Source of the DNA: an uncultured virus (IMG/VR IMGVR_UViG_3300020576_002679)
Lineage: Duplodnaviria; Heunggongvirae; Uroviricota; Caudoviricetes
Strand: one strand, 5' to 3'
Length of the DNA: 64,000 nt
IMG/VR virus record: IMGVR_UViG_3300020576_002679
Under the pieces are notes generated by a model, which searched no databases, was not told where the DNA came from, and saw only the letters and a list, made by a program, of their open reading frames with translations. This document shows positions 1 through 64,000 of the stretch, piece by piece (position 1 is the first letter of the stretch; the number at the start of each line of letters is the position of its first letter). Position numbers and translations under genes: made by a program.

Positions 1-3000
1 TTTTTATTTTTCCCCTTCATTTTAGAAACGATATCAGATATGTTTTGCGCCTTTTCTTCTCTAGTTAAGCCGGTGCGTTCATTAGCAGCATTGAAATAAC
101 CAACCAATCTATTTAGCTCATCCGCCTTTTTAACTGCCTCATCACTTCCCTCATGGAGCAAATCTTCAATAAGGTTTTGAACGGCAGTAACATAGTTATC
201 ATGAACCGACTTGCGCCTTTGCTCTTCCAATTTCTCCATTGCCTTGGTAAGCTCATTCACCCTTCCGCGTGACTCATAACTACCATCATCAATTTCATCA
301 ATCACCGCCTGCAAATCATCTATTTGCTCCTGAATAAAACCATTCACTCTATCAGGATCGTCAGGAATAAACGAAGCAAAGGACTGAGGAATAATAACTG
401 AATCCCAATCATTATAGGCAATCATGGCAAATAGCTTTCTTCTATTAGCTGCGTCACGTTGGTTAGCGGAAGGAACTAATAGTTTTGCCTGCGGATATAA
501 TGTACGGAACGCATCGGCAAACTGTCCGACTGTCGCATTCTGAACAATAACAATAGGTTTTTTAGCGCGGCCTAAACGTTTCATTTCCATAGCTGCCGTA
601 GCTATCGTATAAGTCTTTCCAGTACCTACCTGATGTGCCAGTAAAACCGAGTCCTGTAATATTCGGGTAACTGCCTTCTTTTGATGTAAACGAAGTTTAA
701 GAGGTCTGCCTTTCTTATCTATTACAGAAGCACCAGGGTAATGGTCGAATACCGGTAAAGAATATTTCTTCTCTACATATCCGTTATAGGTTTCGTTGTA
801 TATGCTGCCTATCTCATCATCAAACGTTCCTTTATCACGAACCCAATTCACGAAGTTATCCATAAGCTCCGCCTGCTTCGCCTGTGCCGCTGCAGTAGCA
901 TCCACATCTTTCACAGTTGTCTTACCTCCGTCCGCGTTCTTGATAGTTTTAGAAACAGTAGGAGTGCCTAGGTTAAGCGCTTTCTCTACCAATTCCCATC
1001 CACTAAAATCATTCGTACCCCACACAGCATTTTTGCCGTCCGACAAACCGCTAACCCCTTCGGCTATCCAAAGTCCAGTTTGCGAATTATAGAACATGCG
1101 CGCATTTACCCCTAGAGTTTCACCTACCCAACTCTCCATAATATGAGGCGGCATCCATGGTGTGCCTAGCTTGAATTTTATAAGCAACGGAGGAATATCG
1201 GCAGGTATTACCTTTTCTAGTTCCGTAACATTATTAGCATAAGCCGTGTTTGCCGCGGCTGCTGACTTCGCCATTTTTAATTTATCGCGCACAAACCCAC
1301 TGAGGTAACTGTCTTTATCTTCCAATAGCCCAGTTGCAGGATTTTCAAATGCCAGTCCTTCCGACAATAACTGAGCTTTCACCCTGTCTTCCGGCATATC
1401 GAGTAAGCGGGCGATGTATGGCAAGTCAATTTTGTTGCGATACGAACTACTTATAAGCATAGCATCTGCCGCGTCTGCCGCCTTTTCAGGCTCTACAATA
1501 GGATAGTTTACACGCTTCGTCAGAATTTGTGCCGGCACTATTTCCGCTACCCTTCGAAGTTTACCTCCTTCCGTATTCTCATACTTATAGTTAACGCTTT
1601 CAATAGCGGATATAGCATCAAACTCCACATCGTCCTCTAGGAACTTTACTTTATTGGCGCGTCCAGGCTTATTAAGTGTGCCGTAATTTTCGGTGAAGAT
1701 ACGGTAAGCCTTACGCAAATTACCGCGAAGTGCCTCTATATTCTCATCCGTAGACTCTTTACTAAGTTCAGCATCGAGTAACTTATTAAGAGAGTCCTTA
1801 ATATCAATATACTGTTTGGCGATAATAGAAGCAGGAACTTCCTTTTTACCGTATTTAATTTTATCCGCGCTCCATGTAACAGGGCGCAACTCATCCCCGA
1901 ATACCTGATATACCTGTCCGTCTTTAACCTTAAGCGTACCGGTTTTATCTCCTTTATCTGACAACACTACTTTGCGCTCTACATCGGCATCCGCACCAAA
2001 AATGTCTTGTGGAAGTTTAGATATTGCCTGCTGTAAAGCTAGTTGTGTATCTTGTCCTGATGGCGCTACAAGTGTTTGACTATCGCCACGGTAAAGCCCT
2101 CCGGTACCTGCTTCGGAAGCGAACTTCATTTCGCCTAACATCATTTCAGGATGATTAGCAAAGTATTCATTCACTTCAATATTCTTCTGCTTACCCTCAT
2201 ACTCTACTTCGCGTATTGGTTTGGTATAGCGGAACTCTTGCGATACGGCAGAAGGGATATCACCGGTCCGCTTTCTGAATACCAATATATCGGCTGTAAC
2301 TTCGGTGCCGGCATTTTCTTTAAACGCATTATTAGGAAGACGTATAGCGCCCACAAAATCTGCGTTACCTTCTTTATTAACCCACTCACGGAACTTCGCA
2401 CTTGCGCCATTATCCAAAGTAGAGGCAGAAGTAATGAACACTCCTATTCCACCAGGCTTAAGCATGAGAATGTTCTTCGCTATGAAATAATTGTGCAAAG
2501 AGAATTTAGAAAGCTCCGGGTATGATGAGTCATACGGTGCCATGCGGCCAAACGGAACATTGGTGATAGCAAGGTCCACACTGTTAGGGGATAGCTCAGA
2601 AAATTCAAAACCCTTCACCTTTATCTTTGCCTGCGGATAAAGTTTCTCAAATATTCTGCCTGTAATACCATCCAATTCAAAGCCAGTTAATCGGCTATTA
2701 CTGTGCATATCTACCGGCATCAATCCGAATATGTGACCTACCCCCGCGCTGCTTTCCAATACGTGACCGCCTTTAAACCCAAGTTTCCCCACTAAATCCC
2801 ATAAAGAAGATATTACCTCCCTAGGCGTATAGTGTGCCGATATTGTGCTGTTGATAGCCTCTGTCAATTCTTTTTCTGAAAGAAGTCCTGCAATTTCTTC
2901 ATGCAACTTTCCGTACTTCTTCATCCATCCCGCATCTTTCGATAAATATCTGTCACGGTTTAATACCTCTCCAAAACCACCGAAGCCCGTAAACTGTGCC

Positions 3001-6000
3001 AGTATATTTTTCTCTGCCGGTGTTGCATTGCGATTATCCGCCTCTAATTGGCGAAGCAATTTAATTGCATCTATGTTCGCATTTATACGGGCAGTTTCAC
3101 CTTTAGGAACTATAGTCTGCTGAGGTGTGATAACATGGTCAAGCTCATCTACTGCAAGCTGTTTAGAATCATCTGCCACTCCTTTTCGCTCGTCACTTCC
3201 GGTTCTCTGTTTTCCTCCGCTTCCGGTGCTAGGACGTTGGCCGTTACTATCTCCATCGCTTCCGATTCGTTTCGGTTTTGCGCCATCTCCATCTCCTTTA
3301 CCTTTAATGCCTTTTCCACTATCTCCGTCAGGTAAGTTTTCAACTGCCCCGTCTTCGCCAATTCCATTAACTTTTCCTTGTTCCATTCCGCCATCCACTC
3401 CAGGTGAACCTGTGCCTCCGGTGTCTGCCAAATCGGGATTTCCATTTTCTTTGATTTTGGTTAGTATATCTGCAGGCTGCATCTTTTTCAATGCCGCCAG
3501 TTCAGTCATTTTGTTTGTAATCTCATCGGGAGCAACTGCAAGAAACGCACCATAAGCCATCTTTATAGCATCAAAGTTACGCATGGCTCTGTCCTCTCCG
3601 AATCTGCCAACCATATAGGCTAGCATATCATCGAACTTATAAATAGCATTTTCCTTTGCCCCTGTCAGTGCCTTAATTAGCTTTTGCCCTGTGGCAATTT
3701 GCTCCGCCTTAATTTCGGGAACGCCATAAGGTGATTCGTCTTCGCCAACAGCATTAAAGCTATCTAGCTCATCGAAAATATCATCAATATCAGGCCCCTT
3801 TACTTCTTTGGTTTCAGGTTTTTTAGAAACTGGTGCGACTTTCTTTCCACCGTCTGCCGATCCTTTGGCGGGAGTTGGTTTCTTATCTTTTTGAGTAGCT
3901 GCGAGGAGCTCTGTTTCTCGTTTTGCGATTTCATTCGAAATTGATTTATCTTTTAATAATGCCTGAATTTTACCCTCTGCTATCTTTCTCCATTCTGCCA
4001 TTCGCTCCTGAAACGCTTGCGCCTCATCCACTTCTACTGAACTGAACATACCAGGGTTAGCGCGTTGTTGCTTATTATACGCACTTACATCATTAAGTCC
4101 GATAAGTGCAGCGCGCAGATTTTCTACCCCTACATTCTGCATAATGATGAGCATTTCTGCCGCCTCTGCCAATTCTGCTGATGATAATGACGATATGTCT
4201 TTATCTTCAAAAAAGTTCCCTTGATTAAGATAGAACGCAACCGACTTCAAACCTGCTAGGCTTGTTTTTGCCTGAAGCAATAAAGCATCGTTGATAGTTT
4301 TAATGAGTGCGGGGTTATTCTTCTTTATTTCAAAAAGAGGAACGAGCAGGCCGGAGGTAATGGTATTGTAAAGCGAAGTAACGCCCACCACGTCCTTATA
4401 CTGCAAAACTTTCTCATCAATAATTCCCGAGGCAAGTATGGTTTTAAAAAGCTCCTTACCTGTTTCCGTGAATACGCGCGCGCCCTCTCCCTTTGTCAGG
4501 AATAGCGATGGAACTTCTTTAATATCAATGATATCCGAAGCGATAAGATAGTCATAAAGAATTTTAGCAACCTTCGGGTTATTCCAAATCTCACTTAGCT
4601 TATCAGCGTCCGCCTCTTCTATGATACGCGCAAGTCTTTCCCGTTGCTCATCACTTATTTTCTCGCGCATGGTGCCTATCATTTCTTTTGCACTCTTAGT
4701 TTTACCTACTGCGCGAGGATTGTATTTACTCATTTCGGAAGTAGAGTATTCTACCGGCTCTTCGATTACCCGGACAAACACAGGGTTTTTCATTCCCAAT
4801 AAAGCCATGCTGTCTAATCCATAACGGGACCCCTTTTTTGCAAGGTCCGATTCATACTGTGACTGCTTTCCATCTTCTTTCTTCACGGCACCGCTACCAT
4901 GTTTCAGGGCGCGAACAAACGCCATTACCCGCTCATTACCTGATAATACTACATACTTTCCTAAGTCAGCATCCCATGTTACTACCGGACTACCTTCCGC
5001 AACACCAGGGTTATCGGATATACCGCGAGTATCATATTGCTTTTCAGTTGTCAGAACGTTTGCCTGATTTTCCTTTAGCGAATAATCACGGTCATTTTTA
5101 GTAGGGAAATCTTTACTCTCATTGAAAGTAAATGGATCATGCGAAGTCAATAGCTCATCTGCTTCAACTGCCGCAAAACGAGCTTTCTTTTGGGTATTGT
5201 CCGCCAGTCTTACTTCTGCCTCCCCTCCTGATACTTCTGTAGGCGATGCAGTTTTAGAAACATTTTTAGCCGGCTCATCTTCTTTGCCAAAATCAAGTAT
5301 TGCAGATTCAATTACCTGACTGAGAGGAATATCCCAATTCTTTGCCGCCTTATTGGTAATACGGTCCATTACATTCTGTGCAATCTTTATCGTATCGCCA
5401 TCGGTAAGAGGAACATCTAAATTACCCGCTGCCTTGAATACAACATCTTTCAACTGCCGCATATCTTCGTTCTGACGTGCCTTAGTTGCTTTCTCAATAC
5501 CTGATATCTTTAACTCATTCTCTCGAATTTGAGTAGTAATAGCTTTCTTTTCGGAAGTAGATGCACCTTTAAGTTTCCCGCGTAACTGATTATTCTCACT
5601 TACAAGCGGATCTGTTTGCTCCGTACCTTCGAACTCCGCATCTGAATAGCGCATGTGTAAATCAACAACCGGCTTATCTAGTTCATTCGCGTAGTCAATA
5701 ATTGGCTTAGGCTTTTCAGGTTCTACCTTTTTCTCCTCTTTCTTTTCAGCAACCGGTTCAGGCTTTTTTTCTTCGGCAGGTGCTTTCTCCAAATCAGCTA
5801 GCACTTTCTTTTTGAACTCACTGATTTTAGCCTGTTTCTTATCAGGTTCTTTAATACGGAGGATATCAAGTAATTCACCGCGTAGCTCATCACTTCCCTC
5901 CACCGCCTTTTTTAATTTCTGTTCCTGTTCAGGAGTAAACTCATCCACCGGCATTTCTTTTGCACGGTCAGCAGCAGGTTTATAGTTCGCGTACAATTCC

Positions 6001-8942
6001 TTAATCTCTGCTGTCTTCGCCTCAATTTGTTCCTGTAAATGCTCCGCAATGGCTTTACGTTCAGGGGCAGGCTTTTCAGATGGTATACTATTTAAATCAT
6101 CCTGTAACTGCTGAATCTGTTGTGATATAATAGAAGCCTGTGCAGCAATAGCGCCCTTGTTTTGGAGCACATCATCAATCATTTTGTAATATTCTTCCCG
6201 CTGCGGCTGTGTTAATGTTTCATCATCACGTATTGCCGCAATATACTTCTCCGGGTCCTGAGCAATAGCAACACCTTCCCGATTGATATTGATAACCTGT
6301 TGAATGAATTGCGCGCTTACCCGTTGCGCCTGTGCCACTTCCGGGTTTTGTTCTTTAGCTGCCGATGTAATTAAATCTTCTGCCGCTTCGCCTGCTTCAG
6401 CTAGATTCTCATTAGTCATTGACTCTCTAGCAGTTTCACGGCTCATCTGCCAAAACGTTCTAGACGTATTAGAGGCATCCTTGTTATAGTTGAAACCGTA
6501 AATATCCTTTAGTGATTTTGCGCTGATAACATGAGCAATCTTTTCAGCCAGGGTAACGCGGAACTTTCCACCTCCCTCCACCGGTATATCTGCTGTTTTA
6601 CCTGTACCTAAATCATTTGCCACTGCGGGTTTACCTGTTGTAGGTTTTAAAATCTCCCCTTTCTGTGTATCAATTAACTTCGCCAGTAATAACGCCCGCT
6701 GACGGCTATTCATTTTACCTAGAACATCAAGTAACCGGGTATTGCCATCGCCAAAAATATCTTTTAGCTTTTCGTTCCATTGCGCTTCATCTGCTCCAAT
6801 GGAATTGCCGGCACTTTTGGCGCGAATGAAATCAACATAGTTGTCTTTCATTATTGCCTGAATTTCCATAAGCTCTGCAGGTGTAGCTTCGATAGAAAGC
6901 CCGTCACTTACAAAATCTTTTAAACCGGTTGCATCCTTTTTAAGTTGATACTTATTTAGAACTCTTCCGAAATCAAATACATCTTTCAGGGCAGAAGGGT
7001 TACCTCTATATGCCTCTGTAGCAATATCCTGTAATGGACGAGGCTGTGAGTTTTCAAAGTCCGCTGCGTTCTTATCTGCTTCCTGTTTGTTGAGTTTTAG
7101 GAAATCAAATTCCTCTCCCTTCATTATATCGTTACTTTCAAAGAAGTCACGCTTAAACTCATCGGGGATTTGCTCTAGCGTATTCTGCCTGAACTCATCT
7201 ATCTTCTCAATACGGTCCGCTTCCGATGGCATTTGCTGAATCTTTTCTAGTTCGGCTACCAGTTCAGGGCGCGTTTGTAAATAGGCATCAAACAAAGGAC
7301 CTTCCACGGCTTTCTCAGGAGCTTTCATAGCCGCACTCCAAAAATCTTTAACGGCACCAACACGCTCTTTTGTTTTTGGTCCGCCTCCCGTTGCCTCTCC
7401 CTGTAAACTCATAGCCGTACCTAAAAGGAACGATGCTACTACGTCCTTATCATTTATAGTTCCGTTCTGAATTTTCTGCTTAACTGCATCATACCCGGCA
7501 AACACACCACCACTTAATGCTGCGCGAGTAGCCATATTGCTTCCGTAACGCATAGCCCCTAAGTTGAGAGTATGAAGTATAGCACCCTCTCCCGCACCAA
7601 TGGCACCACCTTTTAGTAGCTCTCCATACGCACCCGCCTTTAAGTCCATTGGCAATTCTTCATAAGGCTTGCTAAATTCCTCTGCAAGTTTATCAGCGCG
7701 CGCATTAAATTTATCCAGGGCAGTTGAATAGGCCATGTAAGTAACGAACTTAGGTATAGCCAAACCCTTAACTTTCATTTCAGGAGTAAGCATTAACTCT
7801 GTAAACATTGGCACCATGCCTCCAGTACTCTCGCTTAACTTAGTAGCTACTGTTTCAACATCATCATTTAGATTAATGTTAGCTTCAACCTGACCTTTCA
7901 ATTTATCAGCTAGTCTTCCGAAGATACCGGAAGGAGTAGTGTTTGTTACATCACCGATGATTTTACTTAACCCATCCATCTGCTTCAGAACATTTGCCTG
8001 ACCCATCACTACACCTCTTTCGAACGAACGCCCAACACTTTTCAAATTCTCTGTAAGGCTTTTTCCCTTATCATACCAGTAATTGTTTTCTCCGTAAAAC
8101 TGATTTGCACCTTGCAATTCTGCTACATCGGACTTTAATTGCTGATTAAGAGCAGTGTATTGTTCAAAGAGTTTAGTTGCTACTTTCTGACGTTGATCTA
8201 TAACGCCTCTAGGGATAGTTGTTTTTTCAAACAATTCCTTGTATTCCTTTTCATCCGCAGCGGTTATTTTATCCTGTGGTAATGCGCTGAGTTGTTGCAT
8301 GCGCTCCATTTGCTTTGACATTTCAGGGAATGTAGTTTTTACATTCTCTAAATCAGCGGAAGCAGACTCTATAGCCGCGGCAAGCGTTTCCATTTTAGCC
8401 GATTGGTCAGCTACACTTTGCGCTTTGACTTCTGAATATTCTTTTACTTTTTGTAGAGTAGCGGAGGAAGGTTTCTCATCTGCTTTCTCGTAATACTTCA
8501 TTGCTTTGTTGAAGTCGAGATTATCTAGTTGGCCTTTCTCTAACTTATCTGCCTCAATCTTAAACTCGTCTTTTTCAACTGGCTTAGTAACAGGTTCAAC
8601 CTTTGCCACGGGCGGAACTTGTTTAAGAGTTTCAGGAATACCGTTAGTGACCTCCGTATTTGTTGAGGGCTGTGTGGAGTTGGTTGTAGCAGGAGCGGAG
8701 GAATTGTCGGAAGCGGGCTGTATATCCTTTTTTTTTTCCGGCTCTTGAAAATATCCATTGTAGGCATCGTAAGCACCAAACTCTTTTTCACCACCGAAAT
8801 TATCGTAAATACTTTTACGGTACCCGCCATCATTAAGCATAGTCTTTTCAAACTCTCCATAATCCCATCCGCGAGATTCCCCGCCAATGGTTTCATATAT
8901 CTGCTTTACTGCGTCTGTCTTTGGGTTCTTTATTGTTGCCAT
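1..8942 (-). CDS. Giant DarB-like polyvalent internal virion protein (ParB-like domain + N6-adenine methyltransferase + SNF2 helicase), truncated by window edge
   Basis: Hand translation from ATG 8942 (MATIKNPKTDAVKQ), overlapping the upstream gene end, stays open to position 3 (...KMKGKNK); frame matches at both ends. Motifs: LLTSHDPFTF...NDRDY...SGNERV (ParB-like, ~4.7-5.2 kb); NIDAIKLL, FTGFGG, HYTP, ESSAGVG, ELD, NVPF (MTase, ~2.3-3.1 kb); HQVGTGKT Walker A (~0.62 kb). Absent from the ORF track because there is no stop in the window. Confidence 0.9.
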   Translation of the reverse strand, partial: MATIKNPKTDAVKQIYETIGGESRGWDYGEFEKTMLNDGGYRKSIYDNFGGEKEFGAYDAYNGYFQEPEKKKDIQPASDNSSAPATTNSTQPSTNTEVTNGIPETLKQVPPVAKVEPVTKPVEKDEFKIEADKLEKGQLDNLDFNKAMKYYEKADEKPSSATLQKVKEYSEVKAQSVADQSAKMETLAAAIESASADLENVKTTFPEMSKQMERMQQLSALPQDKITAADEKEYKELFEKTTIPRGVIDQRQKVATKLFEQYTALNQQLKSDVAELQGANQFYGENNYWYDKGKSLTENLKSVGRSFERGVVMGQANVLKQMDGLSKIIGDVTNTTPSGIFGRLADKLKGQVEANINLNDDVETVATKLSESTGGMVPMFTELMLTPEMKVKGLAIPKFVTYMAYSTALDKFNARADKLAEEFSKPYEELPMDLKAGAYGELLKGGAIGAGEGAILHTLNLGAMRYGSNMATRAALSGGVFAGYDAVKQKIQNGTINDKDVVASFLLGTAMSLQGEATGGGPKTKERVGAVKDFWSAAMKAPEKAVEGPLFDAYLQTRPELVAELEKIQQMPSEADRIEKIDEFRQNTLEQIPDEFKRDFFESNDIMKGEEFDFLKLNKQEADKNAADFENSQPRPLQDIATEAYRGNPSALKDVFDFGRVLNKYQLKKDATGLKDFVSDGLSIEATPAELMEIQAIMKDNYVDFIRAKSAGNSIGADEAQWNEKLKDIFGDGNTRLLDVLGKMNSRQRALLLAKLIDTQKGEILKPTTGKPAVANDLGTGKTADIPVEGGGKFRVTLAEKIAHVISAKSLKDIYGFNYNKDASNTSRTFWQMSRETARESMTNENLAEAGEAAEDLITSAAKEQNPEVAQAQRVSAQFIQQVININREGVAIAQDPEKYIAAIRDDETLTQPQREEYYKMIDDVLQNKGAIAAQASIISQQIQQLQDDLNSIPSEKPAPERKAIAEHLQEQIEAKTAEIKELYANYKPAADRAKEMPVDEFTPEQEQKLKKAVEGSDELRGELLDILRIKEPDKKQAKISEFKKKVLADLEKAPAEEKKPEPVAEKKEEKKVEPEKPKPIIDYANELDKPVVDLHMRYSDAEFEGTEQTDPLVSENNQLRGKLKGASTSEKKAITTQIRENELKISGIEKATKARQNEDMRQLKDVVFKAAGNLDVPLTDGDTIKIAQNVMDRITNKAAKNWDIPLSQVIESAILDFGKEDEPAKNVSKTASPTEVSGGEAEVRLADNTQKKARFAAVEADELLTSHDPFTFNESKDFPTKNDRDYSLKENQANVLTTEKQYDTRGISDNPGVAEGSPVVTWDADLGKYVVLSGNERVMAFVRALKHGSGAVKKEDGKQSQYESDLAKKGSRYGLDSMALLGMKNPVFVRVIEEPVEYSTSEMSKYNPRAVGKTKSAKEMIGTMREKISDEQRERLARIIEEADADKLSEIWNNPKVAKILYDYLIASDIIDIKEVPSLFLTKGEGARVFTETGKELFKTILASGIIDEKVLQYKDVVGVTSLYNTITSGLLVPLFEIKKNNPALIKTINDALLLQAKTSLAGLKSVAFYLNQGNFFEDKDISSLSSAELAEAAEMLIIMQNVGVENLRAALIGLNDVSAYNKQQRANPGMFSSVEVDEAQAFQERMAEWRKIAEGKIQALLKDKSISNEIAKRETELLAATQKDKKPTPAKGSADGGKKVAPVSKKPETKEVKGPDIDDIFDELDSFNAVGEDESPYGVPEIKAEQIATGQKLIKALTGAKENAIYKFDDMLAYMVGRFGEDRAMRNFDAIKMAYGAFLAVAPDEITNKMTELAALKKMQPADILTKIKENGNPDLADTGGTGSPGVDGGMEQGKVNGIGEDGAVENLPDGDSGKGIKGKGDGDGAKPKRIGSDGDSNGQRPSTGSGGKQRTGSDERKGVADDSKQLAVDELDHVITPQQTIVPKGETARINANIDAIKLLRQLEADNRNATPAEKNILAQFTGFGGFGEVLNRDRYLSKDAGWMKKYGKLHEEIAGLLSEKELTEAINSTISAHYTPREVISSLWDLVGKLGFKGGHVLESSAGVGHIFGLMPVDMHSNSRLTGFELDGITGRIFEKLYPQAKIKVKGFEFSELSPNSVDLAITNVPFGRMAPYDSSYPELSKFSLHNYFIAKNILMLKPGGIGVFITSASTLDNGASAKFREWVNKEGNADFVGAIRLPNNAFKENAGTEVTADILVFRKRTGDIPSAVSQEFRYTKPIREVEYEGKQKNIEVNEYFANHPEMMLGEMKFASEAGTGGLYRGDSQTLVAPSGQDTQLALQQAISKLPQDIFGADADVERKVVLSDKGDKTGTLKVKDGQVYQVFGDELRPVTWSADKIKYGKKEVPASIIAKQYIDIKDSLNKLLDAELSKESTDENIEALRGNLRKAYRIFTENYGTLNKPGRANKVKFLEDDVEFDAISAIESVNYKYENTEGGKLRRVAEIVPAQILTKRVNYPIVEPEKAADAADAMLISSSYRNKIDLPYIARLLDMPEDRVKAQLLSEGLAFENPATGLLEDKDSYLSGFVRDKLKMAKSAAAANTAYANNVTELEKVIPADIPPLLIKFKLGTPWMPPHIMESWVGETLGVNARMFYNSQTGLWIAEGVSGLSDGKNAVWGTNDFSGWELVEKALNLGTPTVSKTIKNADGGKTTVKDVDATAAAQAKQAELMDNFVNWVRDKGTFDDEIGSIYNETYNGYVEKKYSLPVFDHYPGASVIDKKGRPLKLRLHQKKAVTRILQDSVLLAHQVGTGKTYTIATAAMEMKRLGRAKKPIVIVQNATVGQFADAFRTLYPQAKLLVPSANQRDAANRRKLFAMIAYNDWDSVIIPQSFASFIPDDPDRVNGFIQEQIDDLQAVIDEIDDGSYESRGRVNELTKAMEKLEEQRRKSVHDNYVTAVQNLIEDLLHEGSDEAVKKADELNRLVGYFNAANERTGLTREEKAQNISDIVSKMKGKNK
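3149..3445 (-). CDS. Nested +1-frame gene, TnpV-like small helical protein (98 aa)
   Basis: HLEWMAEWNKEKLMELAKTGQLKTYLTEIVEKA...EAMEIV resembles the TnpV-family pattern. A-rich start context (ACCAAAATCAAAGAAAATG). The host frame here is a G/D/R/S-rich linker. Confidence 0.6.
   Translation of the reverse strand: MEIPIWQTPEAQVHLEWMAEWNKEKLMELAKTGQLKTYLTEIVEKALKVKEMEMAQNRNESEAMEIVTANVLAPEAEENREPEVTSEKEWQMILNSLQ
3800..3934 (-). CDS. Possible second nested +1-frame microprotein (44 aa)
   Basis: MKSQNEKQSSSQLLKKIRNQLPPKDRQTVERKSHQFLKNLKPKK*, hand translated; lies in a linker of the giant gene. Confidence 0.3.
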   Translation of the reverse strand: MKSQNEKQSSSQLLKKIRNQLPPKDRQTVERKSHQFLKNLKPKK

Positions 8943-10486
8943 GGATATTTCTTCTTAGATGTTGGCGCTGCAGTAGCAGGGTCCAAAACTGTCTTTACAA
9001 TATTAGCAAAATCAATCTTACCGTAATTAGCAGGATTAAGATTGTTGATAGTTTCCGCCTGCTGTTCTACATTTTCCAGTTTGTAATCAGGGCTCAATTT
9101 ATCAACTTCGGGAGTATATGGATCTACACTACCGCCTTTCCATGCTTTTAATTTTTTCACACGGTCCTGATACGCTTTAATATACTGCTGCGCATCTTTT
9201 CCGTATTTCGAATTTATCATCGGATAAATCAAATCATTAGCATCATTGGTAGTTACATAGCCATTATCGTCTACAATACCCTTACCTGCCATTGCTTCTG
9301 TGCCGGTAGTTTTATACTTGATGATAGGCCGCCCTTCCGCAGTCTTACCCATGTGCTGAACTGAAACAATAAATGAAGGGACTTCAACTCCCATTTCATT
9401 TATATAAGTGCCGGCTCTTTCACCTACACCATACTGCGAATACTTACCGTCCGCTCTTTGCTGAAAAATACTTTCATCACCTCTAGCAAGCAATAGGTAC
9501 CTGTCAATATCTGACTGGAAATTTTGAGTTATCTGCCTTTGGCCTGCACCGGTTTTAGCTGCTTCTTTGGTAAACTCTGTTTCTCCCTTGAAATTCTTTT
9601 GCGTCCATCCGAACGGCTCTAGCAATGTATATGCGTAGTAATCTTCTGCCGATATTGGATTGCCGTTTTTGGTTGCTGTTTCAGCTATAGACTTGAACTC
9701 ATCCTGAACGCTAGGAGGGAACTGTGAATATTTATCCATTACATAATCACGAAAATCGGGATTATGGCGGAGCGTTAGATTTGCCGCTTCTTGAATTTTA
9801 GGAAACGACTTCATAGCCGGGTCCCATTCACTAAACCCCTTTACCTCAATAATCTTACCGCCCTCAGTAGTTACCTTTGCATCGGGAGTAAACTCTCCTG
9901 TTTTTTCATCAAATAACCCCTTCGCCCATGATTCAAAATTCCAATCTTTAGGATGAAGCAAAGGCTCATTTGAATGTAAAGCAGCAACTAATGGTTGGTC
10001 TGCATACTTCTTTATACTGGCTACTGATTTTTCCCAATCATACTTACTAGGGTCTTTATACAATGCTTCCGAAGCCGCTTTAAGTTTATTATTCAAATCT
10101 ATTGAAGCATCTACCATAACTTCATAGCCTCGCTTAATAGTTTGTGCATGTGCGTTATCCTTTGCAAAATCAGGATTGTCCGGGTTTACACCTTTCTCAA
10201 TAGCATTAGCATAAAACTGACTAAGAGTTTGTTTACCTCCATGAAAATACTCAGCATCGTTAGCCCTTATACCATTTGTGCTGAAATCAATTTCACCAAT
10301 GGCCGCTTTGATACGCGCTCGCTTTGCCGCGTCTTCTGCTGCCCTGTCTGCGGATATTTGTTTAGCAATACTATACGACTGCTTAAACATTTCCATTGGG
10401 TCTAATGCCTCATCAGGTCCAACAACGGCACCAACGCCTCCTGTGGATGCGCGATAAGGTCCTTCTGAATTTACTATTGGTAGCAT
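8930..10486 (-). CDS. Putative internal virion/ejection protein
   Basis: 518-aa helical-looking ORF between the small ejection-type gene and the giant gene; assignment is positional. Confidence 0.55.
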   Translation of the reverse strand: MLPIVNSEGPYRASTGGVGAVVGPDEALDPMEMFKQSYSIAKQISADRAAEDAAKRARIKAAIGEIDFSTNGIRANDAEYFHGGKQTLSQFYANAIEKGVNPDNPDFAKDNAHAQTIKRGYEVMVDASIDLNNKLKAASEALYKDPSKYDWEKSVASIKKYADQPLVAALHSNEPLLHPKDWNFESWAKGLFDEKTGEFTPDAKVTTEGGKIIEVKGFSEWDPAMKSFPKIQEAANLTLRHNPDFRDYVMDKYSQFPPSVQDEFKSIAETATKNGNPISAEDYYAYTLLEPFGWTQKNFKGETEFTKEAAKTGAGQRQITQNFQSDIDRYLLLARGDESIFQQRADGKYSQYGVGERAGTYINEMGVEVPSFIVSVQHMGKTAEGRPIIKYKTTGTEAMAGKGIVDDNGYVTTNDANDLIYPMINSKYGKDAQQYIKAYQDRVKKLKAWKGGSVDPYTPEVDKLSPDYKLENVEQQAETINNLNPANYGKIDFANIVKTVLDPATAAPTSKKKYPWQQ

Positions 10487-11494
10487 TTATCTTGGTCTTA
10501 CAAATGATTGTCCTAAATAAGAATTTAAGTCTTGTGGCGCATACTCTTCACCTTTCATAGAAAGATATTTACTCATTGCATCTTTTGTTACAGGTCCGTA
10601 TCTTCCATCCACTGAACCGGTATAATATCCCATCCCTTTCAAGAAGCCCTGAATAGATTTTACATCACGTAAGCTGCCTGTTGGCTCTAGTCCAATTTCT
10701 TTAAGTATTGTCATTGCCCCATTTTCTTCTTCGGGCGTAACCATTATACCCTCGTCATTGGTATAATTTGTCATGGACGGCTTAATGCCATTTTGTAAAT
10801 AGTTTTGATTATCGAATTGAGTAGGTGCGGCATCGGCTACTGGAGTTGACGCATCTTTACCAAATACAGAAGTATATTCTCCAGTTGATGTAGATGGAGA
10901 ACCTGCCGCGGCTCCCAAAATACCCGTAAATGCACCAGTTATACCGCTTGTCAACTGATTATCGGCATTGGTTTTATTAGCAGTAGCGGCAGTTTCTAAA
11001 TCATTGGCCTGCTTATATAACTCATCTTGTTGTTGGCGCTTAATAGCTTCATTCCTACTTTGCTCCTGACCGATTATAGTCTTCATGCCAATAAGCTGAT
11101 TGAGTGAATTGGCCCGATAGTTAGCATCTGATGTTTGCAGGTTTCTCACTGCCTGATTTTCCTGTCCGTAAAGCCCGGATAAAAAAGCTAAATAATCTCC
11201 ACCGGATAGAGCGGCCTGCTTTCCTTTAGCTGCCATGTCTGCCATGTTGCCTGAGATACCTTCCTCATATTGCGCATACCCGGGAAGTCCTTTCATAAGT
11301 CCTATTTCCCGCATCTTCTGTGCTTCCAGGTATGCAGGACTTACTTTTGGTGCACGAAGTTTCATAGCCTCCGCTCGTAGCTCACCTTGACGCTTCATTT
11401 GTTCACGCGCTAGCTTACGGTTATTGGAAGATTTGGCGATAGATGTTATCGCTGTTACTCCTGCCATTACCGCTGCCGCTACCATTGGTGTCAT
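10487..11494 (-). CDS. Putative ejection (pilot-type) protein with C-terminal peptidoglycan-binding domain
   Basis: Ala/Gly hydrophobic N-terminus, Q-rich coiled coil, second Gly/Ala segment. C-terminal VKSIQGFLKGMGYYTGSVDGRYGPVTKDAM fits the PG_binding_1 pattern. Confidence 0.65.
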   Translation of the reverse strand: MTPMVAAAVMAGVTAITSIAKSSNNRKLAREQMKRQGELRAEAMKLRAPKVSPAYLEAQKMREIGLMKGLPGYAQYEEGISGNMADMAAKGKQAALSGGDYLAFLSGLYGQENQAVRNLQTSDANYRANSLNQLIGMKTIIGQEQSRNEAIKRQQQDELYKQANDLETAATANKTNADNQLTSGITGAFTGILGAAAGSPSTSTGEYTSVFGKDASTPVADAAPTQFDNQNYLQNGIKPSMTNYTNDEGIMVTPEEENGAMTILKEIGLEPTGSLRDVKSIQGFLKGMGYYTGSVDGRYGPVTKDAMSKYLSMKGEEYAPQDLNSYLGQSFVRPR

Positions 11495-11495
11495 C

Positions 11496-11852
11496 CTAAT
11501 AGGTTTCTTTTACTAAATACTTTTGATCCTCTCCATTTTCCCGTATCATCTTGTTACATTCCCTACCATTCAATTCATAATACTGCTTTCTGCTTTGCTT
11601 TTCTTTAGCAAACCTTCTAAACGATTTATTTACCGAGCAAACGTCCGGCTTGTTACCGTAAACATCGCATTGCCTAGTTTCTTCGTTATACTTCTCACAA
11701 GCCCCTCCTTTAAAACCGTACGGGAAATTAACTAATGCTTTTTGCAATTCCGATAATTTTCTCCCACTTTCTTTAACGGTACGGGCACTCTCTACGGCCT
11801 TCTTCGCCATTACCTTACAACACAAACCACAACCCGAACATTCAAATTCCAT
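11496..11852 (-). CDS. YkgJ-family cysteine-cluster (Zn/Fe-S) protein
   Basis: FECSGCGLCC...ACEKY...CDVYGNKPDVC. Probable start is MEFEC at 11852 rather than the track start. Confidence 0.8.
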   Translation of the reverse strand: MEFECSGCGLCCKVMAKKAVESARTVKESGRKLSELQKALVNFPYGFKGGACEKYNEETRQCDVYGNKPDVCSVNKSFRRFAKEKQSRKQYYELNGRECNKMIRENGEDQKYLVKETY

Positions 11853-11865
11853 AACGCCAAAAATA

Positions 11866-14800
11866 CTAATTAGTATTTCGTTCTGAAATTTCAACGCCAA
11901 CAAATACACTCCGCAAATCAAAATCACCTGTATAGTCATTCTCCATAAGAACCGTAAGAGTTGAACTACGCAAGTTCTTACCGTTCAGAATTGCATTAGG
12001 TCCGCCTCCCGGAGTATTTATATCAAACTTAAATTCAGAATGGAAATATTCCTCCTTTTTCTTGAATAAATTGTTTTTAACCCGTGACAGTTGCCCGTTT
12101 TTATTAGTCACAACCGGACATGACCAGTTAGATTTTCCATCCGACTGCTTCGCATTTATACTTATGGCTAACCATAGTTTAACGGAAGCATTTTCATTGA
12201 ATATCGGCTTAAGCTGTGAAGTATATTGCACTCCATAGAAGTTATTGTGAACTGCATTTTTATCGTGAATCCACAACTTACCATCTTTAATCGAAACAAT
12301 ATCTTTATCAATAGAACCGTAAGCCTCGGGCATGAAGGTATATCGAGTAGCGAATTTATTTTTCGGCTCACAGAATGAAATAGTCTTCCCCTCTCCCTGA
12401 TAATAAATAATAACCTCAGAATTTGCATCCGCATCAAGATTAAACCCTACCTGATACGTCAAACCACCATTAACAGTATCTAATGAACCTACAATAAAAT
12501 AACCGGTTTTTGTTTCCCCGTTTTTTCGATAGCTAAGATAAACCTCATCGGTAACCTTCACGTAATCTGTAATATTTTTATTGATAGTCACATTGTGCAA
12601 TCCTGCATTACCAGGACCATAAGAACCGGAAGCCTCTCTCTTGTCATAAATGGTTATAATATACTCTTTGTATAACCTATCCATTACAGCATTAGCAAAC
12701 CAAACTCCGTTCCGCTGATAATAGCCGAAATAGCTTCTCATTTTAGCCTGTGTGCTGATTTCAGTTTGTCCGTTTCCTGCATAACGCCATAACACACCCC
12801 TTCGCGCATCAAGACCATAAACATATCCATCGAACTCTTTTATAGTTTCAGGGTTTTGCGTTCCTAACTCCTGTTGTAAAGGACGAGTATCACCTAAGAA
12901 CTGCCCGGTGAGCGCCTGAAGCGTTTCCCCCTCATTCGATTTTACAACAACACGCCCGATATAGTTTGATACAGTTCTGTTTTCACACACGGCCAATAGA
13001 ATAAATCCTGATGCAGCCAATTTGCGAATAGCACCATAACTCATATCTAACTTTCTATCGTCAATATTTCTAAAGGCACTTAGCCCATTATCGCGCGTAA
13101 CATACCCATCGGATATCCGAAGAATATTGCTTCTTCTAATCTCTCCAAACATAGGGTCAATCGCCCCTATTCTACCAATATCCTCATCATCACTAGGGAA
13201 GAAGTCATTTATCATAGGGCTTTCCATGAAGTGAATAACCTGTGTAATTAACGATACATCAGATAAATCTCTAATTGGTAAATTTCTCTTTACCCAATAG
13301 GTATCACCCCATGTAAACGCACCGTTTCGGACGCTGAAATCATTAGCATCTGTATCAGGTGCAGTAGTAGGAAAACATTCGCCACATTCAAAGAAACGCT
13401 CATCTTCCAATAGTTTACGTTTCGTGTATATCTCATACCTCCAACCAGTTTTAATTTCACCTAAATCATTGGTGTATTTCAGTTTTATCCATTGCCCGTC
13501 AGTGTAATACCCAATTACTTCAAAGTCATTGTATATAGGGAAAAGAACATCTTTCTCATTATATATAAATCGGATGCGGTCACCGATGGCAGGCAAATAA
13601 CCTACTTGACTATCGGGATGCTGACGGAAATATTCTGATATATTAGAGATATTAATCCAAATCTGAGTAGCATCAAAATTATCAAATGTGGTTTCTATTG
13701 GCTCTCCCTGTTGATTTTCAGCAAGCACATACTTAACATCATTCACTATCCACTGCAAGTAATTAGCAGTAAGTAAGTTTTCTGAACGGAGGAACTGATA
13801 ATGATGCGCCCATTTAGGCGGCTTGAAACTAAGCGGTATCAGCCAGTTAATTATAGGAGCTCCCTCTATTCCGTTCTCTGTAGGGAAAGGAATATCAACG
13901 GTTGCCAAATCAACACAAGTACAAAGTCTACCCGGTCCATCCTGAAAGCGCATAACCAGTTTGTACCTACTTCCGCGCTTCGCTGCCTTTATAAGTATTT
14001 CATTCAGAATGTTACCGATGATATCCCCTACATCAAAATGTGCAGTAGAAGAATATGGAGGAGGAGCAGTTGTAAGGTTTGCCCCAAATGGATTGATAAC
14101 CACGGTCAATTCATCTACTAAATCAAACAGAACAAAACAATCACCGGTATTAAATATTAATCTATCAATTCTTATAGCTACAGGTGCCGTAGAAGGAATC
14201 GTAAGGGGAAGATAACTTCCGTTAGGTGTACCGTTCAATCCTATCACATGAATGCCATCGGCAAAACATAGAATTTCAAAATCCCCGTCCTCTTGTGATT
14301 TTGCAGGGCGGGAGTTATAGGCTAGCACAGCATTAGCGCAGCAAATTCCATTGCCGTTCGCATCCTTTATAGTGCCAGTGATAACAGTAGAGTATTTAGG
14401 TCTATAATCAGTATTCGTATTTAGAAGCAATACCTCCCTGTCTACCTCAGTAATATCTATTGCTCCCGATATCGAGTTATTTACTGCCTGTCCTAACACG
14501 TTATAATAGTGCTCGTCAGGCAAAGACTGACTCCAGTTTCCTTGCCGCGCATTATTATAGATAAGCCCGGAACCAAACAACCCTTGGTCGAGAGTATCGC
14601 CTCCAGGTAGAATAATATTATCATATACCTGACCGATATCCCCGTAATATTTAGTATCAGCCCTTTTAGCTATTACCTGATCGTTAGCTCCCCATGCCCG
14701 AAGAAAGGCGGCTGTAATACCGCTGCCATAATACATCATAAAAAAGAAATATCCGTTATGGTCCGTATATGTTGCAAACGCACCATTTTCTAGAGTCTGC

Positions 14801-17016
14801 GGAAGATTATCATTGTAAATACTAAGCTGCCCCGGATCTATAGTTACAGTTTGCTTTTCAATACCTACGCACTTAGGCGTTTGCCCGAATACATTAAATA
14901 AAGGAATATCAAGAAGATACCCGTAGACATTCCGAACCACAATAGAATCATAGTTTGGTATCATCCGGTCAGCAATAAATATCTCTCCGAAATATTCGTC
15001 CTGCGTAACATCTATAATCATTTCCGTGGCACCTACATACGCACCATTCGCGTCTTCAATTCTGAAAACATTGGTAGAAGTAAGATGGTACAGGTTATTA
15101 CTGAGATTATAAACTTCACCGCGCTTAAGAACATCGCCATCGCTTACCAGGTGCGAGGCAATCCGTATAATGTGTTTCCCTTTCGGAAGCCTTATGGTTA
15201 CTGTTTGATATACATCACCAGTTAAAGGGTCCGTATTAAAGCGGGCTAAATAGTTCTTAATGTCATCCTTCTTTGAACCGGCAGTAAGAAAAGCTCCATT
15301 TTCATCTGTCTGCAAACCGCCCTCCTGCTTCTGTTTACTGATAGCCCAAAAAGGAGTTCCTGCACTATAAAGCAAAAAACCACCTAGAGGAAGCCATTGA
15401 TCCCAACCGGTTTGATTAGTGCTTACATTATCTTTAGATGCACCGCCCCATGTTGCATATTCTTCATTTTCATTCCTAACTACACACCCTCTCTTGTTAG
15501 TGCGCAGCATTACCGAGTTATTGAACTGACTTGAAAAGCCAACCATATACGGCATCTTACCGATGCCGGCACCATTTTTACTACTACCATCAAAGGCAGG
15601 GTTACATATTCTTATCTTAAAGGTAGCATCGTAATACTCAGGTTTTTGAACTTCCCTGTAGGTAATATTTGTTTCAATTTCAGCGCAATCAGGAGCATCA
15701 TAATCATCAAGCGGTGCTCCATAAACAATATGGTCCTCTATAAACTTCTGTGCATCGGCCTCCCGTGGCATACGGTCATATAATAATGCCGCATAAGATT
15801 CCGAAACTGATTGAGTAAGTAGCAGGTTATCGAATACATACTTTGCTTTAGGAACTCCATTTACTACATCATAAAACTCGCACGGCTCTAGCGATATTAC
15901 TTTTCTCCATACTCCCGCATTTCGGTCATGCACGTAAAGGATAATCTTCTTAATAATAACCCACATATCAGGGTCTATCGCATCATCATTGTTAAAGTCA
16001 ACTACGCAGGTGTTGAAATTATTTCGAAGAACATCATTACATACTTCATTATTAACTGCAATCTGCGAAATAGGACTCATTACACTTGTTTCGGCATCAT
16101 CATAGTAGTAAGCTGTCCTGAACTGCCAAACGTGATTCTTTACCAAGTTGTATTTCTTAGTTGCATCCTGAGCGTATTCGTAGTTTGGTTGACATGCCGG
16201 CTGCCATTTAGCCGCATCAAAATAGCGAGCTTTCAGATTAGGTCCATACCAATTATCCGCCACTACTTTATAGTCCGTGGCACTCCAAACAAACTTATAC
16301 TTATCGGCAGTCTTTTCTTTTATCTGCAAAGTGCAACCGCATGTTTCCGCTTCCAGGTAAGAAGATATCGCGCCAGTATTAATTTGATTAGCCAGTGACT
16401 CAAATGCCTGCTTTATAGTTTGGCCTATTGTAGTATATGCCGTTATCATAGCGATATTGGCATTAGTGTAGTAATCTTTTACGGTGATAGGAAAGGAGGC
16501 GGGAAGAACAGTGTATGAAGTAGGAAGAGTAATAGTCCATGATTTTTGCTTGAACGCTAGTCCTGCCTTTGTCATGTTTATTTTACGTGGCACCGGGTCA
16601 ATCCAGTATAGAAGCTCCCCTTTTACAACATCGGCACTATGTATAGAAGTGTGACGAGTCCACCCAAAATCAAACGTAATTACATTCTCAATCGTTCCGT
16701 ATGGCTGTCCGTTTTCAATCTTCTCAATAAAGTACCTGAGTATTTTATGGTTATTGTCTTCCGCCCACAAAAAATAAATGATGGACTTACCTATCTTATC
16801 CTCTACGGTACCTAGTGACTTATGTTTTACATTGCCTAGGTCATAACTAACCAACACATTACCTTTAACAGGTCCGGCAGTCTTCTCTATATTAAGATAA
16901 GTATATGAGTTGCGAATGTTTACCGCATCGCGGCAATCAATCGCCTCTACCGAGGCATCCTCCGAATCGGTATCAATACCCCCAATCGGAACATTTGTAA
17001 TAACGAGATGGCCCAT
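11866..17016 (-). CDS. Tail stabilisation/nozzle protein (crAss-like, P22 gp10-like) with large insertion
   Basis: 1716 aa. N-terminal GGIDTD...DAVNIR, WQFRTAYYYDDAETSVMSP, GTQNPET, and C-terminal HNNFYGVQY/KKEEYF/NGKNLR motifs, all typical of this family. Confidence 0.75.
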   Translation of the reverse strand: MGHLVITNVPIGGIDTDSEDASVEAIDCRDAVNIRNSYTYLNIEKTAGPVKGNVLVSYDLGNVKHKSLGTVEDKIGKSIIYFLWAEDNNHKILRYFIEKIENGQPYGTIENVITFDFGWTRHTSIHSADVVKGELLYWIDPVPRKINMTKAGLAFKQKSWTITLPTSYTVLPASFPITVKDYYTNANIAMITAYTTIGQTIKQAFESLANQINTGAISSYLEAETCGCTLQIKEKTADKYKFVWSATDYKVVADNWYGPNLKARYFDAAKWQPACQPNYEYAQDATKKYNLVKNHVWQFRTAYYYDDAETSVMSPISQIAVNNEVCNDVLRNNFNTCVVDFNNDDAIDPDMWVIIKKIILYVHDRNAGVWRKVISLEPCEFYDVVNGVPKAKYVFDNLLLTQSVSESYAALLYDRMPREADAQKFIEDHIVYGAPLDDYDAPDCAEIETNITYREVQKPEYYDATFKIRICNPAFDGSSKNGAGIGKMPYMVGFSSQFNNSVMLRTNKRGCVVRNENEEYATWGGASKDNVSTNQTGWDQWLPLGGFLLYSAGTPFWAISKQKQEGGLQTDENGAFLTAGSKKDDIKNYLARFNTDPLTGDVYQTVTIRLPKGKHIIRIASHLVSDGDVLKRGEVYNLSNNLYHLTSTNVFRIEDANGAYVGATEMIIDVTQDEYFGEIFIADRMIPNYDSIVVRNVYGYLLDIPLFNVFGQTPKCVGIEKQTVTIDPGQLSIYNDNLPQTLENGAFATYTDHNGYFFFMMYYGSGITAAFLRAWGANDQVIAKRADTKYYGDIGQVYDNIILPGGDTLDQGLFGSGLIYNNARQGNWSQSLPDEHYYNVLGQAVNNSISGAIDITEVDREVLLLNTNTDYRPKYSTVITGTIKDANGNGICCANAVLAYNSRPAKSQEDGDFEILCFADGIHVIGLNGTPNGSYLPLTIPSTAPVAIRIDRLIFNTGDCFVLFDLVDELTVVINPFGANLTTAPPPYSSTAHFDVGDIIGNILNEILIKAAKRGSRYKLVMRFQDGPGRLCTCVDLATVDIPFPTENGIEGAPIINWLIPLSFKPPKWAHHYQFLRSENLLTANYLQWIVNDVKYVLAENQQGEPIETTFDNFDATQIWINISNISEYFRQHPDSQVGYLPAIGDRIRFIYNEKDVLFPIYNDFEVIGYYTDGQWIKLKYTNDLGEIKTGWRYEIYTKRKLLEDERFFECGECFPTTAPDTDANDFSVRNGAFTWGDTYWVKRNLPIRDLSDVSLITQVIHFMESPMINDFFPSDDEDIGRIGAIDPMFGEIRRSNILRISDGYVTRDNGLSAFRNIDDRKLDMSYGAIRKLAASGFILLAVCENRTVSNYIGRVVVKSNEGETLQALTGQFLGDTRPLQQELGTQNPETIKEFDGYVYGLDARRGVLWRYAGNGQTEISTQAKMRSYFGYYQRNGVWFANAVMDRLYKEYIITIYDKREASGSYGPGNAGLHNVTINKNITDYVKVTDEVYLSYRKNGETKTGYFIVGSLDTVNGGLTYQVGFNLDADANSEVIIYYQGEGKTISFCEPKNKFATRYTFMPEAYGSIDKDIVSIKDGKLWIHDKNAVHNNFYGVQYTSQLKPIFNENASVKLWLAISINAKQSDGKSNWSCPVVTNKNGQLSRVKNNLFKKKEEYFHSEFKFDINTPGGGPNAILNGKNLRSSTLTVLMENDYTGDFDLRSVFVGVEISERNTN

Positions 17017-17820
17017 TTATCGTTTAGCTGCTTGATGAAATGATGAACGAACTATATCCAGTAATTCCGAAGCTGTGAGCGCGTTTATCTGTGCCACAAT
17101 CCGTTTTAAATTTCTCTGATATCTAAACCGGTGCATTTCCGTATCGCGCTTTTCCAATGGATCGCGGCTAAACATGCAGCGCTGCCAGTGAACATAATGG
17201 CGTAATGCTTTTATAGCAAAGTCAGGTATGTAAGCGTTACCTTTGTCAATGCCGCCATTAGAGCGATATTCCAGTATGATTTCTTTTGCGCAAAGGAACT
17301 TATCAAATTGAATAGTTCTGTCTGCATCATTAACCCGGAAGCCTGCATTATAGAAACCTGCACCTAACCCATAAATGCCGGCAGTAAACTGACCATTGTG
17401 GAACGAAGGTAAATAATACCACTGATTACCATACCAACCATCATTAAGATATCCGCCCGCACCAAAATTGCCATCCCTGCAGCATCTTTCCGCTTCCTTA
17501 ACAGCATCCAGGCAACAATCAACTTTAGGCGGAACAAGGCAAATCGTATCATTAGCCACAAAGTTGATGATATAACCATGCTCACATAAACCTACCTTTG
17601 TATAATCTTCATAATCATCCGGCAAGTCAACTGTTCCGTTTTTATTTACAGTAAGTCTTACTGATTTATATGTTTCCAAAACTCCTGACTCATTAAGGTC
17701 ACGAAAACCGTCTATAGCCCATTTAAGGAAACGGAGGTCATGCTTCGTAGAGTCAAGGTCAAGGTCTGCCTTACAACTAGCTACGATATACCATAAATCA
17801 AAAACTTTATCGGTTGCCAT
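17017..17820 (-). CDS. Tail tubular/ring protein
   Basis: VDLPDDYEDYTKVG and IILEYRSNG...YIPDFAIKAL motifs typical of crAss-like ring proteins; adjacent to the nozzle gene. Confidence 0.7.
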   Translation of the reverse strand: MATDKVFDLWYIVASCKADLDLDSTKHDLRFLKWAIDGFRDLNESGVLETYKSVRLTVNKNGTVDLPDDYEDYTKVGLCEHGYIINFVANDTICLVPPKVDCCLDAVKEAERCCRDGNFGAGGYLNDGWYGNQWYYLPSFHNGQFTAGIYGLGAGFYNAGFRVNDADRTIQFDKFLCAKEIILEYRSNGGIDKGNAYIPDFAIKALRHYVHWQRCMFSRDPLEKRDTEMHRFRYQRNLKRIVAQINALTASELLDIVRSSFHQAAKR

Positions 17821-18419
17821 TAGTCTTTATTTCCGTCATTGGTTTTATCCTCCTTAAATTGTTGCGCCTTTGGCGTATATTCTTTTACAACCATCTGCAA
17901 AACCACCTGCTCAATCTCATCACTAGAGAAAATATCTTCTTCCTCATTTATTTCAGATGCCCGGGGAATCATTCTAACTAAAACATCAGGCAATGCCTCA
18001 TCAATATTTTCAAACCAAATCTTACCGCCCTCTACAAAGTAACCTGTTTTACCGCCTAGCGCATCAACCTCTAATCCTTTGATAGTTGAAAGCATCCCAC
18101 TTTTTAAATTAATGTACGAAGTGTATTCGTCCTGTGAAGGACCAACCGACTTTATACCTGAGTTGCCTGCTAAATTCACAAATGCAGGCTCAACCGGTGC
18201 ACAAAATCTTCTCTGCCTTGCAGTGCTATATTCCACCTTTACTATGTATGGAACAAAAAAACCGTCAGGAATAGGCTGAACATTTCTAACATATGATGCC
18301 AGTATAGATGCTATCGCCACTTCTGTAGCGCCTAATACTTCCTGAATGCCTACGGAAAAATCTTGATCGTTGGCACCGCACATAGATAATACAAGCTCTG
18401 CGAATTTACCTGCTTTCAT
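17820..18419 (-). CDS. Virion ring/adaptor protein
   Basis: 199 aa, translationally coupled within the neck/tail operon. Confidence 0.55.
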   Translation of the reverse strand: MKAGKFAELVLSMCGANDQDFSVGIQEVLGATEVAIASILASYVRNVQPIPDGFFVPYIVKVEYSTARQRRFCAPVEPAFVNLAGNSGIKSVGPSQDEYTSYINLKSGMLSTIKGLEVDALGGKTGYFVEGGKIWFENIDEALPDVLVRMIPRASEINEEEDIFSSDEIEQVVLQMVVKEYTPKAQQFKEDKTNDGNKD

Positions 18420-19138
18420 TCTCCCCTGTTTTGTCTTTCCATTACTAATCTCACCAGTTCTTCTTCACGTATGTTAATACCGATATAACGGCAAATGCGA
18501 ATTATAAAATCATTCTGAGCAATAGCCGGCCATTCTAGTTGAACACTGCCTAATGCAACATATTTATCTTCATCGTTCACATTATCATAGTTCCTGAAAG
18601 GAGTTGCAGGATAGCGAAGATAAGCTAACCTGATACGCATAATTTCTTCCGGGTTTACCAAAATACCTAACCCGTAATAAGCGCCAATAGGATGCCTCAT
18701 AGTAGGAGGCTTTAAAAGACTAGGTAATCTGTCTGCTCTTTCTGCTTCAGTAACAAACTCTATCCTTCTCCATGTCTTTTTAATAACGGTGTCGTTGCAA
18801 TTCGTGTCTGCCACTTCAACGCGCATCATAGAAGAAAAGGCTGCATAATCATCGGGAATAGGGAAGTGCTCGTTAGCCGCCTTTGCAATAAATCTTACTT
18901 TGTGGAATGGGAAAAGAATATCGGTAATCTTTGTGCTAGACTGCCATGCGCGCCTAGGTACCGCTCCGTTATACTGAAATTCTTCGGGCAATCCCGCATG
19001 CACCTTAAACATTTCAAGGTTTATCATTTTCAGTAAATTATTGTACGCGTCAGGACCAACCGCTCCGCTTTGCTTTTTATTGCAGATGAAGTTTACCAGT
19101 TGATATATATCATCTACTGAATAAGCTGCGGGTGTCAT
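18416..19138 (-). CDS. Virion ring/head-tail adaptor protein
   Basis: SVDDIYQLVNFICNKKQSG, PIPDDY, AYLRYP and RYIGINIRE motifs typical of Bacteroidota podophage ring proteins. Confidence 0.7.
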   Translation of the reverse strand: MTPAAYSVDDIYQLVNFICNKKQSGAVGPDAYNNLLKMINLEMFKVHAGLPEEFQYNGAVPRRAWQSSTKITDILFPFHKVRFIAKAANEHFPIPDDYAAFSSMMRVEVADTNCNDTVIKKTWRRIEFVTEAERADRLPSLLKPPTMRHPIGAYYGLGILVNPEEIMRIRLAYLRYPATPFRNYDNVNDEDKYVALGSVQLEWPAIAQNDFIIRICRYIGINIREEELVRLVMERQNRGE

Positions 19139-19142
19139 TTAC

Positions 19143-20606
19143 CTAGTAATTTAACCACTTTGATAAAGTAGAATTGTATTGTATTTTAATTGCCTGACCT
19201 GCCGTTAATGATACCGGAACATGGCTCTCTACCGTATCTGCATCTGAGCTTAACGTAGTGCTCCATTTCAAGTTTGTTATTACCTGCGTACTTGTCAGCG
19301 ATATTATCTGCCATGCCGTAGGTGTTCCAGGTAAGCGAATTGTAAAGTTGGCAATAGTCCCCGCGGGATTTATTGTATTGTTTTGGGTAACTACCGAAAC
19401 AGAATCACCAGTCAAAGGGGTATATGTAGTTCCTTGTAAATACGGGTCAGTAGGTAAAACTCTTGCTACAAAATCTCCGTTTCCGCTCGTATCTGTAAGC
19501 ACGTAGTTTACTGCACTTGTCATTTGTGGGATGCTGATACTACGGATACCTGCTATTGCGAGTTGGTTGGATGAGGCGATTGCGTTATAGCCTAACGCTA
19601 TTGCATAATTAGAACTTGCCGCTGCACATCTTGCTAATCCACCAATAGCGGTGTTGTAAGAGCCTGTTGTATTTGTGAGTAATGAACTTATTCCAAAGCC
19701 AGAATTGTTTATTCCTGTGGTATTTGCTGTTAGCGATGCTTCTCCGCAACCTGTATTGTATTGCCCTGTTGTATTTGCGGCTAATGACGTTCCCCCAATG
19801 GCAGTATTACTAAAACCTGTCGTGTTTACTAACAGCGAATAACCTCCAATAGCGGTATTTCCTGTGCCAGATGTATTTGCTTTAAGGGCAGAATATCCAA
19901 ACGCTGTGCTTCCTGCATTGTAATCAATTATTCCACTCGCTACATTATTAACTCTAAATCTAAGCGAACCCGTATCTGTTGTTCCCAAAAAGTTTGCAGA
20001 CGGACTTAATGCGCTGTTTCCCGTAATACACCACGGAGCGCAACCAAAACCTAACTTACCTGCCGTATCGGTAACTATAACCGTTTGCCCTGTAGTAATA
20101 GCGGAAACAGGTTTTAAGTAAGTATCTAAACCGTATAAATTTAACGTATCATTGATATTTACTTTCCCATTGAATGTAGTCGTTGAAACAAATGTCCGCA
20201 AATCACTTAAAGAAGAAAAGTAGGTTACTTTTTTCGTAGCAACTCCACCCTGATACACTACATTGAAATTTATGTAGAACTTCTTAATAGGGTAATAAGT
20301 AGATAACGGAGTTTCTCCAAACAGATTTACGTTAGTGTTTGTGGCTACCGTTAAATTTGTCGCATCAAATATCACACTCCATTGCGTTCCCGAAGTTGGC
20401 AAATTAGCATAGGTAAGTGTGTAGGTATTACTACCTAAGTTTACAGTTCCATTGGTTGTTACTAAAAAGTCCTGATTGGCTATTTGCCCGTAAGTAAGAC
20501 TGTTAAGTGTTTGGCCGCCCGCAGGTATGTAATAAGTTGGAGGAGTATTTTGCCCGAATGATAAATCAAAAAGGCATAGTAAAATTGACATTAGAATCAT
20601 TCTCAT
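19143..20606 (-). CDS. Fibre/adhesin-like protein with YadA-head-like repeats and signal peptide
   Basis: 14-aa repeats NTAIGxxSLxxNTTG; WCITGN...NFLGTTD...LRFRVNN segment; N-terminus MRMILMSILLCLFDLSFG|Q. Confidence 0.7.
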   Translation of the reverse strand: MRMILMSILLCLFDLSFGQNTPPTYYIPAGGQTLNSLTYGQIANQDFLVTTNGTVNLGSNTYTLTYANLPTSGTQWSVIFDATNLTVATNTNVNLFGETPLSTYYPIKKFYINFNVVYQGGVATKKVTYFSSLSDLRTFVSTTTFNGKVNINDTLNLYGLDTYLKPVSAITTGQTVIVTDTAGKLGFGCAPWCITGNSALSPSANFLGTTDTGSLRFRVNNVASGIIDYNAGSTAFGYSALKANTSGTGNTAIGGYSLLVNTTGFSNTAIGGTSLAANTTGQYNTGCGEASLTANTTGINNSGFGISSLLTNTTGSYNTAIGGLARCAAASSNYAIALGYNAIASSNQLAIAGIRSISIPQMTSAVNYVLTDTSGNGDFVARVLPTDPYLQGTTYTPLTGDSVSVVTQNNTINPAGTIANFTIRLPGTPTAWQIISLTSTQVITNLKWSTTLSSDADTVESHVPVSLTAGQAIKIQYNSTLSKWLNY

Positions 20607-22237
20607 ATTGATGTTAGTTTTTTTGCTTGATAAATTTGTAATGAAATATCGCCCTCTGCTTGACTTTGCGCTCTTGCCGCAAATGAATAATCATTTACAG
20701 CAAAGTCAGCGCCAGTAAGAGTTCCAATATCGGACCTTATTTGTCTGCTAGCAAGTCCTCCTATATTTGTAACAATGACCTCAGATTTATACTTAACTAC
20801 CATTGCACCCGAAGTATTATCGGCTAGAATGATTTTAGTAAAAAGCTCAATTTGCAAATCTTCTGCTGTGTCTGTATTGGTAATATTTAATGTTTGATTA
20901 ACTACACCAACTCCATTCATTATAGTTGTAACAAAAATGTTTACAGCATTAGGCGCATCAGTAGTTCTATAGCATGAATATAGTTCTATTGTATCACCTA
21001 CATTTACTAGGTTTTTTGCATCGTTCGTATGGTCAGTAGAAAATGTTGATAGAGTTTGAGGCGTTGTAACTGTTGTTAAGTGCTCTTCAGGATCACTATG
21101 TATTAAAGACGTTCCGCTTGCTCCGGGTGTGCCGGCAGTAGGTGTAATAGTGCAAAGAGTTATCCATCCCGCATCACCTACATAGCGATACTGAATAATT
21201 TTATTGCTTCCGCTAGTAAGCGCCTGCATTTCCACCTCGCGGCCATCTGTTCCATCTGTGCACTCGCACGGACCCGCAGGTATAACCGGTGCCACATCAT
21301 CGCAGCAATCGCAATTCGGATCGCACCCGGTAGAAGTATAGAATTTACTTGCGTAGTATGTAACTTTTGCCTCATTACCGCACAATCTAGCTGCTTTTGC
21401 TAGGTCATAATAAACAATACCCTTTAGCAACAAATCCCATGCGCCAACCTGCATAGTAGGGTTACGAACTAGCTCCGCGTATTTGTCTTCCAGTTTTTTA
21501 AGGCAGCAAAACATTTTACACAGCACATCATCGCAAGATGATTTTGCTTCCGTCTTTGCAGTAAAATAAGCATTTACCGTAACTAGATTATCCGAAGTGC
21601 GATAAACAACGTTAGTTGTAAAGTCAGATTCATAGGTGGCAGGGGCCAATAAGTCCGTATGTGTGACAATTTGCCCGCTTCCTACTGTTGGCGTTTGTCC
21701 GCTAGTTTCAGGAGGATATAGGGTATGAACACGGGTATTCGAAATAATATTGTACCCTGAAGCATTATAATTAGTAGTGTCGGTAGAAGTTGCTACAGCA
21801 GTTGTACAATCAAAAGTAATTTCCACTTTTGCCTTAATGCAAGTAAGAGATTTTCTAAGATTGAACTCAAATACTTTCTCTGCATAAACAGTAGTTCCAT
21901 CGTCTACTACTTTCACCTTAACATCTACAAGATAGATTCCTGTTACCGCTTTTCCACCGGCAGTAACATTCAATAAAACATTAGCCAGGGTAGCAGAATC
22001 GGGAGAGCTATAATCGTCACCCGCAAAACCATTATTCTCATAAACAACAATGCCGGAAGGATCGGTTATTTTATACAGGTAGCTAATCGTATCACCACCA
22101 CCAGTATTTACTCCTATTGCTATCCAGTTAGTAGCATCGGTAATACCAATGCTGTTTATAGGAGCAGAAGTTTGATTAAGTTTAAAGAGCGCAGTATATA
22201 AAAGCGCGGCTTCAATTTGTGCTTGCGTAACTGCCAT
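20603..22237 (-). CDS. Structural protein with Cys-rich centre (fibre anchor/decoration candidate)
   Basis: 544 aa, beta-rich; CDDVLCKMFCC and CDPNCDCC...CEC; GTDGREVEM...IQYRYVGDAGW collar-like motif. Confidence 0.5.
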   Translation of the reverse strand: MAVTQAQIEAALLYTALFKLNQTSAPINSIGITDATNWIAIGVNTGGGDTISYLYKITDPSGIVVYENNGFAGDDYSSPDSATLANVLLNVTAGGKAVTGIYLVDVKVKVVDDGTTVYAEKVFEFNLRKSLTCIKAKVEITFDCTTAVATSTDTTNYNASGYNIISNTRVHTLYPPETSGQTPTVGSGQIVTHTDLLAPATYESDFTTNVVYRTSDNLVTVNAYFTAKTEAKSSCDDVLCKMFCCLKKLEDKYAELVRNPTMQVGAWDLLLKGIVYYDLAKAARLCGNEAKVTYYASKFYTSTGCDPNCDCCDDVAPVIPAGPCECTDGTDGREVEMQALTSGSNKIIQYRYVGDAGWITLCTITPTAGTPGASGTSLIHSDPEEHLTTVTTPQTLSTFSTDHTNDAKNLVNVGDTIELYSCYRTTDAPNAVNIFVTTIMNGVGVVNQTLNITNTDTAEDLQIELFTKIILADNTSGAMVVKYKSEVIVTNIGGLASRQIRSDIGTLTGADFAVNDYSFAARAQSQAEGDISLQIYQAKKLTSI

Positions 22238-22256
22238 AGTTTTTCTTTAATCACGA

Positions 22257-22264
22257 CAAATGTA
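22257..22264 (-). promoter_or_regulatory. Bacteroidota-type -7 promoter element (TACATTTG)
   Basis: Matches TAnnTTTG about 20 nt upstream of the 22237 start. Confidence 0.55.
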
Positions 22265-22300
22265 ATGATTCAAAGAATATGCAGAAATAATATTTTACTA

Positions 22301-23209
22301 TTATTCTTCGTCAGCGGCAGTTCTTGCGGCAGCCAGTCTTTCTTCCAGTGATTTGTAGGTGCTTCCATCATCTGTTTTGCGGAACCATTCTACCAATGCT
22401 TTCACCTCATTCACACCTCTAGGTACCGGACAGAAGCCATCGCCATCACCTTCTACAAAGCGCCAGTAACGAACGGCAGGATTGTATTTGATAACCTTGA
22501 ACGCAACTGCCTCCTTAATGCTAGATTCAAACTTTCGATCATCATTTTTAGTAGCTGCTAAGAATTGTTCCGGGTTGTTACGAGCAAAACTCATTAAGAA
22601 CAAATCAATAGCTCTAGAAGAAGCATTATGATCGGCAGATTTATTCAGGATGAGATATACCTGACGGGCCTCAACTTTCGTTAAGCCGCTTGATGCCATA
22701 ACAACTGCTTCAGAAACAAGTTTCTCTTTTCTGTATGCCTGTTCTTCTTCCAGTTCTTTATCCTTAAAGTAGAAGATAAAGGGTTTTGCATGAAGTAAAC
22801 GCGCATATTCAGTGTTATATGCAGGATTCATACTATTATCCGGGTGATTCATTAAGAACCAGTATAAGTCCATTTTTGTTTTTGGGAAACGAAGAAATCC
22901 ATCCAAAAACTCTAATACTTCCGGGGCAAATTTTCCTGTTACCTGAGTTTTTGCACCAGTTCCTCTTGTGAAGTTTTGCGCTTCGCGTTCAACGTAGCGT
23001 ATTTCGCAAGTAGAACCGTCCTTATCTTGAAACTCATAAGTAGGAGCAATCATCATAAGCGGAGCATACATAGGAACCATCCTTCCGGCAGTTACCTCTT
23101 TGTAGTGCTTATAATTATCCGATAAAATAAATTCGAAATTACCCTTTGGCTTTACTGATTTGGTTTCAGTTTTCCACCCGTCCCACTGGACTCCATTTTT
23201 GTAAATCAT
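22301..23209 (-). CDS. Conserved protein downstream of major capsid gene
   Basis: 302 aa; LEFLDGFLRFP...YWFLMNHPDN motif; position as in crAss-like capsid modules. Confidence 0.6.
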   Translation of the reverse strand: MIYKNGVQWDGWKTETKSVKPKGNFEFILSDNYKHYKEVTAGRMVPMYAPLMMIAPTYEFQDKDGSTCEIRYVEREAQNFTRGTGAKTQVTGKFAPEVLEFLDGFLRFPKTKMDLYWFLMNHPDNSMNPAYNTEYARLLHAKPFIFYFKDKELEEEQAYRKEKLVSEAVVMASSGLTKVEARQVYLILNKSADHNASSRAIDLFLMSFARNNPEQFLAATKNDDRKFESSIKEAVAFKVIKYNPAVRYWRFVEGDGDGFCPVPRGVNEVKALVEWFRKTDDGSTYKSLEERLAAARTAADEE

Positions 23210-23230
23210 ATTGATTTTTTGTTTTAAATA

Positions 23231-23266
23231 AAGGGAAGGGGAGATTTTAACCTCCCCTTTTCCTTT
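23231..23266 (-). terminator. Intrinsic terminator after major capsid gene
   Basis: AAGGGAAGGGGAG...CTCCCCTTTTCCTTT inverted repeat flanked by A/T runs. Confidence 0.7.
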
Positions 23267-23281
23267 ATCTTATTAATAAAA

Positions 23282-24751
23282 TTACGCCTTTTCCCACAAG
23301 AAGAACTTGTTTAAAGCCATCCATTCAGGTCCCAATTCAGAAACCATTTGGAGCTTGTTCTTGTCATGCGGTTGGTTATTAGCCATGTTGTTACCTCCAC
23401 CGGTATTCCATATTCTCAATTTACGAGAATATCCGTCCATTTCTTTGTAACGCATACCGATTGTAGGAATGTTGTTTTTGGTTTTCGCATCCTTTTCCAT
23501 TTTATTAGGAACTACAATAGCCATACCGGTCAAATCGTAACCAGGTAAGTTATATAGTTTAGGGTGCGAGAAGATATCCATTGACTTAATGTGATAAGTG
23601 TGGCTACCGATAGTAATAGACTTAAAGCCTATTTCTAAATCTTTCACCGGCTGCATACCTTGTTTCGAGAACACGATAGCGTTAGATGAGAAGAAGTCAG
23701 TAAACAACTGCTCCCATTCATTTTCGATATCTACACCGGCAAACGTAATGAAGTCACTACCTGCAAAATACTTCTTTTGTTTCTTCTGCATTTGGTAAAA
23801 CAGAGGGATAGAGAAGAACCCGGCAGTATAGGTACCGTTCAAACCTTTAGTTCTGATTTCAGGAACTAAGCCGCTTACTCCGCGGTGTCCGTCAGCTACA
23901 AGGGTTGCCTGTGTAATAGGATTATCAAAAAGAAACGCACCGTCAGTATATGCGCGTAAACGGAACTCAGCATCTAACTGGCCTTTTACGTGGTAACCTC
24001 CGATATCCTTTCCGTCACTCATTACAGTAATCCATTTACGGTTAGTAAGCTCACTGTTAGTAACATCGAACGCTTCCATTAAGATTTTCACTCCGTAAGT
24101 AATCTTACTTACTTTAGAAAGTCTACCTGCAGGCGTATCGCTACCTTCGGGGAAGGAGTTAGAGTAGATGCTCAATTCCTGACCGGCAGCAAGAGCACCA
24201 ATATTAGCCGTTGCAAGGTGAGGATAAACGCGCAATACCGGAAGCGGACCGCTAGTGTTTACATTATAAACTTTACCTGTTACTTGATTCGGGAAAAGAA
24301 CATCATCCCAAAGGCGAGGGTAAAACTTATTCGAGCTATCCACGTTAGAGGCACTGATAGTAAGGTCTACGAAGTTACCTGCACCAGGGTCAGCAACGTT
24401 TTGGCTCAAAGTAAATGTTTCAATAATCCAATCTTCTTCGAAGTGGCTAAACGTAGATTGATCTACAGCACTTTCGTAACCTAATGATTGAATAGTATCA
24501 AGGAAGCCTAACCCTTGGTCGTTAAACCTGCGGATGAGGGTATTTCTAATCGAAGGTTTCTGAATATCTAAAAGCGAGATATAACGCTCGTTATCCGGTG
24601 CGGTAGTAGCACTAGGACTGTGAATAGGGCTTAAGCCTAAATTAGAATTTATGGCAAACGGATTCGCCAACATTGCTTCCGCAAATGCAAACAAAAGAAG
24701 CATCGGGAGCATGAAAAAAGCTCTGAGTTTTTTATAAGTTGTAGGTTTCAC
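23282..24751 (-). CDS. Major capsid protein with signal-peptide-like N-terminal leader
   Basis: 489 aa after the scaffold gene and followed by a terminator; FPEGS, GVSGLVPEIRTKG, IGFKSIT and HPKLY segments typical of crAss-like/Bacteroidota MCPs. GTG start in A-rich context. Confidence 0.8.
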   Translation of the reverse strand: MKPTTYKKLRAFFMLPMLLLFAFAEAMLANPFAINSNLGLSPIHSPSATTAPDNERYISLLDIQKPSIRNTLIRRFNDQGLGFLDTIQSLGYESAVDQSTFSHFEEDWIIETFTLSQNVADPGAGNFVDLTISASNVDSSNKFYPRLWDDVLFPNQVTGKVYNVNTSGPLPVLRVYPHLATANIGALAAGQELSIYSNSFPEGSDTPAGRLSKVSKITYGVKILMEAFDVTNSELTNRKWITVMSDGKDIGGYHVKGQLDAEFRLRAYTDGAFLFDNPITQATLVADGHRGVSGLVPEIRTKGLNGTYTAGFFSIPLFYQMQKKQKKYFAGSDFITFAGVDIENEWEQLFTDFFSSNAIVFSKQGMQPVKDLEIGFKSITIGSHTYHIKSMDIFSHPKLYNLPGYDLTGMAIVVPNKMEKDAKTKNNIPTIGMRYKEMDGYSRKLRIWNTGGGNNMANNQPHDKNKLQMVSELGPEWMALNKFFLWEKA

Positions 24752-24783
24752 TGTATTTGATTTAAGATTTTTTAAAATGTGGT

Positions 24784-25866
24784 TTATCCTCCTAGTTGCT
24801 GAATGATACCGTCTGCTAACTGCCGGTCTGTTGATGTTGCCGTTGGTCCACCGTTTCCGTTATTATTGGAAGAGAAATCGGGATTGTTCAACACTTGATC
24901 CCACCATTGGTTATTTTGACTTTTACCATGCGTGAGTAAGGCTGCGGTTAAAGCAGGTAGATTGCGAATAATGGCGCGGTCAGTAAGAATTTGCTTTACA
25001 AGGGCAACTCCCTTTTCATCCGCCAGTAGCGAAGGGGATTGTTGAATAAGCGCATCAACGTCTTTTATAAGAACGTCAGCGTTACCCACCTTGAAAGGAA
25101 ACTCAAAACTTGGCTTTCCATCTTTGCCAACTCCTACAGGAACTCTAATCTCTCCAAATTCCTTTTTCAGGTTTTCTTTAACACCCTGCCATGAGTTAAT
25201 ACGGTTAGCGTTATTTTGCTCCGCGGTAACTGCATCCCGGCTTTTACCGAGTTCTAGCATTTTATTTTTGAACTCCTGAGTCTTCGGTCTTTCTTCTCCG
25301 GCATCTACTTTCAACTGAAGCAAGCCATCTTTCTCATCCTGTTCATCTTTCTTAAAGTCACCTAAGCCATATTTTTTGTCAATCAGGCGAGAGGCTTCTT
25401 CTTTAGTTAATCCGGGAGTTTTTAAAGTCATAGCCATAGCCATGAAATCCCGATTATCCATTTTTTCAAAATCTGTTTTCAGATAAGTGATTGCAGTGTC
25501 AGGATCAATATTCTGCGATAACAATTCATCTAATGCCTTACCCATGGCGGACTTGTACGGGCTTGCTGTTAGCTGTTCCTTATACTGATTATGCTCCTGC
25601 ATGCGAACCGGAAGGTCCGTTAAACTAATACCAAACCTGTCGGTCAGTACCTTGTTAAGGGCATCGTCATTTAAAGATTGCTGTTGTTGGTTATTCTGCT
25701 GATTAGCCGAATCGCCTGCTGCTGCCGAAGATGAAGAAGCATTGCTTTTATCATCATTTTTACCCGAATTATTGTCTGCGTTCGCATTTGATTGGTTGTT
25801 ACCTGCGCCCGCAGCATTAATAACTGCTTGGATATCGTCAGAATCATTTCCGTTTGAAGGAGTCAT
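24784..25866 (-). CDS. Capsid scaffolding-like protein
   Basis: Between portal and MCP; low-complexity N/Q/D/S N-terminus and helical body. Confidence 0.65.
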   Translation of the reverse strand: MTPSNGNDSDDIQAVINAAGAGNNQSNANADNNSGKNDDKSNASSSSAAAGDSANQQNNQQQQSLNDDALNKVLTDRFGISLTDLPVRMQEHNQYKEQLTASPYKSAMGKALDELLSQNIDPDTAITYLKTDFEKMDNRDFMAMAMTLKTPGLTKEEASRLIDKKYGLGDFKKDEQDEKDGLLQLKVDAGEERPKTQEFKNKMLELGKSRDAVTAEQNNANRINSWQGVKENLKKEFGEIRVPVGVGKDGKPSFEFPFKVGNADVLIKDVDALIQQSPSLLADEKGVALVKQILTDRAIIRNLPALTAALLTHGKSQNNQWWDQVLNNPDFSSNNNGNGGPTATSTDRQLADGIIQQLGG

Positions 25867-25893
25867 TAGATATAATGTTTATGAAAAACGAAA

Positions 25894-28287
25894 TTAAACA
25901 ATATTTTGATTTTCCAAACTTACAGCATGAGCAGTTTCATCTTTCGCCAGTTTACTCTTCCCTGCGTCCTGCCCTGCCTGTATCAATCCAGTTGCTTGTA
26001 GTTTGCGAATATCCTCATTGGTTTTATGCGTGTATTGCTCATTCTTAGCTTTAGTATCGGCAGCCAGGTCCGCATTTTTCAATTCAGATTTTGTCTTCTC
26101 AACCTGTGAAAGATTTTCCGCATTTTGTTTACTAATGAGAGCGCTTTCTTCCTGTGCCTTGCGCTTGAATCTGCGTATGCGTTGGTTGAGTATCATTTCA
26201 ATCAACTTCAAATCTGTATCATTTGAAAGGAGTCTTACAATTTCAAGATAGTCTGCAAACTCAATACCTCCCTTAGTAGGGTCCTGAGAACTCTGCAGCG
26301 CTGTTTTAGCCGCTTCCAGTATTCTAGCTTTACTTTCCTGTGTAGGACGAGCAACAAAGCGGGTATTGAAAATATATTGCTCACTGTCTTCCAGTCCGAT
26401 AACAATATTCTGCACTCCCATTTGACCTAGCACCGGAACAAACGTGGTGAAGTTGCCAGTGTACTTAACTATCATTTGAATTTTCAAAAGAACGTCCTTC
26501 ATGGTAATTTCTTCCAATGCAAGCGCGCCTGATATCATAGGCCATATAGCATTATTGGCACTTTCAAATGCCTGTTGTTGAACGCCAACAAGCAAGTCTG
26601 TTTGAGGCGCTGCACCCGAAGCCATAATTTCATTTATGCCGGTTACTTCACGAATCATATTGATATCGTTCATTAACGACTGTGTAAGTTCGGCAAATTC
26701 TCTACCGAGGCCGCCCTTTGTTTCTGTTACCGGTGGACCGCTATTATCAATGCCGTCATCGTCCTGTGTGGAATTTCTTCGATAAACAATAATACCAGTC
26801 TGTGTAGCAATTTCTAAAAGCTCCTTAGCTGTCATTTTCTTTCCATCGAGAAAGACATTTTCAAACGCGCCAATCTCTACCATGATACCCTTCGGCATCG
26901 CGCGCGCTTTAAGATTTTGAATACGCAGCCAGGTAAGCTGAATACTGTCCGCGAAGGTAATTGCTCTTTCTAGCGGTGACTTATTAGATACCCGGTAAAA
27001 CTTATAACGCTTGTAACACTGCTGAGGGTTCAATACTTCCCGCGAAATATTTTTAAGCAATCCATAATCGTAGATGAAGTTTGTATTAATTACCCACTTA
27101 CCAGTATAAACCGTAGCGATATCTTTGCACTTTACTTCTTTACTGTAAATACTTCCATCGTCACGCACAGCCTTAGTCTTACCTACGGGCTCATTGAAAT
27201 CTCTCTTGTAAGTATTAGTAGCTCCGTACTTATCATTATCCTCAAACTTGTAACGGTCTACGCTATCGTAGTCCATATCCATCACGTAAACTTCACACAT
27301 ATCATACTCTCTGTATTTAATGTATTGAAGGTCCGTATTCACATAATCATTCCATGGCAACATTTGCAACGGGTTATTAAAGTAACCCACAAACGCCATT
27401 GCCATTTCGTAATATTCCTGTTCTGTAAATTGATCGCCCGCCTCTAGCTTTAACTGCCCGATAGTCAATTTACGAATCTCACCAATGCGCGTCATTTTCC
27501 CTCCATCATGGCCGCGGAAATCCATAAGTATCTGATTGATTGGATCTGTAGCCCGCATGTAAGGCTTCTTTGCCTTGCGGTCAATATCTACACAAGTACC
27601 GGCACAGCCTAAATCAAATATATTTTCACGAATAAGTTTTTGAGATTCTTTCCACCGGCTATCATATTGCACTCCCATTATAGCCATTTCATATAGCGCT
27701 TCGGAGGCAAGCCGGAAGTTATTTGTCATGTAGAGGTCGAGCTCCTCTTTTGTTTCCGGTAGAAATTCCTCCTGCGAGTTTAAATCAATGCCTGACTTTT
27801 CGCTCATTTCTTTGAAGAACTTAGCCAGTAACATTTCTCCTTCCAGGCGGGCGCGTTCACTTTTTCTTTCCTGACTTGCAGTCGGGTTAATGGCATCTAC
27901 CATTACCGTGTATTGCATCTTCTCCCAATGCGATAAAACTACATCACGAAACTTCGGGATGATAGAAACAATACTCCAATCTAAGTCAAGATAACTAACC
28001 GGACGGTTCTGAGCATTTTTCAGCTTGGTCATCCACTTTATATACTTGGAGGTAGATTGATTGCCATCCGCATACATTCTGTTTTCTATCCAGTCTTGAC
28101 GCTTACCGTAGTTAAACATTCCGCCACTTAGCTTGTGGACGTTGTAGGCCGCTTTAAAATACCGTAGCTGATACTCCCGTGTTTTTTTGACTTCGGGATC
28201 AACTAGGTCAGATGGAAAACGCGCCATTTCGTCCGATGAAGGGAGGTCACTTCGTCCGCTAGCGGATGATGATTTTGTTTCTGCCAT
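25894..28287 (-). CDS. Portal protein
   Basis: 797 aa; RMYADGNQS..KY, SYLDLDWSIVSIIPKF, ATQTGIIVYR and INMIREVTGINE motifs of crAss-like portals. Confidence 0.85.
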   Translation of the reverse strand: MAETKSSSASGRSDLPSSDEMARFPSDLVDPEVKKTREYQLRYFKAAYNVHKLSGGMFNYGKRQDWIENRMYADGNQSTSKYIKWMTKLKNAQNRPVSYLDLDWSIVSIIPKFRDVVLSHWEKMQYTVMVDAINPTASQERKSERARLEGEMLLAKFFKEMSEKSGIDLNSQEEFLPETKEELDLYMTNNFRLASEALYEMAIMGVQYDSRWKESQKLIRENIFDLGCAGTCVDIDRKAKKPYMRATDPINQILMDFRGHDGGKMTRIGEIRKLTIGQLKLEAGDQFTEQEYYEMAMAFVGYFNNPLQMLPWNDYVNTDLQYIKYREYDMCEVYVMDMDYDSVDRYKFEDNDKYGATNTYKRDFNEPVGKTKAVRDDGSIYSKEVKCKDIATVYTGKWVINTNFIYDYGLLKNISREVLNPQQCYKRYKFYRVSNKSPLERAITFADSIQLTWLRIQNLKARAMPKGIMVEIGAFENVFLDGKKMTAKELLEIATQTGIIVYRRNSTQDDDGIDNSGPPVTETKGGLGREFAELTQSLMNDINMIREVTGINEIMASGAAPQTDLLVGVQQQAFESANNAIWPMISGALALEEITMKDVLLKIQMIVKYTGNFTTFVPVLGQMGVQNIVIGLEDSEQYIFNTRFVARPTQESKARILEAAKTALQSSQDPTKGGIEFADYLEIVRLLSNDTDLKLIEMILNQRIRRFKRKAQEESALISKQNAENLSQVEKTKSELKNADLAADTKAKNEQYTHKTNEDIRKLQATGLIQAGQDAGKSKLAKDETAHAVSLENQNIV

Positions 28288-28291
28288 GTAA

Positions 28292-28329
28292 CAAATATAT
28301 GTGTAAAAATAAAATAAATATTAGTTTCG
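28292..28329. promoter_or_regulatory. Divergent promoters for portal (TATATTTG, minus) and tRNA (TAGTTTCG, plus)
   Basis: Exact TAnnTTTG at 28292-28299 (minus); near match at 28322-28329 (plus). Confidence 0.5.
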
Positions 28330-28332
28330 CAT

Positions 28333-28405
28333 TGCGAGGTGGAGCAATTGGTAGCTCGTTGGGCTCATAACTCAAAGGTCGCGGGTTCGAGTCCCGTCCG
28401 CGCAA
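28333..28405 (+). tRNA. tRNA-Met(CAT), initiator-like
   Basis: Cloverleaf TGCGAGG/GAGC-AATTGGTA-GCTC/TTGGG-CTCATAA-CTCAA/GCGGG-TTCGAGT-CCCGT/CCGCGCA-A; close to bacterial tRNA-fMet; CCA not encoded. Confidence 0.9.
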
Positions 28406-28465
28406 CATAAACGGAGTCCGCCATTTTCGGACATGAATGCGGAGGCACCGGGTCCTCCATGAAGC

Positions 28466-28498
28466 AAGAGAGGGGGCAAATCGCCCCCTCTTAGTTTT
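28466..28498. terminator. Bidirectional terminator hairpin
   Basis: GAGGGGGC-AAATC-GCCCCCTC between the convergent tRNA and CDS. Confidence 0.7.
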
Positions 28499-28742
28499 AC
28501 CGGTGTTTATACCTGTATTCGTTTAGTTTTCTTCTAAACTTTATATCGTCCATTTCCTTTTTTGATTGCTCTTTTGCTAGCACGTCCATATTATCATCAA
28601 TGTATTGCTTCAGTGGTTTATACTTAGCACCGTTGAGAAACCAATCCTGTTGATTAAGCCATAGTAAATAATAGCATGGCACATTAGCAAGCTCCTTTCC
28701 CTTATGAGCTCCGAAATCTATTTTGTCTTTATCTGTCAGCAT
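28497..28742 (-). CDS. DUF3820/QSregVF-like small protein
   Basis: IDFGAHKGKELANVPCYYLLWL motif. Confidence 0.7.
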   Translation of the reverse strand: MLTDKDKIDFGAHKGKELANVPCYYLLWLNQQDWFLNGAKYKPLKQYIDDNMDVLAKEQSKKEMDDIKFRRKLNEYRYKHR

Positions 28743-28743
28743 A

Positions 28744-28860
28744 TTACTCAGTTGTATAAAAGAAAAGTCCATCACCTACCTCCGCCTCTTGAAGCGCTAG
28801 CATTATTTCATAATACTTATCAAGGTCAACTACAAACAATATTTTTTCTTCCTCTGCCAT
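28744..28860 (-). CDS. Small hypothetical protein (38 aa)
   Basis: MAEEEKILFVVDLDKYYEIMLALQEAEVGDGLFFYTTE*; TGATG coupling to terL; fills the gap exactly. Confidence 0.55.
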   Translation of the reverse strand: MAEEEKILFVVDLDKYYEIMLALQEAEVGDGLFFYTTE

Positions 28861-31055
28861 CAATATTCTCTTAAGTCCCACAACATACCTTCGTGATTTT
28901 CGGGTTCCGGGTTTGCCTGCTTCTTCCGCATTGCTCCGCCCTTGCTTCCATAAATAGCATATCCACCGGCTACAAAATAATCGAAAGGGTTCCAGTTTCC
29001 ATACTCAACGTCTTTGCAGTCTTGTAGAAATTCAGAAAACACACACCTGCGCGCGGAAGTTTCTATGTAAGTTCCTACCAAACCGAATACCGGTTCTTTG
29101 ATGGCATCGCCTAGCGTTGTCATGCCCGGTGTTTTTGATTCTTCAATTTTTACACCGCTGCCTTTCTTCTTCTTCTTTACAATATTACGGTATTTCAGGA
29201 AGTGATGATAGCCGCGTTCTGTAATGTAATCCCATAAAGAAGCTACGTTAATTTCGGGGAATATCGGCATCCCTAGAAAGTGACAGGACATAATCATATC
29301 TTCACCGTAACGCCTTTTATCCTGAAAGCGCCAACCATACTGCATTATATAATCATCGGTGAGATAATCTTCTTCATCGCGCCCCTCTTCTACTTCCAGT
29401 ATCAGGTTCATAAACGCCATGGCAGTTCCTAGACTTCGCCTGTCTGAGTTAGTAGCGTTGTATTTGTATGGATCGGCACCGATAGTTCCTGCATGTTTAT
29501 TACCAGGTGCAGGGCATCCATCGGAGGAATGTTTAAATACATTATTAGAAGTATCTATAAGATACTCAATCAATGCGCGCTTAAATAGCCATCGCCCATT
29601 TTCGCACTCCGTGAATATTACTTTAGTGTCCTTTTCATTATTCTCCCATGCAAGGTTTCCAACAACAACATCGTCATTGCCGTAAAGGAAATCATCTAAC
29701 CGCTCATCAATCTTTAGCATGTTAAACTCACAGTCTTTCGGATTAGTACGAAGTGCTTCGCGTATGGTCCGCGGGTACATGTGAATAATCTTCTGCCGTT
29801 CAATAGGATCGGTTTCAGCATTAATTTCTATATCCACCATTTCTGCACCTCCCTTATCAAAATGCCGGTCACCTTTTGACTTTAGCCATTCCATTTGATA
29901 CGGCAGCGGGTCATTAATAATAGAGGCACCGAACTGATCGAATTTGTATGTTTCAGGTGCACCTTTAAAGAAACGAACGAGGCCGCTCTTAGTTTGACCT
30001 AATGCCGTGAGCTTAGTCGGGTCATGGTCCGATTGGTTCCACACCTTTTTAAACTCAATGAGTCCACCCTTAGTAGTTTCCTCAATAGTAGTAGTAAGCA
30101 GCGCCTTTCCAACTACCCGATCACGCACACGCAAACATTGTTTGTGAACGCGCCATGCTTGACTGATAAGCATTTCCTCTGTCTTACCGCACTCATCGTC
30201 AAAATAAAAACCTAGCTTCTGTCCGTCAAACGCAGTGTGCACGGTTGAACGCGCTTCGATAGAAGAGTGCAACTCATCACTCGTAAGCTCTGCCAGTGTA
30301 TCATCCTCATCAAATTCTATTTCGGAATCACTATCACGGAACTTTATTTCCTTAACCGGATATGTTTTGTTATCATACTTAGGGGAGAAGTAGAAGGGTA
30401 ATTTTCTCCATGGCAATACTACTACACGCTGAAACAAATCTTTTGCATCATCGTTTGTTTTTGACTGCATACCTACGTGATAATTCAGTTCCGAAGTAGC
30501 ATTAAACAAACAGCTATTGCCGCCACGGTAAGACTTACCGTCACGCCTCATAGTCATTTCGATACCGCCATATACCCAAGGTTCCTTCTCTACTACTTCT
30601 TCCCACCAGTAGTAATATTCGGCATCTATGAAACGGAAGTCGGGCAAACCATCATCCAGGTAGTAGTAGTTACAATAGTGCCAGTGCTTCGGTGTGATGT
30701 AAACCGGTTTACCATAAATGTAAATCCAAAACCCGTTATTTTTTTTCTCCCACTGCGAAGCAACAAAGCTCTCATAGTCCTTATTCCGCCTTACAATATC
30801 TAGCACCTCGATACGCCCTGATATCCCCTCCTTACCTTTCTTCTGTGCGGTGCGTGTCATTTTCCAAACCCAATTCGGAACAATCTCCCGCTGAAAAAAC
30901 TGCTTCTCTACCGGCAGGCCAAAGTTGGCAATCTTCTCAGGGTGCGGAGGTTCAGGAAGAGTTACCTTGTATGGAGTAATACCATCAATGTTCTTTCGGA
31001 GAGTTATATTTCTTTCCGGGTCCTGATATTTCGTGTATTTTGGGTTAATCAGCAT
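28860..31055 (-). CDS. terL: Terminase large subunit
   Basis: RRDGKS Walker A, FYFDDECGK Walker B, GADPY nuclease, FPEIN and FDYFVAGG; crAss-like type. Confidence 0.9.
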   Translation of the reverse strand: MLINPKYTKYQDPERNITLRKNIDGITPYKVTLPEPPHPEKIANFGLPVEKQFFQREIVPNWVWKMTRTAQKKGKEGISGRIEVLDIVRRNKDYESFVASQWEKKNNGFWIYIYGKPVYITPKHWHYCNYYYLDDGLPDFRFIDAEYYYWWEEVVEKEPWVYGGIEMTMRRDGKSYRGGNSCLFNATSELNYHVGMQSKTNDDAKDLFQRVVVLPWRKLPFYFSPKYDNKTYPVKEIKFRDSDSEIEFDEDDTLAELTSDELHSSIEARSTVHTAFDGQKLGFYFDDECGKTEEMLISQAWRVHKQCLRVRDRVVGKALLTTTIEETTKGGLIEFKKVWNQSDHDPTKLTALGQTKSGLVRFFKGAPETYKFDQFGASIINDPLPYQMEWLKSKGDRHFDKGGAEMVDIEINAETDPIERQKIIHMYPRTIREALRTNPKDCEFNMLKIDERLDDFLYGNDDVVVGNLAWENNEKDTKVIFTECENGRWLFKRALIEYLIDTSNNVFKHSSDGCPAPGNKHAGTIGADPYKYNATNSDRRSLGTAMAFMNLILEVEEGRDEEDYLTDDYIMQYGWRFQDKRRYGEDMIMSCHFLGMPIFPEINVASLWDYITERGYHHFLKYRNIVKKKKKGSGVKIEESKTPGMTTLGDAIKEPVFGLVGTYIETSARRCVFSEFLQDCKDVEYGNWNPFDYFVAGGYAIYGSKGGAMRKKQANPEPENHEGMLWDLREY

Positions 31056-31693
31056 TATTTAGCTTGCCGTTTACGCGCATTTTCTTCCGGTGTGATAGCC
31101 CTTCTCTCTTCCAGTATTCTTTGCGATGCCATATAATCAGCTAGGCCGTTATCGCTTTGAAACACTTTTTCACTCATCTTATCAATGTTAGCTTTCATAT
31201 CCTGAATAGTCTTGAATATCGAGGCACGGTTTTTAATATCCAGTGATTTGCCCGAGTCACTTATCAGCGCTTGATTGTAACTGTAGTAAGCCTCTATCTG
31301 CAGCGCCAGTGCCATGTAGTCCATATCGCCCTCGAACTTCAAGAACTGCATTACCGCATCCACTACTCTACGATTATCATTTCCGAACAGGTCCTTTATT
31401 TCTTCTGCCTCGTAACTTTTTATCCCGCAAAGGAAAAGAGCGTATTGTTTCCGCTGAAAAATATCCTGCACCTTTCTAACTAACGGGCTTTTCTTATGAT
31501 ACGTGTAGATGATGAAACGGAATACCTGATCTTTAGTCATACTCGGTATATCGAAGCCCTCTCCGTCCTCAAACTCCTGAAAGATATTATACAGTTGAGG
31601 GAAGATAACTGTTACAGGCTTTTCAGGCGGAACTTCGTGTATGTTCCACCGCATATCTGTATAATCATTTGGGCTTATTTTTTCGCTACTCAT
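31055..31693 (-). CDS. Hypothetical protein, terminase small subunit candidate
   Basis: Coupled directly upstream of terL; helical. Confidence 0.45.
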   Translation of the reverse strand: MSSEKISPNDYTDMRWNIHEVPPEKPVTVIFPQLYNIFQEFEDGEGFDIPSMTKDQVFRFIIYTYHKKSPLVRKVQDIFQRKQYALFLCGIKSYEAEEIKDLFGNDNRRVVDAVMQFLKFEGDMDYMALALQIEAYYSYNQALISDSGKSLDIKNRASIFKTIQDMKANIDKMSEKVFQSDNGLADYMASQRILEERRAITPEENARKRQAK

Positions 31694-32673
31694 ACCGTTG
31701 CTTCTTCTAGTATCATTACAATTTCAGGCTGACGCACCATATACTCACCGGTATCTAGCATAGTTGCACCCGCTAAGATAAAATAAACTCTGTCACCGGG
31801 CTTTACGTCTGTCACCAATCCACCGATTTCAGAAACGGTGCCGATGCTGTGTTGCTTACGCGCAGATTCAGGGATGAGGAAGCGGCCTGCTTCTTTTTTA
31901 ATCGGTTCAGGAACAATTACCACCTTATCCGAGAACGGCATCGGGAAGCCATTCTCCATAGTGCAAAAAATATCATCCACCAACATATAAATATACCGCT
32001 TATCCAGGGTGATGTTATAGGAGTTCTCTATGCACACGTCACTTTCCTGCTCATGCAGAATTATCTCATCTATTTCTAATCCCGAATCAAGCGGTGCAGC
32101 AACAACTTTTGCCAGTAGCTTTTTATGTTTCTCCCACTGAAGCAGAAGGATAGGCGATTTTGTTTCCTTGTTGATGATGGCATTACCATAGCCCTCTATA
32201 AATTGCTCTTCTGTTTCCGATGGCAACTGTTCTGCTACCACGTAGTTATTGAGCGAATAGATTTCATCATTCCGAACGTAGCAGATTAAAAAGCCATACG
32301 GAATAAGCAGGTACCGCTCTATCTTTCCGTCTACTTCATTCTCGAAATAGCCGCCCGACTGATGCCATTGCTTACCGAGCTCTACCGCATTTTGTTCAAA
32401 GTAAACTGTATCACCATTAGCGATAAGCGGTTCTTTTACTACGCGAAGTTTTTTCCCTAGCCCTTTACCGTATCGTATGATATCAGTCACATGGATAATC
32501 GGAGCAATAGCCACTACCGTTCCACGAACTACCGCATGCCGCTCTTTCTCATAGCTCAGGTCTACATACAACTGCAAACCACCGGCAGTTTTAATAGTTT
32601 CGTCTGCTTCGTAAAGTTTCAATAGCACCAAGCCGCTGCCCGGTTCAAATTTGTTTGGATCAATGTTATTCAT
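31690..32673 (-). CDS. Tandem GroES-like co-chaperonin (three repeats)
   Basis: KTAGGLQL..RGTVVAI..GDTVYF; LNNYVVAE..AKVVA; PFSDKVVI..FLIPESA..GTVSEIG..VKPGDRVYF. Confidence 0.7.
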   Translation of the reverse strand: MNNIDPNKFEPGSGLVLLKLYEADETIKTAGGLQLYVDLSYEKERHAVVRGTVVAIAPIIHVTDIIRYGKGLGKKLRVVKEPLIANGDTVYFEQNAVELGKQWHQSGGYFENEVDGKIERYLLIPYGFLICYVRNDEIYSLNNYVVAEQLPSETEEQFIEGYGNAIINKETKSPILLLQWEKHKKLLAKVVAAPLDSGLEIDEIILHEQESDVCIENSYNITLDKRYIYMLVDDIFCTMENGFPMPFSDKVVIVPEPIKKEAGRFLIPESARKQHSIGTVSEIGGLVTDVKPGDRVYFILAGATMLDTGEYMVRQPEIVMILEEATV

Positions 32674-33004
32674 GCTTCTTAAATGTGGTGTATAATTGTT
32701 TTCGCTTACTCTTTTTTTCAGGTTCCGGCAGCGGGTCAGGATTAACTACATTTTCTGCCATGAACTTTAAATGCACCTCCTTTAACAATTCCCGAGAATC
32801 CGGTTCATGTTCATATTTATTGTGGTGTTCTCTGCAACCGCCCATTAAGTTAGTAATATCATTTTCTAAATGCCTATAATTTTTCTTGGGATAAATGTGC
32901 ATTACATCAACTGCTCTTTGTCCGCATCCGGGTATTTCGCAAATCATAAAATCACAAGTTGCGTAACCGAAGTAATGTAGATAGACTTTAGTGTAATGCT
33001 TCAC
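32666..33004 (-). CDS. HNH-like endonuclease
   Basis: CEIPGC..AVDVMHI..NLMGGCREHH. Confidence 0.7.
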   Translation of the reverse strand: MKHYTKVYLHYFGYATCDFMICEIPGCGQRAVDVMHIYPKKNYRHLENDITNLMGGCREHHNKYEHEPDSRELLKEVHLKFMAENVVNPDPLPEPEKKSKRKQLYTTFKKHE

Positions 33005-33393
33005 TTCTTACCAGTTTTGTAAAAGTTCACGCCATCATGCAGCAACTTCTTCCCTTTCTCAGTAGCAACTATCATTCTGCCCTTCCCTTCCACCTCCACA
33101 ATTTTCAACTTCCCGTTTTTGATATTTCGGTTAAGGTCTGCTACCAGTTCCGTTTTTTCATCTACACGCATGCGCGCCCATATTCTACGCTCCCCTACAC
33201 GCATAGGGTATTTCTTACCATTATGCTCTACTTCTCCCCATTCATCTTCGTTGCGCCACTTCTCCGAATAAGTCTGCTTCACCCGTTGTAGGTGAAGATA
33301 GTAAGGGAAAATAATTACAAACATGAGGAATAGCAGGAAGCCTACTGTTATCCAGGTATCAGAATCGCGGAGGGAGTTCAGGAATGTTTCCAT
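33001..33393 (-). CDS. Hypothetical membrane-anchored protein
   Basis: One N-terminal transmembrane segment; coupled to neighbours. Confidence 0.6.
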   Translation of the reverse strand: METFLNSLRDSDTWITVGFLLFLMFVIIFPYYLHLQRVKQTYSEKWRNEDEWGEVEHNGKKYPMRVGERRIWARMRVDEKTELVADLNRNIKNGKLKIVEVEGKGRMIVATEKGKKLLHDGVNFYKTGKK

Positions 33394-33617
33394 TATTTTA
33401 TAGCAGGTTTTTCCACGAATGTAATAATCAGTGTGGTATTGGTTTTAATGGCAATGTTCTCTAGCATTTCTAGGGAAGGACGTTTATTCCCTCTCTCTAC
33501 CTGACAAAGATGTAAAGGCTTTACGCCTATCATTTCAGCAAGTTTATTCTGCCGTAGCTTTTTTGCTTTACGAACAGACAGCACGGCCAGTCCTACATCA
33601 TTCTTGTTTGCTAGCAT
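33393..33617 (-). CDS. XRE/Cro-type HTH regulator
   Basis: RKAKKLRQNKLAEMIGV...VERGNKRPSLEMLENIA. Confidence 0.85.
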   Translation of the reverse strand: MLANKNDVGLAVLSVRKAKKLRQNKLAEMIGVKPLHLCQVERGNKRPSLEMLENIAIKTNTTLIITFVEKPAIK

Positions 33618-34038
33618 TGTAATCTCTTTTGTCTTCTAGCGGAAAAATATCCGTAGTGTTTATCGTTGTTGTTATAAAATGAACGCCATCACCGCTGATA
33701 CGCACCTTGTAAGCATCATCTTCTCCATTCCTTGCAGGGCCGATTATCGTTCCCTCATAGCCTCCGTATTGCTCAAACATAAACTTCTGACCGGTTTGAA
33801 CTTCACCTGATGCCCTTTCATACGGAGTAATAGGATGAACGTATATATTGGCATCCTTAACGTTTAAAGAAAGTTGAATGTGGAAAGATTTTTTATTGAG
33901 GCTATAATATTCTTCAAAACGCTCCTCTAAAAATCGAAGTAAAGATTTATCATTGTAGTCCTTTCCCGCTGCTGTTAAGCCTGCCGAAACATAGGTCAGT
34001 CGCAATACTTTTTTAAGGCTTTCTTCTTTTAATTCCAT
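33598..34038 (-). CDS. Hypothetical protein, first gene of leftward operon
   Basis: ATG 34038 lies just downstream of TATATTTG at 34051-34058. Confidence 0.6.
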   Translation of the reverse strand: MELKEESLKKVLRLTYVSAGLTAAGKDYNDKSLLRFLEERFEEYYSLNKKSFHIQLSLNVKDANIYVHPITPYERASGEVQTGQKFMFEQYGGYEGTIIGPARNGEDDAYKVRISGDGVHFITTTINTTDIFPLEDKRDYNASKQE

Positions 34039-34050
34039 ACTTTCCAAAAG

Positions 34051-34121
34051 CAAATATATACTTTCCTGCAATATTTTTTATTACAAAAGTTTGGATTTGT
34101 GAAATACTATGTTTTTATTTG
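34051..34121. promoter_or_regulatory. Divergent promoter region
   Basis: Minus: TATATTTG at 34051-34058. Plus: TTTG(34090-93)-N20-TTTATTTG(34114-21), a near-consensus Bacteroidota promoter. Confidence 0.55.
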
Positions 34122-34122
34122 C

Positions 34123-34252
34123 GTTCAGAATTTGATGCCGCAATGAATCAAGCTATTACTTTACTAATTAAAAATACTCAGACACGCGAAGGTGGACCTC
34201 TCTTTCGTTGCGGCTTGTAGAACTTCTACCGGAGCGTGTCTGTTCTTTTTTT
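34123..34252 (+). promoter_or_regulatory. Structured leader/attenuator with alternative pairings
   Basis: CAGACACGC..GGTGGA / TCTACC..GCGTGTCTG followed by a T run; GCCGCAATGA is complementary to the loop sequence TCGTTGCGGC. Confidence 0.55.
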
Positions 34253-34570
34253 ATGGAATATAAATCACAAGCCTCCAATAGTCGGTCTAGCTACCAATAT
34301 ACTATTACACTGGATGATGTTCTAGTCATTATGGATAATGACCGCGGCATGAGCGTTACCAATAACATGGAAAATGTGCTCAACGAAATTCAGAACATGG
34401 AGGGTAAGACTTTTGCGGCTAATCAAATGATTATCTATAAAGATACATCGGGACAGTGGGATGGTGTGGAGATAGTTGGTAAGCGAAACGGGAACATTGA
34501 AAGTGTTATGTTTCTAATGCTAGCATGTAACTCAATGGAGGAAGCAATCGAAAAAATCAAGGGGCTATGA
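34253..34570 (+). CDS. Hypothetical protein
   Basis: GMSVTNNMENVL...IIYKDTSGQWDG phage-type motif; start moved to ATG 34253. Confidence 0.65.
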   Translation: MEYKSQASNSRSSYQYTITLDDVLVIMDNDRGMSVTNNMENVLNEIQNMEGKTFAANQMIIYKDTSGQWDGVEIVGKRNGNIESVMFLMLACNSMEEAIEKIKGL

Positions 34571-34938
34571 AATTTCACGAACCATTACCAAAGCCTAGAG
34601 TAGAGGCAATTGAAATTATAGATTTCAATATTTCCGTTAAACCTATAATACTATCAACATGGATAAATAAAGGCGAAGTTCACCCTGTTACAAAAAAAGT
34701 TTACAGGACAAGGCGCAAACACACTTTTCCATTTATATCAACGGACATTACAATAAAGTTCAAATCAAAGATTTTAAGGGTAGGTGATTTCTTTACCCTA
34801 GATACTCATATGCAATTCTGCGTTACCTCTAGAGTTGAAGATTTGTGTATCGCTTTAAATGCAACTGCAACTAATAGTAGTATAGAAATAAAGACTAAGC
34901 ATGAAGTAGCACTTTTATACTCAGGTAGCAGTAATTAA
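34567..34938 (+). CDS. Hypothetical protein
   Basis: ATGA overlap with the upstream gene. Confidence 0.55.
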   Translation: MKFHEPLPKPRVEAIEIIDFNISVKPIILSTWINKGEVHPVTKKVYRTRRKHTFPFISTDITIKFKSKILRVGDFFTLDTHMQFCVTSRVEDLCIALNATATNSSIEIKTKHEVALLYSGSSN

Positions 34939-34969
34939 ACGTTTTTTCTAAACCAAACAATAAATAACA

Positions 34970-35374
34970 ATGTCAAAAAACAACAACATCGTTTCTCTCG
35001 CAGTGTCGAAGGAACAAGCTGTGATCCGCAAGACGTTCACAGAATTAGAGCTAACAGACCTTAAAGAGGAGTTTGCTCAGGACTCTATTGTTCATTCCCG
35101 CCTTGAAAGCGAGTTAAAGGAAACTAAGCTCGAATTTAAGCGCAGAATGGACCCAATCAAATCAAAGGCGAAAAGCACATTAAATGCTATCGTTAAAGGG
35201 TTTGAGGACATTCACATGGAAGTATTGCTCGTTCCTAATGAAGAGAAGAGAACCATGGAGCAGTATAGCGAAGAGTCAGGAGAAATGGTAGGCAGCCGTC
35301 CTATGACGATTGATGAGAAGCGTTACTATACGCAACTTGACTCTATTCCTTCTGCAGAAACCGCAAAGGCTTAA
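34970..35374 (+). CDS. Hypothetical coiled-coil protein
   Basis: A-rich start context; GEMVGSRPM motif. Confidence 0.65.
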   Translation: MSKNNNIVSLAVSKEQAVIRKTFTELELTDLKEEFAQDSIVHSRLESELKETKLEFKRRMDPIKSKAKSTLNAIVKGFEDIHMEVLLVPNEEKRTMEQYSEESGEMVGSRPMTIDEKRYYTQLDSIPSAETAKA

Positions 35375-35405
35375 TTATTTATTCAGCATACCTAAATCAA
35401 ATTGT

Positions 35406-36113
35406 ATGAACACGACAAACATTGAAATTAAACAGGAAGGAAAAGAACTTATTATCCTTTCAGGTGCAGCCGCTCCATACAGAGAGCCGCGTATTATCAA
35501 AATTGAGGGAACTATCGCCTCTCTAATTGACTTTGCTCAAAAGCGCAAAGATTTATTAACGGCACAAAACTCTCACATCGTTATCGAAGTAGGAAAAGGA
35601 ATGGACCTTACTGCAACATTTGTCGCAGACGAAGACAGCCATTTTGCAAAAACCGTAGTAGGTAAATTAGTAGCTAATCAGGAGATTCAGGACCTCGGTA
35701 TCAATACTGATAAAACCTACACAACTAATCAGCTTCGTAACCTTCTAAAGTTAAAGCGCCATTTATTCAAAAGCCGTGACTCTCAGGCTGCAATAATGAA
35801 AGCCTTAGAAGACTTCTCAGCAAAAACAAGTATTACTTTCAAAACCTCTAATGATTATGCAGGTAACGTGGTTTTTAATAAAATCACTGAATGCACATCA
35901 AATCTTGTTTTAGAATTTGATTTGAAAGCACCTATCTTCATTGGCTACGATGATAAAGAGTTTGCCGTAAAGGTAGAAGTTCAACCGGTAGACGGTGAGC
36001 TTCGTATGAACCTTATCAGCTATGATTTAGTAGATAGAGTGAAAGAAGTGATTGAAGGAGAAAAAGCATCGTTAAGAACTACGTTTGCAGCTATTCCCCT
36101 TATTTTTAAGTAA
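35406..36113 (+). CDS. Hypothetical protein (DUF2303/YfdQ-like)
   Basis: Start MNTTNIEIK at 35406; IEGTIAS, FDLKAPIFIG. Confidence 0.5.
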   Translation: MNTTNIEIKQEGKELIILSGAAAPYREPRIIKIEGTIASLIDFAQKRKDLLTAQNSHIVIEVGKGMDLTATFVADEDSHFAKTVVGKLVANQEIQDLGINTDKTYTTNQLRNLLKLKRHLFKSRDSQAAIMKALEDFSAKTSITFKTSNDYAGNVVFNKITECTSNLVLEFDLKAPIFIGYDDKEFAVKVEVQPVDGELRMNLISYDLVDRVKEVIEGEKASLRTTFAAIPLIFK

Positions 36114-36164
36114 ACAATAAAATATCCGGGTATAACCTGCCCGGATATTTTCTTATCCATCCAT

Positions 36165-36992
36165 ATGTCACACAAGGATCCCGCATTTTTGTTTTATCCT
36201 GAAAAATGGATTGTAGGCGCTGCCGGTATGAAGTGGGAGGCGAAGGGAGTATATATCCATCTTCTAGCCTTTCAGCATCAAAAGAACGGTTTGCCGGTAA
36301 CTCCCGAGGAACTGGCGGAGCTAATCGGTATGGAGCTTCAGGCGTTCCTAACCGTATGGAATACATACGGCCTGTGCAAAAAATTCAGCGAAAAGGACGG
36401 TAAATTGTTCAACGAACGTTTACACGAAATCATGCACGAACGTTCTCATCAGGCCAAAGTTAACAAGGTAATAGCCGTTTACAGAGAAGTATTGAAAAAA
36501 CTCAACTTACCTGCAAAAGAGCGCGAAATGTTCAAAAAAGGAGGTAAACATGAATTTGATGTGTCTATTTTCTTGAACGAAACGCACGAAACGCTAAACG
36601 AAACTATAACGAAGTGGTTAACGAATCGTTGCACGAACCTTATAAGTACAAATACAAATACAGATTATAATACAAATACAGGAGTTAAGGAGAAGCCGCA
36701 AGATTTTCTAAAAAACTACAACGAAATTGAGTTTGATAACCTGCTGATGAAGTGCGGAATTAAGGACGAGGAGGAAAGGATTTTTGCGGTTACCCAGTGG
36801 GGACTTAAGGTATTCGAAAACGGTTGGGAATACAGCCCCGATACAAAATCGGACTATGCTAAACTCAATGCAGGGCTTGAAAAATGGCTTAATTCATGGC
36901 ACAGGAACGCCAAACGAGGCGAATTTAAGGGAGGACAGGGCAATAGTGCCGGAGAGCAGAAACCCGAATTTAAACGAATAATATCATCCTAA
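36165..36992 (+). CDS. Replication initiator (DUF1376/YdaU-like N-terminus)
   Basis: DPAFLFYPEKW...AKGVYIHLLAFQ...LFNERL; NTNTD linker; directly upstream of DnaB. Confidence 0.75.
   Translation: MSHKDPAFLFYPEKWIVGAAGMKWEAKGVYIHLLAFQHQKNGLPVTPEELAELIGMELQAFLTVWNTYGLCKKFSEKDGKLFNERLHEIMHERSHQAKVNKVIAVYREVLKKLNLPAKEREMFKKGGKHEFDVSIFLNETHETLNETITKWLTNRCTNLISTNTNTDYNTNTGVKEKPQDFLKNYNEIEFDNLLMKCGIKDEEERIFAVTQWGLKVFENGWEYSPDTKSDYAKLNAGLEKWLNSWHRNAKRGEFKGGQGNSAGEQKPEFKRIISS
36412..36680. repeat. Iteron-like ACGAA repeats plus AT-rich tract (putative origin)
   Basis: ACGAA at 36412, 36424, 36436 and 36577, 36586, 36598, 36609, 36621, 36633, then AAATAC repeats. Confidence 0.55.
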
Positions 36993-38482
36993 TGGCAGAT
37001 CCACACGAAATAGCACAGAAGTCACTTGCGCGTAAATCATCGGCTACCAACGCCCTTGACTACGGTAAGCTACCTCCGCAGTCAAAAGAACTGGAGGAAG
37101 CTGTCTTAGGTGCCGTGATGATTGATAAAAATGCAGTCCTGAATATTGCGCAGGTATTCCACCCGGAAGTATTCTACGTGGACTCTCATCAACGAATTGC
37201 AAAAGCAATAAAAGAGCTTTACGATGCTAGAAACCCGATAGACTCACTCACAGTAGTAGAAGTTCTAAAGAAAAACGGGGACTTGGAAAGTGCGGGAGGT
37301 CCGTTTTACGTGGCACAATTAACGAGCAAAGTAGGAAGCTCCGCGCATATCGAGTATCACATGCGGGTAGTTATCGAAAAATACATAGCCCGCATGCTTG
37401 TATCATCCGGCACCGAGCAAATCAAGGAAGCCTACGAAGATACTACAGACGTATTCGAGCTCCTGAACAAGTGCCACAAGGCATTTATCGCAATCGAACA
37501 AATCGCCCACACAGGAGCTACCGAAAACACGGCCAGTATCGTAGATGCCGCATTAGTCCGTATGGAGGCAGGCAATAGCGCAGTTCCTTCTTCGCACAGC
37601 GCTATCAACAAAAATCTTTTCGGTTGGAAGAAGGGAAACATGGTAGTAGTGGCCGCCCGCACAGGCATGGGAAAGACAGCGTTCCACGTTTCCGAGCTAG
37701 TGAACCTTTGTTTGGCCGGTGTAAAATGCGCTAGCTTTAACCTAGAAATGATGCCCGAGCAATTTATCATCCGCGGTGCATGTAATATTTCGGAGGTAGT
37801 AAATACAAAATACCGTCTTAAGGTGATGAACAAAAAGGAGGAAGAGAACTTCTACCTAGGCATCGAACAAATCCGCCAGTTTAAAAACCTGCACCTCGAT
37901 TTCACATCGGGAATTACCGTATCGCAAATCCGAGCTAAAATACGCAAGTGGAAATTTGAGCACGGCCTAGAAGTGGTATTCATTGATCACTTGCAATTTA
38001 TTTCACCGGAGGACGCGAAAGGGAAAAACCGCGATATCCAAATTGGGGAGATAACCCGAGAGCTAAAAGCCATCGCAAAGGAGGAGGAGGTGTGCATAAT
38101 TCTATTCTGCCACATCAGCCGCGCAGCGGAAAAGAACGCCAACAAGCGTCCTACCCTAGCCGAGCTTCGGGAATCAGGGAACATCGAGAACGATGCGGAC
38201 TCCGTAATCTTCCTAGTCCGCCCTGAATACTATTTCGAGAAGACTTCGGACGGCAGGGTAAAGTATAACGGACCCGAGGAGGAAGCATTCAAAAACATCT
38301 GCCAGGTATTCTGTGACAAGAACCGTGACGGCTTTACTTTCGAAACCGAATGGAACTGTCACCTAGGAATATCGAAATTCAAGGACGTGATTGATGAAAT
38401 GAGGGGCATCGGGAATAAACCCATGGAGGCACCCGCTATAACTGATACCCCAACAGTTGGGGATGAGGAAACACCGTTTTAA
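36992..38482 (+). CDS. dnaB: Replicative DNA helicase
   Basis: LPPQSKELEEAVLG, AARTGMGKT, FIDHLQ, LRESGNIENDAD, KNRDG. Confidence 0.95.
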   Translation: MADPHEIAQKSLARKSSATNALDYGKLPPQSKELEEAVLGAVMIDKNAVLNIAQVFHPEVFYVDSHQRIAKAIKELYDARNPIDSLTVVEVLKKNGDLESAGGPFYVAQLTSKVGSSAHIEYHMRVVIEKYIARMLVSSGTEQIKEAYEDTTDVFELLNKCHKAFIAIEQIAHTGATENTASIVDAALVRMEAGNSAVPSSHSAINKNLFGWKKGNMVVVAARTGMGKTAFHVSELVNLCLAGVKCASFNLEMMPEQFIIRGACNISEVVNTKYRLKVMNKKEEENFYLGIEQIRQFKNLHLDFTSGITVSQIRAKIRKWKFEHGLEVVFIDHLQFISPEDAKGKNRDIQIGEITRELKAIAKEEEVCIILFCHISRAAEKNANKRPTLAELRESGNIENDADSVIFLVRPEYYFEKTSDGRVKYNGPEEEAFKNICQVFCDKNRDGFTFETEWNCHLGISKFKDVIDEMRGIGNKPMEAPAITDTPTVGDEETPF

Positions 38483-38493
38483 AAACTAGATAT

Positions 38494-38979
38494 ATGGCAA
38501 AAGTTATAACATACAGCAGAACATTCCCCGCTTATCATCCGAAAGCAGGGCAACCGACTTATTTCGTAGAGAAGTTTACAAAGTCAAGAATTTTAATGGG
38601 TGAACGTCCTTGCGATATTCCCGATGAAATATTTTCAGAAGAAATGTATTATATCTGCGACCCTAAGAACCACACTATTCGAGCAGGAAGCCGGTGGAAG
38701 GTTGGCGATAAGTTTAGCCCGCGAGTTTGGAGCGGGAAGCCTTATAAAAGCAAGCAGATAATCATTGCGCCTGACATGGAGATTAAGAAGATTTGGGATT
38801 TTACCATTGACTTAATAAGCCCATCAATTTACTTGAATGGTTTTCGATTAGGCAGCAATAATATTATCGAAATCGCAACCAACGATGGATTAACTGTTGA
38901 TGAACTTTTAGCATGGTTCAAGTTTCCTAAGCCATTCAGCGGGCAAATAATCTGTTGGAACGAAAGCGTAAACTATTAA
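38494..38979 (+). CDS. Hypothetical protein (ASCH/PUA-like)
   Basis: KNHTIR..RWKVGD..WSGKPY..IATNDGL..WF. Confidence 0.55.
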   Translation: MAKVITYSRTFPAYHPKAGQPTYFVEKFTKSRILMGERPCDIPDEIFSEEMYYICDPKNHTIRAGSRWKVGDKFSPRVWSGKPYKSKQIIIAPDMEIKKIWDFTIDLISPSIYLNGFRLGSNNIIEIATNDGLTVDELLAWFKFPKPFSGQIICWNESVNY

Positions 38980-38990
38980 TTTTTTAACCC

Positions 38991-39019
38991 CGTGGAACAT
39001 TAACGTTCCACGTAGAACA
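38991..39019. promoter_or_regulatory. parS-like palindrome / operator
   Basis: CGTTCCACGTAGAACA (39004-39019) is 14/16 to TGTTCCACGTGGAACA; extra half-site CGTGGAACA at 38991. Confidence 0.45.
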
Positions 39020-39026
39020 AACAAAT

Positions 39027-39317
39027 ATGAACATCGGAGAAAGAATCAGAAAAATCAGGGAAGTAATGGGATGGAAGCAAGAAGGTATTGCTCAGGCAAT
39101 GAATACCACCCAACAAAACATTTGTAGCCTAGAAAAGCAAGCACTCCCAACAATGAAAACCGTCACGCAGTTTTGCGCTGCAGTAAATATCCAACCGATA
39201 TACCTCATAAGCGATATCGAGATATCCTCGGAGTCATTGCAAAAATACGGAACGATGAGCTACTCCAGGCTAGTGATAGAACTTCAATACTTACGTTTAA
39301 AAGATGCAACTACATGA
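39027..39317 (+). CDS. XRE-type HTH regulator
   Basis: IGERIRKIREVMGWKQEGIA...QQNICSLEK. Confidence 0.85.
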   Translation: MNIGERIRKIREVMGWKQEGIAQAMNTTQQNICSLEKQALPTMKTVTQFCAAVNIQPIYLISDIEISSESLQKYGTMSYSRLVIELQYLRLKDATT

Positions 39318-39694
39318 AAGTTTACGAATACCATAAGTTCAGGAAGGTGTTACCAAACTACGAGATTGAGTATGATTTCTCAGGCGTAGAAATTGGTGAT
39401 GCAGTTTCCTTTGCCGGCAGTGCGTTATTCGGATCGGGTAAAGTTGTCGAAACAATGTGGCACGGCATGTATTCCGCAGCAGTCTACAAACACGCCATGA
39501 AACTAGGCGATGGCAGTGGTCCCGCAGTTTATTCTGTCCTGCAAGCAGCTATTCCATACGTGCTAGTAGTATTCGCAGAATCCCGCCCGGAAGAAGTTCA
39601 TGGCCTTCGTAGGTTTGACCTAGAAGCACATGAACATAACTTTGCTCGTAATGAAACAATTCCATTCAGAATAAGCCAAATGATAACGCCATGA
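39314..39694 (+). CDS. Hypothetical protein
   Basis: Start MKVYEY at 39314; ATGA overlaps on both sides. Confidence 0.6.
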   Translation: MKVYEYHKFRKVLPNYEIEYDFSGVEIGDAVSFAGSALFGSGKVVETMWHGMYSAAVYKHAMKLGDGSGPAVYSVLQAAIPYVLVVFAESRPEEVHGLRRFDLEAHEHNFARNETIPFRISQMITP

Positions 39695-40452
39695 AAAAGC
39701 CTATAATAGCGGTGTGGTTTTCTTGTGGGGCAGCTTCCGCTGTGGCAGCGTATTTAACGATACAGCAATACCAATCCACGCATGAAATTTTAATTTTTAA
39801 TACTCCGGTAGGAGAAGAGCATCCCGATAACCTAAGATTCAAAAAGGACGTTGAGAAATGGCTAGGCTACCCGATTATAGAAGCCATTAACTCAGACCTG
39901 CAAAGTAATTCAGCGGAAGATATTTGGAAGGAAAGAAAGTATATGGCAGGTGTCAAAGGAGCGCCCTGCACAATGCTATTGAAGAAGGAAGCGCGCTATC
40001 AGGCGGAGGTAAAGTATAATATTGCTTGGCATGTCCTAGGCTTCACTTCGGATGAAAAAAACAGGAGTGATCGCTTTATAAAATTTGAAAGGGAAAACAC
40101 AATCCCGGTTCTGATCAATTCCGGCATGACAAAAAAAGACTGTTTTACTTTCCTAGAAGAACAGGAAATAATACTACCCGAAATATACAAAGTCCTTGAT
40201 AATGCTAATTGTATTGGCTGTGTAAAATCCACTGGAATTGATTACTGGCAAAGAATTAGAAAACATTTTCCTGATGTTTTTGACCGTAGAGCAAAATTAT
40301 CAAGAGAGATAAATTGCAAGTTGATTAGATACAAAGGGAAGCGAATATTTCTTGATGAACTTCCTATAGATGCAGTAGGTAGACGAGGCCATGCGCGCCC
40401 TGAGTGTAGTATTTTTTGCAACAATCCATTAGTAAATAATAAGCCGCTATGA
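39691..40452 (+). CDS. PAPS-reductase-family (adenine nucleotide alpha-hydrolase) protein
   Basis: WFSCGAASAVA PP-loop variant, EHPDNLRF, APCT..LKK, NANCIGCVK, ECSIFC. Confidence 0.75.
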   Translation: MKKPIIAVWFSCGAASAVAAYLTIQQYQSTHEILIFNTPVGEEHPDNLRFKKDVEKWLGYPIIEAINSDLQSNSAEDIWKERKYMAGVKGAPCTMLLKKEARYQAEVKYNIAWHVLGFTSDEKNRSDRFIKFERENTIPVLINSGMTKKDCFTFLEEQEIILPEIYKVLDNANCIGCVKSTGIDYWQRIRKHFPDVFDRRAKLSREINCKLIRYKGKRIFLDELPIDAVGRRGHARPECSIFCNNPLVNNKPL

Positions 40453-41129
40453 AATACGTCAGCTACCTCCGCGTAAGCACTCAAAAGCAGGGGAATTCAG
40501 GCTTAGGACTGGACTCGCAGCGGGATATTATCCACTCGTACATAGCCCGCATGGTTGGTGCAGAATTGATTTCGGAACATATCGAAGTGGAAACCGGCAC
40601 CGCCAAAAAGGAGCGCGTAATCATCCACCAGGCGCTTGCCGAATGTAAACGCACAGGCGCAATTTTGATCGTTGCAAAGCTAGACCGGTTGGCGCGGGAC
40701 GTTCGATTTGTCCTGTCTGTCCTCGACTCAGGAGCGGAGATTGTCTTCTGTGACTTCCCTTCCGGTAATCGCCTGATGATAACCATCATTAGCGCTATCG
40801 CTGAATACGAAGCCCGGTTGATATCGGAACGAACGAAAGCAGCCCTGAATGAAAAGAAGAAGGTAATGAAGCTAGGAAACCCGAATATTCTTACCGCGCA
40901 GATTTCAGGAACCCGCGCAGCGGCAAAGGCTAGGACAGGCGCAATGACCCCAAACAGGAAGAACATGAGCACTATCAAGATGCTCCGCCAGTCAGGTCAC
41001 ACACTACAGGAAATAGCCGATACGCTTAATTCATCGGGGGAGCTTACATCTACCGGGTGCAATTTCACGTCAGGAAGTATTTATAATATTCTAACACGGG
41101 AGAAAAAAAACGAGGAAGCTGCCGTATGA
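40449..41129 (+). CDS. Serine recombinase (resolvase family)
   Basis: YLRVSTQKQ, LIVAKLDRLAR, ISERTKAAL, C-terminal HTH. Confidence 0.92.
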   Translation: MKYVSYLRVSTQKQGNSGLGLDSQRDIIHSYIARMVGAELISEHIEVETGTAKKERVIIHQALAECKRTGAILIVAKLDRLARDVRFVLSVLDSGAEIVFCDFPSGNRLMITIISAIAEYEARLISERTKAALNEKKKVMKLGNPNILTAQISGTRAAAKARTGAMTPNRKNMSTIKMLRQSGHTLQEIADTLNSSGELTSTGCNFTSGSIYNILTREKKNEEAAV

Positions 41130-41500
41130 AAAATTCTAAAAAATTTTTGTGTGCGAACAGGGACCAATTGAGTAATCTACCCCCACCCCCCCCCTCCCGG
41201 ATTCCGAAACCGTTTAATAGAACCCACCCCCCTGCAAATCAAACCCGCAAGTTTTTCGGACCTGCCAAAACCGAAACCAATATCACATCAGGACAAACCA
41301 TTTGCGCTAGCTCTTACGCAGTATCACCCAAGGATAGGGCAAATAGCTCGCAGGAAAGCGTTTCACGCTATGAAAACGTCCGTTTAGGTGACGTGAAATC
41401 GGGCTATTGCCCTGTTGTGTGCATCGCTAGGGGAAATGTTGGGGCAGCAGGTCAGGTAGATTTGCGCGCGCGTTCGCGAGCACTGGAATATCCAGTCAGT
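41130..41500. other. Non-coding C-rich region, putative genome terminus/packaging or res site
   Basis: AAAAATTTTT palindrome, C5-A-C9-T-C3 at 41180-41198, CCCACCCCCC at ~41223; boundary before the early genes. Confidence 0.45.
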
Positions 41501-41541
41501 GCGTTAAATTGCTCTATTTATTCAAGCCAATATGTCAGGTT

Positions 41542-42015
41542 ATGTCATTAAGTCCGATTAAAGTAAAGAAAATGCCATGGAAAGACAGGCGCAAGCAAAC
41601 CATGGAGAAACTAGCAACGCTGTCAGAGTTCCCTGTCTTCGATTTAGAGTTATTTGTCCTGTCCGAGGCTGCATTAGGCGAGGTTTGCGCTAGTTATAGC
41701 TTTGGGCTAGAATTGTGTCGCGCCCTCCGATTACTGCCTGTATTGAACTGGCTAGAAGAAACAGAGGGGTATATCGGGGATATAGCTGTCAGGGTTATTA
41801 CATGCAGGTATGATAGGACGAGGGCAGCCGATATAGATATCCTTTGTCGGTATGGCATCCTAGAGCTAGTATCAGGTAGTGACAAGAGGCGGCAAAGGTC
41901 GAAGACTAATGTGTATCGCATGAGCGCCCAAGGACGCAAGATATACCACACTTACATTTCAACTTACGGTAATCTTCGCGCAGATTTATTACAGAGAATA
42001 CACACCAAGAGGTGA
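41542..42015 (+). CDS. Winged-helix DNA-binding protein (MarR-like wing)
   Basis: LCRYGILELV...DKRR...VYRMSAQGRKIY. Confidence 0.5.
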   Translation: MSLSPIKVKKMPWKDRRKQTMEKLATLSEFPVFDLELFVLSEAALGEVCASYSFGLELCRALRLLPVLNWLEETEGYIGDIAVRVITCRYDRTRAADIDILCRYGILELVSGSDKRRQRSKTNVYRMSAQGRKIYHTYISTYGNLRADLLQRIHTKR

Positions 42016-42023
42016 TGTATTAA

Positions 42024-42079
42024 TGTGGATAACTTTGTTTATAATTAATATGCTTTATAGCAATATAAAGTTATTTTTG
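42024..42079 (+). promoter_or_regulatory. Early promoter with DnaA box and palindromic operator
   Basis: TGTGGATAA (42024-32), CTTTATA-GCAA-TATAAAG, TATTTTTG (42072-79). Confidence 0.6.
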
Positions 42080-42362
42080 TGCGGTATTTCGAGGGCAACA
42101 AAGCCGAGCAAATAATGAAACAACAACACAATTTCACTCTTATTTTTACTACGGTTTTACCAATAGAAATACACTATTATTTCTTCACTTCAAAACATGC
42201 TATTATGCCTATTCAAAAAGCAGTTAAAACTATCGGGTTTTTATCATCACTAATTTGCACCATCGGCTTCGCCTCCATCGCTACTAACCTAGCGCAATGG
42301 ACTATCGTTGTAATGTGTGCTATCGCTTGTTTAATCTATTCACTAACTAAATAACCAACACC

Positions 42363-42770
42363 GTGGCAGATAACAGATTACAACCTATTGAGAAAGTAAA
42401 GAAGGGCGAAATAGTGTGTAAGGTTGGAGGGCGCAAGAACTTCCAAACTGACGGCTATTGCCGCTATGCTAAACGCTACACTATTGACCCATGTGACGGA
42501 GGCAACAGGCAATACCTGAAGAAGGGAACGCTTGTAGATACGTTTGGGAGCGATTACGCAGACAGAGAGGAGGAGCGCAAGCAAATAGTGAGAGAAGAGA
42601 AGGGAAGCGGTTTAACGTATCGCTATAAGGTTTTATTTGGTCAGGACATAGTATTAGCTGAACGCCATGGAGCGCCAGTAAAGAAGTTTATTGTAGATAG
42701 TAGAGAAGAGGGAGTAAGATTTGCTAACCAGTTAAATAAAGCCAATGGAAACGCACAGAACATACACTAA
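42363..42770 (+). CDS. Hypothetical early protein
   Basis: A-rich start context, GTG start. Confidence 0.6.
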   Translation: MADNRLQPIEKVKKGEIVCKVGGRKNFQTDGYCRYAKRYTIDPCDGGNRQYLKKGTLVDTFGSDYADREEERKQIVREEKGSGLTYRYKVLFGQDIVLAERHGAPVKKFIVDSREEGVRFANQLNKANGNAQNIH

Positions 42771-43173
42771 ATTGAAAGCTAAATATCCCGATACTATCGT
42801 CTTAATTGGCGTAGAGAATACCTACCACACTTATGGTGAGGATGCGGAGAACATACATCTAGCGTTAACTGCTATTGGGCGGGAGGACAGCATAACATAT
42901 GCAGATGGTCACGCTTCATGTAATGCTATGGTAATACAACAGAAATTGGGCGAGCTAGTTAAACAAGGTTTGCGCATAGCCCTATGTGAAACGCTACAAA
43001 CACAAGCCGAGTATAAAGCGGCACAGGAAGCAGTAAAGGAATCAGACAAGGCTAAGAAGAAGGAATTTAGGGAGATTGACAACTTACTAGGCGGAAGATT
43101 GACAGCCATGGTAGAGCGTCTAAAATCACAGCCTAAGCAACCAGTTCAGCCGCAATTATCATTATTTCAATAA
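42745..43173 (+). CDS. Stand-alone MutS domain I-like protein
   Basis: YTKLKAKYPDTIVLI..YHTYGEDA...LVKQGLRIALCE; C-terminal QLSLF. Confidence 0.75.
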   Translation: METHRTYTKLKAKYPDTIVLIGVENTYHTYGEDAENIHLALTAIGREDSITYADGHASCNAMVIQQKLGELVKQGLRIALCETLQTQAEYKAAQEAVKESDKAKKKEFREIDNLLGGRLTAMVERLKSQPKQPVQPQLSLFQ

Positions 43174-43192
43174 CCATTAAATAAACAACAAA

Positions 43193-43951
43193 ATGAACAC
43201 AACCGCAACAGAGCAAACACAAGCTACCAAAAGTGTAAAAGCAATTCAGATTCGCGCCCGTATTGAGGGGGAGTCATGGATGATGAGAGGAGGCACATTT
43301 GCCGCCACAACAGAACAGGAGGGAATAGACAAGGCAAAGCAGGTTTTACGCCTGACTGACGAGCGCTATGTTATTACTGCTAAATCTGTTACTGTTTATC
43401 CTTCTGACCTCCGTTTGAGCACAGATGATTACCCTTATGGCAGATTGCGCGCTACTGCTTTCTTTAGTGTAGAATACACAGACAAAGGCGCAAGAACTAT
43501 CTTCCAAACTATCAACCCCAAAAACGGCAGGTTAAACGCTGAGAAGAAGAGCACGTATTCAAAGGTTATTCTTCCAATGATTGACGATAGCACAGGACAT
43601 GCTGATTGGTGCGGCTATCACGATTTTAACGGAGGGCTTGAACTAAATAGTGGCGTTCAATTCATGGCAGACTTTCACGAACTGTTTACAGAGAAGCAGG
43701 TAAAGGATATAGCCGTGACATTGATTGCCATGTATAAGGTGCACACCTACGCATTAGTGCAATACAAGGGGGCAAACTTCGATGCTATCAAGCCGTTAAT
43801 GGAAAATCAGGTGAAGACAGCGGTAGAGATAGCCAACACTGGAAAGAACCTTTGGCTTGATTGCTCCATTGACCTTGATGCACTGGACGCAACCAAGAAC
43901 CAAGACCCGAATTACAGCCCTTTCAAAGTAACCGCTTCCACAACATTATAA
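43193..43951 (+). CDS. Hypothetical early protein
   Basis: 252 aa; DYPYGRLR...QTINPKNGR..KKSTY. Confidence 0.7.
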   Translation: MNTTATEQTQATKSVKAIQIRARIEGESWMMRGGTFAATTEQEGIDKAKQVLRLTDERYVITAKSVTVYPSDLRLSTDDYPYGRLRATAFFSVEYTDKGARTIFQTINPKNGRLNAEKKSTYSKVILPMIDDSTGHADWCGYHDFNGGLELNSGVQFMADFHELFTEKQVKDIAVTLIAMYKVHTYALVQYKGANFDAIKPLMENQVKTAVEIANTGKNLWLDCSIDLDALDATKNQDPNYSPFKVTASTTL

Positions 43952-43972
43952 ACCTCCTAAAACAAACGCAAC

Positions 43973-44473
43973 ATGAACTTACAACAGCAAGTAGTAAAAG
44001 CTATCGAAACAGATGATTCAGCACATCCTGACCATTCATCCGCTCAACTTAAGGCAACATATGAGGGAACCACAGAAGACGGGCGCAAACTGCTTGATTC
44101 TGCCTTTATATCCCTTTGCGGGTATTCTCTCAAAACCCTGATTGAAAAGGGCGGAGAGGATATGATTGAAACAGGGCATGAATTCACCCATGAGCGCAAA
44201 CTGCGTATCACTATTAACCTGAGCGATGAATACGAGCGCGACAACAACAATCTAGGCACTTTTGATATTGAAACAACAGACCTGCCCGAGGTCAGCGCAT
44301 CAGGCAGAATGAGTAACAACCCTGTTAGCGGCAATTTCGAAATAGAGTTCGATGATACAGACGAAGAAGAGGACATCATCCAACAGTTCGACATATACAA
44401 CACGCGCCCTAGTGAGAGCATACAGGACGTGATAGAAATGTATTATATCCAGTCAATCAGCCCTAAACATTAA
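43973..44473 (+). CDS. Hypothetical acidic early protein
   Basis: 166 aa; ISLCGYSLKTL; D/E-rich C-terminal half. Confidence 0.65.
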   Translation: MNLQQQVVKAIETDDSAHPDHSSAQLKATYEGTTEDGRKLLDSAFISLCGYSLKTLIEKGGEDMIETGHEFTHERKLRITINLSDEYERDNNNLGTFDIETTDLPEVSASGRMSNNPVSGNFEIEFDDTDEEEDIIQQFDIYNTRPSESIQDVIEMYYIQSISPKH

Positions 44474-44502
44474 TCTCTTTTTATAACCTAAACCAAATAA
44501 GC

Positions 44503-44778
44503 ATGAAAAAGCTACTAACAACACTATTACTCGCCTTATTCCTCTCTAGCGCAGTAATCGCACAGACACCAGTAAAGAAAGAGGGCAACACATACACAGA
44601 AGTAAGGAAAGTTCCAACCGTAGCAGGGCTAACTAAGAAAGCTACTAAAGACGGCACTAACTTCATAACAGCGACAGGCGATGTTCTACCTGTATGGAAG
44701 TCAGTAAACGGTAAACTGTTTGTTATACGGATATCAGGGAAGACAGGAGAGCCCTACAAGCAGTATATTCAGGAATAG
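44503..44778 (+). CDS. Small secreted protein
   Basis: Signal peptide MKKLLTTLLLALFLSSAVIA|Q. Confidence 0.7.
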   Translation: MKKLLTTLLLALFLSSAVIAQTPVKKEGNTYTEVRKVPTVAGLTKKATKDGTNFITATGDVLPVWKSVNGKLFVIRISGKTGEPYKQYIQE

Positions 44779-44851
44779 AGCGGTAGCAAGTCCGCACAAA
44801 TTGTGAGCACTCCCCGAGAGGGGAGCTAAACAAACTCTAAACGCAACGATT

Positions 44852-45355
44852 ATGAACGCAGAAGAAATCAGAACAGCTATTGAAGCGGGTACCCGTGTAT
44901 TGTATGGTGAGGCATACGAAGTTATTAAGGACAGTAAAAACCAGTTCCTTATTAAGCACCTGTTTGGAAACCATTGCATAGGCTTGACATGGGAGGACAA
45001 CACAACCCTTAACGGACATCCCGACCAGTTCAAACTAGCTAGCGAATCAAAGAGAGCATACTATGTAATCTCAACAGACGGCATGAATACCTTCCACACG
45101 CGCAAAGTGAGCAATCCTGATGAGGTAAAGAGCATACTAGAGGAAAAAGCCCTCCGCCCTGAATGGTATCTATCAGTAAACGATAAGGGGAAGCTAAATG
45201 TTAACCCCGCTGCCCCGCTATTCATTTACGGAGCTCTTACGGCTTGCTTAGTGATAGATGAGGCAAAGAATATCCTTTACAGCGTATGGAATGGCAGTGA
45301 GCACGAATCAGCCCTGAACGAAAGATATTTACGCAACTTCAATCCTGCCGTATGA
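44852..45355 (+). CDS. Hypothetical early protein
   Basis: 167-aa ORF with A-rich start context. Confidence 0.65.
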   Translation: MNAEEIRTAIEAGTRVLYGEAYEVIKDSKNQFLIKHLFGNHCIGLTWEDNTTLNGHPDQFKLASESKRAYYVISTDGMNTFHTRKVSNPDEVKSILEEKALRPEWYLSVNDKGKLNVNPAAPLFIYGALTACLVIDEAKNILYSVWNGSEHESALNERYLRNFNPAV

Positions 45356-45600
45356 TAAGCGAAGCACTCGACATGTTCGAAAAAGGCAAGGTGAATGTAT
45401 TCCTAGGCACTGAGCTAATAGGAAGCTATATCTTTGATGAAACCGTAGATTACTACATGGTGAAACCAACCGGTATATCGGAATGCTGCCCTATCCAGTT
45501 GTGGGAGGATGCAATAGGACACCTACGCGAAACACACGCCATGAGCCAACAAAAGGCACAGGAAGCAACACTATCACGCAATCAAACTTCATTATTCTAA
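45352..45600 (+). CDS. Hypothetical protein
   Basis: ATGA overlap; ends QTSLF. Confidence 0.55.
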   Translation: MISEALDMFEKGKVNVFLGTELIGSYIFDETVDYYMVKPTGISECCPIQLWEDAIGHLRETHAMSQQKAQEATLSRNQTSLF

Positions 45601-45615
45601 CCAAACCGCAACAAA

Positions 45616-45921
45616 ATGAAAAAAAAGAAATTCCCTTCGAACTACTTCGACTCAGACAACACCATCAAGATAGGAGATATTGAGTCAGGTCACCTTCTCC
45701 TAGAAACAGAAACGCTACTCATTCATTTCGGGCTAATGTGGGAAGACAAGAGCAGTGAGTTAACAGAGAACATTTACAGCCTAGAAAAGGTGCGGGACTT
45801 CCTGAATGAAAGCGAAGCCAATAGAAAGCATATCGCGCCCGAAACGATAGCCGAGATTGAGGAACTATACATCGCCATGGCAACGAAAACTATTTCTTAC
45901 ATCAGAATCATTACCATATGA
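45616..45921 (+). CDS. Hypothetical protein
   Basis: A-rich start context. Confidence 0.6.
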   Translation: MKKKKFPSNYFDSDNTIKIGDIESGHLLLETETLLIHFGLMWEDKSSELTENIYSLEKVRDFLNESEANRKHIAPETIAEIEELYIAMATKTISYIRIITI

Positions 45922-46154
45922 AAGCAAAGCTATTCGCATTTAAGCACGTCCTGTATGCCGATAACGGCTATGCTGTATGGCACGTAAAGACAGGTGAGCT
46001 CATCTTCTTTATGAGCGAAGAGGACTATTATCTAATGCAGGTAACCAATACACCGCGTAGGCGATACTTGCGGGAGCAGTTAGCCGCGTTAGGTCCTCCG
46101 CCTAGAGAGTTTACGTCTTCATTCCCTTTTGTTGAACTTGAATATTTACCCTAA
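45918..46154 (+). CDS. Hypothetical protein
   Basis: ATGA overlap. Confidence 0.5.
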   Translation: MKAKLFAFKHVLYADNGYAVWHVKTGELIFFMSEEDYYLMQVTNTPRRRYLREQLAALGPPPREFTSSFPFVELEYLP

Positions 46155-46415
46155 GCCCATGGAAACACAAGAAGAAAAAAGCCATCGCCTACTACGCGAG
46201 GCACTGGAAAGATTGAGAAAAGTAATGAATAACGCCACTAAACGCCCTGCACAAGAAAGTAAATGGACGGGAGGGAGCAGCAAGTATAGAACCGTTGGCG
46301 AAATATTCAGGGAGTCGAAGCTAAAGCGGGAGGGCTTGTGCCGAATACACCGCGGCATATTCCCCTGCACCACAATACCGAATAATGAAGTTATTTACGA
46401 AACAACAGTAAAGCC

Positions 46416-47294
46416 ATGAGCCAAAAGCAAACAGTAATTGATTTTCTTTCCTCCGCCTCTACGCCAAAGAGCATAGAGGAAGTGCATGTAACCACTGGAA
46501 TACTTCGCCCGAATGTAAGACGGATATTAGGGCAGGGAGAGAAAGAAGGAACATTCACCCGAACTGCCAAAGGAGTATACACGGTAACTAGCGATGATGG
46601 AAAGGTGACAGCCTACATAGATTGCGCTGAAGCGGAAAAATCATTACCCGGACTCGTTGAACAGGGCATGAAGTTCAATATGATATTTCTCGACAGCCCG
46701 TATTTCTCCAAAGCTCTCGTAGGCGGGAACAGGGGCATCAAAGAGTATACATTCATCACCCCCGAGCAATTCAGGACGGTATGCGAGTGCGTAACCAAGC
46801 TACTGGCGGACGAGAATAGCCATGTGTATGTAATGCTGTCAGGCGCACCAACAGCACAGGCGGACATGGCACGCTATGTAAATGCGGTAACCGGTGCAGG
46901 CTTGAAACTAGTGAAAGAGGGAGGCTACACGAAAACCTTTGCCGATGGCAAGCCCGTTACTAATGTGAGAGGCGAAACAGCGAAGCCCGAGCGCCTGATG
47001 CTATTCACCCTGTCAGGACAGCCACAAGACGTATGTATCAACTTTGTATCAAAGCGCCCGAAAGGTTACGCTACCGAGAAAGCGAAGGACTTTATCCGCT
47101 CCCTGATAGAGCAGTCAACCAAAGTAGGTGACATGGTTGGTGATTTCTTCGGAGGCAGCGGAGTAACAGCAGAGCAGTCCATCATCATAGGGCGGTCAGT
47201 TTACATTATTGAGAAGTCAATCGAAACAGTAACGAATTACATCAAGCCCCGTGTAGAGGGCGCATTTCTTATTTATAACTTCCTAAACAGCTAA
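46416..47294 (+). CDS. N4/N6 DNA methyltransferase (beta order) with N-terminal winged HTH
   Basis: IFLDSPY (motif IV) precedes TEK and GDFFGGSG (motif I); N-terminal RPNVRRILG..FTRTAKGVY. Confidence 0.85.
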   Translation: MSQKQTVIDFLSSASTPKSIEEVHVTTGILRPNVRRILGQGEKEGTFTRTAKGVYTVTSDDGKVTAYIDCAEAEKSLPGLVEQGMKFNMIFLDSPYFSKALVGGNRGIKEYTFITPEQFRTVCECVTKLLADENSHVYVMLSGAPTAQADMARYVNAVTGAGLKLVKEGGYTKTFADGKPVTNVRGETAKPERLMLFTLSGQPQDVCINFVSKRPKGYATEKAKDFIRSLIEQSTKVGDMVGDFFGGSGVTAEQSIIIGRSVYIIEKSIETVTNYIKPRVEGAFLIYNFLNS

Positions 47295-47502
47295 TTATGG
47301 TAATACTATCCACAGGAGGAGGACAAACCTTTAATAACCTTCACAACATGCGTTGGAACATGCCGCGCAAGATTGCACTAAAGAACCTGCAAACCACAAA
47401 TGCTATTATGATGACAGAGTATCATATGGTGTATGCTAACAGCGTTGACAGGACAAAAGAGGCTACTAAAACCGTTTATATCAGATTTTCAAACAACTAA
47501 CC

Positions 47503-49809
47503 ATGAAAGTAAATAGAAAAGAACTGTTCTCATCGCAGGACGAAGTAAATTGGCATCGGGAAACTGTCCGCATTATTGAATACATAAGAGCTAACGGCAT
47601 CAAGTTCGTCACGTTCGACCTGTTTTGCGGGGCGGGAGGGTTCTCTAAAGGGGCGGATGATGCAAGGCGGGATGATGGCACACGCATGACGATGATTGCC
47701 GTAGGCATAAACCATGACCGGCTAGCGATTGCCGCACATGCCGTTAACTTCCCCGATACTGTGCACCTGGTAGAAGATATCCGTGATGTGAGGCTAGCGC
47801 CATTAGGTAAGATGGCTAGAGATATCCGCGAAGCCTGCCCACATGTTCGTATATGTATGTGGGTAAGTGCGGAGTGCATCCACCACAGCAGAGCAAAGGG
47901 AGGCGATAGCCGTAATGCAGACAGCCGTTCCCTACCCGAGGAGATATATCGCTATCAGGAAGCCATCAAACCCGATTTGATACAGGTGGAGAATGTAACG
48001 GAGTTCCGCTCATGGGGACCGCTAGAGCAAAAGGTGATTGATGTAAAGCCATTGCGCCTGAAAGAATACAAGTTGAAAATGGAAACCGAGCACGGAATCC
48101 TGCGCGCACGTAATGCAAAAACGTGGATAGACTGGAATACAGGGCTAGCTTTCAAAAAGGTGAAAGGCGGAGGTGTTGAGCCGTGGATGGTACCCGTTCA
48201 GGACAGGAAAGGGGAATTTTTCAACGAATGGCGCGACCATTTGAAGAGTTTAGGGTATAAATACGAAGACCGTGACCTAAATGCGGCAGATTACGGGGCG
48301 CGCACATTCCGCGTTCGCTACTACGGACAGTTTGCCATTGACATGCCTATTCAATGGCCGAAGCAAACACACGCCAAAGACCCTGAGAAGCATTTTAAGA
48401 AGACAGGAGTAATGCTGCCGAAACATTTAGCAGTCCGTCCGCTCCTAGATTTCGATGATAAGGGCCCGAGTTTATTTGTTCCGGGTAGAATTGACAGCCC
48501 TCAAACCTTCCGTAGAGTAGGCGAGGGAGGAATTAAGTTAATAGCAGGAGGAAAGGAAGCCTACAAGGAGCGCAGGATGCTTTACGATAAGTGGCTAAAT
48601 GGTTGGAAAGTAGAGCCCGCGGCAGATAATAAGGACGGTAACGGTGAGTTTATGATTAAGTTCAATAGTGCCGTTCCTAGTAAAGACAGCTACGAGCACT
48701 GTGTAGTAGATATTGACAAGCCCGCCCCAACAGTTCCGACAGGTCACTATGTAATGAAGGTAGACCCTGAATACTTGATAAAGTATAACAGTCACAAGCC
48801 CGAGGAAGGAGATTTCAAACACAGCATTGTAGACATTGACGGACCATGTTCGACCCTGCCTACGCGCAATATGATAGCCAAAGTGTTTCCTGACTTCCTC
48901 CCGTTTATCGTCCAGTTCAATAACGGATGCGATGCCAATAGCGTGGATGAACCTAGTAAAACACTAACCGGTAAGGATAAGTTTGCCGTGGCGTTTGTGC
49001 AGCAGGCTAATAACGGGTTTGACCCCGCGGGCATGAATGCTTCAGTAGATAAACCTGCGAGAACCATCACAGCCTCCGGCACTCAGTATGTAGTTCAGGT
49101 GGAACAAATCCTCCCATTTCTTTCTAACTATCACGGTAACGGGCATAACTGCCACAGCGTGGATGCTCCTAGTCCAACTGCATGCGCAGCGGACATTCAG
49201 GCGGTGGTAAACCCCGTTCCTTTTATCTTCCGCCAGTTCGGTAAAGCAGGAGGCGGGCATATTGGTGACGTTGACAGACCCGCGGGAACGCTTACCAATT
49301 CCCCGAAGATGAATATCGTCAGCCCTGATGCGTGGATAATGGATACGCATTACAATAACGTAGGCGCTAGTGTAGATGTTCCTGCTACTACACAAACAGC
49401 TAGCCGCCATCATTCCTACATAGTAAACCCAAGCTACAACGGAAACTCGCACAGCACAGACAAGCCCTGCCCCGTTGTTGTGGCTAGACAGGACAAAAGC
49501 CCGTTACACCTAGCACAGGTGGAATACGCGAACGAAACCTACTACGGCATCATCATCTACAAAACAGACCATCCCGAGATAAAGGAATTGAAGTATCTAA
49601 TGGCCTGCTATAACATCAAAGACTTTAAAATGCGGATGCTGAAAGAGTCAGAGCTCCTACAAATTCAAGGACTGCCTAAAGACTTCTTTGACCGTGTTAG
49701 GGCAATGGGAGTGAAGATAAGTGAAACCGCGGCTAAAAAGTATATCGGTAATTCGCAGGAAGCTACACTGGCTACTGCTATTTGTGAATCATATCAATAC
49801 ACAGTATGA
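47503..49809 (+). CDS. C5 cytosine DNA methyltransferase with repeat-expanded variable region
   Basis: DLFCGAGG, SAEC (PC-equivalent), ENVTEF, AADYGA..R.R, RML...IQG, IGNS. Confidence 0.9.
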   Translation: MKVNRKELFSSQDEVNWHRETVRIIEYIRANGIKFVTFDLFCGAGGFSKGADDARRDDGTRMTMIAVGINHDRLAIAAHAVNFPDTVHLVEDIRDVRLAPLGKMARDIREACPHVRICMWVSAECIHHSRAKGGDSRNADSRSLPEEIYRYQEAIKPDLIQVENVTEFRSWGPLEQKVIDVKPLRLKEYKLKMETEHGILRARNAKTWIDWNTGLAFKKVKGGGVEPWMVPVQDRKGEFFNEWRDHLKSLGYKYEDRDLNAADYGARTFRVRYYGQFAIDMPIQWPKQTHAKDPEKHFKKTGVMLPKHLAVRPLLDFDDKGPSLFVPGRIDSPQTFRRVGEGGIKLIAGGKEAYKERRMLYDKWLNGWKVEPAADNKDGNGEFMIKFNSAVPSKDSYEHCVVDIDKPAPTVPTGHYVMKVDPEYLIKYNSHKPEEGDFKHSIVDIDGPCSTLPTRNMIAKVFPDFLPFIVQFNNGCDANSVDEPSKTLTGKDKFAVAFVQQANNGFDPAGMNASVDKPARTITASGTQYVVQVEQILPFLSNYHGNGHNCHSVDAPSPTACAADIQAVVNPVPFIFRQFGKAGGGHIGDVDRPAGTLTNSPKMNIVSPDAWIMDTHYNNVGASVDVPATTQTASRHHSYIVNPSYNGNSHSTDKPCPVVVARQDKSPLHLAQVEYANETYYGIIIYKTDHPEIKELKYLMACYNIKDFKMRMLKESELLQIQGLPKDFFDRVRAMGVKISETAAKKYIGNSQEATLATAICESYQYTV

Positions 49810-50192
49810 AAAGAGTAATCCACTATTTTGCCGCACCTGGTATTCCTATTGAAATACGCCTAGGCAAGAGCATCACGCCAAAGACTATCCTGTCACCTTA
49901 TGTTATTTTCGACATTATCGAAAAGGTAACGGGTTTTAGTGCGCAGCAGTTGATTGGTAAGGACAGGCATCTAGAAATTGCCAATGCACGGCACATAACA
50001 GCCTACTTTATGCTATCGCATTGCGACCTCACGTTAAAGAGCGTAGGCAAAATCCTAGGAGGGCGCGACCATTCTACCGTATTATCCAGTAAAAATGCCG
50101 TGGAAAATCTGCTAGCTTCACATGATGGCAGGACTACCGGCACATATAATTCAGTAATCAACTTAATCAAAGCACATGGCAGAAATAGTTAA
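49806..50192 (+). CDS. Stand-alone DnaA C-terminal (domain IV) HTH protein
   Basis: IANARHITAYF...TLKSVGKILGGRDHSTV. Confidence 0.85.
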   Translation: MKRVIHYFAAPGIPIEIRLGKSITPKTILSPYVIFDIIEKVTGFSAQQLIGKDRHLEIANARHITAYFMLSHCDLTLKSVGKILGGRDHSTVLSSKNAVENLLASHDGRTTGTYNSVINLIKAHGRNS

Positions 50193-50469
50193 AGAGTCAG
50201 AAGACCAAGCACCATACGGACAAATAAAGAAAGTGAGTATTGAGATGGACGGTCATCATGCCCTAAACCTCCTATCTTTCCTCGTAGAGTTCGACCTTGA
50301 TACAAGACAGGAATTTTCATACCTGAAACGCTCTGTGCAACAATACAAAGAGGAGGTATTTAAAAAGTGCCATACTGAACACGTAGATGATGCCGAAATA
50401 CAGATAAAACTCGAGACGATGCTAGGGAATGCTCCCAATGAAAATAAAAATGGAAACAAAATCGTATGA
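50176..50469 (+). CDS. Hypothetical protein
   Basis: 97-aa ORF in the operon. Confidence 0.55.
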   Translation: MAEIVKESEDQAPYGQIKKVSIEMDGHHALNLLSFLVEFDLDTRQEFSYLKRSVQQYKEEVFKKCHTEHVDDAEIQIKLETMLGNAPNENKNGNKIV

Positions 50470-50659
50470 AAGTTCTAATTTCAGTATTCAACGGCAATCG
50501 CATTGTTAAGAATGTTTGGATTCACGAAGCATCGAGCGGCCATGAAAGGCACCGGGCAATAGGAAAAATATCGTGGACTCATTACTGGCTTGATAAAACT
50601 AGAGCTAAATGTTGCAGAAACCATCTTCTTTCTACACGATTAAATGAACCACAGCTACT

Positions 50660-50872
50660 ATGAAACAACATCACAATCCCTACGCACAGATGAACCACTT
50701 CGCCATGCACGGTCCGCCAAAGAAGTCAGCCGATAAACGGTACGACCTTGTATGGAACGGCCAAACTCTAGTAAGTAATCAGCCATACGGAGTGTGTGCC
50801 GGTAGAAAGAAACAGCTAATAGAAGCCAAAACTCACAATCCTAAACTATTCTCAATCCCCCAACACAAATGA
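50660..50872 (+). CDS. Hypothetical protein
   Basis: ATGA-coupled 70-aa ORF. Confidence 0.55.
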   Translation: MKQHHNPYAQMNHFAMHGPPKKSADKRYDLVWNGQTLVSNQPYGVCAGRKKQLIEAKTHNPKLFSIPQHK

Positions 50873-51072
50873 AAGACGCAGAAGATATTTGGAACGACTT
50901 CCTTAAACCTATGGTAGTAACAGCAGAAGGATGGGAGCTAATGCAGGAAAAAGCAAAGCAGACCGGGCTAAACGCCTATTGCGCCATCTTTCAAGTTACA
51001 CCTGAAATAGCCAAAATCAGAATACATCTACAGGCAAAGGTGAAGCGTAAACCAAAGAATAGAGTATTATGA
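50869..51072 (+). CDS. Hypothetical protein
   Basis: ATGA-coupled 67-aa ORF. Confidence 0.5.
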   Translation: MKDAEDIWNDFLKPMVVTAEGWELMQEKAKQTGLNAYCAIFQVTPEIAKIRIHLQAKVKRKPKNRVL

Positions 51073-51173
51073 AAAAGAAAACAAAGGCAGCCCAATACGG
51101 AGGATGGGAAATAGTGGGAATTATTTTGTTGTGGATAGCTTTGATAATGATTTCAATTAAGTTTGCACCATGA
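51069..51173 (+). CDS. Small membrane peptide (34 aa)
   Basis: MKKKTKAAQYGGWEIVGIILLWIALIMISIKFAP*; ATGA overlaps at both ends. Confidence 0.55.
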   Translation: MKKKTKAAQYGGWEIVGIILLWIALIMISIKFAP

Positions 51174-51559
51174 GTGAACAAGAACTGGAGGCGATATTTC
51201 CTATCGCCCAACATATAGACATTTTTAATCTGCCCGGTAAGTTTACCAGTGCGGAGCTTACCACGAAACTAGCCCTTCTACACAGGCGGAAGGGATGGCT
51301 TAACGTCCATGTAAGAGAATACCAGGCTAAACTTTCCAACAAGAACTATGAGGGTAGAGAATACGATGTAAACTCCCTGAATAACCTCCTGAAAGAGCAA
51401 TCATCCATCACTGAGCTATTGAAAGAGCACAATGTTTTACTCAAAAAGGCAATAGACCAACTGTTTATAGCGGAGGTGCAGCGCAGACATGGAAAGATAT
51501 TCGAGGAATGTTTGCAGGCGGCCAATGAAGCCTACGAAAAGAAAAACTCCCTACGATGA
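51170..51559 (+). CDS. Hypothetical coiled-coil protein
   Basis: ATGA-coupled 129-aa ORF. Confidence 0.55.
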   Translation: MSEQELEAIFPIAQHIDIFNLPGKFTSAELTTKLALLHRRKGWLNVHVREYQAKLSNKNYEGREYDVNSLNNLLKEQSSITELLKEHNVLLKKAIDQLFIAEVQRRHGKIFEECLQAANEAYEKKNSLR

Positions 51560-51831
51560 TTGAAACGCTGCAACAAATAGTAAGATTCAAAGCCATCCAT
51601 GACAGGCTAAAACAGAACCCGGCACCAACACTGGACCAGTTAATAGCAAAGGTGGAACTAAGGCTAGGAAAGGAAGTAGGTAAACGCACCATTCAACTCG
51701 ATATACAAAACCTCCGTTACAATCAGGGACTAGGCGCGTATGCTCCCATCAAATACAATAGAGCTAAGAAGGTGTATCAATATTCTGACCCGGAGTATTC
51801 CTTGTTTGGTACGCTTGAAAAAAATCTGTGA
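51556..51831 (+). CDS. Winged HTH of WYL-regulator type, lacking the WYL domain
   Basis: RFKAIHDRL...KRTIQLDIQNLR...APIKY...YQYSDPEYSL. Confidence 0.75.
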   Translation: MIETLQQIVRFKAIHDRLKQNPAPTLDQLIAKVELRLGKEVGKRTIQLDIQNLRYNQGLGAYAPIKYNRAKKVYQYSDPEYSLFGTLEKNL

Positions 51832-52228
51832 TATCCTTTTCGAAATCCCTGTAAGTAAGCGCTGTGTAGCGCAATACAGTCCATCCCTCATTTTGTGCTA
51901 GGTTATACTTCGTAGTATCTTTGCTGAACCCGGATATCGTAGTGTGCCGGCTCTTGGCTGACATCAACCCTTCGTATTCTATTGCTAGCTTCTTCTCCGG
52001 GACCGCATAATCAAACCTGAACTTCCGTACCTTGTGGAAGCGGTGCTCCTTTACATACTTAATCTTCTGCGCTAGAAATACCTTTTCAATGTGGAGTTTG
52101 GCCTGCGATGGCTTCACCGGCCCTTTCTTAGATGCTGACTTTTTGAAGTGCTCCCTAGCCTGCTCTACGGTCCATACTTCGCTAGTTTGCACAAATGCGG
52201 TATTTTTCCCGTTGGCAAATAGGAACAT
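51764..52228 (-). CDS. PD-(D/E)XK endonuclease (DUF559/Vsr-like fold)
   Basis: EHRFHKVRKFRFDYAVPEKKLAIEYEG...KYNLAQNEGWTVLRYT; true start may be GTG 52192. Confidence 0.75.
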   Translation of the reverse strand: MFLFANGKNTAFVQTSEVWTVEQAREHFKKSASKKGPVKPSQAKLHIEKVFLAQKIKYVKEHRFHKVRKFRFDYAVPEKKLAIEYEGLMSAKSRHTTISGFSKDTTKYNLAQNEGWTVLRYTALTYRDFEKDITDFFQAYQTRNTPGQNIDTPS

Positions 52229-52316
52229 CTAGAAATGCCGCACTGTAAAAGTCTGTTTGTGTGCCTTTAAAGTAAGCATCAACGTCCAGGATAAAATAAA
52301 GCTCTACGAATCCCAT
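52182..52316 (-). CDS. Small hypothetical protein (44 aa)
   Basis: MGFVELYFILDVDAYFKG...RICAN*, directly downstream of TATTTTTG (52321-28). Confidence 0.4.
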   Translation of the reverse strand: MGFVELYFILDVDAYFKGTQTDFYSAAFLDVPICQREKYRICAN

Positions 52317-52476
52317 GGCACAAAAATAAAAAACCCCCACGTATTAGGTGAGGGCTTGATTTTCTGTGCTTTCCTTCCGTGTAGCAAATTCCTAACTAAA
52401 TAGTTATTGATTGTGGAAAGCAAATCTCGGGTACGTAGCCACTTCTCAGGCTTCCGCAGTTTTGACCCGCTATAAA

Positions 52477-52776
52477 TTAGGCACGTATCGGAATCACGAG
52501 AGGTATATCACGGAACGCTGTCGCAGCGGAGGCGATACCCTTCTCTCCTTTATCCAAAGGGAACGTTTGATGAGCCTCAAAATCAATGAGCTCTTTTGTT
52601 ACGAATATTTCTAAATCGGAAATCTCATCATATGGATTGAATACAGGTAAAGTAGCTTCTGTCAAGTCATTGGTGCCGGCAACAACAATCAAGGCCGTAT
52701 CATCTGTAACGCAGGTATGCAGGAGAGCAGATAACCCCGCTCCACACATTCCTATTATGATTATTCCTCTTGACAT
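52477..52776 (-). CDS. Hypothetical protein
   Basis: 99-aa ORF between two structured spacers. Confidence 0.5.
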   Translation of the reverse strand: MSRGIIIIGMCGAGLSALLHTCVTDDTALIVVAGTNDLTEATLPVFNPYDEISDLEIFVTKELIDFEAHQTFPLDKGEKGIASAATAFRDIPLVIPIRA

Positions 52777-52895
52777 TACAGATGCTTTTTGAATGATTAA
52801 AAGAGCGGGGCTTCTGCCGGAAATCAGAAGAGTAATGGTCAGACTCAGTTTCCGTTTTCGCCCAACACTTCAACTTACTACTTCCCCGCCTTTAA

Positions 52896-53729
52896 TTAAA
52901 ATCCTCCTTCCGGCAGTTCAGGCTTAGTAGCGCCTTTAACCGCCCACATTGCCGCAGTTTCCATATCGTTCTGGGCACCGGTAAAGCCACGTTGAGCTAA
53001 ACCGCTTAAAGATTGATTTGCAAAACTTACAGCAATATTGAAGCAACGCGCAGCTTCCGGGTTAGTTGCGCGAGCTTCTTCCACTTCGCACACAGCCTTG
53101 AAGTCCTGACCAGTCTTTTTAGCATCCTCATCCGCTCTTCTTTCGATTTGTTGGATGAAGCCCGCTGCCAGTGCCTTAAGTTCATTTACCTTCGCATGGC
53201 CGCCCGGATTGAACGAAATACCTACACGATATTCGCCTAAAGTCAATTTTCTAGGCAATAAACCAGTTCCACTTTTAGGGTCCACTTCAGGCTCAGGCTG
53301 TTTATCACCTGCAAATACCTCCTCCTTTGCAACTTCTTCTACCAATTCTACCTTAGCAGCCTTTAACTCTTCTTCGGTTTTATCCTTCAAAGCATCCACT
53401 ACCGCGCAGAATAAGGCATCTTTCTTCTGCTGAAACACCGGCAATTCTTCGAACGGAACGATACAAGGGTGCGTTTTTGCATCGGCATCCTTTGTTTCTC
53501 CGTAAACCCAACCGGCATCTACTTTGTCCTTCATCCAAGCATTGTGCTGTGCATCTTTGCCGGCTTCAGGGTTATCTAAACGGAACTCAACGCCCTTGAT
53601 AGCGCTTTCACGCTGCCATTCTTCGGCTTCGTCCCAATCCTTTTGTGATGTGTCACCGTTGGCTTCACACCACGCTTTGTTTGCCTGATGGCAAACGATG
53701 GCGATTAATACTACCATTTCTTTGTTCAT
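52896..53729 (-). CDS. RyR-domain protein fused to Acb2/Tad1-like hairpin domain
   Basis: HNAWMKDKVDAGWVYGETKDADAKTHPCIVPFEELP (RyR), then LGEYRVGISFNPGG...ELK...ETAAMWAVKGATKP. Start MNKEM at 53729. Confidence 0.7.
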   Translation of the reverse strand: MNKEMVVLIAIVCHQANKAWCEANGDTSQKDWDEAEEWQRESAIKGVEFRLDNPEAGKDAQHNAWMKDKVDAGWVYGETKDADAKTHPCIVPFEELPVFQQKKDALFCAVVDALKDKTEEELKAAKVELVEEVAKEEVFAGDKQPEPEVDPKSGTGLLPRKLTLGEYRVGISFNPGGHAKVNELKALAAGFIQQIERRADEDAKKTGQDFKAVCEVEEARATNPEAARCFNIAVSFANQSLSGLAQRGFTGAQNDMETAAMWAVKGATKPELPEGGF

Positions 53730-53757
53730 GATATAATTGATTTGGTTAAAAAAACTA

Positions 53758-54402
53758 CTAAGTGAGCGAATCCAGGTGCCGGTAAATCCAACCCATTTCA
53801 GTATGACCGTTGCCATGCCATAACGCAGGAACGGTTTTATGAACGGTATTGATTATTGCGGAACCCTTAATTTGGAAATCGCTTTCAGGGCAAAATGCTA
53901 TCGTTTGAAACAAACTGCAGCGGTAATCTAGTCTAATCGCGTTATCTTCTGCCTCCCGATTTAGAAACCGGTCAGTTAAATAAACTTGATCGTTCAACTC
54001 ATTTGTAGGAGGGTTTTTCTCATACATATCAATAAACGCCTGTATCTCTCCTCCCCATCCACCACCGTTTACGAATCTCCATGGTGAATCATACTTAGGA
54101 TATAAAGGTTCTTTATCTGCATGAGGATAACATGCGCGCTCCGCGGAGAATATCAAACCATCAAAAAAATAGTCCGGCTGCTCCAACATAGCCACTGTGT
54201 CCCAAGCATCCGTATAAAGGAAATGAGAGTATTCGCGCTTAATACATGCTAGATGCTTATACGTTTCGTGTATCTTGCTGAGAAACCCATACCAAGGATG
54301 AACTATTATCTCATAATCCCACCCGAAAAAACCGAGCGACTTTTCCAGTTTATCACACTTACCTCTATTGTCGGTAGTAGTTATTAGCTTCAACTTCTTC
54401 AT
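53758..54402 (-). CDS. PLOD-type glycosyltransferase domain protein
   Basis: YTDAWDT, FSAERACYP, FVNGGGWGG, NDQVY, LDYRCSLFQ, HGNG. Confidence 0.8.
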   Translation of the reverse strand: MKKLKLITTTDNRGKCDKLEKSLGFFGWDYEIIVHPWYGFLSKIHETYKHLACIKREYSHFLYTDAWDTVAMLEQPDYFFDGLIFSAERACYPHADKEPLYPKYDSPWRFVNGGGWGGEIQAFIDMYEKNPPTNELNDQVYLTDRFLNREAEDNAIRLDYRCSLFQTIAFCPESDFQIKGSAIINTVHKTVPALWHGNGHTEMGWIYRHLDSLT

Positions 54403-55133
54403 AGCTTCTGATAGATTCTGTTATGAACTACGTTTCCTACAAATTTGTAATCGCCCGAATCAACTAGCGGGACCATTATTTCAAGAGTTGCGGCAGTGCA
54501 GGCCGCAATACCCTGAAAGAAACCATACGGCATCCTCATATCTGCGCAAGCATCATCTAACACCAAAAAACCATTGGCGTTCAATATCGGCATGTAATGT
54601 TTCATATCACTAATTACAGCATCGTAAGTATGGTCCCCATCAATATAGAGAATATCCACCTTCAATTTTTGCGCCTCTACGATAATAGAAGGTAACATAG
54701 AAGACCCGTGAAGAATGTTGTAATCCTTCTCAATTCCGAAATGGTCGTGCAGAAGCGCGATATCTGCCGCATAATCCGACTCCCAATTATCACCGGAAGT
54801 ATCAAGAGGGGTTACACCGTATCGAATTACCGTCTTCCCCTGCATATCAGCTATCAGGCGAATCAATCCAAGTATTTGCCCGCGGAATACACCAATCTCC
54901 ATAAAAGAGAATGTTTGCGGCATTTCTTGTATAATTAACCACCACATCCAAAGGAAAGAACGCTCTCCAAATCCAAAAATCTTTTGTGGAGTATCGTTAG
55001 CGCCCTCCACAAAATCACGGTAAGCCTTTAGCTTAGGTGAATTGTTTACCAGTGAATCAAATTGCTCCTTCACTGCATTGTGAAATTCGGGCGTATCAGT
55101 CCAGTTGTTTTGAAGTTCTACTAGATTTTGCAT
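54399..55133 (-). CDS. Class I SAM-dependent methyltransferase (Methyltransf_24-like)
   Basis: MEIGVFRGQ, DILYIDGDHTY, LVLDD. Confidence 0.85.
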   Translation of the reverse strand: MQNLVELQNNWTDTPEFHNAVKEQFDSLVNNSPKLKAYRDFVEGANDTPQKIFGFGERSFLWMWWLIIQEMPQTFSFMEIGVFRGQILGLIRLIADMQGKTVIRYGVTPLDTSGDNWESDYAADIALLHDHFGIEKDYNILHGSSMLPSIIVEAQKLKVDILYIDGDHTYDAVISDMKHYMPILNANGFLVLDDACADMRMPYGFFQGIAACTAATLEIMVPLVDSGDYKFVGNVVHNRIYQKL

Positions 55134-55942
55134 GTATTTAGATTAAGGTCAATAAAAGGGTTATAATAAAGAGGTTCAGTTCCGTTGTAATAGCCATCAC
55201 GAAGTTTGGCAAATGCCTCTCCGCTGCGCGATGCCTCATGCTGTTTCCAGTCCATGTATTTAGTTCCGCCCGGATCAATGTGAGAAATATCCACTCCGCA
55301 CAGGAAAGCATTTTTAAAGCCTGCTACACGGCTACGGCAGGAAATATCTACATCGTCATACCCATACAGTCCAGGCTGACGAAGATAGCCCACTTGGTCG
55401 AGCAGGGCGCTATTAAACATGGTGCACGTTCCCATGATATCCTCCGTTTGCTCCACAATCAACCATTTTTCACCGGGCTTGTGTGGAAGCATTACCAGTT
55501 TCGAACGGAAGAAGGAAGTTTCATGGTCGGGGAATTGTTGCAGGTCACGTCTTTTCAACCCTAGCACTCCTATAGCAGGGTCACGCTCTAGCGCATCCAC
55601 CATATCATCCACCCAACTGTTAGGATAGTGAACAATAACATCGTTGTCAATCTTGATAACGTGCTGACCGGGCTTACGGTACATGTTTATTCCCTGATTG
55701 ATAGCGTAAGCAGTTCCTTTGTTATCTGTGTTAGAGATAACAGCAACATTCTCATTAGTATTACAGAATCTATAGATAGCACTAACAGTTTCCTTACAAG
55801 AGCCATTATCTATAATCACAACTTTGTGATGTAGTAGTTGCTTCTGCAGTGTTCCGTAAAGCGTAGCAATAGTTAAATCAGTTCTGCCACTTCCTTCTAG
55901 GTCATGCACAGCCATACAAATCAATACTTCTTTCATATTCAA
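55121..55942 (-). CDS. GT2-family glycosyltransferase
   Basis: IIDNGS, NKGTAYAINQG, KIDND, MGTC, YGYDDVD. Confidence 0.88.
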   Translation of the reverse strand: MNMKEVLICMAVHDLEGSGRTDLTIATLYGTLQKQLLHHKVVIIDNGSCKETVSAIYRFCNTNENVAVISNTDNKGTAYAINQGINMYRKPGQHVIKIDNDVIVHYPNSWVDDMVDALERDPAIGVLGLKRRDLQQFPDHETSFFRSKLVMLPHKPGEKWLIVEQTEDIMGTCTMFNSALLDQVGYLRQPGLYGYDDVDISCRSRVAGFKNAFLCGVDISHIDPGGTKYMDWKQHEASRSGEAFAKLRDGYYNGTEPLYYNPFIDLNLNTCKI

Positions 55943-55945
55943 AAT

Positions 55946-56479
55946 TTAAAATGGTAAATCATCATCCTCTGCAGTAGTATAACCAGTCCACACCTTTGCA
56001 TTAATCTGCTCCACCTGAATACGGAACTGCTCGATGCACTGCGTCCACACAGTAACATACTTCTCCTTTCCTACTTCTATTTTGTTTGGCTGAATATAGT
56101 CCACTGTGCGACCTATCTTCTCCTCCCCCTGTTTCAACCAACAGAACGAAATTTTTTCATTCTTTTCAGAACCCGACACCCCGATTGTTATCGCCTTGTC
56201 AAAGTCCTTTACGTTGTTAATGCGGTCAAAGAAGCCCAACGCATAAAAAGATTCTGCCGTGAAGGTGAGTAAGCAGGTTTCATCTGTCTTTTCATCTTTC
56301 AAAGTTACACGGACCTTATCCATCGGCTTTCCCTCAAAGTCATCTTCGAAGATTTCTACCTTTTCCAGTTTGCCGGAGTAGGCATAGGCGCTAATATTTT
56401 GTTTCTTGTTTACGAGCTTGCCGCAACTTACGTTTAAGTAAAGTTTTTTGCCGCCATCGCCCTGAGAGTGCATACCCAT
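55946..56479 (-). CDS. Putative ssDNA-binding protein
   Basis: Beta-rich body with acidic DDDLPF tail; next to RNase H. Confidence 0.55.
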   Translation of the reverse strand: MGMHSQGDGGKKLYLNVSCGKLVNKKQNISAYAYSGKLEKVEIFEDDFEGKPMDKVRVTLKDEKTDETCLLTFTAESFYALGFFDRINNVKDFDKAITIGVSGSEKNEKISFCWLKQGEEKIGRTVDYIQPNKIEVGKEKYVTVWTQCIEQFRIQVEQINAKVWTGYTTAEDDDLPF

Positions 56480-56491
56480 AGTGTTACGTTT

Positions 56492-57151
56492 TTACCAAAT
56501 GATTTTAATGAATAATGATTGATTGAATTCTTGTTCACTTACTGCAATTAAGTCCCCGGAGGCACCCTGATACGCCCGCTTCAGTAATATATTCCCGCTG
56601 CCCTCTAGCTTCGCATACACCTTATACACCTTTGTGTAAACACTACCTTCCGCCCTAGCTGCCACGCTATCGCCCGCCTCCGCCTCTTTATAGCTGATAA
56701 GCTGTCCGTCCTTGAACTGCATAGCCATCTTCCTAGCTGTAGCGTCTGCCAGTTCATTAAACGGGTTACCGGCATGGCCTACTATATACTTGAATTTAGG
56801 CTTTAGCTTCATACCTAACACAAATATCTGTTTGAGTAGAGATAAGTTAGCCCACCCTTCGCAGCCCTTCCAATCTTTTTTCCCCATCACCCACGTTCTT
56901 TCAATATACTCTAGCGCCTGATGAGAATCAACATGGAATATGATATCTGTAGGCGTATTCTTTTGCTCATCTGCCCAACGCAATGCCTCCAATATTGCCA
57001 TTACCTCCATCTGTAAAGCGGAAGTGTGACAAGCTCCACCGGAGCGAATAACTGTGTTTTGAGAAATGGCTACTTCATTAGTAGCTACAAAAGCCCATCC
57101 ACCGGGTCCACCAGGGTTAACTAAACAGGAACCGTCTGTATAAAATCTCAT
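56492..57151 (-). CDS. rnhA: Ribonuclease HI
   Basis: YTDGSCLVNPGGPGGW, MEVMA, VDS, GHAGNPFNELADATA. Confidence 0.92.
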   Translation of the reverse strand: MRFYTDGSCLVNPGGPGGWAFVATNEVAISQNTVIRSGGACHTSALQMEVMAILEALRWADEQKNTPTDIIFHVDSHQALEYIERTWVMGKKDWKGCEGWANLSLLKQIFVLGMKLKPKFKYIVGHAGNPFNELADATARKMAMQFKDGQLISYKEAEAGDSVAARAEGSVYTKVYKVYAKLEGSGNILLKRAYQGASGDLIAVSEQEFNQSLFIKIIW

Positions 57152-57396
57152 TTTGTAGACTTTTTTCTTTTGCTTTTCTGCTCCGATACCTCATCTAAAC
57201 TTTGACAAAGGTCACTGTAAGACTCTGCTTTCTGATTCAAGATGATAACCTTAATGCCATAAACATAACCGTAATCAAGAAACCCGCCACTAACGGCCTT
57301 GTCAATCTGACTGCGCTTCCGCTTTACAGCATCCGCAAACCCCTGAACTAAAATAACAGGTATGTTGGTAGTTACCTTTACTTTAACCTCAGACAT
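57148..57396 (-). CDS. Hypothetical small DNA-binding-like protein
   Basis: Coupled 82-aa ORF. Confidence 0.5.
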   Translation of the reverse strand: MSEVKVKVTTNIPVILVQGFADAVKRKRSQIDKAVSGGFLDYGYVYGIKVIILNQKAESYSDLCQSLDEVSEQKSKRKKSTK

Positions 57397-59461
57397 CGCT
57401 ATCGTTTATAATTACCGGTAATCTGTAATAGCTATTACCCTCAATATGAAATCTTGTTTCTTCTTCCTCACATTTAATACTGTTAGAAGCACCTAGCATC
57501 CAAAAACAGTTTCCGGCATAATGCTTTTTCTGTCCTGCATCTATCACTAATCCAACGGACTCATAACCCTCAAGAATTTTAATATAGCATGACCCCCACT
57601 CTATAACGAGTTTTTGCATTATCGTTTCAGTAATGGCAAAATCAGGAATACATAGTAGCAACGCAATTCCATCAGGATTTTCACCGCACCAAGTAAACAT
57701 ATACTTCTGTGCCTTATCTACGGCAGTTCCCAAGGCAGCATATTCTTCTACCCGGTTAAAGAATGAATCTTTAGGGATGATATTACCTACCGTATCTTTT
57801 GGAGTAAAGCAGCCTATCGCTGTTTCTGCTTCCGGTAACAGACCTGACATGGCAAGCATATTGAGCGCCATTTGAGTATTCTCATTTTTCAAGTTACCCG
57901 AAACAAACACACCTATCTTTCTCATAGGGAAGAACTTTTTAGTATCGGGTGCGTTCACTTCCTTACGGCTAATTTCATAAACCTTCGCACCTGCTTTACC
58001 TACCCACATTTCAGCCTCATAGCGATTGTCACGCTTTAAACTGAGGATAGGAGGAAGGAATTTTATATAGTTAGTACGGAACCAAAAGAAGTTTCCCGAG
58101 AAATGGTCCTCCCATGTGTTTTGAGCCAAAAGCCAGTTACAGCCGGCTAGCTCATAGCCTGCATCTAGCGCGCAGATGCTTTTCTTCCACAGGCGCAGAT
58201 TGTAATGATTAAGATAGTCCCGCCAGTTCTTACAGCTATCGCGCTGCTTCGTTACTCCCTTAGTATGGAAGTAAAACCCGTAAAACTCCTTTTCCGTTTT
58301 ATCGGCATCCGCTTTTATTAAGTCCAGTGCAGGGAACTCAAACACCTTTGCATCGGTAGTATAATAAACTACTTCTACCTTTTTATAGGAACGCATCAAT
58401 TTCCGAAAACTATCTAGCTCCACCGCGTTACCAACAAACGAAACTTTAATAAGCTCTAGCCTGTCATACAGGCCCGAGTTTGATATGATAGCCATTTGCT
58501 CACAAACTACGTCCCCCCAATTATTAGCAGCCATTACATGCCAGTAGCCCACTACCTTAATATCCTTAGATGGAATACGGTTTTTAGCATCGCTAGTAAG
58601 AACAAAGTCAGCAGCAATACCGAAAGCACGTCTGTAATACGCAACCAGTTTGTTATAGAAACGAGCTAATCGGTAATCGTTTTCATTACCGAGCTCCGAG
58701 CCCGCAAGAGAGAACGCAGCATAACCATGGTATAGAGTTTCCTCCGTCCAGTTCTGATGGTGCATGGTTATAAAAACAGGGTAAAATACCTTTGCCGGTT
58801 CAGGTGCAGGATATAGCCCCTCAATAGCACAGGCCATATTTATACAGAACTCTTCTGTCTTCGAACGGTGATGCTCTACATACCCGGTGAAGGTTTTATC
58901 TTTCCATACCCGCAAAGCAGTTGAAAACAAACGTTCAGCCGCTACCGACTTTCTAAAGAACAGAAAAGAAGCATTAATCTGAGGAAGAAGATTGTTGGCC
59001 GGCACCATAAAGTGATTCATAGCAGGTTCAGGCTTTCCGTCCTTTACCCACCATGTATATTTATCTGATGATTTGCCGCCTCTTTCATAGAAGCCCGTTG
59101 TCATGGCTAGAAAATCCTTTCCACCCTCACACTTATTAAACAGTGCAGCAGCGCCTTTACCCGGAAGTATTAATGTATCGGCATCCAGTAAAATAGTTTC
59201 CTCAAATGGCGATAATTCATACGCAAGAAGTTTGGCGTACATTGCCCGGTGAAGATTTACATGGTAATCTTTTAACCGCTCACTGATATCCCTGCAATGT
59301 GTGAAGAAAGAGGAGCGAATAGATACTGATGCGGGTAAGCCCTGATGAAGGAGCATAACATCAATATCGTTTGATTTGTTGGCGCGTATAGATAGGCACA
59401 GATTCAATGCCATTTCGCAGTATTTATCTCCTAGCGCAACTATTACTATTCCTTTGCTCAT
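57389..59461 (-). CDS. Multi-domain glycosyltransferase-like protein
   Basis: GT-A N-terminus (AKL.AYELSPFEETILLDADT, INASFLFF); middle YFHTKG..NFFWF..RYEAEMW domain; degenerate third copy (HYAGNCFW). Confidence 0.75.
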   Translation of the reverse strand: MSKGIVIVALGDKYCEMALNLCLSIRANKSNDIDVMLLHQGLPASVSIRSSFFTHCRDISERLKDYHVNLHRAMYAKLLAYELSPFEETILLDADTLILPGKGAAALFNKCEGGKDFLAMTTGFYERGGKSSDKYTWWVKDGKPEPAMNHFMVPANNLLPQINASFLFFRKSVAAERLFSTALRVWKDKTFTGYVEHHRSKTEEFCINMACAIEGLYPAPEPAKVFYPVFITMHHQNWTEETLYHGYAAFSLAGSELGNENDYRLARFYNKLVAYYRRAFGIAADFVLTSDAKNRIPSKDIKVVGYWHVMAANNWGDVVCEQMAIISNSGLYDRLELIKVSFVGNAVELDSFRKLMRSYKKVEVVYYTTDAKVFEFPALDLIKADADKTEKEFYGFYFHTKGVTKQRDSCKNWRDYLNHYNLRLWKKSICALDAGYELAGCNWLLAQNTWEDHFSGNFFWFRTNYIKFLPPILSLKRDNRYEAEMWVGKAGAKVYEISRKEVNAPDTKKFFPMRKIGVFVSGNLKNENTQMALNMLAMSGLLPEAETAIGCFTPKDTVGNIIPKDSFFNRVEEYAALGTAVDKAQKYMFTWCGENPDGIALLLCIPDFAITETIMQKLVIEWGSCYIKILEGYESVGLVIDAGQKKHYAGNCFWMLGASNSIKCEEEETRFHIEGNSYYRLPVIINDSDV

Positions 59462-59483
59462 TATATCAATACAATTACTGTTT

Positions 59484-59550
59484 CAAATATATAACTGCAA
59501 TTATATACTTAAAACAGGAAAGCCGCCAGTTCCCCTGACGGCTTTCTTTC
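59484..59550 (-). promoter_or_regulatory. Terminator hairpin followed by promoter for the glycosylation operon
   Basis: GAAAGCCGCCAG...CTGACGGCTTTC hairpin; TATATTTG at 59484-59491. Confidence 0.55.
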
Positions 59551-59573
59551 CACATTAAAGAAGATGAATGTTA

Positions 59574-60089
59574 TTAAATCAATACACCGGGTCCAGGGTA
59601 ACCAACACCTCTATTGGTATTAGTTTGATCGCCCTCTACAGTAAGAATCTTGCTGTCCTTTTGGGTAATTCCACCATCCAAGTAAAGATTTGTATCACCG
59701 GTATCAGCTTTTAACTCGCGCTGCGTAATTCGGTCATCATTAATGATAACAGTTTTATACGGAGTCTTTAGCTCATTGTAAATGTTCACCGCTTTCAATC
59801 CTGTATATTTACGAAGAGCGTTAGTGTAAGTAGCTAACCAAGTATATAAATCATCAATAGTTTGACCGCCAGTGCGGAATACATATACTGACTCTCTGAT
59901 AGCATACGGTTGACGGTAATGAATTTCGAATACCGGAATCTTATTATCGTTTTCATCTAGCGCCTGAGAAACAAGTGCAAGATTAATATAGTCCGTATTC
60001 AAATCGGCTAAGTAAGGACCCGGTTGAACATATTCACCGTTTACAATAAACGCAGTGGTTATAGGAAAGAACTTGTTTTGTGCAGACAT
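59574..60089 (-). CDS. Hypothetical protein with own promoter and terminator
   Basis: 171-aa ORF in a monocistronic layout. Confidence 0.65.
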   Translation of the reverse strand: MSAQNKFFPITTAFIVNGEYVQPGPYLADLNTDYINLALVSQALDENDNKIPVFEIHYRQPYAIRESVYVFRTGGQTIDDLYTWLATYTNALRKYTGLKAVNIYNELKTPYKTVIINDDRITQRELKADTGDTNLYLDGGITQKDSKILTVEGDQTNTNRGVGYPGPGVLI

Positions 60090-60154
60090 GGTTAAAGTTT
60101 TTACCTAGCGGTTGGAGTAATGCAGGTTACAGGAGCAATTCTGCAAGGACGATT

Positions 60155-60185
60155 CAAAAATAAAGATTGTTTCCAAACTTCCAAA
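60155..60185 (-). promoter_or_regulatory. Consensus Bacteroidota sigma-70 promoter
   Basis: TTTG(60185-82)-N19-TATTTTTG(60162-55). Confidence 0.7.
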
Positions 60186-60188
60186 CCC

Positions 60189-60932
60189 CTACTTAAAAAA
60201 TCTTACCTGATACTGGATATTTAAAGTATGCGCGTTATTATGGCCGTCATAGATATAACCTAGCTGACCTATCTTAGGAAGCGATAGCCCGATAGATGGC
60301 CCTAGTCCCCACCTGTCTTTAAATGAACCATTATAACTGCCTGCAATACCTACATATAAATGTATTTTCTCCTTCTCAAATTTAGTCACCTTCTTTTCGG
60401 TTACCAAATCTAAGTTCTGATAACTGATAGCACCTCCGACCAATTCACCCCTTACAGTATCACGAACTAGAATACGATAAGTGTGGACGCGCAGCATGGT
60501 CCGCTTAAATCTGCCATCCGTCCAAGTAGTATCGCTAATAGTAGTATCGCGCTCATAAGCATAAAGCTCATCGCAATTATCATACCCTATAAACTCCACC
60601 TCCGATTCAACGGAGGAATCGGGTTTTATTCCAATGCTATCGGGTTGACATCCCTCCAAAGGAGAACTCTTCACAATAACTACCTTAACAGGTTTTTTGA
60701 TTATTTTTTTTGGTGCAGGTACCGTATTAACTACTTCTCTGATTTTATCCGGCTTATGCTGAAGCGTATCAATTATCGTAACATACTTCTTATCTAGGCA
60801 ATCATCACAACTAAATCCCTGCCGGCACTTGATGAAGAAATAAAGCAGGATGAAAAATGCGGGTATAAATATCAGGTTAGCACCCAAAGAGTAAAACCGA
60901 AGTTTACGCCAAAAAGTAGTTTCTTCTGCCAT
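60189..60932 (-). CDS. Membrane-anchored lysis-associated (spanin-like) protein
   Basis: N-terminal TM segment, beta-strand-like C-terminus ending RFFK, directly after the endolysin. Confidence 0.55.
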   Translation of the reverse strand: MAEETTFWRKLRFYSLGANLIFIPAFFILLYFFIKCRQGFSCDDCLDKKYVTIIDTLQHKPDKIREVVNTVPAPKKIIKKPVKVVIVKSSPLEGCQPDSIGIKPDSSVESEVEFIGYDNCDELYAYERDTTISDTTWTDGRFKRTMLRVHTYRILVRDTVRGELVGGAISYQNLDLVTEKKVTKFEKEKIHLYVGIAGSYNGSFKDRWGLGPSIGLSLPKIGQLGYIYDGHNNAHTLNIQYQVRFFK

Positions 60933-60934
60933 GA

Positions 60935-61372
60935 TTATATGTTTTTGTATTCTTCTTTAGCATCAAAGCAAGGGCACAATTTCACCCATTCAGACTTTTC
61001 TACAATACCATTTTTATTTAAGTCAGGAGAAAGGTCACGATGACCGACAATTCTAGCCTGCGGAAATCTTGTTTTGTAATTAGTAATCAACTCGAGCATC
61101 TTCTTTTTCTGTGCATCGGTGCGCGTGTCTGTTCCATCCCAACCGCCCTTATAGCAAATGTGTATAGCATTTGCATTATACCCCTTAACGCCATTACTTA
61201 CTTCATCATCGGGAGTTAAATGCTCCGCGCTTCCATCTTCACTAATAAGCCAATGGTAGCCGTATTTATTCCACCCTAATTTATTCTTCCAATAAGAAAT
61301 AATGTCGGTAGTTTTCTGCTGCGCTCTCCCGGCAGTACAGTGCAAAACAATATGAGTAATGGTCCGCTTCAT
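60935..61372 (-). CDS. N-acetylmuramoyl-L-alanine amidase (endolysin)
   Basis: HIVLHCTAG, GYHWLI, HICYKGG, VGHRDLSPD..KLCPCFD. Confidence 0.92.
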   Translation of the reverse strand: MKRTITHIVLHCTAGRAQQKTTDIISYWKNKLGWNKYGYHWLISEDGSAEHLTPDDEVSNGVKGYNANAIHICYKGGWDGTDTRTDAQKKKMLELITNYKTRFPQARIVGHRDLSPDLNKNGIVEKSEWVKLCPCFDAKEEYKNI

Positions 61373-61384
61373 GGTATAAAAATA

Positions 61385-61417
61385 AAAAACCCTCCCAAAT
61401 ACATGAGAGGGTTTTTT
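61385..61417 (-). terminator. Intrinsic terminator
   Basis: AAAAACCCTC..GAGGGTTTTT hairpin. Confidence 0.65.
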
Positions 61418-61436
61418 ACCTAAACTTAAATTAAGC

Positions 61437-61799
61437 CTACTCTTGTAGCTTCAACTTTTTAAACAACGAAGTAAATATGCCCTTCACGAAATCAATGTTG
61501 TCAATGTTACCATCGCCATCCGGGTCCAGTGCATTTACAAATTGTTCACCTTTTGCAAAGAACTTATCATCGCCTGTTCCTTCTGTTGTAGAAGAAATTG
61601 CCGCACCTATTTTAATACTTGCGCGCAAAATCTTAACCGGATTAGGCTTTTCAGTGAAATCGGCAACGACCAACTTCGCCTTGATACGCTCCAAAACCTC
61701 GTCAGCAGATACACCGGCTTCACCAGGTATAGTCTTTAACGACTCAATAACAACGTCAGCAACATTGTCAACTAACAAATCAATTTTTTCTTTTTGCAT
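61437..61799 (-). CDS. Hypothetical protein
   Basis: 120 aa; DPDGDGNID EF-hand-like loop. Confidence 0.6.
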   Translation of the reverse strand: MQKEKIDLLVDNVADVVIESLKTIPGEAGVSADEVLERIKAKLVVADFTEKPNPVKILRASIKIGAAISSTTEGTGDDKFFAKGEQFVNALDPDGDGNIDNIDFVKGIFTSLFKKLKLQE

Positions 61800-61844
61800 A
61801 AAATTGGTTTAAGATTATAAATAATGAGGACGAATGTAAAAAAA

Positions 61845-62123
61845 TTATTCTTCGTCAATATCTTTTTTCCTCCACAGCAAATAAGTCTTTACTACGTTGA
61901 ACACGATAAGTGAAATGGAAACACCTGCGGTAAGACCTAGTTGAATCAACGGAATAATATCTAAGGGCATTGACATGATAAAAACTTGTAGGTATATTGC
62001 TCCAATTCCTACGCCAACGTTTATAGCGTTTACCTTATCCCATATAGCATCTACTACCAGTATGAATAAATGTTTAACTATTTCCGTTATCTGCATTGGC
62101 TGTTTTCTGTGTATTGTTTTCAT
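61845..62123 (-). CDS. Holin-like membrane protein
   Basis: Two TM segments and a charged tail; near the endolysin. Confidence 0.5.
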   Translation of the reverse strand: MKTIHRKQPMQITEIVKHLFILVVDAIWDKVNAINVGVGIGAIYLQVFIMSMPLDIIPLIQLGLTAGVSISLIVFNVVKTYLLWRKKDIDEE

Positions 62124-62502
62124 TAGTCTTTGATTTTGTCAACCACTTTATTTTCATGGCTATAGCATCAGCCAATAGGCCAGCCAAGATAAAAGGAGGT
62201 ATATTCTTGCTTATTTCCTCCGGCAAATGATCCATTCCGCTTCCAACAATAGCCGTAGCCCCTGCTATTACAACAACATTGCCTATAAGAAAAGTGTAAA
62301 AGAACCTCCATCCATTGTCACGAATAGAAAACCAAAAGTCAAATTTTTCGGGAGTGCGAGAACTTAATTTATCCCTTGAAGCAAGTTCAATTCCAAATAC
62401 TATACCGGCACCAAAAAGGAACTGAATCAAACTGCCAATTACATTGCCAGGTATCGCTTCTGCCCCATAAACTGCATGAAATACATCATTGAAGAAGTTC
62501 AT
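62074..62502 (-). CDS. Holin-like membrane protein
   Basis: Three hydrophobic segments; SRTPEKFDFWF..DN. Confidence 0.55.
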   Translation of the reverse strand: MNFFNDVFHAVYGAEAIPGNVIGSLIQFLFGAGIVFGIELASRDKLSSRTPEKFDFWFSIRDNGWRFFYTFLIGNVVVIAGATAIVGSGMDHLPEEISKNIPPFILAGLLADAIAMKIKWLTKSKTNENNTQKTANADNGNS

Positions 62503-62511
62503 AAAGTTTAT

Positions 62512-63675
62512 TTAATCGGTGAATATAAGATTTACCCAAACTTGAATACCATTAGGATTCGTTGCCCATGTAGGCGTTACCCATTTCATTTCAATTTTAT
62601 CCCCTGCGGTTACTGCGGTGGATAGCGAATTATTATAGTATTCTAATGAAGTTCCGAACGCTTGCGCTGTGCTGTTTAAGGTTATGTCGGTTGTGTTATT
62701 CACCCTCAAATACATCGTGCTAGTTTCGGCCGATGCGTTGGATATAGTATTTTTAGTGCTGATACACACCGCAATTAAATTACCTGTAAATGGAATTATA
62801 AACTGCCTTACACCTGCCCCTATACCCATTGGCGCGCCTTGAATAGTTCCCCAATAATAAGTTGTAGCATCGTTAGGGGAAAATGCAGTATGTCCCGCGA
62901 ATGAAAGCGTATATCTGTTACCTGTCGCCCCCGTTGCGCCAGTTGCGCCAGTTGCCCCTGTTGAGCCAACCGCGCCAGTAGCGCCTATACTTCCTGTCGC
63001 ACCTGTCGCGCCCGTATTTCCTGTAACACCCTGCGCTCCTGTTGCCCCTGTAGCACCAGTATTTCCCGTTGCGCCTGTGACACCACTTACCGTTTGCCAT
63101 GTTGCAGTTCCCGAACCATCAGTTGACATTACTTGATTTGGCGTTCCGTCAGATATAGGTAGATAATAGCTATTTGAAACCTTAACTGAACCGCCCGCAA
63201 TTTTTATATTTCCCGTAACGGCATTTGTAGATAAATTTATTTCTTCTGCTAACAGAGTAAATGGCATTGTGTTAGGAGTAGTATTGTGTAAGTCGTTACC
63301 GGTAGAATCCCAAAAAGAAATATCACCACCTGTTGGACCCGTTACACCTGTATTCCCTGTTATTCCCTGTGCGCCAGTTGCACCGGTACCGCCTGTGCTC
63401 CCTGTTGAACCCGTTGCACCTTTAGCCCCAGTTGCGCCAGTTGTACCCTGCGACCCAAGCGGGTACCAAGCTCCTTCATCGTAAAACCACGCTCCTAAAG
63501 GTAATCTGTTTGCCGGTGTAGGCACACCTTTGTAATTTCTTACTATCACTAAATTATTAGGAGTGCCCGGAGTAGCTTGAGTGATATTGCCATGAGTAAC
63601 CAATACTGTTCCACTTTGAGCGAACCCAAAATAAATCAGACAGGCAAATAAGACGAGTAGTATATTTTTTTTCAT
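62512..63675 (-). CDS. Collagen-like (GXT) fibre protein with signal peptide
   Basis: Two Gly-X-Thr runs; [14 protein letters not shown]; beta-rich C-terminal head; start [20 protein letters not shown] at 63675 with TAATG overlap. Confidence 0.8.
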
Positions 63676-64000
63676 TAATTCGCAAGAGTCCAATCTGCGC
63701 TACTGCTAGTTCCTGTAGCAAAGTAAAGTTTTTTCGTATTTGTATCAATATACATATCTCCTATTTTGCCAGGTGTGCTTGATGGCGAAACAGTTCCACT
63801 ACTTATAGCAGGTGCGGCATTTGCCGCCCAACTTGCCAAACCTGTAGCGTCAGAAGTTAAAACGTAGCCGCTCGATTGCGTTCCGTCAGATACCTTCAAT
63901 GATCCATGAACGTGAAGCATCGCATCTGATGGAGTAGGTATATCTGTAGACCTTAATGCGCTACCGATAGCCATATTCCCGTTTTTTATAATTAAGAGAT
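63675..64000 (-). CDS. Tail-fibre-like protein, C-terminal part (5' end outside window)
   Basis: [38 protein letters not shown]. Confidence 0.7.

Follow-up and report, generated by a model that had tools for sequence, protein, structure and literature searches.

A conserved, very probably genuine +1-frame gene for a distant TnpV relative within the giant DarB-like gene of an uncultured tailed phage

The window analysed here, a stretch of 64,000 nucleotides from an uncultured virus (IMG/VR IMGVR_UViG_3300020576_002679), contains a giant DarB-like polyvalent gene on its minus strand, over part of which a second reading frame is also open. The features of this locus are the following:

3..8942, minus strand: giant DarB-like polyvalent gene (frame 0), with 2980 codons in the window and its 3' end beyond it
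4764..5198, minus strand: ddrB-like ParB domain of the giant protein, residues 1249-1393 (PF18763, E 1.2e-11, 45 bits, cut-off 27.6)
3453..3710, minus strand: conserved helical domain of the giant protein, residues about 1745-1830, just upstream of the linker; a block conserved in homologues
3446..3465, minus strand: A-rich leader of the internal ATG, with 13 A in 20 bases and a +1 stop (TAA, 3461-3463) five codons before the ATG
3150..3446, minus strand: frame-0 linker of the giant protein, residues about 1833-1931, rich in G/D/S/K/R and with few hydrophobic residues
3149..3445, minus strand: embedded +1-frame gene of 98 codons, with ATG at 3445-3443 and stop TAG at 3151-3149
1962..3137, minus strand: N6-adenine methyltransferase domain, residues about 1936-2327, beginning right after the embedded stop
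3..701, minus strand: SNF2/ResIII-type helicase domain from residue 2748, of which the window contains only the beginning

The giant protein matched phrog_10089, 'DarB-like antirestriction', in the PHROG scan (E 1.4e-276), and the Pfam scan detected ddrB-ParB, Eco57I-type methylase, ResIII and DEAD helicase domains. The methyltransferase was recognised by phrog_1685 (residues 1936-2327), phrog_11801 (1950-2233) and Eco57I (2118-2187), and the helicase by the Pfam families ResIII (2748-2821) and DEAD (2753-2908). An N6-adenine methyltransferase is thus followed by a SNF2/ResIII helicase in one polypeptide that carries further conflict-type domains, the arrangement by which DarB-like polyvalent proteins are recognised. 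The gene sits at the end of the structural module. For Burkholderia phage JC1, the giant homologue gp69 is described as virion-associated by mass spectrometry, and the giant gene accounts for 22.1% of the genome (PMC9144972). The linker of the window's giant protein holds 12 L/I/V/M in 99 residues, against a gene-wide share of 22%, and a low-complexity, poorly conserved linker was found at the matching site in 20 homologues of the giant protein.

The embedded open reading frame (ORF) begins at an offset of 5497 within the giant gene; since 5497 mod 3 = 1, it lies on the same strand in the +1 frame. The middle base of its ATG serves frame 0 as the third base of an Asn codon. Its product, P0001, is an acidic protein of 98 aa and ~11 kDa, composed of 20% Glu, 7% Met and 4% Trp with 0 Asp, a skew that is due to the frame overlap. 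A first-pass annotation of this DNA had reported a 98-codon same-strand +1 ORF and, over it, a G/D/R/S-rich string of the giant protein; both were found as described, the latter at residues about 1833-1931, and the strand, which that annotation did not give, is minus.

Both frames are open throughout the overlap beyond what is expected by chance from redrawn codons. With the giant protein fixed and codons redrawn according to the usage of the gene itself, +1 stayed open across 98 codons in 0.8% of 2000 trials; with the 98-aa protein fixed and its codons redrawn, frame 0 stayed open in 0 of 20000. A +1 ORF beginning with ATG and reaching at least 98 codons arose anywhere in the giant gene in 6% of the redraw trials. 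Two antisense frames are also open over this stop-poor stretch (143 and 95 codons), and a longer +1 run of 121 codons, which is junk-like and belongs to no family, lies near the 5' end of the giant gene in its low-complexity N-terminal part. Because of these antisense frames and the longer run, openness alone is unconvincing, and the case rests on conservation and selection.

Conservation was assessed with a profile built only from 16 relatives of P0001 in a protein library, which was run over the six frames of 85 homologous giant-gene loci (454 kb) at E<=0.01. It matched 35 of the 85 loci, 29 of them distinct. All 35 matches lie in the frame that is +1 to the methyltransferase frame and adjoin the methyltransferase start, and no match was obtained in any other frame of the 85 loci, so that the alternative-frame protein is kept in the same frame in homologous genes. 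The matches comprise 12/24 IMG/VR loci, 5/6 GenBank phages, 12/42 metagenome loci and 6/13 genomes; cultured phages of Klebsiella, Erwinia, Vibrio, Agrobacterium and Sinorhizobium are among them. Smaller profile searches matched 16/24 and 6/6 loci, with E values as low as 4e-30, and Pseudomonas, Ochrobactrum and Microcystis phages were also matched in separate small searches. The carriers are phages of Bacteroidota-type, proteobacterial and cyanobacterial hosts; cultured ones include Klebsiella phages SopranoGao and LASTA, Erwinia phage Pavtok, Vibrio phage VvAW1, Pseudomonas phage Itty13 and Agrobacterium phage Atu_ph08. Stops in the +1 frame of related phages had been named in advance as an argument against an embedded gene; there are none in any of the 35 matched loci. 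Every tabulated matched ORF lies within an open frame 0, except in Sinorhizobium phage PBC5, where frame 0 opens inside the +1 ORF. In 50 kb of phage P1 that contain darB and ulx, searched as a negative control, the lowest E was 1.9.

The other 50 loci had no profile match, and many of them encode methyltransferase-helicase proteins beginning shortly before the match position or having other linkers; the gene is therefore a trait of a subset and not of all DarB-like genes. In seven non-matching viral loci that were examined, +1 runs of 102-157 codons are still open. The embedded gene was annotated in 0 of the 15 GenBank phage records examined, and no description of it was found in the searchable literature.

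Selection was compared between frames, as the first-pass annotation had proposed, here by counting synonymous and non-synonymous differences among close relatives in the overlap and in the flank. All three sets favoured the +1 frame. In five gut-metagenome loci, the synonymous/non-synonymous counts in the overlap were 9/4 for +1 and 2/11 for frame 0, while in the flank they were 27/46 for frame 0 and 8/65 when viewed in +1 (Fisher p = 2.5e-5). The Klebsiella phages SopranoGao and LASTA gave the same overlap counts, 9/4 for +1 and 2/11 for frame 0, and in their flank 31 of 33 differences fall on frame-0 third positions, with 0/33 for +1 (Fisher p = 6.5e-7). In five Ralstonia phages the overlap counts were 10/13 for +1 and 4/19 for frame 0, with 8/52 for +1 in the flank (Fisher p = 6e-3), so that the synonymous excess in +1 is only moderate in this set. 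Substitutions in the overlap shift to the +1 wobble position, which is purifying selection on the +1 frame.

In distant loci, an alignment guided by the +1 frame gave 32% identity in +1 against 19% in the other frame among the top 8, but under a frame-0-guided alignment the +1 advantage in amino-acid identity vanished. This comparison was dropped as circular in favour of the substitution test in close relatives. A strain 5.3% diverged from the window has 107 differences; the 40 that were listed are all at or below 3159, and 37 of these 40, at 2349-3159, fall on frame-0 third positions. Pieces of one public run showed 4 differences in 3149-3270 (122 nt) against 14 in 2923-3159, numbers too small for use.

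A phmmer search of 1.84 billion representatives found 16 relatives of P0001 at E<=1e-3, the best at 2.2e-8; homologues, whose absence would have spoken against the first-pass reading, do exist. Nine of the 16 are proteins of 89-118 aa that can be aligned from Met to stop, and the relatives are mostly found on 1-3 kb contigs. Other searches with the window's own sequence were negative: P0001 had nothing significant in the Pfam and PHROG scans, neither the overlap region (blastn) nor P0001 (tblastn) matched GenBank phages, and a single-protein search of IMG/VR for related loci returned no relative.

A resemblance to the TnpV family had been suggested from residue patterns alone. It holds for the relatives and not for P0001 itself, which had no Pfam TnpV match even at E<=10 and so does not reach the gathering threshold. 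One library relative, P0135, scored 31 bits against TnpV (PF14198; gathering threshold 27) and is a member of the family, while eight others of the 16 gave sub-threshold TnpV scores of 12.7-23.4 bits. P0001 is in turn related by sequence to P0135 (E 2.2e-4 in the search of 1.84 billion proteins, 38% identity, residues 1-78). Among the embedded ORFs of related loci, 8 of 13 matched TnpV at 13-25.5 bits, all below threshold. The size and predicted fold are also TnpV-like (98 aa and five helices, for a PF14198 profile of 111 positions). The mobile-element setting of TnpV was not found, as the gene lies in a phage virion-module gene; the serine recombinase-like gene of the window is at 40449-41129, 37 kb from the embedded gene. 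From these sequence relationships, the embedded protein appears to be a distant member of the TnpV superfamily, with a resemblance that is real but distant. In the ESM Atlas, unnamed clusters were found at 0.90-0.92 and a TnpV-bearing cluster at 0.83, which are taken as leads only.

AlphaFold2, run with 19 sequences, predicted a confident fold of five helices for P0001 (pLDDT 94.4, pTM 0.84). Foldseek found no match at E<=0.001 in the PDB and one notable row in BFVD, a 1093-residue piece (E 0.02) whose length fits half of PBC5 orf33, a putative identity. With VIA-align, the highest row was 2apl_A (PG0816 of Porphyromonas gingivalis), with Z 6.6 and an rmsd of 1.9 Å over 61 residues, followed by a row at 4.4; 2apl_A was rejected as a structural relative, its Z of 6.6 being below the level that exceeds a common helical arrangement. 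A match of the family profile to the nematode ABA-1 repeat among PDB sequences (E 1.3e-3) covers a short motif and was taken as coincidental. A single co-folding job of the small protein with the upstream helical domain scored 0.01, which counts neither for nor against an interaction.

The start of the embedded gene has initiation signals of its own. The A-rich context that had been noticed at first sight is genuine, since at least 13 A in the 20 bases upstream were found at only 0.1% of the 1211 internal ATGs in the window's genes; the 56 gene starts of the window have a mean of 8.6 A upstream, and a Shine-Dalgarno-like motif is present at 1 of the 56. An ATG occurs at the family N-terminus in 12 of 14 distinct ORFs examined, the window's own included, and in 8 of the 12 ORFs with this ATG a +1 stop lies 3-8 codons before it; in two of six GenBank phages the stop is just 2 codons before the ATG. 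A Shine-Dalgarno-like motif at -14..-7 was found in 8/8 proteobacterial and cyanobacterial phages, PBC5 included, against a local background of 8-18%. The ATG, the Shine-Dalgarno-like motifs of the relatives and the A-rich leader of this phage fit internal initiation.

It could be argued that the ORF is a compositional by-product from which no protein is made, since a linker poor in Leu, Ile, Val and Met codons cannot create +1 stops. The scarcity of these residues in the linker, the two open antisense frames, the junk-like 121-codon run elsewhere, and the richness of P0001 in Glu, Met and Trp, which is expected from off-frame G/D-rich code, all agree with this. Against it, only 0.8% of codon redraws stay open when the giant protein is held constant, an independently built profile recovers this family at 35 of 85 loci, always in +1 and in no other frame, and the hit loci are not near-duplicates, with 29 distinct sequences from phages whose hosts belong to several phyla. 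Most substitutions in the overlap leave the +1 protein unchanged and alter that of frame 0, the start signals are conserved, and the structure was predicted with confidence. A chance open frame is already contradicted by conservation and selection, and we regard it as extremely improbable. It is also very unlikely that the ORF is a decaying relic, namely the remnant of a tnpV-carrying integrative element that was once inserted in a giant SNF2/methylase gene and is now read through in another frame with no present function. TnpV-bearing integrative mobilisable elements are reported to insert site-specifically in snf2 of Streptococcus suis conjugative elements (PMC9815147), and TnpV genes are described as typical of mobilisable transposons with serine recombinases (PMC3158075), and as an account of the gene's origin such an insertion is possible. 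As a claim of present non-function it is contradicted by the intact ORF, the start codon, the initiation signals and the synonymous-biased substitutions across phages of Bacteroidota-type, proteobacterial and cyanobacterial hosts, and by the absence of +1 stops and frameshifts in all 35 matched loci.

A frameshift product has more in its favour, and we still consider it unlikely. The TnpV-like segment would then be the C-terminal domain of a truncated N-terminal giant protein, made by a +1 shift just before 3445, or, ancestrally, a -1 shift would have connected two genes that overlap. In PBC5 the domain is found in frame at the C-end of the annotated orf33 (2185 aa), the methyltransferase frame is open from 570 nt before the orf33 stop, and the annotation suggests two overlapping genes. 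The last ~100 profile positions of PHROG 938 likewise correspond to the embedded-protein domain, and in two proteins of the library, P0125 and P0131, it is found in frame behind a segment weakly matching the upstream helical domain of the giant protein (profile E 0.022 for the segment of P0125). P0136 was also considered as a carrier of the upstream helical domain and was dropped, with no BLASTP support. In the window, short A-runs (AAAA) occur between the ATG and the TAA that closes the +1 frame five codons before it. On the other side, with the +1 stop as near the ATG as it is in 8 of 12 ORFs (3-8 codons) and in two of six GenBank phages (2 codons), there would be hardly any space for a shift. 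The ATG at the family N-terminus (12/14 ORFs), where short library relatives begin at the same Met, and the Shine-Dalgarno-like motif in 8/8 phages, PBC5 among them, also argue against it, as does a frame 0 that is unbroken across the overlap in every tabulated matched locus except PBC5. Since the gene of its close relative Atu_ph08 is continuous, the PBC5 layout may reflect a sequencing error or an indel.

At this locus two frames are open at once, the +1 protein is conserved across phyla, its frame is under purifying selection, initiation-type signals are present and the predicted fold is confident; 3149..3445 (minus strand) is very probably a genuine protein-coding gene overprinted on the giant DarB-like gene, whose product would be made by internal initiation. 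The core of the first-pass reading thus holds: a TnpV-like gene is overprinted in +1 on a DarB-like gene, immediately ahead of the methyltransferase-helicase module, and both frames are maintained.

The arrangement resembles Rz/Rz1, in which Rz1 lies wholly inside Rz in the +1 frame in phage lambda and relatives (PMC9409062, PMC9144972): in both cases a same-strand gene with its own start lies fully within the +1 frame of a larger phage gene, and the products of Rz/Rz1 are thought to share one process. Both Rz/Rz1 frames encode specific functional polypeptides of modest size, whereas here the host frame over the overlap is a mere low-complexity tether in a protein of >2980 aa and the embedded frame carries a folded and presumably older family. 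Unlike Rz/Rz1, the pair described here is kept across phages of several bacterial phyla and is unannotated in 15 GenBank phage records. A comparable asymmetry is known from paramyxovirus P/C (PMC3934983), where two frames are translated and one product is ordered while the other is biased and probably disordered. Viruses of the P/C type, as presented in that source, are small and RNA-based, and the new frame gives a new protein; here, in double-stranded DNA phages, the biased frame links domains of a giant protein that already existed.

The embedded protein is similar to TnpV of Tn4451/Tn4453-type transposons in size (about 100-120 aa) and in its predicted all-helical structure, with profile positions ~20-85 matched, and differs in that its gene is overprinted in a phage virion-protein gene and P0001 itself has no Pfam score at all. 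The predicted P0001 model has no strands, unlike a winged-helix excisionase. The TnpV gene is free-standing beside a large serine recombinase, and an excisionase-like role is described as postulated and not demonstrated (PMC3158075).

In the Dar system of phage P1, DarB and Ulx also place a methyltransferase-helicase anti-restriction protein beside a small accessory gene. The P1 darB gene begins at the methyltransferase and has no such linker, and ulx is downstream of darB, non-overlapping and unrelated to the embedded family. With 0 profile matches in 50 kb of P1, a counterpart relation between the small protein and Ulx was dropped. The host gene has the ParB-like, N6-methylase and SNF2-type helicase domains of the polyvalent proteins of Iyer et al. 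2017 (PMC5512222). The main text of that source contains 0 occurrences of TnpV, frameshift, overlapping or linker, and a second reading frame lies outside the polyvalent-protein concept as set out there.

According to the mechanism that we propose, ribosomes would enter the mRNA of the giant gene separately at the internal ATG (3445), guided in this phage by an A-rich leader that lacks a Shine-Dalgarno sequence and in proteobacterial relatives by a Shine-Dalgarno motif. The ribosomes of the giant gene would read the same bases one position earlier, producing a hydrophobic-poor, probably disordered tether that joins the N-terminal modules to the methyltransferase-helicase module. Selection in the overlap would act mainly on the small protein, with frame 0 kept open and few hydrophobic residues in it. 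Considering these sequence features together, the embedded protein is presumably made, and we favour the reading that it is a partner of the giant protein, because of its fixed position at the N-terminal border of the methyltransferase-helicase module and its rare in-frame fusions to the upstream part. It could assist folding or packaging, or regulate the methyltransferase-helicase module.

A wider scenario is offered tentatively, as possible though short of probable. Dual coding here may be widespread and ancient, one stretch of DNA specifying both a folded TnpV-like protein and the flexible tether of a giant anti-restriction protein that is injected. The small protein would serve the giant one as a dedicated partner and, for example, hold or release the methyltransferase-helicase module at packaging or after injection, and their ratio would be fixed by co-translation from a shared mRNA. 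The tether may have been born in a fusion of two neighbouring genes, with the small gene between them read through in another frame.

Giant DarB-like polyvalent genes occupy up to a fifth of some phage genomes and have been treated as single genes; within a clade of them lies a hidden second gene, conserved and under selection, and this embedded gene may be a missing component of a major phage counter-defence system. It would be a clean natural example of overprinting with one of the two frames serving as an inter-domain linker, bearing on the origin of gene fusions and of disordered linkers. Gene callers and proteomics databases that bar embedded genes would overlook real proteins of this type. 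The embedded gene can be tested directly in cultured phages, for one of which virion proteomics data exist.

The window is, by gene content, a segment of a tailed-phage genome, with further genes for virion structural proteins, a tail fibre, an endolysin, a DnaB-type helicase and several DNA methyltransferases. The structural module ends in a giant gene whose product matches PHROG 10089 'DarB-like antirestriction' (E 1.4e-276) and contains ddrB-type ParB, Eco57I-type N6-methylase and ResIII/DEAD helicase domains. Its relatives are polyvalent proteins of 1800-5200 aa, with at most 49% identity in full-coverage alignments (5.8-billion-protein collection). The main features are:

28860-31055, large terminase
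25894-28287, portal
3..8942, minus strand, giant gene, 2980 codons within the window, 3' end beyond the window edge
3149..3445, minus strand, embedded ORF, ATG start, 98 codons, TAG stop, at offset 5497 of the giant gene, that is, in its +1 frame

The first-pass annotation had described this same-strand +1 ORF inside the DarB-like gene, and its coordinates, length and frame all agree. It had also noted that the giant protein looks off-frame over the same bases; frame 0, the giant gene's own reading frame, indeed encodes there a G/D/S/K/R-rich stretch with sparse hydrophobic residues, with a conserved helical domain on one side and the methyltransferase on the other. Elsewhere in the window, at 39691-41129, 46416-49809 and 54399-55133, are genes resembling those for PAPS reductase and a serine recombinase/invertase, together with at least three other DNA methyltransferase genes; carried in addition to the giant gene, this set suggests a heavy investment in DNA modification.

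An exhaustive phmmer search of 1.84 billion representative proteins with the 98-aa product of the embedded ORF (P0001) returned 16 matches at E<=1e-3, the best at 2.2e-8, so that homologues of the small protein do exist. Nine of these 16 are 89-118 aa long, can be aligned with P0001 from the initial Met to just short of the stop codon, and have a clear hydrophobic pattern in common with it. The resemblance to TnpV proposed in the first-pass annotation pointed in the right direction, though P0001 itself gave nothing significant against Pfam and PHROGs, with TnpV absent even at E<=10. One relative, P0135, is above the Pfam TnpV threshold (31 bits vs 27), and TnpV is a sub-threshold match in eight others. 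Sequence similarity thus places the embedded family as a remote offshoot within the TnpV superfamily, of which P0001 is not a Pfam-threshold member. TnpV has been postulated to resemble excisionase (PMC3158075). AlphaFold2, run on a 19-sequence alignment, predicted a compact P0001 of five helices (mean pLDDT 94.4, pTM 0.84), for which no convincing match was found among solved structures.

A family profile made from the 16 library proteins only, excluding the window sequence, was searched against all six frames of homologous giant-gene DNA. Matches were found in 16 of 24 IMG/VR loci (E 4e-30 to 3e-3), all in +1 and each within an open frame 0, and in all six GenBank phages (Klebsiella SopranoGao, Agrobacterium Atu_ph08, Pseudomonas Itty13, Sinorhizobium PBC5, Erwinia Pavtok and Vibrio VvAW1), also in +1, as were those in Ochrobactrum POI1126 and Microcystis Mwe-JY07. 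A pooled search of 85 loci (454 kb, E<=0.01) gave 35 matches, 29 of them distinct, from IMG/VR (12/24), GenBank phages (5/6), metagenome loci (12/42) and genome loci (6/13, including Odoribacter laneus, Dysgonomonas termitidis and Spirosoma fluviale). All 35 are in +1 and none in the other five frames, and they cluster around the start of the methyltransferase match. In a control, the profile search of 50 kb of phage P1, including darB, reached a best E of only 1.9; this lack of a profile match also rules out kinship to the P1 accessory protein Ulx.

The 50 non-matching loci are mostly of two kinds, proteins whose start lies immediately ahead of the methyltransferase and proteins whose upstream parts differ; in seven non-matching IMG/VR loci that were examined, +1 runs of 102-157 codons are open over the linkers. 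In Ralstonia and Burkholderia (Bcep22-like) phages the form is divergent, with profile E values of only 0.003-0.1. This +1 subfamily (loci L022-L024, L087, L088 and L092-L095), which includes some IMG/VR loci, has its own motif around Lys-Ala-Pro and a Gly-x-Leu-x-x-Tyr/Phe-Leu segment. A metagenome contig (L057, 273-647) contains a weak TnpV-like +1 match (iterated profile E 3.8e-3), located ~1.9 kb upstream of the methyltransferase match and likewise lying within the open giant frame; the N-terminus of this ORF looks nearer to classical TnpV, and it may represent a second site or kind of overprint. In the 15 GenBank phage records inspected, the giant coding sequence is annotated whole or in pieces, and the embedded gene is absent from all of them. 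In Itty13 (MW460249.1, 68% G+C), the annotated coding sequences across the DarB-like region run opposite to the protein match; the giant gene may have been annotated on the wrong strand.

A stop in +1 requires an NTA or NTG codon in frame 0, that is, Leu, Ile, Val or Met, and a hydrophobic-poor linker therefore tends to keep +1 open. When the giant protein was fixed and its codons redrawn, these 98 +1 codons were open in 0.8% of 2000 trials; when the small protein was fixed and its codons redrawn, frame 0 was open in none of 20000. Such rarity in both directions indicates that codon choice is constrained from both sides, and argues against chance openness of the embedded ORF. Two antisense frames are likewise open across the overlap, where ORFs 3127-3555 (plus strand, 142 aa, no Pfam match) and 3048-3335 (plus strand, 95 aa) cross the dual-coding stretch, probably as a side effect of its being held stop-free in two sense frames. 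A longer +1 run, of 121 codons, occurs elsewhere in the giant gene, where an ATG-started ORF of 118 aa (8540-8896, minus strand) overlies the N-terminal low-complexity region; its basic, proline-rich product has no Pfam match and no family, and looks like compositional junk.

In distant comparisons the favoured frame depended on the protein guiding the alignment; for this reason three sets of close relatives, whose DNA could be aligned without ambiguity, were used. Five gut-metagenome loci, 1-6% apart, differ at 13 overlap sites, nine of them on +1 third positions, with synonymous/non-synonymous counts of 9/4 in +1 vs 2/11 in frame 0; the flanking methyltransferase has 73 sites, 8/65 when viewed in +1. 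Klebsiella phages SopranoGao and LASTA, 3.4% apart, also differ at 13 overlap sites (+1 9/4, frame 0 2/11), with all four non-synonymous +1 changes within the C-terminal tail; 31 of their 33 flank differences are on frame-0 third positions (frame 0 29/4). Among five Ralstonia phages, 23 overlap sites gave 10/13 in +1 vs 4/19 in frame 0, and the flank 40/19 in frame 0. The +1-synonymous enrichment in the overlap was significant in each set (Fisher p 2.5e-5, 6.5e-7 and 6e-3, respectively). Substitution periodicity thus switches from frame 0 to +1 exactly over the embedded ORF, which at the level of these alignments is the signature of a +1 coding sequence, frame 0 there being merely held open, in agreement with the overprinting claimed in the first-pass annotation. 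Public runs labelled as freshwater and as seawater metagenomes contain contigs of a strain 5.3% diverged from the window over 2300-4300 (107 differences in 2001 bases, two 1-base indels near 4215-4218); among the differences listed, 37 of 40 are on frame-0 third positions, and all 40 lie in the methyltransferase part.

An ATG is present at the family N-terminus in 12 of 14 distinct ORFs examined, including that of the window, and the short library relatives start at that same Met. In eight of the 12 ATG-bearing ORFs a +1 stop lies 3-8 codons upstream, and in two of the six GenBank phages only 2 codons upstream. GGAG, GAGG or AGGA precedes the ATG by 7-14 bases in all eight proteobacterial and cyanobacterial phages (local background 8-18% per locus). 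The window phage has such a motif at 1 of 56 gene starts, and its leaders are A-rich (mean 8.6 A in 20 bases); of the 20 bases before the embedded ATG, 13 are A, and 0.1% of 1211 internal ATGs have at least as many, which bears out the A-rich context first reported. The conserved ATG, upstream stops, Shine-Dalgarno-like motifs and A-rich leader favour independent internal initiation.

The chief alternative is a frameshift product instead of a separate gene. Annotated orf33 of PBC5 has the domain in frame at its C-terminus, with the methyltransferase frame overlapping it, and for that reason PHROG 938, labelled 'endolysin', inherits the TnpV-like domain as its last ~100 positions; in library relatives P0125 and P0131 it follows in frame a segment weakly matching the upstream helical domain (E 0.022). 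Both the Met and the Shine-Dalgarno-like motif persist in PBC5, whose relative Atu_ph08 has one continuous gene, so that an indel, in a region with both frames open, is an equally good explanation of the PBC5 layout. The PBC5 record (AF448724.1, 1-2136) splits the giant gene into orf33 and orf23, and the methyltransferase frame opens 570 nt ahead of the orf33 stop; the split is either a real two-gene/frameshift layout or an indel or sequencing error.

Integrative elements with TnpV are reported to use snf2 genes of streptococcal conjugative elements as insertion sites (PMC9815147), which hints at how tnpV could first have come inside such a gene and leaves its long-term conservation unexplained. 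The embedded gene consistently borders the methyltransferase-helicase module on its N-terminal side, its domain is occasionally fused to the upstream part, and the small and giant proteins would share a transcript and probably be translated together. A giant homologue, JC1 gp69, is a virion protein by mass spectrometry (PMC9144972). From this position, shared transcript, occasional fusion and virion homologue, we propose that the small protein acts as a partner of the giant protein. It could assist folding or packaging or, alternatively, restrain the methyltransferase-helicase module.

Phage genomes are known to contain embedded genes, with Rz1 in Rz as the textbook case, and like Rz1 the present gene lies within a larger phage gene. 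No description of it was found in the main texts of the openly accessible literature on TnpV, DarB-like and PLxRFG proteins and overprinting or embedded phage genes. The main text of the polyvalent-protein paper (PMC5512222) has no occurrence of TnpV, frameshift, overlapping or linker, and embedded-gene mentions in the parts covered of PMC9144972 and PMC9409062 are limited to spanins. What distinguishes this case is the use of a folded protein's second frame as the inter-domain linker of a giant protein, kept across phages of several phyla.

Follow-up and report, generated by a model that had tools for sequence, protein, structure and literature searches.

The window analysed here, a 64,000-nt stretch of DNA from an uncultured, apparently crAss-like phage, contains on its minus strand an open reading frame (23282..24751) that starts at a GTG codon and encodes a 489-residue major capsid protein precursor with a hydrophobic N-terminal leader. 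Homologues without such a leader are hereinafter designated leaderless. The window corresponds to bases 1-64000 of a 72,460-bp contig. The contig ends share an overlap of ~70 nt and one ORF spans them, and two close relatives are 72.4 kb long, with terminal repeats in one of them; on these grounds the 72-kb genome is taken as apparently complete, despite a CheckV completeness estimate of 63%. The ORF that runs across the ends (window 1..8942 plus 65455..72460 of the full contig, G000; both on the minus strand) encodes ~5,300 residues with ddrB-like ParB, Eco57I-type methylase, helicase and RadC-like JAB domains, and we take it to resemble a DarB-type polyvalent protein.

The capsid gene lies in a minus-strand array with the order GroES-like, terminase, portal, 360-aa scaffold-like, capsid, 302-aa, 544-aa, ring-like genes and muzzle-like gene. 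The terminase large subunit (28860..31055) and the portal protein (25894..28287) match phrog_6681 (E 6.9e-66) and phrog_6547 (E 6.5e-57), respectively. The 360-aa product of 24784..25866 gave no family match in our searches; its position makes it a probable scaffolding protein, and an orthologue is present in all ten genomes compared. The GroES-like co-chaperonin (31690..32673; PF00166, E 2.3e-10), also encoded by leaderless relatives, is a possible helper in cytoplasmic folding of the capsid protein. Two conserved genes 3' of the capsid gene (20603..23209) encode the 302-aa and 544-aa proteins, and the match to the muzzle domain PF25729 further along the array is just under the cut-off. Just upstream of the GroES-like and terminase genes, 33001..33393 (minus strand) encodes a small single-helix membrane protein that is also present in two leaderless genomes (G005 and G006).

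The nearest annotated phages belong to Pachyviridae, Pervagoviridae and Elemovirus, with 22-29% identity to the nearest cultured phages in terminase and portal (for the family context, see PMC8776804). These relatives, together with A-rich starts that lack Shine-Dalgarno sequences (PMC6847099) and four signal peptides that obey the Bacteroidota Q-rule (Gln at +1), point to a Bacteroidota host. No prophage relative was found in scans of bacterial genomes. The four proteins with a signal peptide followed by Gln are encoded by 19143..20606, 62512..63693 and 63675..64919 on the minus strand, the last running past the window end, and by 44503..44778 on the plus strand. The first of these genes is part of the structural operon, and its product has matches to virion-structural and tail-spike PHROGs, which would place exported fibre-like proteins in a virion operon. 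The second protein contains collagen repeats, and G005 and G006 encode similar signal-peptide proteins. Elsewhere on the minus strand, 52896..53816 encodes a RyR domain and a weak Acb2/Tad1 hairpin match (E 0.0012, under the cut-off), possibly an anti-defence nucleotide sponge, and 53758..59461 holds a glycosyltransferase/methyltransferase cluster (GT_PLOD, Methyltransf_24, GT2 and a weak Mannosyl_trans3), which could serve to modify either the virion or the surface of the host. A cargo-like protein with a moderately hydrophobic N-terminus (10487..11494, minus strand) is kept in 10/10 genomes, and its window copy ends in a peptidoglycan-binding domain.

The capsid assignment is based on homology to solved and curated HK97-fold capsid proteins of the crAss-like/SU10-like type. 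The 489-aa protein matches phrog_13704 from residue 35 onward (E 5e-23), a profile of 24 family members matches capsid chain 9IN6 (E 1.3e-6), and 12-56% of the members of its Atlas look-alikes (0.98) bear PF23898 Crass_capsid. PF17236 is found in 8 of the 24 profile members, with no match in the window protein itself. Used alone, the window capsid sequence gave no match in PDB and none among GenBank phages; a leaderless relative used as query matched phi38:1, Calle and Panino, and the family profile matches Pachyviridae, Pervagoviridae and Elemovirus capsids (phi13:2, phi38:1, elemoE and Panino) at E 4e-55 to 3e-36. The order terminase, portal, scaffold-like protein and homologous capsid protein is likewise shared with Pachyviridae, Pervagoviridae, Elemovirus and crAss001 (PMC10172136).

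The leader begins with a basic n-region of residues 1-8 (24728..24751; K2, K7 and K8, with R10 next), followed by a hydrophobic core of residues 9-23 (24683..24727), whose central Pro is kept in the close clade, and by A-E-A at residues 24-26 (24674..24682), a candidate signal peptidase I site that reads A-D-A in a close strain. M27 comes directly after A24-E25-A26 and opens a linker of residues 27-39 (24635..24673) that ends in Leu-Gly, with Gly39 as the candidate final cut site. The layout of GTG start, basic residues, hydrophobic core, A-E-A and M27 given by the original prediction is thus borne out. Over 15 residues, the Kyte-Doolittle mean peaks at 2.10 in the leader and at 0.97 in the remainder of the protein, and no such stretch among the first 40 residues exceeds 1.56 in any of 136 leaderless homologues; only 38 of 5000 shuffles of the 117-nt leader DNA are both open and equally hydrophobic. 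The basic n-region, the hydrophobic h-region and the small residues at -3 and -1 (A-E-A, not scored against chance) together conform to a Sec/signal peptidase I substrate; the Gln at +1 that marks the majority of Bacteroidota substrates, though not all, is absent from the window leader. An Atlas search with residues 1-45 returned no usable match.

Comparison with leaderless sister proteins shifts the boundary of the added segment, which had been placed at residue 26. The start Met lies 23 residues before an anchor Asp in 7/7 sister proteins, and Gly39 of the window protein likewise lies 23 residues before Asp62. A cut after Gly39 would therefore restore the ancestral N-terminus, so the added unit comprises residues 1-39 (24635..24751) and A-E-A is at most a first cut. 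The close strain protein P0170 shares 30/39 leader residues and 444/450 core residues with the window protein, and a leader that drifts while the core stays fixed is the behaviour of signal peptides.

Translation very probably starts at the GTG at 24751, judging from initiation context and comparison of relatives. Between the scaffold stop and the GTG lies an A-rich, unstructured initiation region without a Shine-Dalgarno sequence (24752..24783; A at -3, -6 and -12). With a start matrix built on 33 unambiguous starts of the genome and a background of 377 internal ATGs (99th percentile 3.3), the GTG scores +5.4, and the ATGs at 24712 (codon 14), 24703 (codon 17) and 24673 (codon 27) score -2.6, -6.0 and -8.1. 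The predicted folding energy is 0.0 kcal/mol in the GTG region and -12.2 kcal/mol at 24673. Both measures go against initiation at Met 24673, the outcome that the original prediction had named as its refutation. In four other leader-bearing loci with DNA, the start ahead of the leader is also A-rich and weakly folded. An exceedingly unlikely alternative is that residues 1-26 represent untranslated or neutral upstream DNA and that the protein begins at Met14 or Met27. One gene caller did call the window protein from Met14 (P0002), GTG is less common as the start of an abundant protein, and the leader sequence changes fast. However, apart from the start scores and folding, Met14 is replaced by Leu in P0170, which was called from residue 1, and the 13 other clade members have a start Met ahead of the hydrophobic core. 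Strain indels also avoid the leader: strain contigs from another study (X3 and X4) show no alignment gaps in it (all 8 and all 7 gaps examined), and have four gaps within 33 nt at or before the GTG and a net 2-nt shift just upstream of it; in a further contig (X5), gap positions are known for 3/8 gaps only.

In a first search that returned 24 homologues, a hydrophobic leader is present in seven non-self matches of 49-79% identity, and in two more distant ones. The upstream segment is thus conserved, against the second refuting condition of the original prediction. A profile search yielded 1506 representatives, the best 150 of which were among the matches listed, and 28 of the 164 capsid proteins kept for the tree carry a leader, in one- or two-helix form. 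The tree leaves out P0002, three fragments (P0128, P0157 and P0145) and P0031, whose start is ambiguous and whose leader is possibly clipped; P0049 and P0161, with short hydrophilic extensions, were counted as leaderless. A basic-then-hydrophobic leader is present in 14/14 members of the window's clade (support 0.997) and in 0/7 members of its sister clade, whose proteins are 43-48% identical to the window protein. At two sister-type loci (L002 and L003) an in-frame stop lies 1-2 codons before the Met, and at 79 of 80 loci with DNA, a set that includes these two and many near-duplicates, the Met is within 9 codons of an in-frame stop, so that where DNA exists leaderlessness is not a calling error. 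The leader occurs in 4/35 loci of a second set and in none of five annotated GenBank relatives (four cultured phages and one metagenomic record).

On the 164-row tree the leader label requires at least 6 changes, compared with 26-28 in five label shuffles, and a 38-row IQ-TREE phylogeny also gives 6 changes, all forced by starred branches; these counts are blind to gain versus loss, the tree root not being known. At two distant loci (L134 9968-10070 and L137 8132-8220), a one-helix leader ends in Leu-Ala and the apparent ancestral start Met follows directly behind, which looks like the footprint of a leader added upstream. The context of these retained Mets is neither A-rich nor weakly folded. 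The scattered minority pattern, the Met kept behind the leader at these two loci and the dissimilarity of the leader sequences favour repeated gain of the leader within one capsid family.

Adding L134 and L137 to the 28 tree leaders gives 30 leaders for comparison. By our threshold, 21/30 contain one hydrophobic segment and 9/30 contain two, with P0013 a possible tenth two-helix leader. Their n-regions contain 69 K/R and no D/E. The segment after the helix in the 21 one-helix leaders has 17 D/E versus 4 K/R, and the loops of the nine two-helix leaders have 11 D/E versus 3 K/R; after the second helix there is a weak positive signal (7 K/R versus 5 D/E). Under the positive-inside rule, the first helix is predicted to insert with a cytoplasmic N-terminus, and a two-helix leader would bring the capsid domain back to the cytoplasm. 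An [LFM][GA] junction near the ancestral start is found in 24/30 leaders, where shuffles would give 9.6; among leaderless N-termini it occurs in 10/136. The motif window was picked once the leaders had been inspected, and the rows lack independence, with one clade supplying 14 of the 30 leaders. A prepilin-peptidase cut at the Gly was considered and rejected, as no hydrophobic helix follows the Gly.

The one-helix leaders with an acidic C-side look like true export signals, which would place the subunit at risk of ending up in the periplasm. With its textbook n/h/c layout, A-x-A and acidic segment past the helix, the leader could indeed serve Sec export of some or all subunits to the periplasm (as a decoy, a superinfection block or a second role), the cytoplasmic pool being supplied by failed export or an internal start. 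The two distant loci that keep a Met directly behind the leader would suit such an internal start; elsewhere the internal Mets are in poor contexts, and a Met near the ancestral start is found in only 7/30 leaders. A small-x-small-Gln candidate site is present in 4/30 leaders and missing from 26/30, yet it occurs in four other proteins of the same phage and, in P. gingivalis, in more than 60% of the substrates of signal peptidase I (PMC5837995). Moreover, 9/30 leaders have two helices. Since portal and scaffold lack a signal and most leaders have no Q-rule site, plain export is decidedly unlikely.

For gene content, we compared five leader-bearing with five leaderless genomes, the leader-bearing set consisting of the window genome and four genomes from another leader clade. 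Three of these four are partial, and G000 and G001 appear to be complete. L001 and L114 are 100% matches to the window protein, and no DNA was found for the other members of its 14-member clade. All ten genomes share the core head genes, and in this 5 versus 5 comparison no gene family occurs in the five leader-bearing genomes while missing from the leaderless ones. A Pfam scan of 76 distinct ORFs found no protease family apart from the RadC-like JAB domain in the giant ORF. S78 prohead protease (PF04586), Prp (PF04327) and signal peptidase were each found in 0/5 leader-bearing genomes, and rhomboid (PF01694) in 0/5 leader-bearing and 0/5 leaderless genomes. The Bacteroides control genome encodes signal peptidase and rhomboid, with no Prp. 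Neither G000 nor G001 encodes a protein with three or more helices. As the original prediction stated, there is no protease gene between portal and capsid, only the 360-aa scaffold-like gene, but the missing prohead protease carries no weight as an argument because leaderless relatives have the same core head genes. With no recognisable phage protease, any processing would have to come from a host or unrecognised enzyme.

The leader might also work without any membrane step. As a soluble propeptide, akin to a mini delta domain or the 80alpha leader, it would pack on scaffold, chaperonin or subunits, delay assembly and be trimmed by a cytoplasmic protease. The conserved junction in register with the mature N-terminus and the GroES-like gene of the phage fit such a propeptide, and the host-cut capsid leader of 80alpha can be dispensable (PMC5744158). 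However, hydrophobicity, helix length, the one- and two-helix forms and the asymmetric charges suit a bilayer better. No leader was found on portal, scaffold, 302-aa or 544-aa protein in either group, and the scaffold N-terminus has no hydrophobic patch; a matching scaffold leader and an available Prp, the hallmarks of the 80alpha system, are thus both missing in the genomes searched. A soluble propeptide is accordingly about as improbable as export.

A leader that is never removed would leave hundreds of anchors on the shell, drawing host membrane into or onto the procapsid and giving a lipid-containing tailed virion. This is very unlikely: the lack of a protease gene and the two-helix leaders, whose predicted topology puts the capsid domain on the cytoplasmic side, would agree with retained anchors, but close leaderless sisters have the same head genes, no gene family is unique to leader-bearing genomes and the conserved small-residue junction suggests a cut. 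In an unlikely but broader variant, each subunit would be anchored by its own helix or hairpin and the membrane would template the procapsid, with a host intramembrane or signal protease maturing it or with anchors and lipid staying in place.

We favour, at a probability of about one half, an optional membrane-targeting propeptide that would hold new subunits at the inner membrane until a host membrane protease removes it. The first 39 residues of the 489-aa precursor would form this propeptide ahead of the ancestral start. The basic N-terminus would remain cytoplasmic while the hydrophobic helix inserts into the host inner membrane, and the capsid domain would remain in or slide back to the cytoplasm, where it would fold and meet scaffold and portal. 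The leader would then be cut off by a host membrane protease, in the simplest case signal peptidase I acting at A-E-A and/or an enzyme that cuts after Leu-Gly, to give a product whose N-terminus is in register with leaderless relatives, such that the leader would not be part of the mature shell. The leader would be an accessory that brings shell assembly to the membrane or delays it there, a benefit that we infer. Leaderless sisters presumably build the same head, which makes the leader step dispensable. As predicted from sequence features, membrane insertion of the leader is quite likely and its removal is likely.

The original prediction, in which the leader tethers capsid assembly to the inner membrane or is cut by host signal peptidase, is therefore retained in part. 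Charges, hydrophobicity, helix forms and junction register argue, by inference, for a membrane-targeting and probably removed leader. Cleavage by signal peptidase I at A-E-A fares less well, as the conserved junction (G39) comes 13 residues later, 26 of the 30 leaders lack a Q-rule site and the junction of two-helix leaders is predicted to be cytoplasmic, where signal peptidase could not reach it. A cut at A-E-A alone would leave 13 extra residues, and an Asn at position -3 of the G39 site goes against the usual signal peptidase rule. Signal peptidase I is thus a tentative, somewhat doubtful candidate for the cutting enzyme. The predicted side of the junction also differs between forms, outside for one helix and inside for two, and one enzyme cannot easily serve both; signal peptidase itself acts on the outer side of the membrane (PMC5837995). 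The main weakness of the proposal is topological, in that with one-helix leaders the junction is outside and the subunit must afterwards slide back.

Several known systems share individual features with this arrangement. The filamentous phage M13 procoat is a coat protein with a leader cut by host leader peptidase; this integral membrane protein is small and belongs to a phage that has no tail and is extruded, in contrast to the 450-residue HK97-type shell protein of the window. In Nixviridae, a Bacteroidota phage group represented by a Porphyromonas gingivalis prophage, the available text and supplement of PMC10367356 report predicted signal peptides at the start of the major capsid protein (SignalP Sec/SPI, positive in 5 of 7 supplement rows examined) and assume cleavage, for which the authors invoke a phage prohead protease. 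That capsid protein belongs to an unrelated 668-670-aa family (PHROG 21862; PMC10367356), and a short hydrophobic stretch heads a long acidic extension that we read as delta-domain-like. In the window family, by contrast, a leader of one or two strongly hydrophobic helices joins the N-arm directly, and the genomes searched yielded no protease. Staphylococcus phage 80alpha also has a short N-terminal leader on an HK97-fold capsid protein, cut by host Prp with no phage protease involved; it is 13-14 residues long, is cut at F|A and is common to scaffold and L27 (PMC5744158). The window leader differs in its 39-residue length, its membrane-type character and its absence from the scaffold, and Prp is missing from both the phages and the Bacteroides control. 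In phage T4, head assembly is tied to the inner membrane and the head is freed after proteolysis; the anchor acts via the portal with gp40 and YidC, and the phage's own prohead protease cuts (PMC9958956). The candidate anchor of the window phage would instead be on every capsid subunit. For the closer relatives, the terms 'signal peptide' and 'protease' do not occur in the available text of the crAss001 paper (PMC10172136), and that of PMC8143477 contains nothing on a capsid signal peptide. Our literature search, with most subscription papers and preprint supplements outside its reach, found no description of an HK97-type capsid protein, crAss-like or otherwise, that bears a membrane-type leader.

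The accepted view is that soluble subunits assemble into HK97-type shells. The known membrane step, that of T4, acts via the portal, which makes a leader on the capsid subunit itself surprising for a shell of this type. The finding also bears on annotation, as automatic gene calls cut such proteins short (P0002, called from Met14) or would mark them as secreted. Sister phages with and without the leader would form natural test pairs in which the function of the leader can be tested by swaps. If the proposal is true, a repeatedly gained membrane leader on the capsid subunit, in phages without a recognisable protease of their own, would add a host-dependent step to head assembly, and maturation would depend on a host membrane protease, which anti-phage defence might then target.

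What the first reader, a model, noticed from the sequence alone, without database searches (positions are those of the whole stretch)
52896..53729. RyR domain fused to an Acb2/Tad1-like domain: candidate dual signal sponge
Seen: clear RyR-repeat domain, acidic linker, then a helical hairpin ending ETAAMWAVKGATKP with an apparent extra helix (AARCFNIA...LAQRGFTGAQ). Knowledge: Acb2 and Tad1 sequester CBASS/Thoeris signalling nucleotides; the function of phage RyR domains is largely unassigned. Inference: the fusion suggests RyR is itself a nucleotide-signal binder.
Basis: partly seen in the sequence, partly recalled or inferred. Interest (0 to 1): 0.7.

Follow-up and report, generated by a model that had tools for sequence, protein, structure and literature searches.

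The report
Phage RyR–Acb2 fused signal sponge
A phage gene joins two small domains, each from a family known to soak up bacterial alarm nucleotides, so it most likely disarms two immune signalling pathways at once; the idea is sound, but both families and the fusing of such domains are already in print.

Summary
Window 52896-53729 (minus strand) encodes a 277-aa protein. It has an N-terminal RyR/Repeat12 domain (Pfam PF02026, E 1.5e-10), an acidic and partly disordered linker, and a C-terminal Acb2/Tad1-hairpin-family domain. That domain carries about 38 extra residues and is predicted to form a four-helix bundle.

This is correct, but two 2026 preprints already report it (RyDEP; RyR Tad): phage RyR domains sequester, or rarely cleave, the Thoeris signals 2'/3'-cADPR. 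This protein keeps every ligand residue those papers mutated. It is 53% identical to a sponge-type homologue they tested.

The C-terminal domain is Acb2-type by sequence: 117 of the 120 best hits carry PF24729. It falls just under Pfam's cut-off, and fold searches returned only generic helical bundles. Tested relatives with the same FNP motif mostly block cGAMP or cUA CBASS.

Sponge-sponge fusions are published (Acb4-Tad2, Acb4-Sequestin). I found no RyR-Acb2 fusion in the texts I searched, although it is common: at least 45 of 113 RyR homologues, plus one cultured roseophage.

Verdict: a new variant of a known kind, of modest interest.

The parts
52896..53729 (-). Coding sequence of the 277-aa RyR–Acb2-type fusion protein (stop codon 52896-52898)
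   Evidence: ORF list and translation. The start fits the N-termini of homologues.
53385..53729 (-). N-terminal RyR / Repeat12-like domain, residues 1-115. Four helices: 3-23, 37-52, 58-71, 98-114.
   Evidence: Pfam PF02026 E 1.5e-10. PDB sequence hits to RyR Repeat12. AF2 model with pLDDT above 90 across the domain. Foldseek probability 1.0 to Bt-RyR and hRyR3 R12. 53% identity to Ruegeria phage gp55, which is RyDEP homologue H4. Q39 matches RyDEP Q54 by eye.
53535..53546 (-). H62...W65. These correspond to RyDEP H75/W78 and RyR Tad H129/W132 (ribose contact or catalytic His; adenine-stacking Trp).
   Evidence: Ungapped offsets of 13 and 67 residues, read from the sequences and the residue numbers. 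Invariant in 20 homologues.
53469..53492 (-). K80...H87. These correspond to RyR Tad K147/H154 and RyDEP H100 (phosphate contacts).
   Evidence: Same ungapped offsets. Invariant.
53418..53423 (-). K103-D104. These correspond to RyR Tad K170/D171 and RyDEP D117.
   Evidence: Same offsets. D104 is invariant in 47 sequences.
53250..53384 (-). Acidic linker, residues 116-160: an amphipathic helix at 119-136, then a Pro/Glu-rich low-confidence stretch.
   Evidence: Composition. Block pLDDT of 52-56 and secondary structure. Linker length varies among homologues.
52899..53249 (-). C-terminal Acb2-type (Acb2/Tad1 hairpin family) domain, residues 161-277.
   Evidence: PF24729 at 25.7 bits, E 1.3e-5. 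117 of the 120 best phmmer hits carry PF24729. Family profile: 145 of 149 top relatives match PF24729. Model pLDDT 95.5.
53175..53213 (-). F173-N174-P175 ... K185: the invariant segment before and within helix 1 of the hairpin; a candidate ligand pocket.
   Evidence: F, N and K are invariant in 27 C-terminal domains. By eye, they line up with the pocket positions of Acb2_43 (L6/V7, K19) described, using the sequence.
52992..53132 (-). Two extra helices (residues 200-220 and 224-246) absent from ordinary hairpin domains.
   Evidence: Alignments. A profile of short family members matches 161-208 and 226-270 as two separate pieces. Models. The same insertion occurs in P0002, P0110, P0114 and P0283.
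52926..52949 (-). M261-W-A-V-K265-G-A-T268: the conserved last-helix motif of the family.
   Evidence: M and V are invariant, and K and T nearly invariant. The motif aligns with T4 Vs.4. K265 lines up by eye with Acb2_43 K55.

Best explanation
The gene encodes a two-module counter-defence protein of a tailed phage.

Module 1, the RyR/Repeat12 domain (residues 1-115), binds the Thoeris alarm nucleotides 3'cADPR and 2'cADPR in the pocket lined by Q39, H62, W65, K80, H87, K103 and D104. It withholds them from the ThsA-type effector. It most likely acts as a sponge; glycosidase activity is less likely.

Module 2 is an Acb2-type helical domain (residues 161-277). It self-assembles and binds a second nucleotide signal, most likely a CBASS cyclic dinucleotide such as 3'3'-cGAMP. 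The candidate pocket uses F173, K185 and K265.

One polypeptide would therefore blunt two signalling immune systems.

Shown here: the domain identities, the conservation of the ligand residues, the modular architecture, and its recurrence.

Inferred: ligand binding by either module of this particular protein, the identity of the second ligand, and the oligomeric state.

My sub-odds: RyR module binds cADPR isomers, about 0.8. C-terminal module binds any immune nucleotide, about 0.6. Both modules bind, with different signals, about 0.45.
For: RyR module:
- Pfam and PDB sequence matches.
- 53% identity to Ruegeria phage vB_RpoP-V12 gp55. Its sequence is identical to homologue H4 in supplement table 2 of PMC13232231. 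The paper reports that H4 binds 2'/3'-cADPR with nanomolar Kd and blocks type I Thoeris.
- All five RyDEP residues tested by mutation (Q54, H75, W78, H100, D117) have counterparts here. So do all six RyR Tad residues (H129, W132, K147, H154, K170, D171). The offsets are ungapped apart from Q39. These positions are invariant in 20 homologues.
- Six of the eight homologues tested in that paper bound the signals.

C-terminal module:
- A phmmer search with the domain alone gave 231 hits at E<=1e-3, and 117 of the 120 listed carry PF24729.
- 22 of the 27 aligned fusion C-domains match PF24729, with a best E of 5.8e-15.
- The family profile found 3345 cluster representatives. Of the top 149, 145 match PF24729.
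- T4 Vs.4, a solved member, matches the same Pfam family at 7e-20.
- In Table S2 of PMC12393519, I found seven tested 'Acb2' proteins with the same FNP...MWAVK-type motifs (motif search plus parts 1 and 3 of 5). Four blocked the cGAMP CBASS (#8, #12, #41, #42). One blocked the cUA CBASS (#15). One of the four (#12) also blocked type I Thoeris. Two (#2, #24) blocked nothing.

Fusion logic:
- Among 113 RyR homologues of 152-485 aa, 34 carry PF24729, 15 carry Tad2-like PF11195 and 1 carries PF13876. Eleven more have an FNP-type C-domain by alignment. PF13876 is the Acb4 family.
- Published work shows that sponge domains are often fused, and that such fusions block two systems (also Acb4-Sequestin).
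Against: - There are no experimental data on this protein.
- Its C-terminal domain scores below Pfam's cut-off (20.6 and 25.7 bits against 27).
- The roughly 38 extra residues are predicted to turn the hairpin into a closed four-helix bundle. This could change or abolish the inter-subunit pockets that Acb2 proteins use.
- Fold searches against solved structures returned only generic helical bundles.
- Sequence links to solved Acb2 members are weak: Vs.4 at E 0.096 with the profile, and hhalign probability 49% over 29 columns.
- Two of the seven tested FNP-type relatives blocked none of seven systems.
- Two of the eight tested RyR homologues did not bind.
- The host and its defence systems are unknown.
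Confidence: 0.55

Rival explanations
1. Only the RyR domain binds a signal. The Acb2-type domain has lost ligand binding and serves as an assembly scaffold that gathers several RyR pockets into one particle.
For: The extra helices are predicted to close the hairpin into a self-contained bundle. The Pfam score is below the cut-off. Two of the seven tested FNP-type relatives showed no anti-defence activity. The closest RyR relatives (81% and 77% identity) are single-domain proteins of 120-122 aa, so RyR works without a partner.
Against: The positions that form the pocket in solved relatives are kept in all 27 C-domains, including the insertion-bearing ones: F173, K185 and K265, by by-eye correspondence to Acb2_43. 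The same insertion-bearing module also occurs alone (P0283) and on unrelated N-termini (P0110, P0114). That suggests it has a function of its own.
Confidence: 0.25
2. The RyR domain is an enzyme like DyoEdafos RyDEP. It would hydrolyse the ribose-ribose bond of 2'/3'-cADPR to ADP-ribose, and the C-domain would add a sponge function.
For: The catalytic pair H75/D117 of RyDEP has exact counterparts in H62/D104. Q39, W65 and H87 are also kept.
Against: The same residues are kept in the sponge-type homologues H4 and H7, so they do not discriminate. Only RyDEP itself showed cleavage; none of the eight tested homologues did. This domain is 53% identical to sponge-type H4. No NARP1-type NAD-salvage genes were seen among the window's annotated ORFs.
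Confidence: 0.1
3. Both modules target the same pathway (Thoeris cADPR isomers). The fusion would raise capacity or broaden isomer range rather than add CBASS evasion.
For: Some Acb2 homologues bind 3'cADPR and block type I Thoeris: ten homologues, including Acb2_43. The FNP-type homologue #12 blocked type I Thoeris as well as CBASS.
Against: Five of the seven FNP-type homologues found acted on CBASS, and only one acted on Thoeris. Published fusions pair modules of different specificity.
Confidence: 0.12
4. The protein is not a counter-defence factor. It would be a nucleotide-sensing regulator used by the phage for its own purposes.
For: The gene sits at the end of a leftward block with glycosyltransferases, a methyltransferase and RNase H, not in a recognised anti-defence island.
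Against: Both domain families have experimentally shown anti-defence members. RyR is repeatedly fused to three other sponge families. The phage carries other counter-defence genes: a DarB-like giant protein and two DNA methyltransferases.
Confidence: 0.05

Closest known systems
Sponge-type RyDEP homologue H4 (Ruegeria phage vB_RpoP-V12 gp55; PMC13232231)
   Same: RyR/R12 domain, 53% identical over the whole domain, with all ligand residues kept. H4 binds 2'/3'-cADPR with nanomolar Kd and blocks type I Thoeris.
   Different: H4 is a single-domain protein of 122 aa. The window protein adds a linker and an Acb2-type domain.
RyR Tad (Pectobacterium phage vB_PatP_CB1 gp68; 10.64898/2026.06.04.730250)
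   Same: RyR domain that sponges 1''-3' gcADPR (Kd 43 nM). The six binding residues H129, W132, K147, H154, K170 and D171 all have counterparts at a constant offset of 67.
   Different: In gp68 the RyR domain is C-terminal. Its partner is an N-terminal beta domain with no activity of its own. Here RyR is N-terminal and its partner belongs to a known sponge family.
RyDEP (mycobacteriophage DyoEdafos gp78)
   Same: Same fold family. Q54, H75, W78, H100 and D117 are conserved here as Q39, H62, W65, H87 and D104. PDB chain 35tm_A (139 aa) matches residues 23-115. I take it to be this protein from its length and offset only.
   Different: RyDEP is a glycosidase embedded in a NARP1 NAD-salvage operon. 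This protein is much closer to the sponge-type members, and no NARP1 genes were seen.
Acb2 family (PaMx33 Acb2, T4 Vs.4, Acb2_43 and the FNP-motif homologues #8, #12, #15, #41, #42 of PMC12393519 Table S2)
   Same: Same Pfam family (PF24729). Same N-terminal FNP segment, helix-1 Lys and last-helix M-W-A-V-K motif as the tested FNP-type homologues. Those homologues block cGAMP or cUA CBASS.
   Different: Known members are free-standing proteins of 60-100 aa with a two-helix hairpin that forms hexamers. This domain is fused to RyR. It carries about 38 extra residues, predicted as two more helices.
Tad1
   Same: Shares the hairpin domain that defines PF24729.
   Different: The Tad1 proteins in Table S2 have an N-terminal extension of about 60-90 aa before the hairpin and a different last-helix motif. 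The window domain has the Acb2-type N-terminal segment instead. That the Tad1 N-domain forms the gcADPR pocket is recalled, not tested.
Published fused sponges: Acb4-Tad2 (Pasteurella phage Pm86), Tad2- and Acb4-Sequestin fusions, Acb4-Sequestin (Pseudomonas phage Ab09 gp59)
   Same: Two sponge modules in one chain, blocking Thoeris and CBASS together.
   Different: The domain pair differs. RyR-Acb2 was not mentioned in any text I searched.
Sulfitobacter phage phiCB2047-B SUFG_00048 (188 aa, annotated hypothetical)
   Same: RyR (PF02026, 40.5 bits) plus Acb2_Tad1_hairpin (33.4 bits, above cut-off) in the same order. 43% identical to the window protein.
   Different: Short linker and no extra helices. 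It comes from a cultured N4-like roseophage.

Membership tests
RyR / Repeat12 domain (Pfam PF02026; RyDEP / RyR Tad family) | Match to PF02026 above the curated cut-off | tested here: met
   41.6 bits against 27.4, E 1.5e-10.
RyR / Repeat12 domain (Pfam PF02026; RyDEP / RyR Tad family) | Four-helix half-repeat fold like solved R12 domains | tested here: met
   AF2 model with four helices and pLDDT above 90. Foldseek hits to Bt-RyR and human RyR3 R12 have probability 1.0, E 0.013-0.05 and TM (target) 0.35-0.53. The E-values are weak because the two-domain model was searched whole.
RyR / Repeat12 domain (Pfam PF02026; RyDEP / RyR Tad family) | Ligand-pocket residues (Gln, His, Trp, Lys, His, Lys-Asp) | tested here: met
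   Q39, H62, W65, K80, H87, K103 and D104. Offsets to RyDEP and gp68 are constant. The formal alignment to H4 keeps all of them.
RyR / Repeat12 domain (Pfam PF02026; RyDEP / RyR Tad family) | Homodimer through helices 1 and 4 | not tested
   No dimer model was made.
RyR / Repeat12 domain (Pfam PF02026; RyDEP / RyR Tad family) | Binding or cleavage of 2'cADPR/3'cADPR and rescue of phage on Thoeris hosts | not testable with these tools
   Needs biochemistry and plaque assays.
Acb2/Tad1 hairpin family (Pfam PF24729), Acb2 type | Match to PF24729 above the curated cut-off (27 bits) | tested here: not met
   20.6 bits for the whole protein and 25.7 bits for the domain alone. The shortfall of 1.3 bits coincides with the 38-residue insertion that splits the match.
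Acb2/Tad1 hairpin family (Pfam PF24729), Acb2 type | Significant sequence homology to family members | tested here: met
   phmmer with the domain alone: 231 hits at E<=1e-3, best short member 1e-11, and 117 of the 120 listed carry PF24729. 22 of 27 sister C-domains and 145 of 149 profile hits match PF24729.
Acb2/Tad1 hairpin family (Pfam PF24729), Acb2 type | Two long antiparallel helices as the core | tested here: inconclusive
   Helices 179-196 and 248-267 correspond to the family's two helices. Two further helices lie between them.
Acb2/Tad1 hairpin family (Pfam PF24729), Acb2 type | Fold similarity to solved Acb2/Tad1 structures | tested here: inconclusive
   No Acb2 or Tad1 chain appeared in the 50 rows shown by Foldseek-PDB or VIA wide; both gave only generic bundles. 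BFVD rank 1 is an 'Acb2/Tad1 hairpin domain-containing protein', E 0.075, probability 1.0, rmsd 14.9.
Acb2/Tad1 hairpin family (Pfam PF24729), Acb2 type | Hexameric assembly with inter-subunit ligand pockets | not testable with these tools
   No usable computational result (see Tried and rejected). Needs SEC-MALS or a structure.
Acb2/Tad1 hairpin family (Pfam PF24729), Acb2 type | Sequestration of a cyclic oligonucleotide or cADPR isomer | not testable with these tools
   Needs binding assays.
Tad1 | Tad1-type N-terminal domain directly preceding the hairpin | tested here: not met
   The model shows only a short helix and a loop (161-178) between linker and hairpin. The nearest tested relatives are classed as Acb2, not Tad1, in Table S2.
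Fused phage sponges (two sponge-family domains in one chain) | Both domains belong to families with experimentally shown sponge members | tested here: met
   RyR. Acb2. Domain assignments.

The most novel reading that the evidence does not exclude
The roughly 38-residue insertion defines a rare, mobile sub-type of the Acb2 module. I saw it in P0001, P0002, P0110, P0114 and P0283, on four different N-terminal contexts. It folds as a closed four-helix bundle with a changed oligomeric state or pocket. It would therefore capture a signal that no known sponge binds. Joined to dimeric RyR domains, it would build a multi-pocket particle that neutralises Thoeris and a second, possibly undescribed, signalling system in Bacteroidota-type hosts.
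Probability: 0.12. Interest if true: 0.6.

Novelty: new variant of a known kind. Interest (0 to 1): 0.33.

Why it matters
If the reading holds, one 277-aa protein lets a phage evade two nucleotide-signalling defences. RyR would then join Tad2, Acb4 and Sequestin as a module that phages routinely combine with other sponges.

The practical gains are modest:
- A common architecture (RyR with Acb2 hairpin, Tad2 or Acb4) that I did not find described in the texts I searched. It could be used to annotate hundreds of metagenomic proteins.
- A cultured example for bench work: Sulfitobacter phage phiCB2047-B.
- An insertion-bearing Acb2 variant whose assembly and ligand are open questions.

It does not open a long-standing problem. 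The surprising part, that RyR domains bind immune nucleotides, was published in 2026.

Tried and rejected
- Foldseek against solved structures with the C-domain model: best E 0.2, all generic helical bundles, no Acb2 or Tad1 in the rows shown. VIA-align wide gave the same picture, with Z up to 11.3 for unrelated four-helix bundles. Fold search can neither confirm nor refute Acb2 likeness for this bundle.
- Profile of 27 C-domains against PDB sequences: only T4 Vs.4, at E 0.096. hhalign against Vs.4 alone: probability 48.9% over 29 columns.
- Complex prediction of three copies of the C-domain: no verdict (scores 0.02, 0.56, 0.02). This is not evidence either way.
- tblastn of the C-domain against 50,697 phage records: no match at E<=1.
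- Megablast of window 17000-41000 against the same records: no match, so the phage has no close cultured relative.
- A search of the window's own genome was not possible, because none is held.
- I first suspected an N4-like phage and took the 2980-aa ORF for a virion RNA polymerase. PHROGs instead gives a DarB-like antirestriction protein at E 1.4e-276.
- A crAss-like assignment rests only on a sub-threshold hit (crAss_MUZ_C, 26.6 bits against 27). I do not claim it.
- Using the His/Asp pair to tell glycosidase from sponge: rejected, because sponge-type H4 and H7 keep both residues.
- Internal duplication as the origin of the extra helices: in P0001 the short-family profile matches positions 28-48 twice. 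In P0002 the two pieces overlap at positions 50-60. In P0114 and P0283 they do not overlap. The idea is not supported.
- Terminator and promoter scan around the gene: counts were no higher than in shuffled sequence.
- I did not type the sequences from paper supplements into any tool. Comparisons with RyDEP, gp68, Acb2_43 and the Table S2 proteins are therefore by eye. The exception is H4, which I fetched from its phage record.
Full report
**The gene**

The window carries a minus-strand ORF at 52896..53816. I accept that start for two reasons. The N-termini of 19 homologues align with it. The preceding gene ends at 53758-53760, which leaves a 28-nt A+T-rich spacer with no Shine-Dalgarno-like motif.

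The window is phage DNA. It holds a terminase large subunit, a portal protein, virion proteins, a tail fibre and an amidase endolysin. It has no close cultured relative, and no host genome is held for it. The five closest loci with RyR relatives (65-81% identity) lie in assemblies labelled Bacteroidota, Bacteroidetes, Cytophagales or Runella. With a G+C content of 42%, this hints at a Bacteroidota host but does not prove one.

**N-terminal domain**

- Residues 61-104 match Pfam RyR (PF02026) at E 1.5e-10, above the cut-off.
- The protein matches solved RyR1-3 Repeat12 domains and the Bacteroides thetaiotaomicron RyR-like protein by sequence.
- The AlphaFold2 model, built from a 47-sequence alignment, has mean pLDDT 89.6. 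It gives four confident helices for residues 1-115. Foldseek returns the same RyR structures with probability 1.0.

**What is known about such domains**

PMC13232231: I read the abstract, parts 1-2 of the text, a term search and supplement table 2. I did not read its PDF supplement.
- It shows that mycobacteriophage DyoEdafos RyDEP cleaves 2'/3'-cADPR.
- Six of eight other phage RyR domains bound these signals without cleaving them.
- Homologues H4 (Ruegeria phage) and H7 (Pectobacterium phage) acted as nanomolar sponges that block type I Thoeris.

10.64898/2026.06.04.730250: I read passages only.
- It independently describes H7's protein, gp68, as 'RyR Tad'.
- It reports a crystal structure and the binding residues H129/W132, K147/H154 and K170/D171.

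In the window protein, H62, W65, K80, H87, K103 and D104 sit at a constant offset of 67 from the gp68 residues. They sit at a constant offset of 13 from RyDEP H75, W78, H100 and D117. Q39 matches RyDEP Q54 by eye. All of these are invariant in 20 homologues.

I fetched H4 from its phage record. It is identical to the supplement sequence and 53% identical to the window domain.

The His/Asp pair cannot separate enzyme from sponge, because H4 and H7 keep it too. I favour a sponge because of the closeness to H4, and because none of the eight tested homologues cleaved the signals as RyDEP does.

**Linker**

Residues 116-160 are acidic (13 D/E against 8 K/R). The model shows a helix at 119-136 followed by a low-confidence stretch. 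Linker length varies widely among homologues.

**C-terminal domain**

Pfam's Acb2_Tad1_hairpin (PF24729) scores 20.6 bits in the whole protein and 25.7 bits (E 1.3e-5) on residues 161-277 alone. The cut-off is 27. Strictly, the cut-off is not met. Homology is nevertheless clear:
- A phmmer search with the domain alone found 231 proteins at E<=1e-3. Of the 120 listed, 117 carry PF24729.
- Of the 27 aligned C-domains of sister fusions, 22 match PF24729, with a best E of 5.8e-15.
- Their profile finds 3345 cluster representatives (1931 at E<=1e-10). Most of these are free-standing proteins of 75-150 aa. Of the top 149, 145 match PF24729.
- T4 Vs.4, a solved member of the family, matches PF24729 at 7e-20. 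That Vs.4 binds cGAMP is recalled, not checked here.

The domain is Acb2-type, not Tad1-type. Its N-terminal 'FNP' segment and its last-helix M-W-A-V-K motif recur in proteins that Hadary et al. list as Acb2 in Table S2 of PMC12393519. I ran a motif search on that table and read parts 1 and 3 of 5. The other supplements were not read. The Tad1 entries in the table have a long N-terminal extension instead.

**The extra helices**

Compared with ordinary members such as P0264, the window domain has about 38 extra residues. A profile built only from short members matches residues 161-208 and 226-270 as two separate pieces.

Both AlphaFold2 models predict four long helices: 179-196, 200-220, 224-246 and 248-267. 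The domain-alone model has pLDDT 95.5, but only 3 of its 27 alignment rows carry the insertion.

The same insertion occurs in:
- P0002, fused to RyR;
- P0114, fused to a zinc-ribbon-like N-terminus;
- P0110, with another N-terminus;
- P0283, free-standing.

So this is a conserved, mobile sub-type and not an artefact.

Because the model is an up-down four-helix bundle, fold searches returned only generic bundles. The viral predicted-structure library did put an 'Acb2/Tad1 hairpin domain-containing protein' first, but weakly.

**Likely ligand of the C-domain**

According to section 5 of 10.1101/2025.08.24.671296, Acb2 proteins form hexamers with pockets between protomers. PaMx33 Acb2 uses Y11 and other residues for cGAMP. 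Acb2_43 uses L6/V7, K19 and K55 for 3'cADPR.

By eye, the family-invariant F173, K185 and K265 of the window protein line up with L6/V7, K19 and K55 of Acb2_43. This is an inference, not a computed alignment.

I found seven FNP-type homologues in Table S2:
- #8, #12, #41 and #42 blocked the E. albertii CBASS (3'3'-cGAMP);
- #15 blocked the Y. aleksiciae CBASS (3'3'-cUA);
- #12 also blocked type I Thoeris;
- #2 and #24 blocked nothing.

A CBASS dinucleotide is therefore the best guess. A cADPR isomer is the second.

**Architecture in context**

Among 113 RyR homologues of 152-485 aa:
- 34 carry PF24729;
- 15 carry Tad2-like PF11195;
- 1 carries PF13876, which one search gives as the Acb4 family;
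- 1 carries a DHHA1 domain;
- 11 more have an FNP-type C-domain by alignment.

The length window excluded single-domain RyR proteins, so these fractions overstate how often RyR is fused. The two closest RyR relatives are in fact single-domain proteins.

Among 50,697 cultured-phage records, 297 hold a RyR match, and none covers 80% of the window protein. One phage, Sulfitobacter phage phiCB2047-B, has the insertion-free fusion (188 aa, both Pfam domains above cut-off).

**What is in print**

Sponge-sponge fusions, and the idea that a sponge's fusion partner is itself a sponge, are published. 10.1101/2025.07.12.664507 describes Acb4-Tad2 and the Sequestin fusions (passages). The RyR Tad preprint describes Acb4-Sequestin.

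I found no mention of RyR fused to Acb2, Tad1 or Tad2 in the following:
- library searches;
- term searches in the main text of the RyDEP preprint and in the RyR Tad preprint;
- term searches in the Hadary preprint.

Figures and unread supplements could still hold it.

**Verdict**

The striking element, that RyR domains bind immune nucleotides, is already known. What remains new is the RyR-Acb2 pairing as a common architecture, and an insertion-bearing Acb2 module of unknown assembly and ligand.

Noticed in passing
window 3-8942 (-), runs off the window start: A giant ORF of more than 2980 aa matches PHROG 10089, 'DarB-like antirestriction', at E 1.4e-276, plus methyltransferase-type families. 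It is a further counter-defence gene of this phage.
   Followed up: partly
window 46416-47294 (+) and 47503-49809 (+): Two DNA methyltransferases, one N6/N4 type and one 768-aa C5 type. They are probably anti-restriction genes.
   Followed up: no
window 53758-55942 (-) and 57389-59461 (-): Just upstream of the target, in the same orientation, lie a PLOD-type glycosyltransferase, a class-I methyltransferase, a GT2 glycosyltransferase and a 690-aa protein with a weak mannosyltransferase hit. Their substrate (DNA, virion or host surface) is unknown.
   Followed up: no
window 52477-52776 (-) and 52331-52357 (-): A 99-aa ORF lies 119 nt downstream of the target with no Pfam or PHROG match. A terminator-like hairpin follows it (the count was no higher than in shuffled sequence). 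It may be co-transcribed with the target.
   Followed up: partly
proteins P0010, P0016, P0018, P0020 and others; P0095; P0055: RyR is also fused to Tad2-like domains (15 of 113 hits) and to PF13876/Acb4 (P0095). By eye, P0095's N-terminus resembles that of RyDEP-paper homologues H6 and H8. RyR is also fused to a DHH/DHHA1 phosphoesterase (P0055, 400 aa), which could be a signal-degrading partner.
   Followed up: partly
proteins P0115, P0153, P0257 and rows 36, 41, 65, 73 of alignment A4: The Acb2-type hairpin is a promiscuous module. It occurs as tandem copies in one chain (P0115, P0153). It is also fused to Tad2 (P0257), to PF21825/Sequestin (2 of 149) and to thioredoxin (2 of 149).
   Followed up: partly
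proteins P0042, P0058, P0059, P0065, P0066, P0070, P0073, P0074, P0076, P0078: A second kind of RyR fusion partner is also labelled PF24729 but has a different motif (…SLAITKLQE.IMWLGMDLKRL…PNPYP…). It resembles tested Acb2 #5 of Table S2, which blocked the cGAMP CBASS.
   Followed up: no
L010 3989-4555 (Sulfitobacter phage phiCB2047-B SUFG_00048): A cultured N4-like roseophage encodes an insertion-free RyR + Acb2-hairpin fusion annotated as hypothetical. It sits beside thymidylate synthase and dCTP deaminase genes.
   Followed up: yes
window 11866-17016 (-): A 1716-aa virion protein has a just-sub-threshold hit to the crAss muzzle C-terminal domain (26.6 bits against 27). This is not enough to call the phage crAss-like.
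   Followed up: no
window 40449-41129 (+), 39691-40452 (+), 42745-43173 (+): A resolvase-type serine recombinase, a PAPS-reductase-like protein and a stand-alone MutS domain I protein lie in the replication block.
   Followed up: no
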